Assembly (NCBI GenBank): GCA_002269645.1
Contig: NIVC01002283.1
Span: 42,871-106,870, forward strand
Direction of reading: 5' to 3'
Origin: Macrostomum lignano
Lineage: Eukaryota
Length of the DNA: 64,000 nucleotides
Part shown: positions 1 to 64,000 of the stretch, piece by piece
Layout: each line of letters opens with the position of its first letter
How positions within the stretch are numbered: the stretch's first letter is position 1
The notes under the pieces: generated by a model
Seen by the model: only the letters and a program-made list of their open reading frames with translations
Told to the model about the DNA's origin: nothing
The model's database searches: none
Program-made: the position numbers and the translations under genes

Positions 1-59
1 CACCCGCACGGGGCGCGGAGCAGTGAGGCCAACCTGCCTGTTCCCGAGACTGGCAAAAT

Positions 60-5506
<5,447 letters not shown>

Positions 5507-6813
5507 AAGAAGAATTAAAGAGGTGCGCGTGTTGAATAAATTAATCGGACTAATTTTATTGTCTCATGAACTTCAGAGTCCGAAATTCAAGCCGGCTTGT
5601 TTCGTTTCTCAGAAAATATTTGAAGGCCAATTAACTTGCCTGTTTCGTTGCCTCATTGACTTTGGCAAAGCTTTTGTGGAATTGGGGGATTTTACAAGAA
5701 AATTTTAGCATTATTCAAGATAAATCTCCTTAAACAACACGGCATGATATTTTTATTTGGTTTCTGCTGTCTGTTAGTATATGTGTCATTTATTTTATAA
5801 TAGTTACTATGGCGTATATATTTATTATTCATTAAACTTTATTGTTTATACATTTTAATAAGTTTACTATTTGTTTATTTGATTATTATAATTTTTTTCG
5901 TTTGTAATTATTATGAATATGAAATAAAATATTTTTATTAAGGTTCTAAACAAACTCGTTTATTTTTAATATCTAATTATTTTAAATAAAAGTATATCTA
6001 TATTATATTTGCAATAATAGAGCAATTAAAATTTATTTCATAATAAAAAACTATCTAAAGTTTGTATTATTTGTATAATTTTTAGACACAAATTTTTTAA
6101 CTTTGGTATCGAATCTGCATAACAAATAAAAAGAACGTAAATGTCAATGTAGCACTATTGGAACAGGCAAGAAATATTGAAAAAAATAAGCCTAATAATG
6201 TGCTCAAGATGAGCATAGAAACGTTAAAAATCTCAGTTCTCAGTGTGTATGAAATTAATGTGCTTCTATTCTGGATAAAAACTCACTCAAATTTCTCCTA
6301 CTCATCCCACGCATCAAGTTGACATCCCATTTTTTAGATTTTTAATATCCCATCGATTGAAATTCGAATTTAATCTGCTGCACTACTTACAGTAGCTGGG
6401 CACTTTGCGAGTTCTTTTTCAGGTCAGGAAGTTTTTCCTTGAAGTTATGCAGCAAAAGTACATTGAAGATTTTTACTTCAATAACCGAATTTCTTAATAA
6501 TTTCGATGTTATTTTTGTTTCTTCGAATTGCAAAACTTTCGGTTTCAAATGAAATTTCTGTAATTGACTCATTAAATCTGGCTGGAGCGCCCCGCATGTG
6601 TTGTCATCTGTTCAATGCAATTTCATGCGCGCCTTGCACTTGAGCACCAGGGAACTTCTGCAACAATTGCTGCTACGAGCCGTAACAATCGTTTTATTGT
6701 GTTTTCACCGATCTGCCGCTTGAAATAATTTTTAACCTGTGATTTTGTTTCAATTTTTTCCTACAAAGCAGTCGCTACAGCTCTGGACTGCACGAGCCGG
6801 CCATTGCGAAATC

Positions 6814-8220
6814 CAGGGGCGTTGCCATGGATTAATGGTGGGAGGGACAAAGCCGAGAGTTCTACATGTACATGTACATTATTTTCAGAACAGGTGTTGT
6901 CAGCACTCTCTTAGCGCCGCAGGCACTTATCTAAGCGCCGCAGGCACTCATCTAAGCTTCGCAGGCACTCATCTTAGCGCCGCAGGCACTCGTTTTAGCG
7001 CCGCAGGCACTCATTTTAGCGCTGCAGGCACTCGTTTTAGCGCCGCAGGCACTCATCTTAGCGCCGCAGGCACTTGTTTTAGCGCCGCAGGCACTCATCT
7101 AAGCGCCGCAGGCACTCATCTAAGCCCCGCAGGCACTCATCTAAGCCCCGCAGGCACTCATCTTAGCGCCGCAGGCACTCATCTTAGCGCTGCAGGCACT
7201 CGTTTTAGCGCCGCAGGCACTCATCTAAGCCCCGCAGGCACTCATCTTAGCGCCGCAGGCACTCATCTTAGCGCTGCAGGCACTCGTTTTAGCGCCGCAG
7301 GCACTCATCTAAGCCCCGCAGGCACTCATCTTAGCGCCGCAGGCACTCATCTTAGCGCTGCAGGCACTCGTTTTAGCGCCGCAGGCACTCATCTAAGCGC
7401 CGCAGGCACTCATCTAAGCCCCGCAGGCACTCATCTTAGCGCCGCAGGCACTCGTTTTAGCGCCGCAGGCACTCATTTTAGCGCTGCAGGCACTCGTTTT
7501 AGCGCCGCAGGCACTCATCTTAGCGCCGCAGGCACTTGTTTTAGCGCCGCAGGCACTCATCTAAGCGCCGCAGGCACTCATCTAAGCCCCGCAGGCACTC
7601 ATCTAAGCCCCGCAGGCACTCATCTTAGCGCCGCAGGCACTCATCTTAGCGCTGCAGGCACTCGTTTTAGCGCCGCAGGCACTCATCTTAGCGCCGCAGG
7701 CACTCATCTAAGCCCCGCAGGCACTCATCTTAGCGCCGCAGGCACTCGTTTTAGCGCCGCAGGCACTCATTTTAGCGCTGCAGGCACTCGTTTTAGCGCC
7801 GCAGGCACTCATCTTAGCGCCGCAGGCACTCATCTTAGCGCCGCAAGCACTCATCTTAGCGCCGCAGGCACTTGTTTTAGCGCCGCAGGCACTCATCTTA
7901 GCGCCGCAAGCACTCATCTTAGCGCCGCAAGCACTTATTTTAGCGCCGCAGGCACTCATCCTAGCGCCGCAGGCACTCATCTTAGCGCCGCAGGCACTCA
8001 TCCTAGCGCCGCAGGCACTCGTTTTAGCGCCGCAGGCACTCATCTTAGCGCCGCAGGCACTCATCTTAGCGCCGCAGGCACTCATCTTAGCGCCGCAAGC
8101 ACTCATCTTAGCGCCGCAGGCACTTGTTTTAGCGCCGCAGGCACTCATCTTAGCGCCTTAGCGCCTTTTTACTGGGGGGGGGGACATGTCCCCCTGTCCT
8201 CCCCTGTGGCGACACCCCTG
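6814..8220. mobile_element. Non-autonomous hAT-type DNA transposon carrying an internal minisatellite
   Basis: Imperfect TIRs CAGGGGCGTTGCCA (6814) and TGGCGACACCCCTG (ends 8220); exact 8-bp TSD GCGAAATC at 6806-6813 and 8221-8228. Confidence 0.88.
6909..8158. repeat. 21-bp minisatellite (CTTAGCGCCGCAGGCACTCAT), about 59 copies
   Basis: Tandem units; source of the AAGTHLS ORF. Confidence 0.95.
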
Positions 8221-8799
8221 GCGAAATCTACTCTGTAGGATAATCCACAGACAGATGTTCCCTTAGGTTCCTGACCGTCTTATTTCTAAGTTGCACTTTA
8301 GCAACCCAGGCAGTAATCTCATTTTTATTGATATGCATGCAGCGCTAATTCCCTTGTTAGAGACCATAAGCAACAATCAGATTAGCAAACTGTCTGCAAC
8401 CGCTTTCTTCTAGAAGAGGCAAAAGAAACAGCCCCTGTTCTCCGTGGTAGAGAAGAAGCATTTGATCTTGTCGCCTGTCTGCTGCAGCTGTCTCCTAGTA
8501 GAAGAGGCCTGCGGTCAATCTGGGTTACATGGCCGCATTCCGTACTTTGATGGGCCGTTTTGGCTGGCAGGATAATCTGTGCACTTGAATCCGTGCGCAA
8601 GATAGTGCTTCGGGCTGTCATTCTGGTCACTGGGCCAGACATGTGGCCGCATCTCATTAATTATTCATGAGAAGGAAAACTTTTTCGAATCAATTTTAAA
8701 AAATCGAACCAGTTTTCAAAATTAGAATCGACTTAAAGGCCTGAGGCGAAAGGCGTAAGAAAAAAATATTGATTTCTCAAATCATTGATCTCATCAGAG

Positions 8800-9156
8800 G
8801 ATCGCTCATGAACAGCCTAGAGAATCGCTCATAAACAGCCTAGAGAATCGCTCATAAACAGCCTAGAGAATCGCTCATAAACAGCCTAGAGAATCGCTCA
8901 TAAACAGCCTAGAGAATCGCTCATAAACAGCCTAGAGAATCGCTCATAAGCAGCCTAGAGAATCGCTCGTAAGCAGCCTAGAGAATCGCTCATAAACAGC
9001 CTAGAGAATCGCTCATAAACAGCCTAGAGAATCGCTCATAAACAGTCTAGAGAATCGCTCATAAACAGCCTAGAGAATCGCTCATAAGCAGCCTAGAGAA
9101 TCGCTCATAAGCAGCCTAGAGAATCGCTCGTAAGCAGCGTAGAGAATCGCTCATAA
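8800..9156. repeat. 23-bp minisatellite (AGAATCGCTCATAAACAGCCTAG) about 150 bp upstream of the DEG/ENaC start codon
   Basis: About 15 tandem units read directly. Confidence 0.93.
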
Positions 9157-9309
9157 ACGAGGATTTTCTCCCATCTAAAGAAAGCCCCGCAGCCAATCGG
9201 GCGGGCCAGAGAGCCTCTCGCTGCAGCCTTTATCTGGCCGGCCGCTCTGCTCCTCTGCCCAGCACAACCTCGCGGCTTCCCGGCCGCCAAACCGCCAGCC
9301 GCAGTCGCC

Positions 9310-11156
9310 ATGACCTCCGAGGCAGCCCGCAGGGAGCGGTCGTTCTGCAGCTTCCTGCTCGCCACCTTCATCGACAACACCAGCATGCGCGGCTTCCGCA
9401 AGTGCTGCGGCAGCCGGTACGCGGCCCTGCGGCTGCACTGGCTCTTCTACATTGCCAGCATGACCGTCATTCTCGCCTACGGCTCCTTCAACCTCTTCGC
9501 CGAGTTCTTCACCTACAACAAGTCCTACCAGATTGAGGAGGTGCTCAATGACCCGACCCCGTTCCCCAGCCTGACCGTCTGCTCGCTCAGCCCGTTCTCG
9601 CCCGAGGCCGCCTCACTGTGGCGCTCCGGAGAGGTGCCCAGCCCGGCCAGGTTCTCCCGCGACCTGCGCCACGGCATGGGCCGCATGGTCCGCCTGGGCC
9701 GGTACGCGGACGCCGCCAGCCTGTTCCGCAACGACAAGATGGCCACCTACTTCCAGTTCATCAGCGAGTCGCAGGCCACCCAGCTGGGCCATCAGCTGGC
9801 CGAGCTCGTCCCCTTCTGCGTCATGCGGCACAGCAACAACGCCAACCCGAGCGTGGCGCACGAGGAGAAGTGCAACTTCAAGGTCACCGGGGCCCGCCTG
9901 CACCACCCGAGTACCTGGTCTGCTACGACCTCGAGCTGGACGACGCCGAGTCAATCTACGTCAGCAGCCTGTCGCTGATCCTCTCCAATGCGCATCTCAA
10001 CGAGTACCTGCTGCACAACATCAGCTCCACGGCTGGCGGCGGCGTCCGGGTGTCGCGTGACCCGGCCGACAAGGAGCATGTGTTCGACATCTTCAATCAG
10101 GGCGCCGGCTTCCGCATTGTGCTGCACGAGCCCGGCACGCACCCGCTGGCCGACACAGACGGCTTCAGCGTCCAGATGCGCACCTCCACGCTGATCAAGT
10201 ACAAGGCCGTGAAGGTCCAGAAGCTCGACTATCCGGCCGGCGAGTGCGCGGACAGCGCCCGCCTGCCGGACATTTTGGATGACGATAGTCGGTACAAGTA
10301 CACCTTCGCCGCCTGCCTGAGCAGCCAAATTGGGCAGCTGATCCGCCGCCAGTGCAACTGCACCTCCGCCTTCCACGTGCGCCCGCCAGCGGCGGGGCCG
10401 GCCGCGCCCTACTGCGGCCACTACAGCGCCGAGAACCCGCTTGACTTCATCCGCAGGCTGGACTGCGTCAGGAACCTCAACCTCAGCAATCTGATGGCCA
10501 GCGTGATGCACTCGACCTGTCAGAAGCCGTGCACCACGTTTCACTACGAGAGCCACCTGTCCTCCTCCAACTGGACTCCGCAGGTGTGGCAGATCCACTG
10601 GATGATGCACATCAGCAGCGCCCTCAAGCAGGTGATGGACAACCCGTTCGATCAGCACTTCAGCGAGCAGCTGCAGCGCCTCATCAACTTCACCGACCTT
10701 GAGTCCGTGGCCGGCGCGCCCGAGGTCGAAGCTTTGAAGGTGTTCGAGTCGGAGCTGGCCGAGAAGATGGCCCTGGTCACGGTGACCCGGATGAACTACA
10801 ACACCCTGGTGAAGCAGGAGGCGCTGCAGATCACCCCCAGCGCGCTGATGAGCCGCCTGGGAGGCCTGGGCAGCCTGACCATCGGGGTCACCCTCACCTG
10901 CGCTTTCGAGCTGGTTGAACTCATCTACCTGACCGCCAGGCGGCTGCGGCGGCTCGACCAGACAGCGGAAGACGGCGGCGGCGGCGGCGGCGTTGACAGC
11001 AACGGGTCGGCAGCGGGAGCCAACCAGCGAGCCGTGGCGGCGGCTACTGTCGAGCTGCTGCTGCTGCAACAGCAGGCCGGCGCCCTGGCATCGTCTGAAA
11101 GGCAGGCGAATCACGTGCAGCAGGGGTCCTACTATGACAACTGCCCGAGCGGCTGA
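9310..11156 (+). CDS. DEG/ENaC (ASIC-like) amiloride-sensitive channel family subunit, intronless, about 615 aa, with one apparent -1 frameshift near 9906-9908
   Basis: The 9310 ORF gives the pre-TM1 TSMRG, TM1 and FPSLTVC; the overlapping frame continues HPEYLVCY, the Cys-rich thumb (KYTFAACL...CNC...C...C...CQKPC) and TM2 SRLGGLGSLTIGVT...FELVE. Adding one C to CACCCGAG joins the two frames. Confidence 0.88.
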
Positions 11157-11967
11157 TTCTCGCCGAGATGGACTCTGCGGACTTTACACACTGTGAATGA
11201 ATTCGATGTACATCCCCAGCGACCTTCAACGCGCGCCCGCAGCCCCGGCAAAACCAGTCAGCCAAAGCTTTGCAAAATTGTGGGCAAATTTTTCCACTTG
11301 CTAATTTTTTATCGGAATGCAATCTTAAAATCCTGACTGAAGGTCTTGATGTACTTTCTATTGAATAGATTTGTATTGCTTTTCAGCATTGCTGCGTACG
11401 TTGTGCTGGTCTGTCCGACTCGCAATTGCCTTCTAAATGCAGCCTGAATGAAACTGTTCCTGTCTTGTCCCAATTGCTAATCGAGTCTGCTTTCAGCAGG
11501 TAGGTCGAGATTGTCGCGAGTCCCATTGTCAGTCAGCGCTCGAGTTGGTTTTCAAATGAATTTCCGAATTTTCGATTTTTAAAAGCCATCCAACAGGGAA
11601 GCGGAGGGGGCCATCAGTCAAGCGGGTGCGGGTGCCCCCCCCCCCCCCGCTTGTCGCTCATCAACCTCCGCAGCAGACTGAAAAGGTTTTTTTTCTGGGA
11701 CTCGGGATGTGTGCTGGGAACACTGGGATTCTTGCGCGGAGGAGGTGGGGACAATGGGAACATTCTTTGGTGGCAAACTGGCATAAATTAACCGGGTTCT
11801 GGGGTGCAGGCGGCACTGGTGCACTTCTGCTGCGCGCGGGTCGTCTGGGAGGGGCCAACAGAGGCACCCGTGCAGCTGATTGACAACCGTTTTGCTGCAC
11901 TGTCTGCGTTGCCAGAGTGCTGCAGCAACAGGAGCATCGCGAATTGGTAAATGCATACATGAGCTGG

Positions 11968-12986
11968 TATGGGATGGGGTGGACAAGACAGTATGGGATG
12001 AGCTGGACAAGACAGTATGGGATGGGGTGGACAAGACAGTATGGGATGGGGTGGACAAGACAGTATGGGATGGGGTGGACAAGACAGTATGGGATGGGGT
12101 GGACAAGACAGTATGGGATGGGGTGGACAAGACAGTATGTGATGGGGTGGACAAGACAGTATGGGATGGGGTGGACAAGACAGTATGGGATGGGGTGGAC
12201 AAGACAGTATGGGATGGGGTGGACAAGACAGTATGGGATGGGGTGGACAAGACAGTATGGGATGGGGTGGACAAGACAGTAGGGGATGAGATGGACAAGA
12301 CAGTATGGGATGAGCTGGACAAGACAGTATGGGATGAGATGGACAAGACAGACAGTATGGGATGAGCTGGACAAGCCAGACAGTAGGGGATGAGCTGGAC
12401 AAGCCAGACAGTATGGGATGAGATGGACAAGACAGACAGTATGGGATGAGCTGGACAAGACAGACAGTGGGGGATGAGATGGACAAGACAGACAGTATCG
12501 GATGAGATGGACAAGACAGTATGGGATGAGATGGACAAGACAGTATGGGATGAGATGGACAAGACAGTATGGGATGAGATGGACAAGACAGACAGTAGGG
12601 GATGAGATGGACAAGACAGACAGTATGGGATGAGATGGACAAGACAGTATGGGATGAGATGGACAAGACAGTATGGGATGAGTCGAGATGGACAAGACAG
12701 TAGGGGATGAGATGGACAAGACAGTATGGGATGAGATGGACAAGACAGTATGGGATGAGATGGACAAGACAGTAGGGGATGAGATGGACAAGACAGTAGG
12801 GGATGAGATGGACAAGACAGTATGGGATGGGATGGACAAGACAGTATGGAATGGGATGGACAAGACAGTAGGGGATGAGATGGACAAGACAGTATGGGAT
12901 GAGATGGACAAGACAGTAGGGGATGAGAAGGACAAGACAGTAGGGGATGAGAAGGACAAGACAGTAGGGGATGAGAAGGACAAGAC
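11968..12986. repeat. 24-bp minisatellite (GACAAGACAGTATGGGATGGGGTG / ...GAGATG) with 28-bp variants
   Basis: Tandem units; GGGGTG variants cluster on the left and GAGATG variants on the right. Confidence 0.95.
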
Positions 12987-13553
12987 GATCTGTCAAACAG
13001 GCAGCCAAGCAGCATGGAGATTCCAGGAATAATTATGTACTAAAAGGCCGCCAGCAGCAGGTGCAAGGGCTCGCATTCGGGGTCAGCAAGCCACTAATTT
13101 TCGGCGGCGAAGTGTAGAAAGCGGGCGTCAGGAACGATTCCTGCCAACAGCAATCAAAAGAGAGAAAAGCTGGGATGGGAAGCGGAACTAGCGGGATCCA
13201 GCGCTAATGACCGATTGCAAGTGCGAGTTAATGTCTGGCCCTTGCATACCCTGGCGGTAATTCAGATAAAGCGAATGGACTTGAACAGTTTGTATCAGTG
13301 TCTGCTATTGCAGCCAGGAGTTCGGGCTGCCCGTGCACGCATCGAATGCCATTCAAGAGGCTGCAAGGAGCGGCGCGCACTTCTTGGCTGAGATGCACTT
13401 CGGGCCGCCGCATTCCATCGGCTGACTGCGGGAAAACTGAGAGGGAGACTTGAGGGGGGGTTAATCAAGTATACAGCAAGAGTGCTGCCGGGCTGTAAGG
13501 TTAGCTGGGCTGACAAATCGCTTAAGTCTCATGATCGCTCTGTGGCTGCTGCT

Positions 13554-14100
13554 TGTGACTGCATGAAGGTTGTGACTGCATGAAGGTTGTGACTGCATGA
13601 AAGTTGTGACTGCATGAATGTTGTGACTGCATGAAGGTTGTGACTGCATGAAGGTTGTGACTGCATGAAGGTTGTGACTGCATGAAGGTTGTGACTGCAT
13701 GAAGGTTGTGACTGCATGAAGGTTGTGACTGCATGAAGGTTGTGACTGCATGAAGGTTGTGACTGCATGAAAGTTGTGACTGCATGAAAGTTGTGACTGC
13801 ATGAAGGTTGTGACTGCATGAAGGTTGTGACTGCATGAAGGTTGTGACTGCATGAAGGTTGTGACTGCATGAAGGTTGTGACTGCATGAAGGTTGTGACT
13901 GCATGAAGGTTGTGACTGCATGAAGGTTGTGACTGCATGAAGGTTGTGACTGCATGAAGGTTGTGACTGCATGAAGGTTGTGACTGCATGAAGGTTGTGA
14001 CTGCACAGGAACTGAAGGCTGTGACTGCACAGGAACTGAAGGCTGTGACTGCACAGGAGCTGAAGTTTGACTGCACAAGACCTGGGGGTTGTGACTGCAC
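13554..14100. repeat. 17-bp minisatellite (TGTGACTGCATGAAGGT)
   Basis: Tandem units; source of the MQSQPSCSHNLHAVTTF ORFs. Confidence 0.95.
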
Positions 14101-15997
14101 AGTGACTGAACTTGTGAAAGCAGTAAGACTGTTGTCTTGCATGACACCAGACCATGAAGTTGCTGAACAGGTGCAGAGCTGCAAACATGGGAGAGGCCAA
14201 ATTCATTGAGGGTCTGACGGCAGTTGCAAAATAACCTACAGCAGCATTAGCAGCAGCACTTTTCGACTACTGCAGCACAGAAATTGAAACACACCGATAA
14301 AAAAGATGATGGAATGGCCCGTCCCAGCTGCCGCTGACATTTCCTGCTCTTCCGCGTCTTTTTGTGTCGCTAAAACTGTGCAGAACTGTACAAAATCTTT
14401 TGCTAGTTTTGAAAAAAAAATTAAAATCAGCAACTTCTCGCCATTAAACTTGAAGTTTTGTTAATCGTAACCTACTGGCTTGGCAACATCGGTGAGAGGT
14501 TCGAGTTCGCGTCTTCTTCAGCCCTGATTCCCTGTCAGCGGCAAAGCAACTTGGCGAGTTGAAGGCCTGTAGAAGTTTTTGTGCTGTGGGAACTTTCTGC
14601 GGGCTGTTGATCGAGGACGGGAGAAAACTATCAGTGCGGAGGCCGCCGGCTCGGGGGGGGGGGGCTGCAGCCACCTGCAGTTGCGGCTTCAGGAATTCCG
14701 CTGGCTTCCGCAGCTCTCTTATTCTTTTGCTTGTTTAATCCTCTTTGCAGGGCGTGTTCCGCAGGCTTGCTGGCAGCGGGGGGCATCGGAGCTGGAGTGG
14801 AGGAGGCGAATGCGGCGCTGCCCCCGCTCTACCGCTGCCTCTGCGGTTCGGGGTGGGAAGCCGGGCACGGAGTGAAAGTCGGACTTTGCCCCCAGAAGAA
14901 GATTTCGGCAAAGCCGCGCAGATAATGAACACTCGGCCTGCCTGCCTCTCCGGGGTCATTGTTGTGCCGATTCATTACCGGCAGCAGCTCATCCGGACCC
15001 AGCTGTCGAGTCTGCCAACGCCCGGGGTTAAAAAGTGCTCGAGCGATTCGCTGTCAGACAGCCCGCTGACAAGGCTGCCGGGGGTCTGCCTGGATGCTGT
15101 GCAGGATGCTGAGCGGGAAATGCAGCTTTGTACTATCTGGATCCGGCTGGGTCCAGCAAGTTGCTGCAGGGTGCGCCTGATTACTGTAAGTAGTATCCAG
15201 CGACCACTGGAAGAAACTAAGAGTCTCTCGACTTTGATTTTTGGAGAATTTCTACACTCGAAACTGGTGAGCAAAGAAGAATTCAAGCACAACATCTACA
15301 TGACGAAACAAAATTTAATCAAGCAGGGATGGAGAGGACTGTAAATCTAGTATCTGGAGTGCCAGCTCTGGTGGAGGCTCGGACCCGAGTAGGCTCAGAG
15401 GCTCGCTCTGCTAAACTGAAGGAGTTGATCGAGCGGGTGGAGGAAAATGATGAAGAGAGAGGAGAAAGAATATAGGGATCTAGCAAAAATTCTTCTCCTC
15501 CTTGCGGTGCATCAGTGCACAAGCCTCTAGTCTGGGGACATCTGTAGGCGGGACTTCCTTCAGGCCTTCCCTCCGCCAGACGATCAGGGTGACAGGATGC
15601 GTGCGACCTGCACCTCAATTCATTTCTGCGCAGAGCAGCGACCTTATTATTTAGATTTCTCTTAGCACCGCAGAGTTGAGAAGGCACCTTCTCTGCTCGG
15701 CTGCGATTATGAGAGAACCTGAGTGGATGAGTTGTGACAATCTGATTGTTGGCTGTAACAGGCTCCCATGTGCAGTGGCCCGACCAAAATGCTGAATAGC
15801 CCCTCTGATCGCAGCAGCGCCTCTCTGTGAAAGTCAGGACGGCCGCCCCCTTCCTGACCAGGTTTTGACTGTCCCCCATGGTCCCCATGGTATTTCCGTG
15901 GCTTTCCCTGCGGCAGAGTTCTCCCATACAAACGCATTGACCTATGTCTCACTAGGAGGCCCCATGGTTTTGTCATGAATGTAGGATTCATATATCG

Positions 15998-16716
15998 ATG
16001 TTGAGTGCTTAATGGTCTAATTATTTGGTTTATCTTTAAATATAGCATTTCCAAGCCAATCGAGCCTAGGAGCAAGCAATTTAATCCTTATTGGGAGAAT
16101 CAACCTATTGAAGAGTTGTCTTTCTATGGCCCAAAAGGGGGTCTGTGGAGCAACCAATTTGAGAAACTGGGCGCGCAATTAATCCTTTTCACACGCAGTG
16201 CTCGTATTTCCTTCACGAATAACTTCACTGAAATAAAGTCAGCAAATAGATGGCAAGTAGATATCAAAAAACGATTGACATTAACACTTTGATTTCAGAG
16301 AAACCAATCAAAACAGGTCCCATGGCAAAGGCAAAACCATGGCATACAGTATAAGCCGAGAACAATCGTGTCTCTCAAAACAGTGTTGGACAGATTGAAA
16401 TCAAACCCGATCAAATCAAACCCGAAGCAAACCTTTCGGCACTGCTCTGCTCGCTAAATTCTTCGCCATATCTATGTTGTTCTAATGAAATCTGCTATTT
16501 TTCTATGGTCTAAGGCTTGCACAACTGTGGAAAGGATTAATAGCGCGCCCAAATCCTCAAATTAGTTGCTCCCTAGACCCCCTTTCGGGCCATAGACAGT
16601 GGAAAGCAAGTCTTCAATAGCTTGATTTTCCCACTAAGGATTAAATTGCTTGCTCTTAGGCTCAATTGGCTTGGAAAATGGTATATTTAAAGATAGACCA
16701 TTTAAGCACTCAACAT
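15998..16716. mobile_element. Foldback-like element with about 200-bp imperfect terminal inverted repeats
   Basis: ATGTTGAGTGCTTAATGGTCT...TTTCCAAGCCAATCGAGCCTAGGAGCAAGCAATTTAATCCTTA (15998-about 16195) is mirrored at about 16527-16716 (...AAGCACTCAACAT). No TSD identified. Confidence 0.75.
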
Positions 16717-16790
16717 TACGCTTTACGAACTTTACGAGTACGCTCTGCGTAAGATCAATACTAAGCCAGTTTCTCGAAAAGCCAGTTTCA

Positions 16791-16862
16791 GGGGGTCTTT
16801 CTCGAAAGCAACTTACGATCGGCCATAGACGTAAGTTGGGGAGGAAGTGCTTATGGCTTGCT
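16791..16862 (+). mobile_element. Isolated copy of the PIF/Harbinger-like left terminus
   Basis: About 70 bp nearly identical to 17261-17332 (GGGGGTCTTTCTCGAAAGCAACTTACGATCGGCCATAGACGTAAG...); both copies follow TCAG/CCAG. Confidence 0.6.
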
Positions 16863-17052
16863 AGCAGCGGCATCCTCGATTTCAGAAACTATTTTTTTCC
16901 AGCTCAAAAAGATGAACCTTTTAGTTGGGTATCGCCTGGAACAATGAATCCAGAATATCCTCGTCCTTTGGATCTAGCTATCACAGACTCCGGAAGATCG
17001 TCAGGCTCATCCAAAATGGCCCCAATCTCTTCGGTTGACAATCCGGATATCA

Positions 17053-18330
17053 TTTCATAAGGACTTTAGTTGGCGGTTCTATATTTGCCAAATACACTTG
17101 TAACCCGTAACTAAAAATTGACTCGCGCAAACAGATAAGGCGAGCAAACCAACGCGAGCAGCCTTTAACCGGAGGGGGTGGGTGCGCGCGGACAGAGAGA
17201 CGGAGGGGGGAGGGGCGCGACGGAGGTCGAGAGAGTACACACGGAGTACAAAGCGGCCAGGGGGGGTCTTTCTCGAAAGCAACTTACGATCGGCCATAGA
17301 CGTAAGTTGGGAGGAAGTGCTTATGGCTTGCTCGAAAGTCTCGCAACTTGAAATGACGTACGATCGATCGCAACTTTGCGAGCTCGTAACTTTGCGCAAG
17401 ACTCTTTCTCGAAACGTTCGTATGTCTATGGTCTTTCGTAAGGTTGATCTTAACCCTAGACTGCTCGGTATCAGTCGTAAGAAGCACTTATCGGAAAGAT
17501 CTCAGGGTACGATATCTTTAATACTGCAAGTGACAGCAAAGATCATGGCGACCAAGCGTCAACCCAACTTCTCGCCTGGAGAAAAGGAAGAGTTGGTGAA
17601 TTACGTAAACAAGTACCTCGATACTATCAATTCTAAAGTCTGAGGGTGTGATTGGTAGTGATGTCCACGATATAGCGGAATGGGCGTTCGCGCCTTCCCG
17701 CTGTGTCCCCCCGGGACAGCCCTGCAGCTAAAATGTCCACAACTGGTGTGTTCTGTGATTTAGGGGTCAATGTGGAGTTGTGCGGGTTGATTGTCTACTT
17801 TAATTGCGTTGATCTGTTACGACTTTTAACTGTCAAGCCAAAAAAACTGGTTAACAACTGCTCGCGTTCTAAAACATTATAATCTTTTGCTTGTACATGC
17901 ATGTATTTCTTTTTACTTTCCTAAAATAAAATAAAATAAAACTGGTGCCCATTTCCTATTACTGTTAGTAAAAAATAAAGCAAGAAATCCATATAATTAA
18001 AATTAGCTTTTTAGATTTGATTTTTTGTCTTCTCTTCCATAGACAACATTTTATCGACTTAACTAGACTCACAAATCGCGTGAGTCACGCAAAGTCTAAG
18101 CGAGTTTCGAGTTTCGTTTGCGCTCCCCCTGCCTGGCCGCTTTGTACTTTCTCGCCCTCCGTCGCGCCCCTCCTCCCTCCGTCTCTCTGTCCGCGCGCAC
18201 CCACCCCCTCCGGTTAAAGGCTGCTCGCGTTGGTTTTGCTCGCCTTATCTGTTTGCGCGAGTCAATTTTTAGTTACGGGTTACAAGTGTATTTGGCAAAT
18301 ATAGAACCACTAACTAAAGTCCTAATGAAA
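17053..18330. mobile_element. Long-TIR (foldback/MULE-like) element, arms about 200 bp at high identity, interrupted by a Harbinger fragment
   Basis: 17053-17260 (TTTCATAAGGACTTTAG...GTACAAAGCGGCCAG) is the reverse complement of 18133-18330 apart from a few mismatches and an indel of about 11 nt. No TSD found. Confidence 0.8.
17261..17643 (+). mobile_element. PIF/Harbinger transposon 5' fragment with truncated Myb/SANT-like DNA-binding ORF (17545-17643)
   Basis: Peptide MATKRQPNFSPGEKEELVNYVNKYLDTINSKV matches the R-x-x-NFS-x-x-E-x-x-x-L start of Harbinger Myb/SANT proteins as recalled, not searched. It has repeated TACGATC sub-terminal motifs and is inserted after CAG. Confidence 0.65.
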
Positions 18331-19030
18331 GTCCTATAACGGGTTAGCAACTGCTACACCGCGAGAGATCGACAAACTGTTGCGGTACTTTTATGGTACC
18401 CTTCGCAAGCGGGATGGCGATTATTTTGCTCCGGCCACGTTGATTTGCATTTGAGCTGCCCCTCTACTGGAATTTTATGTCGACAAGACGCATCAATCAA
18501 TATTCTGATGATGAATTCTATACGCTTCCAATGCCACACTAAAGTCAATGGGCAGAATTTTCATTGCCTGAGGTGGACGCGTCCGACACTTCTAGTCTAT
18601 CGAACCTGTCGACATGAAGAGGCTGTCTGACTACGAGCTTCTTTAGTCGGAAATCTCCAGAGGGTGCTATTACGCGGCCGTTCCGCTATCGTTTTCTTCC
18701 TTATTATGTTAATGACTGTACGTTTTATTATCATCACATTATTAATACTACTCGTATCTTTAAAACTACACTAAATATACCGCCTTCATATTGGTTTCCG
18801 TGCATTGAATGCGTTGATGCACGCTAGTTTACTATTGTTGAAATCTTGCGTTTGATGCGCACACGATAAAGAATACATTAAACACGCTCCAGCGTGATAC
18901 AATGTGTTGTAGTGATTATGCGAGTCAGTGCACTTTCCTACGCCGGGCCGGTCTGGCCGTCCTCCCCCCTCTGACTCACCCCACTTTCACTACTGCGCGT
19001 GTGTACCCCCTTACCCCCCTCTGCCTATTC

Positions 19031-19290
19031 TCACTAGGAGGCCCCATGGTATTTCCATGGCTTTCCCTGCGGCAGAGTTCTCCCATGCAAACACATTGAT
19101 CTATGTCTCACTAGGAGGCCCCATGGTATTTCCATGGCTTTCCCTGCGGCAGAGTTCTCCCATGCAAACACATTGATCTATGTCTCACTAGGAGGCCCCA
19201 TGGTATTTCCATGGCTTTCCCTGCGGCAGAGTTCTCCCATGCAAACACATTGATCTATGTCTCATTAGAAGGCCCCATGGTATTTCCGTG
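19031..19290. repeat. 77-bp tandem repeat (about 3.4 copies) upstream of the methyltransferase; dispersed relatives at about 15866-15970 (+) and 20972-21020 (-)
   Basis: TCACTAGGAGGCCCCATGGTATTTCCATGGCTTTCCCTGCGGCAGAG... starts at 19031, 19108, 19185 and 19262. Confidence 0.9.
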
Positions 19291-19464
19291 GCTTCCGTGT
19301 GGCAGTGTAGCCGGAGCGCCGCACGATCGTCTCGGATTGTGCATGAATTGCGGCGCGTTAGTCAACAGCTAAATTTAGCATTCCCACAGGCCCATTTATA
19401 CGAGCGTAAAAGACCGCGTAAAAAAACAGCTTATACCTGCATAGCAAGTCACTAAAATTTCAAG

Positions 19465-20241
19465 ATGGCATACAGCTCCAATTACGAGAACTGGCAGCAG
19501 GAGCACAACAAGGACCGACTGGACTACTACCATCAACAGGAGTTCCGAGACTCATACACAAAAGAAATGGTACGAAAAGCTCTGGGCTGCTACAGATGCA
19601 TCGCTTCTGAGGTAAAAGGTCTCTTCCACTGTTTGGGTGCCAGAATGATGAACCAGAACTGGCCACGGCTGCCAGTGCCTCAGCTCAGCCTCAGAGTCCT
19701 GTCTCTGGGCTCGGGACCCGGCACAGACCTATTGGCTGCCGTCAGGGCCTTCGCCGACGCGTCTGCTGGCGCACCGCTGGAGATAATCTGCACCGGAGTA
19801 GATTTGGCGTCCTGGGACATGAAGCCTTTTGAAACAGAAGTAAATCAGCTCATGGCTATGTGCGAATCAAATATTGCTGTCCACTGGACTATGTACAAAG
19901 GAGACTGTGCCGACTACGTGAGGTACTGCATCGAACACGGAGTGCAGTTCGATCTGGTAATTTCCAGCTACGCCCGGGCGGTAGACAAGATCGAGCTTCT
20001 GGGCCAGGCCGTGCCGCAGATCCTCAGCCTCGGAGGTCGGATTTTCGTTATCGATAACTGCAGTCCTAAACTTACAAATGAACTCAAGGAGCATGGCTTC
20101 TATGTGTCTCAGCCTAGTTATGATAGACGCCCAATTTTTCTTGTAAAAATTCGTAGTATCGAATGTATTAAAAATGTATTTAATGTACCCCCAAATGCTG
20201 TTTACAAGTACATGTATAAACCGAATATCAACCACGCCTAA
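19465..20241 (+). CDS. Class I SAM-dependent methyltransferase-like protein, intronless, 258 aa, substrate unknown
   Basis: Motif I LRVLSLGSGPGTD, acidic end of beta-2 (CTGVDL), GDCAD, FDLVISSY, LSLGGRIFVID; intact ATG-to-TAA ORF. Confidence 0.8.
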   Translation: MAYSSNYENWQQEHNKDRLDYYHQQEFRDSYTKEMVRKALGCYRCIASEVKGLFHCLGARMMNQNWPRLPVPQLSLRVLSLGSGPGTDLLAAVRAFADASAGAPLEIICTGVDLASWDMKPFETEVNQLMAMCESNIAVHWTMYKGDCADYVRYCIEHGVQFDLVISSYARAVDKIELLGQAVPQILSLGGRIFVIDNCSPKLTNELKEHGFYVSQPSYDRRPIFLVKIRSIECIKNVFNVPPNAVYKYMYKPNINHA

Positions 20242-21479
20242 TACTATAGTTATATTTATTATATTATTAATACTGTTTTTAGTATTTTACTATTATTAGT
20301 AAGGTGGATTTTCCAAACTGTATGATCAAATGTTTTTATCCAGAAGGTGACGCTGTCAAGCTTGAATGAACGCTTGCAGCATCACCGAACTCTTCTTTCT
20401 GCTTAACTCTGCATCAAAACAATTCGCTGTTGAAGTAGCTTTTTATGCGCGTCGTTCTGTTCTTGTTAATTATGCTTACTGAGAGGTTAATAGCGAAGTT
20501 AGTTGCTAAACTTCTAATATCTGCACTAGCTCCATCCGGGTATATTCATGCAATGCTTGTCTTGCAAAATCTAACAACTTCATCATTAATATAAAAGTCG
20601 CAACAGTCTCCAACTGCAAATTATCCAGCAGCTCAGCAAATCCCTGAGTCTGGTGCTCGGCACGTGTTTCGGTGTTAAAAAATATTTGTTAATTTTCTAA
20701 AATAATTTCCTAGAGTAGTATAGGGTCCTCTCGTTGTTCGAAGCAGGCTCTGTGGAAAACCACAGCCAGCTCCATCCACAGGTGGATGTTTGAAGCCGTA
20801 GAGAGCTATTATTAGATTAGAGAAATATGGAACCAAAAAGCTCCGTACAAATCGCACACACCGAGTACAGGGGAGTTCATCCGAAGCATTCTTATTGGAT
20901 GAGAGACAACTGGACTGCACATGAGGAAACCTCTCTTGGGGAACTTCCCTCATTGGCAAGCCCCGGAGCGGCGCAGGGAAAGCCGGCCATGGGGGAATCC
21001 ATGGGAAAACCAGGGAAAAGTTAAAACTTTTTCTTCTGCTGGAAGATACGAGTTTAGGAAATTTAGATATAGAAGTGCAAGAAAAGAATGTTACCACTTG
21101 AAGTAAGAATAAGACGAGCCTTCAGAAGAAAGTGCTAGGTAAGATCTATCGGAAGTTTGAGGAGAATGAGGATCAGAGAGTGAGTTGTGAGCACGGAAGC
21201 CATCACCATTATAGGCTTGTGGATAGTTAGCAAAAAATTAAAAGACGTGTCTAAAGACGATTTGAATAAGAGATTTAACAAGTTAAATACATCAGTCGAT
21301 TGTGTTTCAAATGCAAATCGATATTCCACTTATTGTCCACCAAACTACTTAAAGTAATAAGCAAAGTTTGTTCTAAATAAATTAGATAAGAAAAATGCTC
21401 TCCTGTTAAACAACTTTTTGGTTTTTTACATTTTCTAAATTATTCTCGAGTCGTGTCTAACTCATCCCTAGAGTAGATT

Positions 21480-21945
21480 GTAACTCACCCAAATCGTGTG
21501 TAACTCACCCTGTGTCTAACTCACTTCTAGAGTGTCTAACTCACCCTTAGATTAGTGTCTAACTCACCCCTAGAGTGTCTAACTCACTCTTAGATTAGTG
21601 TCTAACTCACCCCTAGTGTGTCTAACTCACTCTTAGATTAGTGTCTAACTCACCCCTAGAGTGTCTAACTCACTCTTAGATTAGTGTCTAACTCACCCCT
21701 AGTGTCTAACTCACCCTTAGATTAGTGTCTAACTCACCCCTAGAGTGTCTAACTCACTCTTAGATTAGTGTCTAACTCACCCCTAGTGTGTCTAACTCAC
21801 TCTTAGATTAGTGTCTAACTCACCCCTAGTGTCTAACTCACCCTTAGATTAGTGTCTAACTCACCCCTAGTGTGTCTAACTCACCCTTAGATTAGTGTCT
21901 AACTCACCCCTAGAGTCGTGTCTAACTCACCCTTAGAGTCAAACT
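21480..21945. repeat. Minisatellite with alternating 18-20 bp and 23 bp units (GTGTCTAACTCACCCCTA[GA] / GTGTCTAACTCACTCTTAGATTA)
   Basis: Higher-order dimer of about 43 bp read directly. Confidence 0.9.
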
Positions 21946-22484
21946 CAGTGTTAGAGTCGCGTTCACCGAACTTAAAGCTTGTAATGTTAAATCCATATAA
22001 TAAAAATGGTCTGTCGGTATCCAGGTAGGTATGTGATCGATTTTAGCAAAACCGGCTCAACCGATTTTCTTCGAACTTGCGAATTGATCAGCCATAGCAT
22101 TCAAATTCATATTCGACTCTAATTATCTAGAGTTAATGCTTAACATTTCTTAAGACTGCGAAGTTCGTAAGTCAACGAAAAGCAAAGTATAAAATCAGAT
22201 GAACATAATTAAGTCTACTTGTTCTGAGGCACTAATGTGAGTTAGACAATGACATGTACTTGAGAATAGCATGCAAGTGTACTGCAAATACGGTCGTATG
22301 ACAGGAATGCGAGTCACATGTAGCTCGTACATGTAATTTAGCTAACGCGTCAGGTTGCCGCCACTCCAGAGCTGGTTAATGCCGCGTGTGCAAACGGACA
22401 ACAGATAGTGACTAGCGAAAGTGTCACACGTGTTCAGTCACTCAGTGTGCAAGCCTCACTGCACTTGCAGAGTCCTCCCTCATC

Positions 22485-23294
22485 TCACATGAGTGAACAG
22501 GTCCACCTGCCCAAGAACCCGGTCTCGACAGTCTCTGCAACATCGCCAGTCAGCTCAGGAGACTCCTCGGGTACCGCTTCAAGACCGTAATTAGTATTAT
22601 TTGTCACCTTAGCCGGGGTCACCAGCACAGCTTCCGCCTGTTCAACATCCTCGGCTTTGTCCGCTGCCTGAGCCTCACCAAGTGGCCCCTCCGACACCTG
22701 GAGCTGCGCTGTCCCTCGGCTCGCTGCCAGCCAGGCTTCTCCCAGGCGCTGCACCAAAAGACTCAGACGTCGCTGCCGCTCCAGCTCGATTGACTGGTCC
22801 GGCTCCCCAGACTTGTCCTCGCCTTCGACTTCGTCCAGCGGCCGCAGCTGACGCCAGGCACTTTGCAACCGCTGCAGAGCGCTGTCGCCTCCGCCGTGCA
22901 ATTCGTTGAGATCGAGGCTGTGGGGTCGCTGGCGCCACATGTCCACCACTACGCTGTGAAACTTAGCCTTCTCCACCTCGGAGAGCTGCAGCTGGCGGCC
23001 CCGCTGGCGCTGCAGGCGCAGCAGCCGTACGGTGTGCTCGCTCATCTCGCTGTCCGTGTCGCCATTACTGGGCAGCGGCGCCCGGGCCAGATAGCAGTTC
23101 AACAGCTTGGCCACCAGCCAGCCGCAAAGGGCGGCGCAAACCATGATTGCCACGGTCACCACCAGACGGAGCGAGGTGGTAGCATTCGGGAGCCGAGTCG
23201 GGTTCATCGGAACGCTGTTATTGACAGCTGCGCCGGCCAGCCAGCTTCCATTCACGGCGGCGTCAACTGCAGAGAGCTGCATGGAGATGCCCAT
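22485..23294 (-). CDS. Orphan single-pass membrane protein, 269 aa
   Basis: Non-repetitive GC-rich ORF; short N-terminal part with NGS/NNS/NAT sequons, TM LVVTVAIMVCAALCGWLVAKLLNCYLA, helical/acidic cytoplasmic tail. No family recognised. Confidence 0.55.
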   Translation of the reverse strand: MGISMQLSAVDAAVNGSWLAGAAVNNSVPMNPTRLPNATTSLRLVVTVAIMVCAALCGWLVAKLLNCYLARAPLPSNGDTDSEMSEHTVRLLRLQRQRGRQLQLSEVEKAKFHSVVVDMWRQRPHSLDLNELHGGGDSALQRLQSAWRQLRPLDEVEGEDKSGEPDQSIELERQRRLSLLVQRLGEAWLAASRGTAQLQVSEGPLGEAQAADKAEDVEQAEAVLVTPAKVTNNTNYGLEAVPEESPELTGDVAETVETGFLGRWTCSLM

Positions 23295-23857
23295 CCAATA
23301 ATTCCAACAATTCTGCAGGCGCGGCCTCTTGCCGTTTGCTTTTCTCTCTTAGCCTGAGGCATTTGCTTATCTCACTTGCCACCCCACCTCCACCCCCTCC
23401 TCAGTAACTCTGAATGCGCAGGCGTCGCATCTGGCCTGTCAGCAAACAATGGGAGGACGGCAGGCAGAGGCAGAGACCCCTGCGACCAGTGTCACCATTA
23501 ACAGCCGAATAACTCACTCAGCACAGCGCTCGGGTGTGTACAGTGCTTGCAGGTTTAGCCACCCCAGTGTCCCGATGCTAAGCTAATTCATGTCAGCTCG
23601 GAGTGGTCAGTCGCGCTTCTGCGCAGCTGTAGAGTGCAGAGGCGGGTACACACAACCTAATTGAGCACACAGCATCAAGGGAAATCCGAGGACAGTTTGC
23701 AGTGACTCAGTGAGTCCTACGACTTATTCATCCCGATCATGTCGCGGGTGCTGGTATACAGTAGATTCCTAAAGTATGTCTACATGTGGCTCGAATGGTC
23801 CTGGATGCCACCCACCTGTTATTAAAGGCAAAAATGGCAATCAAGCTGATGATCTAG

Positions 23858-24225
23858 GAAGATGAAGGACCAAGCTGACGATCTGGGAAGCTGGAGGACC
23901 AACATGACGATCTGGGAAGCTGGAGGACCAACCTGACGATCTGGGAAAGTGGAGGACCAACCTGACGATCTGGGAAGATGGAGGACCAACCTGACGATCT
24001 GGGAAAGTGGAGGACCAACCTGACGATCTGGGAAGGTGGAGGACCAACCTGACGATCTGGGAAAGTGGAGGACCAACCTGACGATCTGGGAAAGTGGAGG
24101 ACCAACCTGATGGTCTGGGAAGCTGGAGGACCAACCTGACGATCTGGGAAGCTGGAGGACCGACCTGACGATCTGGGAAGGTGGAGGACCGACCTGACGA
24201 TCTGGGAAGGTGGAGGACCAACCTG
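23858..24225. repeat. 29-bp minisatellite (GGAGGACCAACCTGACGATCTGGGAAAGT)
   Basis: About 12 tandem units. Confidence 0.93.
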
Positions 24226-24784
24226 AGGCGCTAGATGGCAGTTTCAAATTATTACATGTAATCTACCCGACCATATAAATGAAATAAAAAATATGATTAA
24301 AAAGGTTTTATTCAGTCATGTGTATCCATAATCGTTGCGGATCTATTTTTTGATGTGAACAGAAAAAATAAACAAATCGCTGACCTGTCGAGTACAAAAA
24401 GGTGTTAAAGCGTCAACAGGCGCTACTAGGGACGAGCTCACATAGTAGAGTTTCAAACTCGAGGGAATGAGAAGGAAAACACTGGAGCGGGATTCTGGAG
24501 TCTCTGCAAGTTGAATCGGACTGGAATAGTAACGCAGCGCAAACCGGACTGGCACAGAACATTGCTGGAACAAGAACAACTCTAACTGTAGTAGGCTTTG
24601 GAAACTTTGGAGACAGGGTGACAAGATGGGCGAAGAGGCAACCAGGGAATAAATTAGCAGCAACAAAATTCGGTACAAAAGCGCCGCAATGCACTCTAAT
24701 GGAAAACCAATGTCGAATCGCGATAAGTCGCATTCAATGGGCCAACCAACCTAAACAGTTTCATGTGACACCGAGTACTTTTGT

Positions 24785-25852
24785 TCAGGCTGAATCACCG
24801 CTGGCCCCGGCGGCTTTCGGGGCCTCCTCCGCCTTCTTCACCGGGTTGATGTACCGGAATGAGAACGTGTAGCTCGTGCGACGGGCCATCGGATCCTTGG
24901 GAATCCGGTGGATGTACAGGTCCTCGATCGCGCCCTCCGTGACCACCAGGTCTCCGTGAGCAGAGCGCAGTCTCACGTAGCGATCCTCGCGCCCCTTTCT
25001 CGAGAACTCCAAGTACCTGGCCTGGCCCAAACTCACAGCCGCAATGTACGGGTGCTCACCAAGCGGCTTCTCTTTCTCGCAGTGCCACCCAAGGCTGTCC
25101 CTGCCGTTGCGGTACATGTAGCAAATCACTGCGTTGAACTCCCGCCCAACCGCCTTCTCTACGATCTCCTTCAGGTCCTTCAGCTTCGGGTTCCAGTCGT
25201 TGCAGTTCTCGAACTTGTTGCCAGAATACTCAAAGTCAGGACCGACATAGCAGGTCAGGCGAGGCTCCTGACGCTCCTTGCCATCTTTTGTTGTCGAAGT
25301 CAGCTGCTTCCACGACAGATCCTGCTTCAGACTCTCCATGAAGTTCTCACCGACAGTCCGGTTCAAGAAGCTCGGCATGAACGAGATGCACGCGTGCACC
25401 CCGTCCTTGGTCCTGTCCAGCTGGTAACTGCCAGGCAGGTTGATCTCCACAGGTCCATGGGCCATGTACATCAGCTGCAGCAGATTGATCTGCGGCAGAC
25501 CAGCAATGCTCGACTTTCCTGACTTCTGAACATCACCGTTGCCACCACCACCAGCATTCGTCACTGCCTTGGGCTCACTAGCCGGCTTGTCCTGGTTGTA
25601 AGTCTCATCAAACACAATGGCAATGTTTTCCTTCACGTCCTTGCTTGGGTGCCAGATCTGCAAGTGCTCCTCAATCACCTTGTCTGAGTTGGTGATCATG
25701 CCGCACTGCTTGCACTTGTTCAGCTTCACGTGGATCCTGCAGTTGTGCTCCTTCAGGTGGGCATCTAGAGACGCCACCTTCAGCGTCATGAACTGGCACT
25801 GAGGACAAGCCAGGATCAGGATCTCAGAGGCATCAATCGGGACTTTCTCCAT
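24785..25852 (-). CDS. Double C2H2 zinc finger + AlkB-family (ALKBH2/3-like) 2OG-Fe(II) dioxygenase-fold protein, copy A, 355 aa
   Basis: CPQC-x12-H-x3-H and CKQC-x12-H-x4-H fingers; ALKBH3-like QEPRLTCYVG, WNPKLKDLK, FNAVICYMYRNGRDSLGWH, IAAVSLG, L..GDLVVTEG, HRIPK. Confidence 0.88.
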   Translation of the reverse strand: MEKVPIDASEILILACPQCQFMTLKVASLDAHLKEHNCRIHVKLNKCKQCGMITNSDKVIEEHLQIWHPSKDVKENIAIVFDETYNQDKPASEPKAVTNAGGGGNGDVQKSGKSSIAGLPQINLLQLMYMAHGPVEINLPGSYQLDRTKDGVHACISFMPSFLNRTVGENFMESLKQDLSWKQLTSTTKDGKERQEPRLTCYVGPDFEYSGNKFENCNDWNPKLKDLKEIVEKAVGREFNAVICYMYRNGRDSLGWHCEKEKPLGEHPYIAAVSLGQARYLEFSRKGREDRYVRLRSAHGDLVVTEGAIEDLYIHRIPKDPMARRTSYTFSFRYINPVKKAEEAPKAAGASGDSA

Positions 25853-25992
25853 CTTTACGTCGAATCTGTAATTGGATGAAGCAAATAACCTTACTGCGTT
25901 GTTATGCGATTAATATATCGATGGTAGTTTAAATGCCAATAGGCAAACTGCTTTTAAATGCCTGTGCCATTGCGACACAGAAACTTTATTAA

Positions 25993-26305
25993 ACTTCAGG
26001 GTCCTGCTTAGCTACAGCCTCTGCATAACACTTCAGGGTCCTGCTTAGCTACAGCCTCTGCATAACACTTCAGGGTCCTGCTTAGCTACAGCCTCTGCAT
26101 AACACTTCAGGGTCCTGCTCAGCTACAGCCTCTGCATAACACTTCAGGGTCCTGCTTAGCTACAGCCTCAGCATAACACTTCAGGGTCCTGCTCAGCTAC
26201 AGCCTCAGCATAAAACTTCAGAGTCCTGCTTAGCTGCAGCCTCTGCATAACACTTCAGGGTCCTGCTTAGCTACAGCCTCAGCATAACACTTCAGGGTCC
26301 TGCTT
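25993..26305. repeat. 37-bp tandem repeat (ACTTCAGGGTCCTGCTTAGCTACAGCCTCTGCATAAC), about 8.5 copies, upstream of copy A
   Basis: Tandem units read directly. Confidence 0.93.
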
Positions 26306-27196
26306 ATGGAACCATGTTCTACCGCAAAATAAACAACACAGAAATGCGACGCGCTTAAACCAGGACTGTTTCCTATTTTATTGCAAGATCCAACATCTTC
26401 AAAACAGCGATTCCAAAATGAGCCAACGCTAATAAATTGAGGCGCAAACCGATAGCGCGCTAGCGAGGCGCCAAGCGGTCGGCGTCTCACACGAGCCGGG
26501 CTCCGCTACAGCGGATATTATTAGAACAAAAACTATTTAGTAGTAGAAAACTCCCAATCGCAATGATCAGAGATTGGGTAGGAGCGCGCGACTACACACA
26601 CAAATGTACTTTAATTTAGCAAGCTAAAAATTGCAGAGAACAGACCCAAAACGGGTACTGGAAGCTGATTGCAGCTGTGGTTGATTTATTAGTCTCTTAT
26701 TGATAATATTGCGCAACAGACCTGCATAGAAAAAACAAGACCCGAGTCAGCCACCAGGCCAGCTCACTAGCAAACAAAAGCGAACCTTAAAGTTACGATT
26801 GATAAATAAAAAGCGACAAAGCTGAGAATTTCTGAATACGGAAAAACAATTTAGTACATTGAATGGATAGTTGCAGCGACTCATAGGTGGCCAGGGAGGA
26901 ACAGTCCTGCTTCTTGACTAGCGTGCGACCTGTTGCTTAGTAATATTGAAGGCAATGAGAGGACGCAAACCAACTTACTAAGTAATTCAATAGAAAAACA
27001 GAAAATGGAGCTAACAAAAAAGCGTATAAAGAAAATGAAGATTGCTTAACTTTATTAATAACTTTGAGGATTTATGCTTTTGTTCAACAACTAGCTCGAC
27101 TGTCAAAACTTATCTTTAAACAACAAGCAAGCGAATTAACAAAACACACCGGCAGCTCAGCAGTCCGCAGCATCCGGCAGGGCCGACCGGCACCGC

Positions 27197-28393
27197 TCAC
27201 TTCTTCTTGCCTTTGCCGCTGCCCACCGGGCCGGGGCTCTTGCCCTTCTTGCCAGCCGGGGTCGCGGAGGTCTCCTCAGTGGCAGCCGGCTCCGCCTTCG
27301 GAGCCTCGGCCGGCTTCTCCGACGACTCCGGGGCGGCCTTGGCCGGCGCCTCGGCGACCTTCGGGGCCTCCTCCGCCTTCTTCACCGTGTTGATGTACCG
27401 GAATGAGAACGTGTAGCTCGTGCGACGGGCCATCGGATCCTTGGGAATCCGGTGGATGTACAGGTCCTCGATCGCGCCCTCCGTGACCACCAGGTCTCCG
27501 TGAGCAGAGCGCAGTCTCACGTAGCGATCCTCGCGCCCCTTTCTCGAGAACTCCAAGTACCTGGCCTGGCCCAAACTCACAGCCGCAATGTACGGGTGCT
27601 CACCAAGCGGCTTCTCTTTCTCGCAGTGCCACCCAAGGCTGTCCCTGCCGTTGCGGTACATGTAGCAAATCACTGCGTTGAACTCCCGCCCAACCGCCTT
27701 CTCTACGATCTCCTTCAGATCCTTCAGCTTCGGGTTCCAGTCGTTGCAGTTCTCGAACTTGTTGCCGCAATACTCAAAGTCAGGACCGACATAGCAGGTC
27801 AGGCGAGGCTCCTGACGCTCCTTGCCGTCCTTTGTTGTCAAAGTCAGCTGCTTCCACGACAGATCCTGCTTCAGACTCTCCATGAAGTTCTCACCGACAG
27901 TCCGGTTCAGGAAGCTCGGCATGAATGAGATGCACGCGTGCACCCCGTCCTTGGTCCTGTCCAGCTGGTAACTGCCAGGAAGGTTGATCTCCACAGGTCC
28001 GTGGGCCATGTACATCAGCTGCAGCAGATTGATCTGCGGCAGACCAGCAATGCTCGACTTTCCTGACTTCTGAGCATCACCACCACCAGCAGCATTCGTC
28101 ACTGCCTTCTTAAGCTCACTAGCTGGCTTGTCCTGGTTGTAAGTCTCATCAAACACAATGGCAATGTTTTCCTTCACGTCCTTGCTTGGGTGCCAGATCT
28201 GCAAGTGCTCCTCAATCACCTTGTCTGAGTTGGTGATCATGCCGCACTGCTTGCACTTGTTCAGCTTCACGTGGATCCTGCAGTTGTGCTCCTTCAGGTG
28301 GGCATCTAGAGACGCCACCTTCAGCGTCATGAACTGGCACTGAGGACAGGCCAGGATCAAGATCTCAGAGGCATCAATCGGCACTTTCTCCAT
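27197..28393 (-). CDS. Double C2H2 zinc finger + AlkB-family protein, copy B, 398 aa, with Ala/Glu/Pro/Lys-rich tail ending GKGKKK
   Basis: Near-identical to copy A from the start codon to VKKAEEAPK, then a different C-terminus. Confidence 0.88.
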   Translation of the reverse strand: MEKVPIDASEILILACPQCQFMTLKVASLDAHLKEHNCRIHVKLNKCKQCGMITNSDKVIEEHLQIWHPSKDVKENIAIVFDETYNQDKPASELKKAVTNAAGGGDAQKSGKSSIAGLPQINLLQLMYMAHGPVEINLPGSYQLDRTKDGVHACISFMPSFLNRTVGENFMESLKQDLSWKQLTLTTKDGKERQEPRLTCYVGPDFEYCGNKFENCNDWNPKLKDLKEIVEKAVGREFNAVICYMYRNGRDSLGWHCEKEKPLGEHPYIAAVSLGQARYLEFSRKGREDRYVRLRSAHGDLVVTEGAIEDLYIHRIPKDPMARRTSYTFSFRYINTVKKAEEAPKVAEAPAKAAPESSEKPAEAPKAEPAATEETSATPAGKKGKSPGPVGSGKGKKK

Positions 28394-29178
28394 CTCAGAG
28401 CATGCACAATGAAGAGTTGGACATTTGACAATTGTTCTGACTTATATTTTTTAAATATAATTTGTGTTACAATTAATAAAGCTATTTTAAACAAAAACAC
28501 TAGGAACAAAATTATCTAGAAATAATCAATTGAGAATTTTTTTCATATTCATTCAATTTCAAATATATTTTATTTTTGCCATATCAATATAATTTGCACT
28601 TACCTATTGTATGTTTCTATTGCCAAAAATTTATCTTGAGTCATATGATTTTAACTATGTAACTATAAATGTCTGTAGAATATTTAGCAAAAAATTACTA
28701 TAAAATTTATAACTTCTATTATTATAACTTATATACTCTTCTAATACATATCTAATACTGTTTGAAACAAGGATAATTAGGTAGATAATATTGTAAAATA
28801 CTTTTTTTAAATATTATTCAAAGTTCTAACTTGAGATTCCTAAAAATAATGTAATAAACAAAAAAATTTGCTATAAATTACTTAAAAAACTAAAATAAAA
28901 CATATATATTAATAAATTGTTATAAATAAAGAAAGATATCTATGTATAGAAGATAAGATAATATATAAAAACTTACTTTTAAGAATTTTTAGAATTCTAA
29001 AAAACATTTAATTTAATAAGCCTTATTATAAAGTCTATAAAAGTCCAAAATTAAAAATTATTTTTTAAATAATAATCAATTTTAAATTTTTTTCAATGTC
29101 TTAAATATTTAAAAAGTGAGACAAACTTCCTTTATTAATAAATTGAATATAATTACTATTTAGTTAATTTAAGTTTGG

Positions 29179-29620
29179 CAGTTATTATTTGTCCAGTGAC
29201 TGGACGAATAGCAATGTGGTTATTTGTCCGGTTACTGGATCCTGACCATGCTTTCTTATTCATCCGGTTAATACCGGACAAATAGACATTTTGTTATTTG
29301 TCCAGTTAAATTGATAATGCTAAAATGTCTAGTTTATAAAAACCATAAGGGTAAATATTCCTAGACTTCAAAGACTTTTTACTTGTGTATTGATTATTAT
29401 ATTGTTATACTTGTGTGTGTCTTATACACTAAAATATGCCGAATTGAATACACTGCTTTGCTTACACTCAAGTAATATAAGAAAATATTAATCAGTATAT
29501 GAGAAAAGGTCTTAGGCTAAAAGTCTAGAATATTTATCACGAAACAAATAAGACATTTGTGTTAGCAATTTAAATATTTAAATTTAAATATTTGTCCGGT
29601 CACCGGACAAATAACAACTG
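29179..29620. mobile_element. MITE of about 440 bp with about 32-bp imperfect TIRs in an AT-rich island
   Basis: CAGTTATTATTTGTCCAGTGACTGGACGAATA versus the reverse complement of TATTTGTCCGGTCACCGGACAAATAACAACTG; internal TTATTTGTCC sub-repeats and a hairpin. No TSD match. Confidence 0.7.
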
Positions 29621-31459
29621 ACTTTAAGTTTTAAACTGTTTTATTTATTACATTATAAGTTTGTTACAAAAAAACCTTCTAAGCAAAAACTAGAGTAAAA
29701 CTAAAGGCTGAGAACTTTTATTAAAATAAAAAATGTACATTATAATTTTTTTCAAGATTATCAACAGAAACAATGTGTTATATTATCTAAGAATAATAAT
29801 TAATTTAGAATAATTTGGAAAGAAAAAAGCCATGAAATGTGTAATATAATAACTAGATAAAGAATCTAAAAGGCCTGATATCTACATGAATATAAGGCTT
29901 TATTTTTTGTTTTTCAATTTGCCCAAAGGGGATGTTGATAAGCAATAGTTAGGGGCTTCAATGCATTAAAAACTGTTTTTTTATTTCAAACACATTGAAA
30001 TAAGCCCTTGAAGAAAATTTTTGTTTTAAGAACTTTGTTTTTAGTCAGTCCTACTCCTAGACCTAGCCTCATTTATGAAGAGGGCCGGGATTGCCTACGC
30101 AGGTCTTAACAGAAAACTCAGAATTTTGACATAGGCCCTAGTGGTTAATTTAACAGAAACGAACGTTCTTACAGTGAAAAGAAAAATTAAAATTTAGGTT
30201 TAGGTCTATTATGATCTCAATCTCAATTTGTTTAACCTTCGTTTAAGCAGGCCAAGGGCAGGGCTTTACGTCAACTTGTCATTAGCATAAAAAGGCTATT
30301 AATGTTGCATACAGTCCGAGTCATGCACAGGCAAACAGTCAGACTTCCTGAGGGTGGAACAAACAAATAATTTTTTTTATATTAAGGTTTTGTTTCATTT
30401 AAATATTTTTTCGTTTTAGCGTTAGATTTGAACAATTTTTTAAGCAGTAAAATAAACTGCGTAATTTTCACATGTACGCTGCTCAATTTTAAAAGCCGCT
30501 TTGTAAAAATAGTAAGTAAAATTAGACAAAAAAGAAATTTATAAGAATGGAACACATGAGCAACAATAGTATCTTGTTGACGGTTGCATTAAAAACTCGT
30601 AGGTTTGTATAAAACTATAAACAGTACCAGCATACCAGCACATATCAGTTTCTGAGATTTTTGTCAATGTAACTAGAATTTACCTAGAATTAACACTGAA
30701 TTTCGTACCCATTGTATGACGAAATACATGCAATGTAAAAGTCTTCCAGGTTCAGTGTACGAAGTCTCGATGGGTTTTTTAGTTGAAGGATGGGAGCTGC
30801 TGTGTACATAATGTACATTCTGGCGCACCCTTTAAGGCGATATTTTAAAACAACCAGTGAGATGCATTACTGCCTATTCCTCCGACTCCCCCTCAGCGAA
30901 GCACGTACATGCACATGCAATCGCGTGGATTATACGTGTACACGCAGTTAAATTAAAGCTAGGCACACACTCGAGCTCACGTGCACAGGGAGTGTACAGC
31001 GACCCTAACTTTATAGTTGGACATGTACACTTCAAAGTGCCTTTAATTGGGGATGGCCATCAAAGCCGTTGTACGAGCAGACCCAAGCTGAGATTCAAAT
31101 TAGGCCCCAAATTAATAATGGAGTAGCTGCACTTGCAGAAATCGAGTCTCCATATGGCCTATTGGCACACATGTAAGAGCGCCGCGCTGAACCAAAATGT
31201 AAGTAAAGAAATATGCCCAGTTAAACCAACTGAAAATTTGTAGCAACACAAGTCTTTTCAGTACGCTTTGTGGCACATTTATTTTGCAATTTCTCACAAA
31301 TTGTCAAAAGGTTCACGAATGGATGCACATGTACATACAGGATGTAAATGAAACCCGCTGGTAATCTACGAAAGCTGTTTCAACATGTGCTTTTGCAACG
31401 AAGACTTAGAGTTTCTTCATGGCGAGAATGTCATCAAAGTATAGCGTAGCCCACAGTTC

Positions 31460-32583
31460 CTAAAGCTCGTTGTGCTCCCAACGACTGGCCTTCGTCAGCG
31501 TACGAGCTCTTGTCGATGCTAGGAAGTAGCGCGTTTCGACGTCGTTTTCGACGATTCGATCGATTCCGGCTAAGTGCTGCGTAGCCCCCACCAAACCGCC
31601 CATTTCGCTGATAAACTCGGGGGCCACATCGGGTGCGATGGCCAGGGCGACTCGTTTCTTCAGTGCCCAATGCAAAATCGCGGTTCGAATCGGCAGCCTG
31701 GCGTCGGCAGCGGCCAGCACCAGACGGGCATCGGTCAGCAGCTCCTGTGCGTGCGGCCCGCCAAGGGCTTCGTCAGCCAGGAGAACCACCGAGTGCTGGT
31801 GGCACCAACGGCGCAGCACCCGGTGCCGGTGATGCGGGTTGAACGCCGCCTGAACGACAGTCAGGAAGTTGACGTTGCCGGCAGCGCGGCGCATGGAGTA
31901 GGCGGTGTGCATGCTGACCGGACCCTTCCCAGTTCTACGCGGCTTCTGCTTCTTCGTCTGCGTCTGCGTCTTCTTCTGCGTCTTCTTCTTCTGCGTCTTT
32001 TTCTTCTGCATCTTGTTGTTCTTCTTGGCAGCCTTCGCCGTCGGCTTTTCGCCTTTCCGACGAACGAACTGAAGCAGCGCGCGACAGCCCGACCGGCCGG
32101 GGAAGTCGAGGCACTCCGGAGTGGACATCCGGTGCAGCTGCGCCACCGCCGGCAGCGGGTAGTTGCGGACGCCCAGGTTGAGAATGCGGCGCTTCTTGGC
32201 CAGGCGCAGCAGTGTGCGCCAGTTGCGCAGGAAGGCGGGCGTCAGGCGGTTCTTCCCGCAGGCCAGCCGGTCGCGCTGCGAGTGGCCGCACGGCCGGCCG
32301 GAGACGAGCAGCAGGTCCAAGTAGGCGGTGCCCAGCAGCTGCAGGATGCGGAGGAAGCGCTGGCCGGTGAAGCGCTTGGCGGAGTGGCGCAGGCTGACGC
32401 CGATGAACACGCGCCGGCGGCTCGCCTGGTCGGCAGTTTTGAAAACCTCGGCGAAGTCCCGCAGTAGAGTCTCATCCTCGGCGGGCAGGATGACGGCGCG
32501 AAGCTTTGAAGCCGCTTCAAAAAAGGTCGCTTGATGCTGCGCCTGATGAAACCCGTCTTCGTACTGCAGCATCACGGCAGGGA
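31460..32583 (-). CDS. Aldo-keto reductase-like protein (large 3' exon), catalytic residues apparently lost, Lys/Gln-rich insertion
   Basis: AKR-like segments YLDLLLVSGRP, W..L..L...RRILNLGVRNY, VVQAAFNP...LRRWCHQHSV...ALG, LLTD..L..., AILHWALKKRV. CCCGCAG acceptor just upstream (plus-strand 32584-32590). 5' exons uncertain. Confidence 0.7.
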
Positions 32584-32594
32584 CTGCGGGATTA

Positions 32595-32795
32595 GCGGCA
32601 TGTCGGAGAGGGGATAAAGAGGATTGTGGGGAAGCGGCATGTCGGAGAGGGAATCCAGAGGATTGTGGGGAAGCGGCATGTCGGAGAGGGGATCCAGAGG
32701 ATTGTGGGGAAGCGGCATGTCGGAGAGGGGATCCAGAGGATTGTGGGGAAGCAGCATGTCGGAGAGGGGATCCAGAGGATTGTGGGGAAGGGGCA
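32595..32795. repeat. 39-bp minisatellite in the putative intron upstream of the AKR-like exon
   Basis: GCGGCATGTCGGAGAGGGGATCCAGAGGATTGTGGGGAA, about 5 copies. Confidence 0.9.
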
Positions 32796-33036
32796 TGTTG
32801 AAGAGGCGATCCTGATGACTGGGATTCAGTCCAATTCTGATTTTCACGAGCGGAGCACCTCCAAGTTTAAATCTCGAGACCTCTGATTGAAAGCAATCCG
32901 ACACTGAGCAAACGTCCCTAATCTGATAAAAGTCCTGTCCCAGCTGGACCCTGTTGCTCTGCTGTGAATCTGATTCAGGCAGTGTACGAGCAACGGTAAT
33001 TGCTTGCTTCTCAGTCTGGCTTTGCGTTTAGACTGA

Positions 33037-33237
33037 CTGCTCATCCCTGACTGCTCATCCCTGACTGCTCATCCCTGACTGCTCATCCCTGACTGCTCAT
33101 CCCTGACTGCTCATCCCTGACTGCTCATCCCTGACTGCTCATCCCTGACTGCTCATCCCTGACTGCTCATCCCTGACTGCTCATCCCTGACTGCTCATCC
33201 CTGACTGCTCATCCCTGACTGCTCATCCCTGACTGCT
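33037..33237. repeat. 14-bp minisatellite (CTGCTCATCCCTGA)
   Basis: About 14 tandem units. Confidence 0.93.
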
Positions 33238-33252
33238 CCGTCCCAAACTCAC

Positions 33253-33418
33253 CCACTCTGTTCCTCCTGACGCAGAACGCGTGGTCACTTAAAAAGCGGC
33301 TCCCCGTGCCGGCCTCCTCGCCCCTGTAGATGGCCGCCAGCAGGGCGTCGCCGGGACCCGCCAGAGCCGCCAGCAGGCCGCTGAGCAGCAGCAGAGGCCG
33401 GGCACCGAGCTGACTCAT
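33253..33418 (-). CDS. Signal-peptide-encoding exon, possibly the first coding exon of the AKR-like gene
   Basis: MSQLGARPLLLLSGLLAALAGPGDA... followed by a G|GTGAGT donor at 33252 that leads into a minisatellite. Confidence 0.5.
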
Positions 33419-33736
33419 TCTATTGCTCGCGAAGGACTGAGCAAGTGGAGAATTTCGGAGATGCTTCGAAAGAGCCGGACTCTCATTGAAAGCCTCTCTA
33501 TTGGGGTGGGCGCGTGGCGATTCCATTGTGCTGCGTGCGTGCAAGACGGCCGCCATGGACAATGGGAGCTGCGCTGCGCCGACTGGTGGGTAGACAATAC
33601 GGGCTGCGGCCTGCCTGCCTGGCCCGCATTGGCCATACATTCAGCCTCTGAAGATTCGCACCAGTTGCCATTGTGTATACCAGCGTACATGTACACAGTA
33701 ATGATGTGCTTGACAGCACGCTTTTGTGTTTGTGTT

Positions 33737-34286
<550 letters not shown>

Positions 34287-34559
34287 ACAGCCAGCTCAAG
34301 CCAGTCTCTGGTGTCTCATCGAGGCAGAAAGCAGCAGCGCGAGTGCGTGGGTTGCTGGGTTGACTTTGACGAGTAGGCAGTTGAGATTCCTCCCTATAGA
34401 AACGCGACAGAGGGCTAATTGAATCTGAAAGCAATGCTGAAAGGTGACCCCGTCTTGTAACACCTGCTTAAGTTTATTAATCTTATAGTTCTGATGAATA
34501 CAATGAGACTTCTGTTGTTTCTGCAGCACACGAGATTCAGACTTTTAAAATTAAAAAAC

Positions 34560-34905
34560 CCCACTCTGAGATGAGGAATCCCCACTCAGAGCTGAACAAT
34601 CCCCACTCAGAGCTGAACAATCCCCACTCAGAGCTGAAAAATCCTCACCTAGAGCTTAGGAATCATCACTCAGAGCTGAACAATTCCCACTCAGAGCTGA
34701 ACAATCCTTACTCAGAGCTGAACAATCCCCAATCATAGCTGAACAGTCCCTACTCAGAGCTGAGGCATCCCCACTCAGAGCTGAACAGTCCCCACTCAGA
34801 ACTGAACAGTCCCCACTCAGAACTGAACAGTCCCCACTCAGAGCTGAGGAATCCCCACTCAGACCTGAACAATCCTCACTCAGAACTAAATAATCCCACT
34901 CAGTG
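34560..34905. repeat. Degenerate 21-bp minisatellite (CCCCACTCAGAGCTGAACAAT)
   Basis: Tandem units read directly. Confidence 0.88.
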
Positions 34906-35161
34906 AAATTTCAAATGCTCCGAGAATTAGTTGGGGTCCGGCATCCGCAGGTGAAAGCATTTTTCCGTCAGCAAAGCTGGGGACATAAAGCAAAAGTGCA
35001 GGTTCCATAACGTTGCTACACCGGAACAGGGGGTGGTGCAGTCCGCTGGATCCATTGAAAATGCTAAAAGCCTCTCTGGCCAATAATTGCCAGGCCGCCC
35101 AATTGACCGGCAGTAATTTATTGTTTGCGGGCTGGTATTCCTGCCGCGGAGATCGGACGCG

Positions 35162-35304
35162 GTCACGTGATTGGCTGAGCCGCTGCGGCCAGTGGCTGAG
35201 GCGGCAGGATTTGGTCTGGGCGATGCCTGGGACTGAATATTCGGCTGCCCCGGTTCGAGGCAGAAAACTGAGACCGCATCTTGGAGTTGTGCGCGACAAG
35301 CAAG
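35162..35304 (+). promoter_or_regulatory. Putative promoter (E-box fused to an inverted CCAAT box) and non-coding first exon
   Basis: GTCACGTGATTGG at 35162-35174 in a repeat-free GC-rich island between divergent genes; strong donor AAG|GTAAGC at 35304/35305. Confidence 0.35.
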
Positions 35305-35383
35305 GTAAGCGGCTTGCTGGGTTTGAGTCTTGTCACTCAGATTTTGGTCTTGTCACTCAGATTTTTATGGGTGTATTATTGGG

Positions 35384-36595
35384 TGCAGAAATAGAATGGA
35401 TTGCTAATCTAGCCTATCATGGGTGCAGGAATAGAATGGATTGCTAATCTAGCCTATCATGGGTTCAGGAATAGAATGGATTGCTAATCTAGCCTATCAT
35501 GGATGCAGGAATAGAATGGATTGCTAATCTAGCCTATCATGGGTGCAGGAATAGAATGGATTGCTAATCTAGCCTATCATGGGTGCAGGAATAGAATGGA
35601 TTGCTAATCTAGCCTATCATGGGTGCAGGAATAGAATGAATTGCTAATCTAGCCTATCATGGATGCAGGAATAGAATGGATTGCTAATCTAGCCTATCAT
35701 GGGTGCAGGAATAGAATTGATTGCTAATCTAGCCTATCATGAATGCAGGAATAGAATGGATTGCTAATCTAGCCTATCATGGGTTCAGGAATAGAATGGA
35801 TTGCTAATCTAGCCTATCATGGATGCAGGAATAGAATGGATTGCTAATCTAGCCTATCATGGGTGCAGGAATAGAATGGATTGCTAATCTAGCCTATCAT
35901 GGATGCAGGAATAGAATGGATTGCTAATCTAGCCTATCATGGGTGCAGGAATAGAATGGATTGCTAATCTAGCCTATCATGAATGCAGGAATAGAATGGA
36001 TTGCTAATCTAGCCTATCATGGGTTCAGGAATAGAATGGATTGCTAATCTAGCCTATCATGGATGCAGGAATAGAATGGATTGCTAATCTAGCCTATCAT
36101 GGGTGCAGGAATAGAATGGATTGCTAATCTAGCCTATCATGGATGCAGGAATAGAATGGATTGCTAATCTAGCCTATCATGGGTGCAGGAATAGAATGGA
36201 TTGCTAATCTAGCCTATCATGAATGCAGGAATAGAATGGATTGCTAATCTAGCCTATCATGGGTGCAGGAATAGAATGGATTGCTAATCTAGCCTATCAT
36301 GAATGCAGGAATAGAATGGATTGCTAATCTAGCCTATCATGGGTGCAGGAATAGAATGGATTGCTAATCTAGCCTATCATGGGTGCAGGAATAGAATGGA
36401 TTGCTAATCTAGCCTATCATGGGTGCAGGAATAGAATGGATTGCTAATCTAGCCTATCATGGGTGCAGGAATAGAATGGATTGCTAATCTAGCCTATCAT
36501 GGGTGCAGGAATAGAATGGATTGCTAATCTAGCCTATCATGGGTGCAGGAATAGAATGGATTGCTAATCTAGCCTATCATGGATGCAGGAATAGA
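35384..36595. repeat. 40-bp minisatellite (AGGAATAGAATGGATTGCTAATCTAGCCTATCATGGGTGC), about 30 highly homogeneous copies
   Basis: Exact 40-bp periodicity; variation is confined mainly to GGT/GAT/AAT/GTT positions. Confidence 0.97.
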
Positions 36596-37007
36596 GTGGT
36601 CTCAGCTTTAGGCTGTTTCTCAGCAAGACAACACAAGCATTAAAATGACCCCCATTCATATCCGAGGCGTGATGCCAACTGCTAATTAATTATTAATGAG
36701 CCCAGTACCCACTCTGCAGAAGTGCCCTCAACTGAAATTTCTATTTTCGCAGTCTACAGGAAAACTGCAGCAGGAGTTTTGGGGAGCTGCCACTCGCATC
36801 GGAGCGCCGCTACCGATCCCAGCCTCCCAGCTCTGCATCATTGTAATTATTCAGACCACTGGATCACTCCGCTATAGCATGCAGTCTGCTGATGGGAATG
36901 CGCCGAGTTCAAGTGCGATGGCACCGCGGGATGGGCGGGTTCAAATCCGCACTGTGCAGTGGGCTTGTCCATAGTACAACAGAATGCATACTGCTATGCC
37001 GTGCGGG

Positions 37008-38231
37008 GCTGCTGGTTGCTGGGGATAAATCTGCTGGTTGCAGGGGATAAATCTGCTGGTTGCTGGGGATAAATCTGTTGGTTTCTGGGGATAAATCTGC
37101 TGGCTGCTGGGGATAAATCTGCTGGTTGCTGGGGATAAATCTGCTGGTTGCTTGGGATAAATCTGCTGGCTGCTGGGGATAAATCTGCTGGTTGCTGGGG
37201 ATAAATCTGTTGGTTTCTGGGGATAAATCTGCTGGTTGCTGGGGATAAATCTGTTGGTTTCTGGGGATAAATCTGCTGGCTGCTGGGGATAAATCTGCTG
37301 GTTGCTGGGGATAAATCTGTTGGTTTCTGGGGATAAATCTGCTGGTTGCTGGGGATAAATCTGCTGGTTGCTGGGGATAAATCTGCTGGTTGCTTGGGAT
37401 AAATCTGCTGGCTGCTGGGAATAAATCTGTTGGTTGCTGGGGATAAATCTGCTGGCTGCTGGGGATAAATCTGCTGGTTGCTGGGGATAAATCTGCTGGC
37501 TGCTGGGGATAAATCTGCTGGTTGCTTGGGATAAATCTGCTGAGCTGCTGGGGATAAATCTGCTGAGCTGCTGGGGATAAATCTGCTGGTTGCTGGGGAT
37601 AAATCTGTTGGTTGCTGGGGATAAATCTGTTGGTTTCTGGGGATAAATCTGCTGGTTGCAGGGGATAAATCTGCTGGCTGCTAGGGATAAATCTGCTGGT
37701 TGCTGGGGATAAATCTGCTGGCTGCTGGGGATAAATCTGCTGGTTGCTTGGGATAAATCTGCTGAGCTGCTGGGGATAAATCTGCTGAGCTGCTGGGGAT
37801 AAATCTGCTGGTTTCTGGGGATAAATCTGCTGGTTGCTGGGGATAAATCTGTTGGTTGCTGGGATAAATCTGCTGGTTGCTGGGGATAAATCTGTTGGTT
37901 GCTGGGATAAATCTGCTGGTTGCTGGGGATAAATCTGTTGGTTGCTGGGATAAATCTGCTGGTTGCTGGGGTAAATCTGTTGGTTGCTGGGATAAATCTG
38001 CTGGTTGCTGGGGTAAATCTGTTGGTTGCTGGGGATAAATCTGCTGGTTGCTGGGGATAAATCTGCTGGTTGCTTGGGATAAATCTGCTGAGCTGCTGGG
38101 GATAAATCTGCTGGTTGCTGGGGTTAAATCTGCTGGTTGCTGGGGATAAATCTGCTAGTTGCTGGGATAAATCTGTTGGTTGCTGGGATAAATCTGCTGA
38201 GCTGCTGGGGATAAATCTGCTGGCTGCTGGG
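37008..38231. repeat. 22-bp minisatellite (TGCTGGGGATAAATCTGCTGGT), about 55 copies
   Basis: Tandem units read directly. Confidence 0.96.
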
Positions 38232-38300
38232 CATTAAATAAATAACCAGAACCATAACTTACTCATCCGCATGCCCAGCTATCAGACGTCGTGAGAGACA

Positions 38301-40488
38301 ATGTCGTCCTGCTGTTGCCCCGAGTGCCGCGCCCTGGACGTCTCTCGGTCCTTCCCGATCGAGGCAGACGCGGCCGTCTCAGCGGCAGACGCCGAGGCCG
38401 CCGCCACCGCCTGCTGCCAGTGGTCGCCAAACCGCGTCGCCAAGCCGCTGCAACGGTTCCCATCAACGCCGATTGGAGCGTCGGCCACCTCGACGACTTT
38501 TGGCGACTCCGCACACCGCTGGCGGCGGCAGCTGAGCGGCGACAGCGGCGGCGGTGGCGGCAGCGGCGGCGGAAACTGCAGCAACTCGTACCACGGCACC
38601 CTGCGGCTCCACGACCAGGAGCGCTGCTCTGTGAGGCTCCCACTTGAGGCAGCCTTCTGCTCAACTTGCTCTCCTCTCCTCTCCTCTCCTCTCCTCTCCT
38701 CTCCTCTCCTCTCCTCTCCTCTCCTCTCCTCTCCTCTCCTCTCCTCTCCTCTCCTCTCCTCTCCTCTCCTCTCCTCTCCTCTCCTCTCCTCTCCTCTCCT
38801 CTCCTCTCCTCTCCTCTCCTCTCCTCTCCTCTCCTCTCTACTCTCCTCTCCTCTCCTCTCCTCTCCTCTCCTCTCCTCTCCTCTCCTCTCCTCTCCTCCT
38901 CTCTCCTCTCCTCTCCTCTCCTCTCCTCTCCTCTCCTCTCCTCTCCTCTCCTCTCCTCTCCTCTCCTCTCCTCTCCTCTCCTCTCCTCTCCTCTCCTCTC
39001 CTCTCCCCTCCTCTCCTCTCCTCTCCTCTCTCTCTCCTCTCCTCTCCTCTCCTCTCCTCTCCTCTCTCCTCTCATCTCCTCTCATCTCCTCTCTCCCTTG
39101 ATCTCCTCTTATCTCCTCTCCTCTCATTCTCTTTTCGCACCAGTTGAACAGCTGAAGCACCGTTTCCTTTCCTGCAGACTCCTCTGGTTCTGCACAACCC
39201 GGACGCAGCCGTCACCGCCGTTGGAGCCACCGCCTCTCCAGCGGCGCAGGCGGGCCGCCAGCCACAGGTTCAACGCCAGTTCAGCCGGAGTGGCGTCGCT
39301 GAGACCGACGGCGCTAACTTTGAGGAGCGGCGAGATCCTCGTCGGACGGCGACACCCGCCACCTGCCTGCCGCTTCTGGGCCTCAGCGTCGGCCTCTGCT
39401 GCGTCGCCGGCTCGCTGCTCGCCGTCGGCGCCGTCCTGCTGGGGCTGCACCTCGCCGCCAGCGCCGGGCCCGCTGCCGCCCCCGGCGCTCGGCCCACCTC
39501 GATGGCCTCCGCCGCTGCCACCGCCGCTGATGCTTCGCCGCCGCTGATCCCAGCCGCCGCCGACTCCGAGGTCGCCTTCGCAGCGGAGCGGCGCCGCCTC
39601 CTCAAACGTCTGCGCGCCGTTGCCAACGTCAGCGCCGACCCCTGCCGCGACTTCCGCGCCTTCGCCTGCGGCCGGCTGGGCAACCGCAGCCTGGCGGCGA
39701 TCGCCGCTGAGCAAGAAGTCGAGGACTTCGGCAGGCCGCACCAGTCATCGGCAGCCCTGCTGAACCTGGTGCTGCGGGCCCGCCTGTCCGGAGTCTTTGA
39801 AGCCGTGTCCGGCCGGCTGGCGGCGGCGGTGCACGCGGCCGCGCCGCGCCTGAGCGGCCACACGCGACTGGCCATGCTGGCCCGCCTGGCCGGCCTCGGC
39901 CTCCGTCTGGACCCGCCAGCCGGTGCGCCTGTGGCCGGCGAAATTCGTTTCCGCTCGGCCGACGCCTCTGTGCTGGTGCCGCCGGTGGTCATGCGGCCAC
40001 CGCTGCTGCACGCGGGATACCCGGCCGAGGCGCTGCTGTCGTTCGCCGGGGCGCGCCTCGCCGAGTCCCTGTTCGCCGGGGCTGTGGCGCCGACGTCCAA
40101 CTTGGACGGCGTGTACTCCACCAAGAGCGCGCAGGCGGCAGGGGAGGCCTACCGCTGCTTTGCCGGTCTTCTGCCGCCCGCCAGTCCGGCCAGGTTGGTC
40201 GGCACTCTCGTTGCCCGACGCGTCGGCCTGCTAGCTGCCCTGGCAGTGCTGGGTGCCGATGTCGCATCGACGCCGGCGTCAGACGGCGGCGCCTCCGTGG
40301 AGATGCGGCTGCGACTGTTCTTCGTCAACTGGGCGCAGTCGCTGTGCTCGCCAGACGGCGAAGGCGCGGACGATGGCGCGCCGGTGCTGCAGGCGGCGCT
40401 GGCCGGCCTGATCGAGTTCCGCCGCGCCTTCGACTGCCCGGACTGGATCGGCGGAAGGGAGGCTTCAGCGATGTGCCGGTTTCCATAG
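38301..40488 (+). CDS. Neprilysin/peptidase M13-like type II membrane protein, miniaturised and lacking HExxH, about 546 aa, 2 coding exons
   Basis: Exons 38301-38630 and 39178-40488 join in phase 0. TM LLGLSVGLCCVAGSLLAVGAVLLGL; M13 hallmarks NVSADPCRDFRAFACG, VLVPPVVMRPPLL, LFFVNWAQSLC, LIEFRRAFDCP...MC. Confidence 0.78.
38670..39125. repeat. (CTCCT)n microsatellite filling the intron of the M13-like gene
   Basis: Read directly. Confidence 0.97.
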
Positions 40489-41293
40489 CAACCGGGTCAT
40501 CTGCTTGCATAGTAGTTCTCTAGAAACTTTTTACATGTATTCATGTAAAGACATGTATTCAATTGTTGTCCCAGCGGACAATAAATTTAAAGGAAGTTCT
40601 GAATGAGCAAAAGCCACGGTAGGAGCAACCATCGCATTTCGTTGAGTTTGCGTCCTCGAAGAGTAGTGGTTTTACTGTCCACGGATTTTTAATGCCAGTT
40701 ATGTACATTAGGCAAACCCTGGCACAACATTTTTTTTCAATACATGCAATTAGCTTAATTTGACTTGAGGCAGCAAACATGGAAGAAGAAGAGAAGTATC
40801 AAACCCAATTGTTTAGATCGAGTTGGGGTTGAGCATGACAAATCTAAAATGAAAAGTAAGCATTGAAAGTGCACGATTGAAGCTCAGATATTTGGAACAG
40901 TGAACTCTTCAGCAATGTGAATGAAAACCATCCAGGCAGTGCAGGCACATAGAAGAACAGACAACTTACGTAAAATAATAGAGAATTTTGATATTTTTCG
41001 ACTGACATAGAATACTTACTTAAATTTATGAAAAACAATTCGTTGTCACCTTGGTATTGAAGGAATCTAAATAATAAAAAGAATCTAAAAAACTGGCATT
41101 TTAATGAGATTGGAAAAGCCGGTTTTCTCCGGGTTTTTTAACGATGCAAAGCACAATTTTGGGTCGTTAATTGGGAGAGCGCGATTACAAACTTGTAAAA
41201 ACAAACCCACTAATTTTTCACAATTCTAACTTGTCAACAGAGCAGCGGCTGCTAAGTTTCAAAGTAAACGAGTTAGTTGTCAATTTCAGCACC

Positions 41294-44200
41294 ATGGCTG
41301 ATGAGGTAAGTTATTTATTACCTTTGATCTAACACTATTCATCAAAATACTCATAGTTGCTTTAAATTCCAAATGTGACTTTCATTTTATTTTTTCGGCG
41401 AAGTGCAGTTCCTATGGAAAATCGCCTCTAGGGACCAATTTTCTTTGATCGTAAAACATTTGAAACTTATCTTTCGTTTTCTGTAGACATTCTAAACTAT
41501 ATTTTAGCATGGGTTATGGTATGATTCATATTATCTGACTTCTTCAAGTTTACTGCCTCTAGCAGGTCATAGCCATGCATTAGTAAGGACATGGGATATA
41601 ATTTTTGTAGGCCCCTACTTAAACTTAAAGTTAGTGTGCCATAAGCTGTGAGAAAGCTTTTTTTCTGGCTGAAAGTATATTTGATTGAATTGTTATAATA
41701 ATAATAAAATGTTTAATAATTGATCAAACTAGAGTTTTATTTTTAGAAAATAAGATTAAAGTGCATTTTGTATTATTATATTATAACATTAGTTTTATAA
41801 AAAATGAAAGTCTTATGTTTAAAGATAAGTCTATTAAATTTTAAAATAGTTTAAATATGGACCTATGCCTAGTTTATAATTTATTTTATATTTAAAAAAT
41901 ATTTATTTGTATAAGATAATTTTATCTTTGTAATAACTTTTTATCATTAATATTAATTATTACATTTGCTCAATTGATAAAAAATAATAATGTTTTTGAT
42001 TGTCATTGATATAAATATTTTAGACTAATTAAGATTTATATTTTGAGTCATAAAAACAAATTATGATAATAGACTCTAAATTTTTATCCTTAATAGAAAT
42101 AGCATTTTGTTTTTCCATTTTTTTTAAATTTAAACTATTTTATTGTATAGTACTTTATATATACTTATAAAAAGACATTTCCATAGATACAAATCTTACA
42201 TTATATTAAAATTATAATTAAAAAGTAGTGTTCCGCTGCCGCGAGTTTTGACCTCCGTAACCGTAACTGTAGCCGTAAGAAAGAAGCAACTTCCGTAGCC
42301 GAATTTTGCCGTCATTATGGGCTAAAAAAGTCCGTAACCGTAATTTGCCATAACTGTAGCCGTAATGTATAACAAAAATTGATATTTTTGCATGAAAAGT
42401 AGGGCAGACAGAAAAGGACAGATAAAAAGGATAAAAGGATAGCAATAAAACCTACTTGTTGTTCGTTCATGCATTAATATTCATTTATTTTTTCGTAAAT
42501 ATAATATCTTTATCAAAGTATTCTATAGCATTGTTGTATGCAATTGTGTGCTTGGTGCCTTTTTCAGTTTTCTGTGTCGTGATTCTGTTTTGTTTCGCTA
42601 CAATATGAATATATGACTGACGTGCCAAGGTCAATGTGTATGTTTAATATCATTAAATAAATATATGAATTTGTTCAAATAAAACTGCTTCAAAATTTCC
42701 GATGACTAAGAAATTGCATGTTACATTTTTTCATTTTCATTTTATTGCATTGTTTATTGTATTGTCTTCTTTGGTTTCAATCAATTTTCAATCATAATTC
42801 ATATTCTTATCCTATTAGTATTTATTTAGTATTTCCTTATTAATATTCTTTCATCCTTATCCTCATAATCTAAATCTAATATCCTATTTTTATGCTAAGG
42901 AGCTAAATGCTACATATGGCTAAGAAATAAGAATGCCAGATTCTTAGTCTCTTGTAGGCTTTGACTGGCTCTCTCTGTCTCGCTGCTATCATGCTATCGC
43001 TATGCTATGCTATGCCGTATGCCTAATGAGAAAATTCGTGAAAAAATTCGTTTTTCATTTTCAAGAAGTTTCGTAGATATTTAGAAACTTAACAAATGTA
43101 AAAAATAATAATAACTAGTAAAACAAAATGAAAACTGGTTGAAGTTGATATAAAAAAATTCTTTTATAACACTAAACAGTTAAAAATAAATAATTTTTGT
43201 TACAGCTACCAATTACGGCAAGTCTAGAAAAATCTCCGTAATCTGTAACCGTAACCGTAAGCTCAAAATATGTCCGTAACCGTAATCCGTAATGAAAATA
43301 CGGCTTCAAAAGTGTCGTAGCCATAATTTGCCGTAGCCGTAGCCGTAATTACGGCGGAACACTATTAAAAAGATAAAAATTGGTGACTAATACCTATAAA
43401 AATAAGAACTTTATCTTAACTTAAAGAAATTATTTGAATAAACTATTTGACTTTTTGCTAAAATACATTAAGTACATTGTGTCCTTTGGTTCTTGACATT
43501 TTAATATCTAGTTTTGTTATTTTTTATTTATATTAGGGTTAACATGTTGTTATAGCCAAGCCCAAGGCTTATGTTTTTTATTTTGACTATAAAATTTTTT
43601 TTAATCTTGCACTTAAAGAGTATTATTTGTAAATTACTTAATATAAAATTTATCTTTTCTAATTCAAAATTTTGTTATATTAGTACAGTATGTTGCAAAT
43701 ATGTTGTTTATCTTTTCTCACCTGTTTAGAAAAAAAATGACAAGAAAGCCGGCAAGGCCAAGCTCGATGATCTCAAGCAGGAGCTTGACATGGATGAGCA
43801 TCGCATTGACATCCAAGAGCTGTACAGCCGCCTGGAGACCAACCCCACCTCTGGCCTAACTGTCGAGGATGCAGCTCAGAGGCTGGCCAAGTATGGCCGC
43901 AATGAGCTGACACCACCTAAGACTACCCCAGAGTGGGTGAAGTTCTGCAAGACCCTGTTTGGCGGCTTCTCTCTACTGCTATGGATTGGAGCTGTCCTGT
44001 GCTTTTTTGCCTACAGTATCCAGGTCAGTTGGAGCTATAAAACAGCCGTCTATCGCTGTGCCACAGTGATGGCATGGCATAGTGTTGTTGTATTCTCAGG
44101 CTTAGGTGTTTTTAATTGAGTCCTATCTCTCCTATGCTGCTGGCTAGATATGTGTTTAATTGAGTCCTATCTCTCCTATGCTGCTGGCTAGATATGTGTT

Positions 44201-47200
44201 TAATTGAGTCCTATCTCTCCTATGCTGCTGGCTAGATATGTGTTTAATTGAGTCCTATCTCTCCTATGCTGCTGGCTAGATATGTGTTTAATTGAGTCCT
44301 ATCTCTCCTATTCTGCTGGCTAGATATGTGTTTAATTGAGTCCTATCTCTCCTATTCTGCTGGCTAATCCATAATCCGTGCGTTAATCTGCCGAATCCTG
44401 CAGACTGGAGCCTACGAGAATCCGCCAGGAGACAACCTGTACCTGGGCATTGTGCTCACCTTCGTAGTGGTGGTCACCGGCGTGTTCTCCTACTATCAGG
44501 AGGCCAAGTCCGCCAAGATCATGGAGAGCTTCAAGAAAATGGTGCCCCAACACGCCATGGCCCTCCGCGGCGGCCAGAAGCTCAATGTGCCCTCCGAAGA
44601 GCTCGTCATCGGCGATATCGTTGAAGTGAAACTCGGCGACCGCATCCCAGCTGACATTCGAATCATCACCTCGCACGGATTCAAGGTGGACAACTCCTGC
44701 CTGACTGGCGAGTCCGAGGCGCAGTCCCGCACTCCGGAGTACACCAACGAGAACCCGCTCGAGACCAAGAACCTGGCCTTCTTCTCCACTAATGCTGTGG
44801 AAGGTGAGATCGTATGGCTAGTGGCGAGGTTTGGGATTCCCGCTGATGCAAAATCTCTGTTGAGATTCCAGCGGGTGCAAAATCTCTGTTGAGATTCCAG
44901 CGGGTACAAAATATCCATTGAGATTCCAGCGGATGCAAAATCTCCATTGAGATTCCAGCGGGTACAAAATCTCCATTGAGATTCCAGCGGATGCAAAATC
45001 TCCATTGAGATTCCAGCGGGTACAAAATCTCCATTGAGATTCCAGCGGTACAAAATCTCTGTTGAGCAGGGCATCCTATCGCAGGCATACTGCAGTAATT
45101 TAGTTGACTATAGCTCTTCCAATGTACGAAAATGAAATAGATTATAAGCCTAGACAGGCAGTACCAGTACAGTAAGGATGACTGTTAAATGTCGTGTTAG
45201 CTTGGCTGGCCTAGCAGTTGATTAATGTTTTTTGCATTATTTTAGCTACCAGCCTGGCGAGCAAATGCGCATGTTTAATAATGTATCCAGCAGACGGTTT
45301 CAGGCAGTTTTGAGAGAGGCAGAACAGAATTAGCTGGCGGCAGGGCTGTGCAGAGTGGAAAATCCTGCATTCCCCCCAAGCTGAACCAAATCAAGGCAGC
45401 AAGGGTGACATTGGTTACTTTTGTGCTTTGGACTTGTTGTTTTCAACTTGGCACACTCTTCAAGGCAGCCGGCCTGTTCTTTGTTTGCGCTGTTCGGGCC
45501 TGGGGGGCTGCTGAACTGGCACTGGCTCCAGGGCACCTCCTGCAGCCATACACGCACCAGCTGAAGTCTGGACTGAACTGGCGGCGCAAATCTCTCCTAG
45601 TCTGTTCCGGCCCCCTTCCTGCCAGTCAGTCAGCTGGTCGGCCTCTTTGGTTCTTGTTGCACTGGCTTAGCAGGCCCGATTCTGTCCGTTCAGGGTCAGG
45701 GGCCGCGCTCATTCACGCACGGCCATTGTGCAGCCTTCCCGGGGGGTCAGTTTGATTATTGAAAAAACTCTATTTTGTTATAATGCGGAGAGAACAAAGA
45801 CTGGATGGAGCTGTCATCACTTGTCAATAATGCAAGCTATCGTGTGCTTTTCAGTGCAAAAGCTGTCGGTCGCTCTCAAGCCAGCTAGTGCACACGAGTT
45901 CGCCCCGTGAACTGACCGCCCGCCTAAGCCTTTCATTGCCCTCGGACTGGCTGAAGAGCAAAGCAGTTGCTTGGTGACGAGTTTGAAAGTTAACGCACCG
46001 GGCGCACTTGGCACCAAGCATTAGAATTTGCAGTGTTAACACAGTTTACCGACTGGAATGCGGGTCAGTCAGACCTGCACTGGATTGCAACGGCTTGGGC
46101 CTGCCCTGTGTGACCCTTGTGTAACTGTTCCTGGGCTTTCTGTAACGATAAACAAGAATACATTAGTTAGAGTTGCAGCCCCCGTATCGGAGTCCCCAGG
46201 CAGCCCCCCCCCGTATCGTGTTTCCTATCCTATCTGCTAGTATCTCTGCACTGCGTTCGCAGCCTTATCTTAGGCTTACTGGCTTACTGAAAGTTGCTGT
46301 TAAATGCATTGAGCGGAGCGGGGGCCTGGGCGAACGGGTGGCTCGGTTTGCACGAGTCTCATCAATACCTGCTCTCTGTGCTGGCAAAACCACTGCGCAT
46401 TTGCGGGCCTCAGTGCTTCTCTGATTCCACTTCTTTCTCGCTGGGTGTCCCATCGGGCTTGCGCGGGCAGGACGGAGAAGAAAGAAGACCCAGAGAGTCC
46501 CTTCTTTCCCTCTCTCTCTTCTCCCCTCTCTCTCCGGGGAGCAGGACTGCAGAGGCCCTTGCAATTGGGAAGGACAAGCAGAACCTTCGCTTGGCCTTGG
46601 AGCTTCGCATTTGTGTTGAGTGGCCCCCCCCCCCCCAACTGGCCGCCTATTTTTAGCTGCTCTGCCCTCCGTTCCCGCCGCCCTCCGGTCTCCCCTGCCC
46701 CAGCCTGGACATGCAATGGGGAAGAATATCGATTGACTGTCGCTTGGGGCTCTTTCTTGACTTGCAATGGCAAGGGGGAAGAGATCCCCCTGGATCCCCA
46801 GCCGGGCAGCCGTGGGGAGGCGAGAGAGAGAAGGGGGATTTCTAAGAGGGGCTTTAAAGAGTGGCTGGGCTTGAAGAGGAGAAGCTTTGCCAGCCCTTGC
46901 CGCGGCTGGAGCCGAGAAAATTCGCGTACTTGCTAGGCCTGCTCTCCCCCCACACACACGGGCTCTGCATCCCAAAATCGGTCCCGTCTCCCGCTGTGAA
47001 CTGTGTGGCGGGGATAAATTGATCAATGGGGATGCGGCCTGCCCCCCCCCCCTGCCCCACACGGCTCAATCGATTCCATCTGACAGTGAGGAGAGCGGCC
47101 TCCCTGTCTGTCCTTGTGCCTCTCCTACTGCCGCTCTGCGCTGCTGCTCACTGCTGTACACTCAGGATGTGAGATGCCTCCCAGTCTACTGCATCCTGAG

Positions 47201-50200
47201 TAGACGGCAGTAATGCTATTGTGCCGTGAAGAAAAGCATTCTTCCTCTTCCAGCATTTTTCCTCTCACAACCGATGCAGCAATGCTTTGCTGAGTAATTT
47301 TCAAGGCTTGGCTTTGCCCGTGTTTCTCACTGGGGCCTCAATGCAATCCGGCTAAGTAGCCTTGGAACAGGCAGTGTGTTGTTAGCATCTCTGATGACTT
47401 TTCTCCTTAATGACTTTTAGGGAGATTGGAGTCTGGCAAATTGTATTGGTCATTCGTGTATTGAGCTGTGCTGTAGTCTGGCAGATTCTGAACTGTAGTC
47501 TGCCAGATTCTGTACTGTAGTCTGGCAGATTCTGTACTGTAGTCTGGCAGATTATGTACTGTAGTCTGGCAGATTCTGTACTGTAGTCTGGCAGATTCTG
47601 TACTGTAGTCTGACTGGCAGATTCTGTACTGTAGTCTGACTGGCAGATTCTGTACTGTAGTCTGGCAGATTCTGTACTGTAGTCTGACTGGCAGATTCTG
47701 TACTGTAGTCTGGCAGATTCTGTACTGTAGTTTGGCAGATTCTGTACTGTAGTCTGGCAGATTTTGTACTGTAGTCTGGCAGATTCTGTACTTTAGTCTG
47801 GCAGATTCTGTACTGTAGTCTGGCAGATTCCGTACTGTAGTCTGGCAGGTTCTGTAGCAGATTCGCATACTAGCCGTGCTGTCAACGCGCACCCTGCTCC
47901 TCCCCGCCCAGGCGCCTGCACGGGCATCGTGATCTGCACCGGAGACCACACCGTTATGGGCCGCATCGCCAACCTGGCATCGGGCCTGGAGATGGGCGAG
48001 ACCCCCATCGCCAGGGAGATCCAGCACTTCATCCACATCATCACCGGGGTGGCCGTCTTCCTCGGCGTGTCCTTCTTCATCATCGCCTTCATCCTGCAGT
48101 ACAACTGGCTGGAGGCCGTCATCTTCCTCATCGGCATCATCGTGGCCAACGTGCCCGAGGGCCTCCTGGCCACCGTCACCGTCTGCCTGACCCTCACCGC
48201 CAAGCGGATGGCGTCCAAGAACTGCCTGGTGAAGAACCTGGAGGCTGTGGAGACTCTGGGATCGACCAGCACCATCTGCTCCGACAAGACTGGTATGCAA
48301 GCGTGTTAGGGCTGTCAGACAGTCAGTCAGGGTTGTCAGCTTGTCAGCTAAACTGTGTCCGGTCAGGATTTTTAGTCAAGAGGGTGTCAGGATTTGTGGT
48401 CAAGAGGATGTCAGGATTTGTAGTCAAGAGGGTGTCAGGATTTGTAGTCAAGAGGGTGTCAGGATTTGTAGTCAAGAGGGTGTCAGGATTTGTAGTCAAA
48501 AGGGTGTCAGGATTTGTAGTCAAGAGGGTGTCAGGATTTGTAGTCAAGAGGGTGTCAGGATTTGTAGTCAAGAGGGTGTCAGGATTTGCAGTCAAGAGGG
48601 TGTCAGGATTTGTAGTCAAGAGGGTGTCAGAATTTGCAGTCAAGAGGGTGTCAGGATTTGCAGTCAAGAGGGTGTCAGGATTTGTGGTCAAGAGGATGTC
48701 AGGATTTGCAGTCAAGAGGGTGTCAGGATTTGTAGTCAAGAGGGTGTCAGGATTTGTAGTCAAGAGGGTGTCAGGATTTGCAGTCAAGAGGGTGTCAGGA
48801 TTTGTAGTCAAGAGGGTGTCAGGATTTGCAGTCAAGAGGGTGTCAGGATTTGTGGTCAAGAGGATATCAGGATTTGTAGTCAAGAGGGTGTCAGGATTTG
48901 TGGTCAAGAGGATGTCAGGATTTGCAGTCAAGAGGGTGTCAGGATTTGCAGTCAAGAGGGTGTCAGGATTTGCAGTCAAGAGGGTGTCAGGATTTGCAGT
49001 CATGAGGATTTCTCAGGTTTTTTCAATCGGTGGTCAGGCGAGACTCAGATGAGGGAGCGCAGGTCAATGAGGTGATTATCTGATTCCGCACTTGCAGGGT
49101 GTCAGTCAGTCAGGCGAGTCCATGTCATGATTAATTCCATCTATCCATTCCCCCCCCCCCCTACTCCAGCCTAAGTTGGTAGCTGGGGGGACTCCTGGCC
49201 GGCAAGTGCGGCAGGGGAGCCGGGCTTCCCTGGGCATCGACCGCCGGCCCGGAGGCCTCCAATAACGAGCTAACAAGCTGCTCACTGGAGAAGAGAGAGG
49301 CTACTCAGGCCCACATTATAGTTTTGCTAGTGTGGGAGTTTTGCCAGATGGCTCGCATGTGTCCTTTTTAGTTCGCCTCAGCCATGGAGACCCAGCACCA
49401 GATTCTGGATTGCCAACTCCTTTTCCCCGGCTTTAGACACCATTATCACCTCACCTGGCTGCAGTATTGAAGCTGAGCTATTGACCTGCACTACTCACAG
49501 TAGCATCACAGAGCCCAACCCGCGCATTCCCTCACCCAGGCACCCTGACGCAGAACCGCATGACCGTGGCCCACATGTGGTGCAACAATCGCATCCTGGA
49601 GGCGGACACCTCTGAAGAGCAGAACACGGCCGAGTACAACAAGTCATCGCCAGAGTGGATCGCCCTGAGCCGCTGCGCCATGCTGTGCAACCGCGCCGAG
49701 TTCAAGGCCGGCGAGGAGTCCAAGCCCGTGCTCAAGCGCGAGTGCAACGGCGACGCTTCCGAGAGCGCCCTGCTCAAGTGCGTGGAGCTCAGCATCGGCG
49801 GGGTCAGCGAGTACCGCAAGAAGAACACCAAGGTGTGCGAAGTGCCCTTCAACAGCACCAACAAGTACCAGGTGTCCATCCACAAGACTGACGATGGAGA
49901 CAAGCGTTTCCTGCTGGTGATGAAGGGCGCCCCGAGCGCATCCTGGACCGCTGCTCACACATCCTCATCAACGGCAAGGACGTCGTCATGGACGACGAGT
50001 GGAAGAGCGCCTTCAATACCGCCTACGAGGAGCTCGGCGGCATGGGCGAGCGGGTGCTGGGATTCTGCGACTTCCGCCTGCCCGCTGAGGAGTACGCTGA
50101 CGGATACGCCTTCGACCCCGAGGAGCAGAACTTCCCGCTCATGAACCTGCGCTTCGTGGGCCTCATGTCCATGATCGACCCGCCCCGTGCCGCCGTGCCC

Positions 50201-51793
50201 GACGCTGTGGAGAAGTGCCGCTCCGCCGGTATCAAGGTGGGTCAAGCTGGGCCCACTATACCTGATCCGCGACTCTTGTATCCTGACCCTTGAATCCTGC
50301 TGACCCGCGACTTGTATCCTGACCCTTGAATCCTGCTGACCCACGACTTGTATCCTGACCCTTGAATCCTGCTGACCCGCGACTTGTATCCTGACCCTTG
50401 AATCCTGCTGACCCGCGACTCTTGAATCCTGGTGACCCGCGACTCTTGAATCCTGGTGACCCGCGACTCTTGGATCCTGCTGACCCGTGACTCTTGGATC
50501 CTGCTGACCCGCGACTCTTGAATCCTGGTGACCCGCGACTCTTGAATCCTGCTGACCCGTGACTCTTGAATTCTGACCCTTAAATTCTGCTGACCCGTGA
50601 CTCGTGGATCCTGACCCTTGGATCCTGGTGACCCGCAACTCTTGGATCCTGGTGACCCGCGACTCTTGGATCCTGACCCTTGGATCCTGGTGACCCACGA
50701 CTCTTGGATCCTGACCCAGGACTCGGGACGTCTGACCCGTGAATCCCGATGACTCATCAACTCCTGAATCTCGTACTTCGCTGATGACGGCTCACCGACT
50801 CTCCGCCCGCCGCAGGTCATCATGGTGACTGGCGACCACCCGATCACCGCCAAGGCCATCGCCAAGGGCGTCGGCATCATCAGCCCGACCAACAAGACCG
50901 TCGAGGACATCGCCAAGGATCGCAACATGGACCCGTCCATGGTGAACCCCGCGAGGCCCAGGCCTGCGTTGTCCACGGCAGCGACCTGCGCGACATGACC
51001 CCGGCCCAGATTGACGAAATCCTGCGCCACCACGTGGAGATCGTGTTCGCCCGCACCAGCCCGCAGCAGAAGCTCATCATCGTGGAGGGCTGCCAGCGCC
51101 AGGGCGCCATCGTGGCCGTCACGGGCGACGGTGTCAACGACTCCCCGGCGCTAAAGAAGGCCGACATCGGCGTCGCCATGGGCATCGCCGGCAGCGACGT
51201 CAGCAAGCAGGCCGCCGACATGATTCTCCTTGACGACAACTTCGCGTCCATTGTTACCGGCGTAGAGGAGGGCCGCATCATCTTCGACAACCTGAAGAAG
51301 TCCATCGCCTACACGCTGACCTCCAACATCCCGGAGATCTCGCCCTTCCTGCTGTTCATCCTGGCCGACGTGCCGCTGCCTCTCGGCACCATCACCATCC
51401 TGTGCATCGACCTCGGCACCGACATGGTGCCCGCCATCTCCCTGGCCTACGAGGAGGCCGAGAGCGACATCATGAAGAGGAGGCCGCGCGACCCGCAGCA
51501 CGACAATCTGGTTAACGAGCGCCTCATCAGCATGGCCTACGGCCAGATCGGCATGATCCAGGCCAGCGGCGGCTTCTTCGTGTACTTTGTCATCCTGGCC
51601 GAGAACGGCTTCCTGCCCTCCCGCCTGCTCGGCCTGCGCAAGGAGTGGGACAGCGAGGGGGTCAACGACTTGGAGGACAGCTATGGACAGGAATGGGTTA
51701 GTGCCTGTCTGCGCTTGTCTGTCTGCGCTGGCCTGTCTGCGCTTGTCTGTCTGCGCTGGCCTGTCTGCGCTAGCCTGTTCGTCTGTCTGTCCA

Positions 51794-51871
<78 letters not shown>

Positions 51872-52257
51872 AGTCTCACAGAGCCCCACCCCGCCCGCAG
51901 ACCTACGCCCAGCGCAAGCGCCTGGAGTACACCTGCCACACGGCCTTCTTCGCCAGCATCGTGATCGTGCAGTGGACCGACCTGCTGATCTGCAAGACCC
52001 GCAAGAACTCCATCTTCCAGCAGGGCATGTGGAATCACCACATGACCTTCGGCCTGTTCTTCGAGACCACCCTGGCCGCCTTCATGTCCTACTGCCCGGG
52101 GCTGGACAAGGCCCTGCGCATGCAGCCCATGCGCTTCACCTGGTGGCTGCCCGCCCTGCCCTTCTCGGTGGCCATCTTCACCTATGACGAGATTCGCAAG
52201 ACTCTGCTGCGCCGCCTGCCGCCCGGCAACTGGCTGGAGAGGGAGACCTACTACTGA
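41294..52257 (+). CDS. ATP1A: Na+/K+-transporting ATPase alpha subunit (P2C ATPase), 7 exons, about 1007 aa, with two apparent -1 frameshifts
   Basis: Exons 41294-41305, 43730-44023, 44404-44803, 47912-48292, 49540-50236, 50816-51696, 51901-52257. Motifs TGES, VPEGLL, CSDKT|GT, MKGAPERI, MVTGDH, TGDGVND, C-terminal WLERETYY. One C is missing at each of 49930-49933 and 50947-50950. Confidence 0.97.
42226..43364. mobile_element. Non-autonomous hAT-type transposon (1139 bp) in ATPase intron 1
   Basis: TIRs TAGTGTTCCGC / GCGGAACACTA; exact 8-bp TSD TTAAAAAG (42218-42225 and 43365-43372); many CCGTAA/CCGTAG sub-terminal repeats at both ends. Confidence 0.9.
44106..44365. repeat. 44-bp tandem repeat, about 6 copies, ATPase intron 2
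   Basis: TTTAATTGAGTCCTATCTCTCCTATGCTGCTGGCTAGATATGTG. Confidence 0.93.
44835..45065. repeat. 29-bp minisatellite at the start of ATPase intron 3
   Basis: GAGATTCCAGCGGGTACAAAATCTCCATT units. Confidence 0.9.
47470..47855. repeat. 22-bp minisatellite at the end of ATPase intron 3
   Basis: CTGTACTGTAGTCTGGCAGATT units. Confidence 0.93.
48360..49012. repeat. 24-bp minisatellite in ATPase intron 4
   Basis: GTCAAGAGGGTGTCAGGATTTGTA units. Confidence 0.95.
50262..50725. repeat. 24/36-bp minisatellite in ATPase intron 5
   Basis: CTGACCCGCGACTCTTGAATCCTG-type units. Confidence 0.9.
51700..51872. repeat. Degenerate to pure (TCTG)n microsatellite in ATPase intron 6
   Basis: Read directly. Confidence 0.92.
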
Positions 52258-54066
52258 GCAGCGAATGCCTGGCGCTGAGCCCCCGTGCTTGAGCACCTCC
52301 TGCGCTTAGCAGCTGAGCTGGCGGACGGATTTAGCAATCATAGAAATCATTAGAATAATTTTTCTTTTACGTTAATTACAAGCTGAACTGATGCAGGAAC
52401 TTGGAAAACATTGGCACTGATCATCTTTTATATGCATATATATAAGCTGTTCCCCCCCATCGGGTCTCACACCTGACCGGCTCAAACTCTACTGGGAATA
52501 ATGAACTCGTTTTTGCAATAATTCAACTTATAATTACTACTACTATTGTTACTATTACTACTGTAGCTCTAATCCCGCCTGTCTGCTTGCTCTATCCATT
52601 TTTGTGTTTGATTGTTGTGTTGTGCCTCAGCGTCCCCGCCAGGGAGGCCGCCGCCCGGCTGTCTCCCCCCCCTCTCTCTCTTATCCTTAGCCGATTTTTA
52701 AATCAAGCTGTAGGCTGCATAGATTTTTATTATCTTTAGTCGTGTTTCACCTTAGCTCTCTATATTGGGCATCATCTAGCGAAATCTAAGTTAATATTTA
52801 CTGTGCAATGGAGCAGTCCGCATTGGCAATAATATATACACACTTGTTTATTTTTAGTCCATCTTTTGTTTAGATGCAGTTTGTCTTTTTTCCTTCATCT
52901 CTCTGCGTTGCAATACATTGTTTGTGTGCGGCTTGTTTTAAAGCAAGAAGACACATTCTGCGAGTCCACCGGCCTCTGGAACCCCCCTTTTTGCTCACGT
53001 TGGTCATTTTTTCAGACTAGACTGTAGAGCCCCGGCTTAGCGAGTTTTACTACTATTATTATTCTACTGCTATAGCTACTGTTATTCGCGCTAAGCAGTC
53101 AAGGATTAGTCCGTAATCTAACTGCCTTTGTCTGTAGACCAAATGCTAACACAACTGCAGCCCCCACCCAGCCCCGCTGTTCTGCACTGTCGCGTTTTTA
53201 ATTTGAGATTTCATCGGCAGAATTGCCGCGCCGGCTCGCTGCTGGTGTGGCCAGAAAAATACAACAAAAATATTGAACCACAAACTGCCGCAGGCCGGGG
53301 CCGCCCGGCGTCCCCCTCTGTCAGGGGGGAGGCGCGCGGCGAGCCGCTCTCGAATACCTTTTATCGGGCCGATTTTATATTGCAAGACACCGCCGCCGGG
53401 ACAGCCGCCTTTGCTACGTGGACTCCGTTTATTTTTCAACTCTGTCGGCCCTCTAAGCCCGCTGATTAGATATGCAGCTCAGTTAGTCTGCATTCTGCAG
53501 TTTTATGGCTGCAGCGGCTTGTCAGCATAGCCACTCCCTTATCAGTCCTAATGCAATCATACGGGCTCAATCGGGGGAGTCCGAAAGCAGATTGCCTTCT
53601 GGCATGGAAGCAAATGGAGGCTTCTTCGATTCACCAAAGTTCGCAATCCAAGGCAAGGCAGCAGTGCAGTGGTTTTTTATTTTTTACATTGGAGAGATTG
53701 GTATAGAAATTGGGTCAATGCTAAGTAAGAGGACGGAATGCGTCAAAGTTGTGGATATTCTGTTAGGTTAGGTTTTGAATCATTTTAGTATATTGACTAG
53801 CTCTTGGCCCCCTTGAGGGGACTTGTTTAATAAAGCTTCCGTCATACACGTTTTTGTTTGTTTGAATAAAAACGTACGAGCTACTACTACTACTAGTGTA
53901 CAGTTACATGATCGATGCATGCAAAATGGACTTTTTGAATGAAAATTACTTCTGGCACATGTTACATGTAAGCCCCATTCGATACAATTCTTGCTGTGAA
54001 TAACAATATTTAAATGATTTTTTTAATTATTTGTTGTGCGTCAACAATTCAGTGAACATGCATGTA

Positions 54067-54676
54067 TACTGTCCGTCAAAAGTTCCGGAACCCTTGCTAC
54101 GATGTCTTCAGCGGACATAATTTCAGTCCGTTTCAATTGTAACTTGATTCAAATGAAAGCTGCGGATCTCAGCTCCATGATGTGGTCAAGAAAAAGTTTA
54201 TTCGAAGGAGCGCGTGTGAACAGGCCAGTGTTATGTACATAAAGGTTAGAGAAAAAAGTGAGGAAAAGACAAACAAGCAATTGTCTATGGTTGCTGAGTC
54301 TATGGAGCAAACACACATGGGAAGGAATCGGTTTGCGCGCAGTGTTCAGCCTGGCTAACATTAGTCTATGGCCAAAACTTGTGTTGAAATCAACAGGCTC
54401 TTATGGATTCTTGTGCAGTCAGCTTTCATGGGAGAGTAAAAAAGAGTAAAAAACAATTGCTTGTTTGTCTTTTCCTCACTTTTTTTCTCTAACCTTTATG
54501 TACATAACACTGGCCTGTTCACACGCGCTCCTTCGAATAAACTTTTTCTTGACCACATCATGGAGCTGAGATCCGCAGCTTTCATTTGAATCAAGTTACA
54601 ATTGAAACGGACTGAAATTATGTCCGCTAGAAGACATCGTAGCAATTAAGGGTTCCGGAACTTTTGACGGACAGTA
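54067..54676. mobile_element. Near-perfect foldback MITE: arms of about 220 bp around a 168-bp spacer, TA-flanked (Tc1/mariner-like)
   Basis: 54067-54284 is the reverse complement of 54453-54676 with only about 3 small indels; TA lies on both outer sides. Confidence 0.88.
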
Positions 54677-55724
54677 TAGTATTTCGCTTGCTGTTCATCG
54701 TAGATAGGATAATGTACTTTTCGAAGTTATAAGGACAGGTTAAAAGAATCGTCGATCTGTACTTTTAAAGTCAGTGTGCTAAGTCTGCAATAATCCTACG
54801 TAGATGTCTATTGCATTGTATTGCTAAATTTATTTGAGAATTTAAATAACAAGAATAGACACTCCCTTGAGGGGACCGGCGGAAGGCCGGACAGAAAGGC
54901 TTGTGAGGGGCGCAAGTTTTACGTCTTTTTACGTAAAAATTGTTTTACGTCAATTTAGATGCACATAGCTTCTGTTCAGATTAAATGTTCCAAGCAGCAT
55001 TAAAATTTTACTGTTGTATATCAGGGCGCAACACGGGCGCTTGTTTACGTGTATTTATATTAGCGATGCAATTGCCTTCAAAGAAACCATTCTATGCATT
55101 TTATAACGGCACGGTAACTTAATATAGTGAATGCGTTAATTCTATACACATTTGGGTGCCTACATTGTACATGTAATGTGTTTAAATGTAGGGCTCCCCT
55201 AATCCAACTGATCGATTCGTAAGTTGATTGTTAAAGTTCAGACTCAACTCTGAATCTGATTAACGGCCATGTCTCTCATTAATGAATTAGCACTCCAAGT
55301 GCATATGTAATGCAATTGCAGAAGCAGATTGCTTTTCCAGAAATTGCTGGCGGCCGGCCATGCGAGAACCCCATATCACACACGTGTCAAATGTCGGTAT
55401 GCTAAAATAATGAGATGAATTATTAATTAACTTGTCCCACAGCCCGCTACGCCGACACTCTGCCGCTTTTCCTGCCTCTGCCTGCCTGCTTCCTCTGCAT
55501 GTAATAAATATGGCCGCACTCGCAGAATCGTGAAGCGTCGGTGAACGCAAACTACTTTACTATAAGTAGAAATATTAGCAAAAACAGCGATAATCGGTAT
55601 GTGATTGAAAACTGTGGAAATCGAATTATTTTAAATCACGAGTGCAATTTCAGATGCCAGACGAACTCGCCAGCTCAAAGGTCCACCCTGTTCCTGCTGA
55701 CCATGCTCAGAATGAGCACGGCAG

Positions 55725-57422
55725 TCACTGCCACCATGCCGGCAGCAGGGCGGTGAGCACCGGCAGCAGGGTGATCAGCACCATCGACCATTTCCGCTGG
55801 CCACTCAGACAGTCGCTCGGCTGCACCGTGGGGTTGAAGTCCACCTCCCGGGTGCAATCGTCGCAGCAGGTGGCCACCTGGCTGCCTCCGGCCGGGTAGC
55901 AGCAGAACTGCTTGGCCGGACAGAGGCTGGTCAGGCGGGCGTAACTCAGGCTGCGGTACTGGTCCTGCAGGTCCACCTCGCCGCAGGGGGCGTTTCTGAC
56001 TGCAGTTGCGGAGCTTCAGCTTTTCATTTTTTTGTAGTATGCTAATTATGCTAATTATGCTAATTAATGATCAGGATTTTTCGAGAGATTGGTTTCAATA
56101 AGTGGGATATGGATTCTCCAAGATTATGATCTCTCCCTGAGATTGGATTCTCCAAGATTAGGATCTCTTCCTGAGATTGGATTCTCCAAGATTGGGATCT
56201 CTTTTGAGATTGGATTCTCCAAGATTGGGATCTCTTTTTGAGATTGGATTCTCCAAGATTAGGATCTCTTCCTGAGATTGGATTCTCCAAGATTATGATC
56301 TCTCCCTGAGATTGGATTCTCCAAGATTGGGATCTCTCCCTGAGATTGGATTCTCCAAGATTGGGATCTCTTTTTGAGATTGGATTCTCCAAGATTGGGA
56401 TCTCTTTTTGAGATTGGATTCTCCAAGATTGGGATCTCTCCCTGAGATTGGATTCTCCAAGATTAGGATCTCTTCCTGAGATTGGATTCTCCAAGATTAT
56501 GATCTCTTCCTGAGATTGGATTCTCCAAGATTGGGATCTCTGTTTGAGATTGGATTCTCCAAGATTGGGGTCTCTTCCTGAGATTGGATTCTCCAAGATT
56601 AGGATCTCTCCCTGAGATTGGATTCTCCAAGATTGGGATCTCTTTTTGAGATTGGATTCTCCAAGATTGGGATCTCTTCCTGAGATTGGATTCTTCAAGA
56701 TTAGGATCTCTCCCTGAGATTGGATTCTCCAAGATTAGGATCTCTCCCTGAGATTGGATTCTCCAAGATTAGGATCTCTCCCTGAGATTGGATTCTCCAA
56801 GATTGGGATCACTTTTTGAGATTGGATTCTCCAAGATTGGGATCTCTTTTTAGATTGGATTCTCCAAGATTAGGATCTCTCCCTGAGATTGGATTCTCCA
56901 AGATTGGGATCTCTTCCTGAGATTGGATTCTCCAAGATTATGATCTCTTCCTGAGATTGGATTCTCCAAGATTAGGATCTCTCCCTGAGATTGGATTCTC
57001 CAAGATTAGGATCTCTCCCTGAGATTGGATTCTCCAAGATTATGATCTCTTCCTGAGATTGGATTCTCCAAGATTAGGATCTCTCCCTGAGATTGGATTC
57101 TCCAAGATTAGGATCTCTCCCTGAGATTGGATTCTCCAAGATTAGGATCTCTCCCGAGATTGGATTCTCCAAGATTAGGATCTCTTTTTGAGATTGGATT
57201 CTCCAAGATTAGGATCTCTCCCGAGATTGGATTCTCCAAGATTAGGATCTCTTTTTGAGATTGGATTCTCCAAGATTAGGATCTCTCCCTGAGATCAGAC
57301 TCTAGAATAGGGAGCTTCCCGCGGACACGCAGTCAGCCATGCTTACCAAAGTTGCTTTGAGCTGTTGGCAGCTGCTGAACCAGGCTGATGAAGAGGAGGC
57401 AGCCAGAGACTGAGCGCCGCAT
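55725..57422 (-). CDS. Small secreted, probably GPI-anchored, Cys-rich protein, 2 exons, 116 aa
   Basis: Exon 1 57422-57347 (MRRSVSGCLLFISLVQQLPTAQSNF, donor G|GTAAGC) and exon 2 55999-55725 (acceptor CTGCAG) join in phase 1. It has 8 Cys in the mature part and a hydrophobic C-terminal tail MVLITLLPVLTALLPAWWQ. Confidence 0.75.
56075..57297. repeat. 34-bp minisatellite filling the intron of the Cys-rich gene
   Basis: GAGATTGGATTCTCCAAGATTAGGATCTCTCCCT, about 36 copies. Confidence 0.96.
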
Positions 57423-57619
57423 TCTCCAGTTATGGCAAGCGACTGAATCAAACAGTGAAGTGCGCAGCTCAGACTGTCATTTGAAATAACACTGCAGAGA
57501 CGCTGAGTTGTGCCCCATCAACATTATTTTTCATTTACCTTCTAGTATGCCCGTCGCGAATGCAGAAACACTTCGTAGTCTATGGCACTAACCATGCCGT
57601 ATTAGCGGCCTGCATCTCC

Positions 57620-57935
57620 CACAGCCCCCCTCACCCCCACAGCTTCTCCTCATCCCCACAGCTCCCCTCATCCCCACAGCTCCCCTCATCCCCACAGCTC
57701 CTCCTCATCTCAACAGCTCCCTCACCCCCACAGCTCCCCTCACCCCCACAGCCCCCCTCATCCCCACAGCTTCTCCTCACCCCCACAGCTCCTCCTCATC
57801 CCCACAGCTTCTCCTCATCTCAACAGCTTCTCCTCATCCCCACAGCTCCCCTCATCCCCACAGCTCCTCCTCATCCCCACAGCTCCTCCTCATCTCAACA
57901 GCTCCCCTCATCCCCACAGCTCCCCTCATCCCTCA
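57620..57935. repeat. Degenerate C-rich 18-21 bp minisatellite (CATCCCCACAGCTCCCCT)
   Basis: Tandem units read directly. Confidence 0.85.
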
Positions 57936-58329
57936 CAGAAACTGCTTGCTGCAAATGCTGCATACAAAGTGTGGCAATTATCAAATTCTCCGCACAAACC
58001 ACTCAGTTCAAGGAGCCGCCCACGGACAGTTGCGCCCCACTGCTCACTCGCTGAGTCACGGACTCGCCCCAGAGTCGGTGGCGAGGGTGTCGGGCTTCCC
58101 GTATCGATCGACACCCAACAGGCGAGGGCCGAACTCGGGGCTGGGATCCTCGTGAGCGGGACATGGGCAGAGGGGGTGTGAGACATATGCAGATATTGGA
58201 ATTGCAATGAGGGCTTGGGAAGTTAAAATTCAAAGCCAAGCTGCCGGGTTTGAAACATAACAGGAGAACAGAGACTCAAACTGCTTGTGCGAACTTTTGT
58301 TTTGGACACTCAAGTGAGCCTGTTTTACT

Positions 58330-58881
<552 letters not shown>

Positions 58882-58885
58882 GCCA

Positions 58886-61800
58886 ATGTCAGGCGAAGGC
58901 ATCGACCTGTCCATCCTGGCCGTGGAGCGCTGGCGGGAGAAGCAGCTGGAGGCGGTGCTCCGTGGCGACCTCGCCACCCTCAAGGCCTCCTACGAGTCGC
59001 CGTGGTGCGCAGCCAGCACGTGGAGTCGCTGCCGCCCGCCTTGGTCGTGCAGTCTCCGCTGGCGTGGGCGGTGCTGGGCGGCCACGCCGAGCTGGTGGGC
59101 TACTTGGTGCGGGAGCGAAGCGAGCGGCTGCCGTTCCCGCACCGCCTGGCCGCCTGCGGCTGCTCGCTGTGCGAGCGCTGCGCCAGGACCCGCGCCTGCG
59201 CCGGCTGTACGCCGAGCGCCTCCTGCCGGCGCTGGTCTCGCCGCTCTACCAGGCATTCAGGGCGTCCGGCGAGGACGTCCTTCAGCAGGGCCTCAACCTG
59301 ATGCGCCGGCTGGGCCACCTGGAGCCGCTGCTGCCGCGGGAGCTCCTGCTGCCGGTCCGCCTCGGGGGCTGCCGCTCGCTGGTGCTGCTGCTGGACGGCT
59401 GCTGGACTAGCGAGGAGGCCTTCGCGCTGCTGCTGGACGCCTTCGCGCCAGAGGATCGGCTGGGCCGGCTGAAGCACTTCGCCGACCTGGAACTGCGGGA
59501 GCCGCTGGCGCACCAGGCCGCTCAGCTCGTGCTGGACAGGGCCTGGGAGCACGGCTGCCGCTGGCCTGAGGAGCGGCTGCCGCAGGGTCTGCCGGGTGAG
59601 AGCTGGCGGCGATTCGGGTTGGGATTTGGGGTTGGGACTTGGGAGTTGGGGTCGAGACTTGGGATTTGGGATTGGGACATGGGAGTTGGGATTGGGACTT
59701 GGGAGTTGGGGTTGGGACATGGGAGTTGGGATTGGGACTTGGGAGTTGGGATTGGGACTTGGGAGTTGGGATTGGGACTTGGGAGTTGGGGTTGGGACAT
59801 GGGATTTGGGATTGGGACTTGGGAGTTGGGGTTGGGACATGGGATTTGGGATTGGGACTTGGATTTGGGACTGGGACTTTGGATCTGGGGTTGGGACTTG
59901 GGACTTGGGATTGGGACTTGGGATTTAGCGTTCGGTTGTAGTTTTGTGAGGTTCAAAAGGGATTTGAATCCGGATCCTTGGCCCCGCCGACCCCGCAGGC
60001 AGCTCGAGCTCGGGCCTGGCACTCGCCGCTACCGCTGGCTACGCCCTGTCTCCCGTCTACCTGCTGTTCCCGCACCCGCGCCTCCGCCCGCTGTGCCAGA
60101 GCGCCCGCTTCTGCCACGCCCTCGACACCGTCGCCTTCGCCGTCAGCCTCGCCCTGCTGGCCTCCTGGGTCTCCTCCGCCCGCGACCTCGGCGACAGCGT
60201 CGCCAAGTCGGCCGTCTGCGGCGCGTCCGGCACCGCCTGGATTGGCGGAGGCCAGCTGGCGCTGCAGGCTCTGTTCCTCATCTTCATGTTCGCCTACCTG
60301 GTGAAGAATGTGCACCACCTGTGCCTGCTGGGGCCTCGCCGATTGGCCCTGGTCACCGGCTTCTTCGGGCTGCTGCACCACCTTGCCGTTGCCTGCTATC
60401 TGGCCGGCCTGCCGCTGACCTTCATCTGGGCCTCCCGCCTCCGCGCCTCCAGTGAGCGGCTGCTGGCCGGCCTGCCGAACGGCACCGACATCCGCGCCTG
60501 CGTGTGCGCCGCCGGCCTCAACGTGTCCGCTCTGGTCTGCTCGCAGCCCGCCAGCCTCGCCTGCCCCGGCCTCGGCAACTTCACCGCTGCCTTCTCCGCC
60601 CTCCTGCTGGATGGCCTGGAGCCTCACCTGGCCGGCAGCGTTGCCATGGGCTTCGGGCACGCCTTCACCCTGCTGAGCATCTTCTCCATGGCTGCGCTGC
60701 AGAGGTAGCACCCTGACTGATATTCACCTGACTGATTCCCCACCTGACTGATTCCCCACCTGACTGATTCCCCACCTGACTGATTCCCCACCTGACTGAT
60801 TCCCCACCTGACTGATTCCCCACCTGACTGATTCCCCACCTGACTGATTCCCCACCTGACTGATTCCCCACCTGACTGATTCCCCACCTGACTGATTCCT
60901 ACCTGACTGATTCCCTACCTGACTGATTCCCCACCTGACTGATTCCCCACCTGACTGATTCCCTACCTGACTGATTCCCACCTGACTGATTCCCTACCTG
61001 ACTGATTCCCCACCTGACTGATTCCCCACCTGACTGATTCCCCACCTGACTGATTCCCCACCTGACTGATTCCCCACCTGACTGATTCCCCACCTGACTG
61101 ATTCCCCACCTGACTGATTCCCCACCTGACTGATTCCCTACCTGACTGATTCCCCACCTGACTGATTCCCCACCTGACTGATTCCCCACCTGACTGATTC
61201 CCCACCTGACTGATTCCCCACCTGACTGATTCCCCACCTGACTGATTCCCCACCTGACTGATTCCCCACCTGACTGATTCCCCACCTGACTGATTCCCCA
61301 CCTGACTGATTCCCCACCTGACTGATTCCCCACCTGACTGATTCCCCACCTGACTGATTCCCCACCTGACTGATTCCCTACGTGACTGGTTCCCCACCTG
61401 ACTGATTCCCCACCTGACTGATTCCCTACCTGACTGATTCCCCACCTGACTGATTCCCCACCTGACTGATTCCCCATCGCAGGCACGTGGGCACCCTGGT
61501 GGTCTCGCTGAGCCGGGTGCTGAAGGACGTGCTGAACTTTGCCGCGATCCTCCTGGTGGTGCTGAGCGCCTGGACCTGCCTGCTGATCACCCTGTACCGC
61601 GTGGTGTCCTGCGCCAGCGCCTACTTCCAGTCTGACGGGACGGTGTTCCAGACGCTGTTCTGGTCGCTGCTGACAATGTCGGCCCGGGAAGACCACCTGC
61701 TGCAGTCTGGCGCCTCCGGCCACGTCAGCCTGAAGACCCTGGAGCTGCTGGGCTTCCTGGCGCACATCTCCTTCGTGATAGTCGGCGCAGTTGTGCTGAT

Positions 61801-62152
61801 CAACCTGCTGGTGGCCATGATGTCCGAGACCTTCGCCCAGCTGTCCGCGGTGCGCGAGTCCGACTGGCTGTACCGGGCATCGCTGACGAAGATCAAGTAC
61901 CTGCAGGTCGGGCCGGACCTGCCGGTGCCATTCAACCTGCTGTGGCCGCTGCACCTGCTGACCCTGCTGCTGTGGGACGCAATCAGCCGCGCTATGCGGG
62001 ACGGCCCGGCCGAAGTCCCCGTCAGCTACCTGCGGCGGCGAACCCAGCTGGAGTACGGAGCCGTGCTCAGCACCGCCAGGCAGCGGCTGCGGATGCGTCT
62101 TCTGGCTGGGGATGTCCGGCCTGCCGCCGCTGACTTGGGGGTCAGGGCCTGA
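58886..62152 (+). CDS. Divergent TRPC-like cation channel, at least 3 exons, about 695 aa from ATG 58886, with two apparent -1 frameshifts; possible upstream exon ending at 58151
   Basis: Exons 58882-59595, 59999-60704, 61483-62152. Ankyrin [22 protein letters not shown]_2-like PH...CGCSLC and [25 protein letters not shown], pore [10 protein letters not shown]6 [22 protein letters not shown]. One C appears missing at each of about 59000 and 59183. Confidence 0.85.
59628..59925. repeat. 20-bp G-run minisatellite (GGGAGTTGGGATTGGGACTT) in a TRP intron
   Basis: Exact 20-bp periodicity with three GGG runs per unit. Confidence 0.93.
60712..61476. repeat. 16-bp minisatellite (CCCCACCTGACTGATT) filling a TRP intron almost end to end
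   Basis: About 47 units between donor 60705 and acceptor 61482. Confidence 0.96.
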
Positions 62153-62460
62153 CCGGAGCTGCTGACTTGGGGTCAGGGCCTGACCGGAGCTGCTGACTTG
62201 GGGGTCAGGGCCTGACCGGAGCTGCTACTTGGGGTCAGGGCCTGACCGGAGCTGCTGACTTGGGGGTCAGGGCCTGACCGGAGCTGCTGACTTGGGGGTC
62301 AGGGCCTGACCGGAGCTGCTGACTTGGGGGTCAGGGCCTGACCGGAGCTGCTGACTTGGGGGTCAGGGCCTGACCGGAGCTGCTGACTTGGGGGTCAGGG
62401 CCTGACCGGAGCTGCTGACTTGGGGTCAGGGCCTGACCGGAGCTGCTGACTTGGGGTCAG
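62126..62460. repeat. 32-bp minisatellite overlapping the 3' end of the TRP ORF
   Basis: CTGACTTGGGGGTCAGGGCCTGACCGGAGCTG, about 10 copies; the ORF's TGA lies in the first unit. Confidence 0.93.
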
Positions 62461-62723
62461 CCGTTTAGGTACTTATGGAGAAGTTCATTGATGAGTAGTG
62501 ATTCAGTATTGAATTTTGTTGTTTTATGGTTAAACTGAAAGGTAAATTTTGTAATTTAAATAAGCACATACAACACACACTGGTGTTGTCTCACCTAAAT
62601 ATAAAGTCTCCTGATTTTGCTATTATTTTCTCAGCTTAAGAGAATCAAATTTTTACAATTCTCTCATTTCACTTTGGTGCAGCAGTGCTCAGCTTTATCT
62701 TATATTAACAGACATTTTTGAGC

Positions 62724-63450
62724 AGACAGGAACAGACATGAACAGACCGGAACAGAGAGGAACAGACAGGAACAGACAGGAACAGAGAGGAACAGACAGG
62801 AACAGACAGGAACAGACAGAACAGACAGGAACAGACAGGAACAGACAGGAACAGAGAGAACACACAGGAACAGACAGGAACAGACAGGAACAGAGAGGAA
62901 CAGACAGGAACAGACAGGAACAGAGAGAACAGACAGGAACAGACAGGAACAGACAGGAACAGACAGGAACAGACAGGAACAGACAGGAACAGAGAGGAAC
63001 AGACAGGAACAGACAGGAACAGACAGGAACAGACAGGAACAGACAGGAACAGACAGGAACAGACAGGAACAGACAGGAGCAAGAGGAACAGACAGGAACA
63101 GACAGGAACAGACAGGAGCAGAGAGGAACAGACAGGACAGACAGGAAAGACAGGACAACAGCACAACAGGAACAGACAGGAACAGACAGGAACAGACAGG
63201 AACAGACAGGAAGACGAAGACAGGAGCAAGAGAACAGACAGCAGACAGGAACAGACAGGAACAGACAGGAACACAGCAGAACAGACAGGAGACAGGCAGA
63301 CAGGAACAGACAGGAACAGACAGGAACAGACAGAGAAAGACAGGAACAGACAAAAGCAGACAGGAACAGAAGGGGAGGGAACGAGCAGAAGAGCGGATAG
63401 AGCAGACAGGAACAGACAGGAACAGACAGGAACAGACAGGAGCAGACAGG
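62724..63450. repeat. 10-bp minisatellite (GACAGGAACA), degenerating rightwards
   Basis: Tandem units read directly. Confidence 0.93.
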
Positions 63451-64000
63451 AACACGACAAGAACACCTGAAGGAGCGGATAGACGAACTGACATGAACAG
63501 AAAAGGCATTGTAAAGCAGAAAAGTCAGAAATGGATATTTCTCCAAACTTTCCACTGCAAAGCAGGCAGCACCTGAGCTCGCCATCCCCTGGTGAAAAAC
63601 TTGGGCTACGCAGAGCCGGATGCGGAGACTCCCCAGGAAAGGTGGGGGAGTCTGGCCGAGATTTGCATTTCGGCCGGCCTGAATGGAACGGGGATTCCGC
63701 AGAAATATCTCCCCACTACCTGGAGCATTGTTGCTCGCGATGGAGGAGCATGGCAACAATGGCTCGCGCAGACTATGAGAGGGCAGCTGGAGCGAGCGAA
63801 AGTAGAAAAGCCTGAATTTGCACTTTAAAACCCGCCTTCAGTGCTTTGGTTAGCAACTTCTATTCCCCTTTCTCTATGTAGTAATTCAGAAACAGCTCGA
63901 GCAAAATACTATTAAATGTTATGGAAATCAAGCCACTGTTAAACTTGAATTTAAGTCACAACCTGATATTCGCCTCTAATGACTTCTTTTACTCATGCTT

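Follow-up and report, generated by a model that had tools for sequence, protein, structure and literature searches.

The 64-kb window, that is, the whole stretch of Macrostomum lignano DNA analyzed here, carries on its minus strand two intact, intronless open reading frames (ORFs), copy 1 at 24785-25852 (355 amino acids) and copy 2 at 27197-28393 (398 amino acids), exactly where an earlier note on this DNA had placed them, and contains no third copy. In each copy, two C2H2 zinc fingers are followed by a disordered linker and an AlkB domain, and the two proteins are 97% identical over 346 amino acids; copy 2 ends in a tail rich in Lys, Ala, Pro and Glu, and copy 1 in a short tail with a different sequence. 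The unique spacer between the copies (25855-27196) comprises the 3' UTR of copy 2, in which an AATAAA lies about 150 nt past the stop codon, a 37-nt minisatellite (25993-26306) and the upstream region of copy 1. The two-gene arrangement is repeated in a colinear, 95-97% identical locus of the same assembly (GCA_002269645.1), L003, where the ortholog of copy 2 is a 398-amino acid ORF (10007-11197) and that of copy 1 a 354-amino acid ORF (13474-14532).

Domain composition of the two proteins

In both copies, finger 1 has the form C16-P-Q-C19-x12-H32-x3-H36, and finger 2 the form C47-K-Q-C50-x12-H63-x4-H68. The fingers of copy 2, recognized by motif, homologue alignment and profile, lie on the minus strand at 28286-28348 (CPQC-x12-H-x3-H, residues 16-36) and 28190-28255 (CKQC-x12-H-x4-H, residues 47-68); those of copy 1, recognized by motif, lie on the same strand at 25745-25807 and 25649-25714. 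The eight zinc ligands are invariant in five homologues with 28-40% identity and satisfy the C-x2-4-C-x12-H-x3-5-H spacing, and a family profile of the N-terminal 90 residues (A3) matches the solved tandem C2H2 fingers of BCL11A (E 4e-9), CTCF (E 3e-7) and ZHX1 (E 1e-6). Searching a single protein sequence with the Pfam finger models yields no match above the threshold, so that an architecture search that relies on Pfam alone would miss these fingers. The AF2 model has short strands at residues 14-15, 22-23 and 53-54, helices at 26-35 and 57-67, and another strand, 40-47, that extends to the start of finger 2; the pLDDT of 66-82 indicates moderate confidence (66-74 for finger 1, modeled as a hairpin and a helix, and about 80 for finger 2). 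These are genuine, classical C2H2 fingers with a predicted beta-beta-alpha fold.

The 10-residue linker between the fingers (NCRIHVKLNK) pairs in the AF2 model, as a strand, with residues 77-85, and helix positions -1, 2, 3 and 6, as read from the alignment, are K, A, S, A in finger 1 and S, K, V, E in finger 2 and vary among the homologues. The fingers of the window genes thus lack a TGEKP-type linker and have few of the basic or polar base-contact residues of DNA-reading arrays, which makes sequence-specific binding of double-stranded DNA doubtful.

The disordered Gly/Lys-rich linker that follows (in copy 2, residues 89-113, 28055-28129, minus strand; AF2 pLDDT <50) accounts for the majority of the indels and replacements that distinguish the two copies. 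The basic, low-complexity C-terminal tail of copy 2 (27197-27388, minus strand), which ends in GKKGKSPGPVGSGKGKKK, is missing in copy 1.

The ALKBH3-like double-stranded beta-helix domain of copy 2 (residues 119-335, 27389-28039, minus strand) is identified by Pfam, by the AF2 model (pLDDT >93) and by fold match; in copy 1, the domain occupies 24845-25495 on the minus strand, with WHCEKE at 25070-25087 and RRTSYTFSFR at 24854-24883. The window genes score 51.7-53.7 bits against PF13532, compared with the gathering cut-off of 31.2, although the match ends at position 173 of the 194 in the profile, short of the RxNxTxR motif. The closest solved relative is human ALKBH3 (E 6e-29, ∼32% identity over ∼200 residues), followed by weaker sequence matches to ALKBH2 (E ∼5e-8) and Escherichia coli AlkB (E ∼7e-3), and a Foldseek search with the AF2 model gives TM 0.94 and rmsd 1.8 A for ALKBH3 (8jnk), compared with TM ∼0.83 for ALKBH2. 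Judging from both the sequence and the predicted fold, the window genes are nearer to ALKBH3 than to other AlkB homologues. Human ALKBH3 (ABH3; PDB 2iuw, 8jnk, 8jnr, 9ncz) is an Fe(II)/2-oxoglutarate (2OG) dioxygenase that removes 1-methyladenine and 3-methylcytosine from single-stranded DNA and RNA. It shares with the window genes both His ligands and the equivalents of Tyr181, Arg275, Arg131 and Tyr143, but its N-terminus is merely disordered, whereas the window genes add the two fingers and, in copy 2, the basic tail. The earlier note had described two C2H2 fingers joined to an AlkB domain in each of the two copies and their absence from human ALKBH3; the coordinates, motifs, PF13532 and profile matches bear out the former, and the alignments with the solved ALKBH3 chains the latter.

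The altered metal and co-substrate site

The metal motif of copy 2, W-H256-C-E258-K-E (27614-27631, minus strand), has HxE where the family has HxD, and the ligand set in the window genes is His256, Glu258 and His314, with the carboxylate kept. Among 149 relatives, 145 have Asp at the HxD carboxylate position and just two have Glu, and HxE is also found in another AlkB relative, P0129; metal binding by the HxE site seems plausible.

The changes on the co-substrate side go further. The RxNxTxR motif of the family is replaced in copy 2 by RRTSYTFSFR (27398-27427, minus strand), in which Ser326 occupies the Arg site and Thr328 the Asn site, and Arg332 is kept. This is the ungapped alignment with human ALKBH3 and the closest relatives, in which Ser326 corresponds to Arg269 and Thr328 to Asn271; a large MAFFT alignment offers the alternative of Arg324 at the first Arg, with a two-residue insertion and a spacing of 8 instead of 6. 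Under either alignment, the RxxxxxR motif is broken; its first Arg is kept in 139 of the 149 relatives. Furthermore, Tyr244 takes the place of human Asn179 (Asn in 140 of the 149), and the equivalent of human Tyr181, Tyr246, is kept. The first Arg of RxxxxxR has been described as the residue that coordinates 2OG in all AlkB homologues, where it binds the C5-carboxylate, and the Asn is a ligand of the C1-carboxylate (PMC544882, PMC3985658); in human ALKBH3, N179 and Y181 contact 2OG (PMC3985658).

Nucleotide recognition by ALKBH3 involves Arg131, Tyr143 and the RED motif at 122-124 (PMC10816986). In the window genes, the equivalents of Arg131 and Tyr143 are conserved, the RED motif is T-K-D, Arg145 is replaced by Gly, Asp194 by Lys and Asp189 by Gly, the last being the commonest residue at that position among the relatives (96 of 149). 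In FTO, replacement of the Arg equivalent to the first Arg of RxNxTxR (R316Q) abolishes the activity. Given the HxE together with Tyr, Ser and Thr in place of Asn179, Arg269 and Asn271, the active site is not that of a canonical ALKBH3; the earlier note had proposed a demethylase or a methyl-base reader, and of these two labels, ‘demethylase' is not safe.

Relatives of the fusion and evolution of the gene pair

An exhaustive search of 1.84 billion representative proteins produced 4,219 matches, and the domain architecture was judged in the best 150. Only five clusters among these best 150 of the 4,219 bear fingers (P0001, P0003, P0004, P0005 and P0007), three of them paralogue groups of M. lignano and the other two from environmental contigs, and within this scope the finger-AlkB fusion is rare in public protein space. 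A literature search found no paper describing a fusion of C2H2 fingers with an ALKBH3-type domain. Iyer, Zhang and Aravind (2016, PMC4738411) described fusions of ALKBH3-clade domains to PHD, SAD/SRA and AT-hook modules in other eukaryotes and considered them as candidates for the demethylation of 6mA in DNA; like the window genes, these proteins combine an ALKBH3-type domain with a chromatin- or DNA-binding module, but C2H2 fingers are not listed and the sites are canonical. The view that the architecture is an unrecognized one thus holds with regard to its rarity and to the literature found, but the window pair is not alone in having it, and it has published counterparts within the ALKBH3 clade.

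The P0007 cluster (Mlig015948/016819/021096, ‘Fe2OG dioxygenase domain-containing protein' of M. lignano in UniProt) resembles the window genes in that an N-terminal two-finger module, with its ligands spaced identically, precedes an ALKBH3-like domain, but differs in the canonical HSDNE and RINLTFR motifs and in the long Gln/Gly-rich linker. Its identity to the window genes is ∼28% overall, and in a rough neighbor-joining (NJ) tree its AlkB domain falls outside the tight clade formed by the other four of the five finger clusters; this finger group sits within a cluster that holds named metazoan ALKBH3-like proteins along with unnamed sequences. The two environmental relatives, P0004 (L001, ENA ERZ25070786) and P0005 (L002, ENA ERZ3792534), fall together with the window genes in the NJ tree; like these, they carry the N-terminal finger pair (LILNCPACRFMTLR...), an ALKBH3-like domain and, in the linker, the motif TYN-DKP. 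The L001 reconstruction is 44% and the L002 ORF 36% identical to the window genes in the full-length alignment A1; in the AlkB-domain match, the values are 52% and 38%, respectively. Both have three fingers, the third one located where the window genes have the Gly/Lys-rich linker, and in both the metal and RxNxTxR motifs are canonical (HSDDE and R(I/V)NFTFR); two introns interrupt L001, unlike the intronless window genes, and L002 has a K/E/S-rich tail comparable to that of copy 2. The existence of finger-bearing relatives with canonical active sites (HSDDE/HSDNE and RxNxTFR in P0007, L001 and L002) suggests that the fusion is older than the altered site, and the architecture defines a small family that includes canonical-site members and is not unique to the window pair.

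The remaining M. lignano relative, Mlig021122 (P0003, L004), begins with two C2H2 fingers that are only 35% identical to those of the window genes. After them, the gene model has a gap that contains a retroelement, then an AlkB-like domain that is degenerate and lacks HxD and, downstream in the same ORF, an HCE-type domain. This C-terminal AlkB domain is 89% identical to those of the window genes at the amino acid level and keeps WHCEKE, CYMYRNG and RRTSY(T/A)FSFR, with Ala in the last of these; the second codon positions are 95% identical but the third positions only 45%. Because the altered site is common to a paralogue with saturated synonymous sites, it appears to be under selection.

The two copies tell less about long-term selection. 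Their homogenized blocks, 27348-28395 in copy 2, from 2 nt 5' of the ATG to about codon 348-349, and 24804-25854 in copy 1 (both minus strand), are 97% identical and have unrelated flanks that cannot be aligned, while the intergenic DNA is still 95-97% identical between the two loci. In the core of the four sequences, 25 variable sites are singletons and 3 are shared, and none is fixed for a difference between the paralogues; dS is 0.046-0.080 between paralogues compared with 0.049-0.053 between the two loci, and GC3 is 0.80 in the window genes compared with 0.50 in the L004 paralogue. This pattern points to gene conversion, confined to the coding sequence, that would keep the two genes ∼97% identical; a recent duplication of a segment of coding-sequence size, with breakpoints that by chance coincide with the coding-sequence edges, retains a residual probability. 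Since the coding sequences evolve in concert, the copy-to-copy dN/dS pertains only to the time since the last homogenization. Overall, there are 13 synonymous and 13 non-synonymous codon differences, and outside the linker and tail, 11 versus 3 (S186L, S210C and P337T), close to the earlier count of about 10 versus 3. Such a deficit of replacements is unlikely under neutrality (binomial p ∼1e-5) and supports the purifying selection previously proposed from it, albeit for the recent, post-homogenization history only; the comparison with Mlig021122 is the stronger evidence.

Possible modes of action

On the best explanation, the locus carries a pair of paralogues that are functional, are kept by selection and belong to a branch of the ALKBH3 family restricted to flatworms, in which an N-terminal module of two classical C2H2 fingers is fused to an AlkB dioxygenase domain. 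Under the proposed mechanism, the finger module, in copy 2 together with the basic tail, would tether the protein to nucleic acid or to a partner protein, and the flexible linker would give the ALKBH3-type domain the freedom to flip out an alkylated base, in single-stranded DNA or RNA, and take it into the pocket with the retained base-binding residues (Arg131 and Tyr143 equivalents), whereupon the His256/Glu258/His314 metal center would oxidize the alkyl group. With the co-substrate pocket rebuilt (Tyr244 for Asn, Ser326 for Arg and Thr328 for Asn, with Arg324, two residues upstream, as a possible substitute for the Arg), the binding of 2OG would have to be weaker than in canonical AlkB enzymes or of another kind. 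Retention of catalysis is supported by the presence of both His, the carboxylate and the Tyr181, Arg275, Arg131 and Tyr143 equivalents, by the HxE of P0129, and by the N-terminal AlkB-like domain of P0003, which lacks any HxD and illustrates a dead domain in the same lineage; the replacement of both the 2OG-binding Arg and the Asn counts against it. Of the readings considered, an oxidase with a remodeled pocket is probably the most likely, with a non-catalytic binder close behind, although the explanation as a whole, including this oxidase, is tentative and falls somewhat short of an even chance.

A non-catalytic derivative, a pseudo-enzyme or ‘reader', would use the AlkB fold as a pocket for a flipped, possibly methylated base without 2OG turnover, with the fingers and tail providing affinity, and would act by binding, shielding or recruiting. 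The joint loss of three near-invariant co-substrate contacts and the retention of the base-binding residues fit such a role, the strong purifying selection implies that the altered site is functional rather than decaying, and the lineage tolerates a fully dead AlkB-like domain (P0003). However, a pure binder would not be expected to preserve all three metal ligands, with the conservative Asp to Glu change, plus Arg275 and Tyr181, and Arg324, on the same face, might replace Arg269; moreover, the sample is small, and with a paralogue that differs by only 11%, it would not be surprising if seven residues had been conserved by chance. This reading is possible rather than probable. An active oxygenase that uses another co-substrate or none (for instance a different 2-oxoacid, or a reductant of the ascorbate type), or whose substrate differs from 1-methyladenine and 3-methylcytosine, such as another base modification or a protein side chain, would account for the clustering of the pocket changes on the 2OG carboxylate contacts next to a preserved metal site, and the T-K-D, Gly, Lys and Gly at the RED, Asp189, Asp194 and Arg145 positions suggest that substrate selection differs from that of human ALKBH3. 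Several of these differences are ordinary, such as the Gly at 189, nothing observed points to any particular alternative, and alternative co-substrates are not known in the AlkB family, so that such an enzyme is unlikely. Least likely is an artefact of mis-assembled alleles, or a young non-functional duplicate: M. lignano assemblies are highly duplicated and the public gene model at the locus (P0001) is partial and frameshifted, but the flanks of the two copies are unrelated and their C-termini differ, intact versions of both occur in each of two loci 3-5% apart, and replacements are strongly under-represented in both. The proviso in the earlier note that the copies could be uncollapsed alleles is accordingly largely refuted.

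AlkB enzymes serve as the model for how base alkylation is directly reversed and how RNA and DNA are demethylated, and their targeting is an active question; human ALKBH3 depends on partner proteins for targeting, and the finger fusion would offer a natural, self-targeting version. The window genes represent a real variant of a known enzyme family that may not be a conventional demethylase. It is quite possible, short of probable, that the ALKBH3-derived domain, kept by strong selection, has lost canonical 2OG binding and either reads or senses alkylated or methylated bases under the guidance of the fingers or works as a non-2OG oxidase; no AlkB protein is known to act in either of these ways. 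The family brings canonical and altered-site members together in one tractable model flatworm, M. lignano, for which transgenesis and RNAi are established, and the altered members can serve to test whether an AlkB fold can do without the ‘invariant' Arg and Asn that bind 2OG. If it can, the rules by which AlkB homologues are called active or dead need revision; if not, these proteins would represent a repair oxygenase turned into a conserved pseudo-enzyme. The locus would also be a compact case of gene conversion that halts at the edges of the coding sequence.

The fused genes and their zinc fingers

The window is nuclear DNA of the free-living flatworm Macrostomum lignano. Its two tandem genes make up a genuine, lineage-restricted, uncharacterised variant of the ALKBH3 family, in which a domain fusion that is new meets a cofactor site that is non-canonical yet conserved; they are no artefact, but do not amount to a new kind of system either. 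Both are uninterrupted ORFs on the minus strand, copy 1 encoding 355 amino acids (24785-25852) and copy 2 encoding 398 amino acids (27197-28393), exactly where the earlier note had placed them; the proteins are 97% identical over 346 residues, and there is no third copy within the 64-kb window.

In both copies, finger 1 reads CPQC-x12-H-x3-H (residues 16-36, in the numbering of copy 2 used throughout) and finger 2 reads CKQC-x12-H-x4-H (residues 47-68). All Pfam finger models were under threshold in the single-sequence scan. The two C2H2 fingers per copy recognized in the earlier note are borne out by the zinc ligands, all eight of which are invariant across five homologues at only 28-40% identity, and by the profile of the N-terminal 90 residues, which matches solved tandem C2H2 fingers (BCL11A, E 4e-9; CTCF, 3e-7; ZHX1, 1e-6); AlphaFold2 predicts beta-beta-alpha elements in this region with pLDDT of 66-82. 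The finger helices are without the residues that typically read bases, and what joins the two fingers is not TGEKP but a stretch of 10 residues predicted to form a strand, so that sequence-specific reading of dsDNA is not predicted. Residues 89-113 form a disordered, Gly/Lys-rich linker (pLDDT <50), and the C-terminus of copy 2 is a basic Ala/Pro/Lys/Glu-rich tail, compared with a short tail of unrelated sequence in copy 1. The 3' ends that set the genes apart lie at 27197-27388 (copy 2) and 24785-24844 (copy 1). The fingers and the basic tail might serve as an anchor to nucleic acid or a partner, with the linker allowing the AlkB domain to reach a flipped base.

The AlkB domain and its altered cofactor site

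PF13532 recognizes the AlkB domain with a score of 52-54 bits (cut-off 31.2), and AlphaFold2 models it with pLDDT >93; its best match is human ALKBH3, both in sequence (E 6e-29, with ALKBH2 at ~5e-8) and in predicted fold (8jnk, TM 0.94, rmsd 1.8 A). In the ungapped alignment to human ALKBH3 and the closest relatives, His191 (His256 here), His257 (His314), Tyr181 (Tyr246) and Arg275 (Arg332) are kept, and equivalents of Arg131 and Tyr143 are present, whereas Asp193 is changed to Glu258, Asn179 to Tyr244, Arg269 to Ser326, Asn271 to Thr328 and Thr273 to Ser330. Judging from this alignment, the metal site keeps both His and a carboxylate, the base pocket keeps its Arg131 and Tyr143 equivalents, and the 2OG pocket is rebuilt. 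Across 149 of the best relatives, it is the canonical residues that predominate, with the Asp present in 145, Asn179 in 140, and the first and the last Arg in 139 each. The only invariant AlkB positions are HxD, H and RxxxxxR, and 2OG is coordinated by the first Arg of the latter (PMC544882). In ALKBH5, the counterparts of this Arg and of the Tyr bind the C5-carboxylate and that of the Asn binds the C1-carboxylate, and the last Arg is conserved across all nucleic-acid oxygenases (PMC3985658). The Pfam match of the window protein ends at profile position 173 of 194, ahead of the RxNxTxR motif, with canonical relatives reaching position 194. A large alignment places a 2-residue insertion in this motif, which is less parsimonious because human ALKBH3 and the closest relatives show identical spacing from His257. 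Conceivably, Arg324, two residues upstream, might substitute for the first Arg.

The altered site is not a peculiarity of the tandem pair. The AlkB domain of the paralogue Mlig021122 (cluster P0003) is 89% identical to that of the window proteins and has in common with it the motifs WHCEKE, CYMYRNG and RRTSY(A)FSFR. In the DNA, identity reaches 95% at second codon positions but only 45% at third ones, with dN of ~0.095 and synonymous sites saturated (the NG86 dS is undefined, pS being >0.75, and codon-position identities are given instead). Together with the 89% protein identity, this saturation implies that the variant domain has long been held by purifying selection, which excludes a pseudogene.

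The reading we tentatively favour is that the AlkB domain is an active oxidase with a remodelled pocket. A non-catalytic binder is an only slightly less likely alternative, and a domain that works with an altered co-substrate or substrate appears improbable. The N-terminal part of P0003 is a degenerate AlkB-like domain from which HxD is wholly lost, and this contrast hints, weakly, that a metal site is still required in the window domain.

In the gene model of Mlig021122 (NIVC01000499.1, 6010-10139 of the locus examined), an exon with two fingers is connected to an ORF at 8508-10139 that encodes the degenerate domain without HxD and then the HCE-type domain; a retroelement with reverse transcriptase and RNase H (6347-8022) lies between the finger exon and this ORF. 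The gene may derive from a tandem pair that became fused.

Rarity and relatives of the fusion

When 1.84 billion representative proteins were scanned exhaustively with HMMER, 4,219 AlkB-type matches were obtained, and among the best 150 of these, C2H2 motifs were found only in five clusters, namely three M. lignano paralogue groups (P0001, P0003 and P0007) and two from ENA assemblies (P0004, ERZ25070786; P0005, ERZ3792534). Given that finger fusions were sought among the best 150 of the 4,219 and that gene callers split eukaryotic exons (P0004 is shortened in this way), its absence elsewhere gives only a lower bound on its occurrence. Word-indexed searches with a single protein, the full-length family alignment and the alignment of the finger region added no finger-bearing protein from any named organism, returning only M. 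lignano proteins, exon 1 of the P0004 gene and two finger-less AlkB-domain proteins from ENA/JGI contigs (P0002 and P0159).

When reconstructed, the P0004 gene has two introns, three fingers and the canonical HSDDE and RINFTFR motifs, and the P0005 gene has three fingers, HSDDE, RVNFTFR and a K/E/S-rich tail; in P0007, two fingers accompany a canonical site. Because all three combine fingers with canonical sites, the fusion is older than the active-site change, and the three fingers of both environmental genes indicate that the third was lost in the window genes. The window genes group with P0003, P0004 and P0005 in a single clade of a rough NJ tree, nested in a cluster that contains named metazoan ALKBH3-like proteins from a sea cucumber and a bryozoan as well as other sequences. 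ALKBH3-like genes with canonical sites and no fingers occur in M. lignano too (P0006/P0154 and P0013).

A literature search on C2H2-ALKBH3 fusions, M. lignano AlkB proteins and the gene identifiers found no paper on this architecture, in line with the earlier note, which had not recognized it; fusions of the ALKBH3 clade to PHD, SAD/SRA and AT-hook modules are already described, though (PMC4738411). Thus, the principle of fusion is known and the C2H2-ALKBH3 fusion itself is, as far as this search shows, new. In two further proteins, P0051 and P0094, an ALKBH3-like domain whose metal motif is broken (WCSLQH and WHTHDQ, respectively) lies at the C-terminus of a longer chain, P0094 (943 aa) having a long helical-repeat N-terminal region; these may represent another lineage of non-canonical AlkB fusions.

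The tandem pair and its surroundings

In their DNA the copies resemble each other only over 24804-25854 and 27348-28395, a block that runs from 2 nt ahead of the ATG to near codon 349, and the flanks are wholly unalignable. A 24-kb stretch of another contig of the same assembly (L003; NIVC01000625.1, GCA_002269645.1) matches window 18000-34000 colinearly, with an identity of 95-97% that extends to the intergenic DNA, so that the unalignable flanks imply an old, or CDS-only, duplication. Both genes are intact in L003 as well, and their tails differ from each other there just as in the window. The earlier note had allowed for uncollapsed alleles of one locus; the unrelated flanks and this second pair exclude them, and there are two genes. 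A retrocopy is unlikely because the homology leaves out both UTRs and stops within the CDS.

Across the four sequences, the core contains no fixed paralogue-specific sites: 25 of its variable sites are singletons, 2 group by locus and 1 is crossed, whatever is diagnostic lying at the block borders. The value of dS is 0.046-0.080 between paralogues compared with 0.049-0.053 between loci. Gene conversion confined to the CDS seems the best reading of this pattern. GC3 is 0.80 in the window AlkB region (27389-28039) compared with 0.50 in the Mlig021122 locus (9414-10130), which fits GC-biased conversion in the tandem pair but may also reflect a difference in expression. The earlier tally of ~10 synonymous to 3 non-synonymous differences outside the linker and tail was reproduced on recount (11:3, p ~1e-5); as evidence of purifying selection, it holds in that replacements are under-represented, although these copy-to-copy counts cover recent history only.

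The top database match of the window proteins in the protein search is BOX15_Mlig024840g2 (98% identity), and exact-sequence look-up found no record for either copy. The public model of that gene (L003 10001-14347) is a 292-aa 'partial' protein with a frameshifted tail (…AAVIWARPGTWSSRERGARIAT), and its range covers both tandem genes; in the underlying DNA, both ORFs, one of 398 and one of 354 aa, are intact, and the public annotation of this locus is therefore wrong.

Because the window and M. lignano contigs contain animal genes, the locus cannot be of bacterial or viral origin. Pfam identifies a SNAP/DUF4106-like ORF (6739-8238), an ASC/ENaC-type channel fragment (9618-11156) and the C-terminus of a P-type cation ATPase (50995-52257); a 269-aa ORF immediately downstream of copy 1 (22485-23294) has no Pfam match. 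None has an obvious functional connection to the AlkB genes. Minisatellites surround the pair at 21512-21937 (43-nt period), 23842-24226 (29), 25993-26306 (37), 32594-32812 (39), 33033-33238 (14) and 33739-34286 (4). The 37-nt array between the copies has ~8.5 units in the window and extends over ~1.2 kb in L003 (12089-13322), and hence alters its length fast.

Spliced-leader trans-splicing occurs in M. lignano. The homology between the copies starts directly 3' of an AG, 2 nt ahead of each ATG (...cgtaaAG|ATG, 25853-25880; ...ctctgAG|ATG, 28394-28420), and these AGs could be candidate trans-splice acceptors that would give rise to near-leaderless mRNAs.
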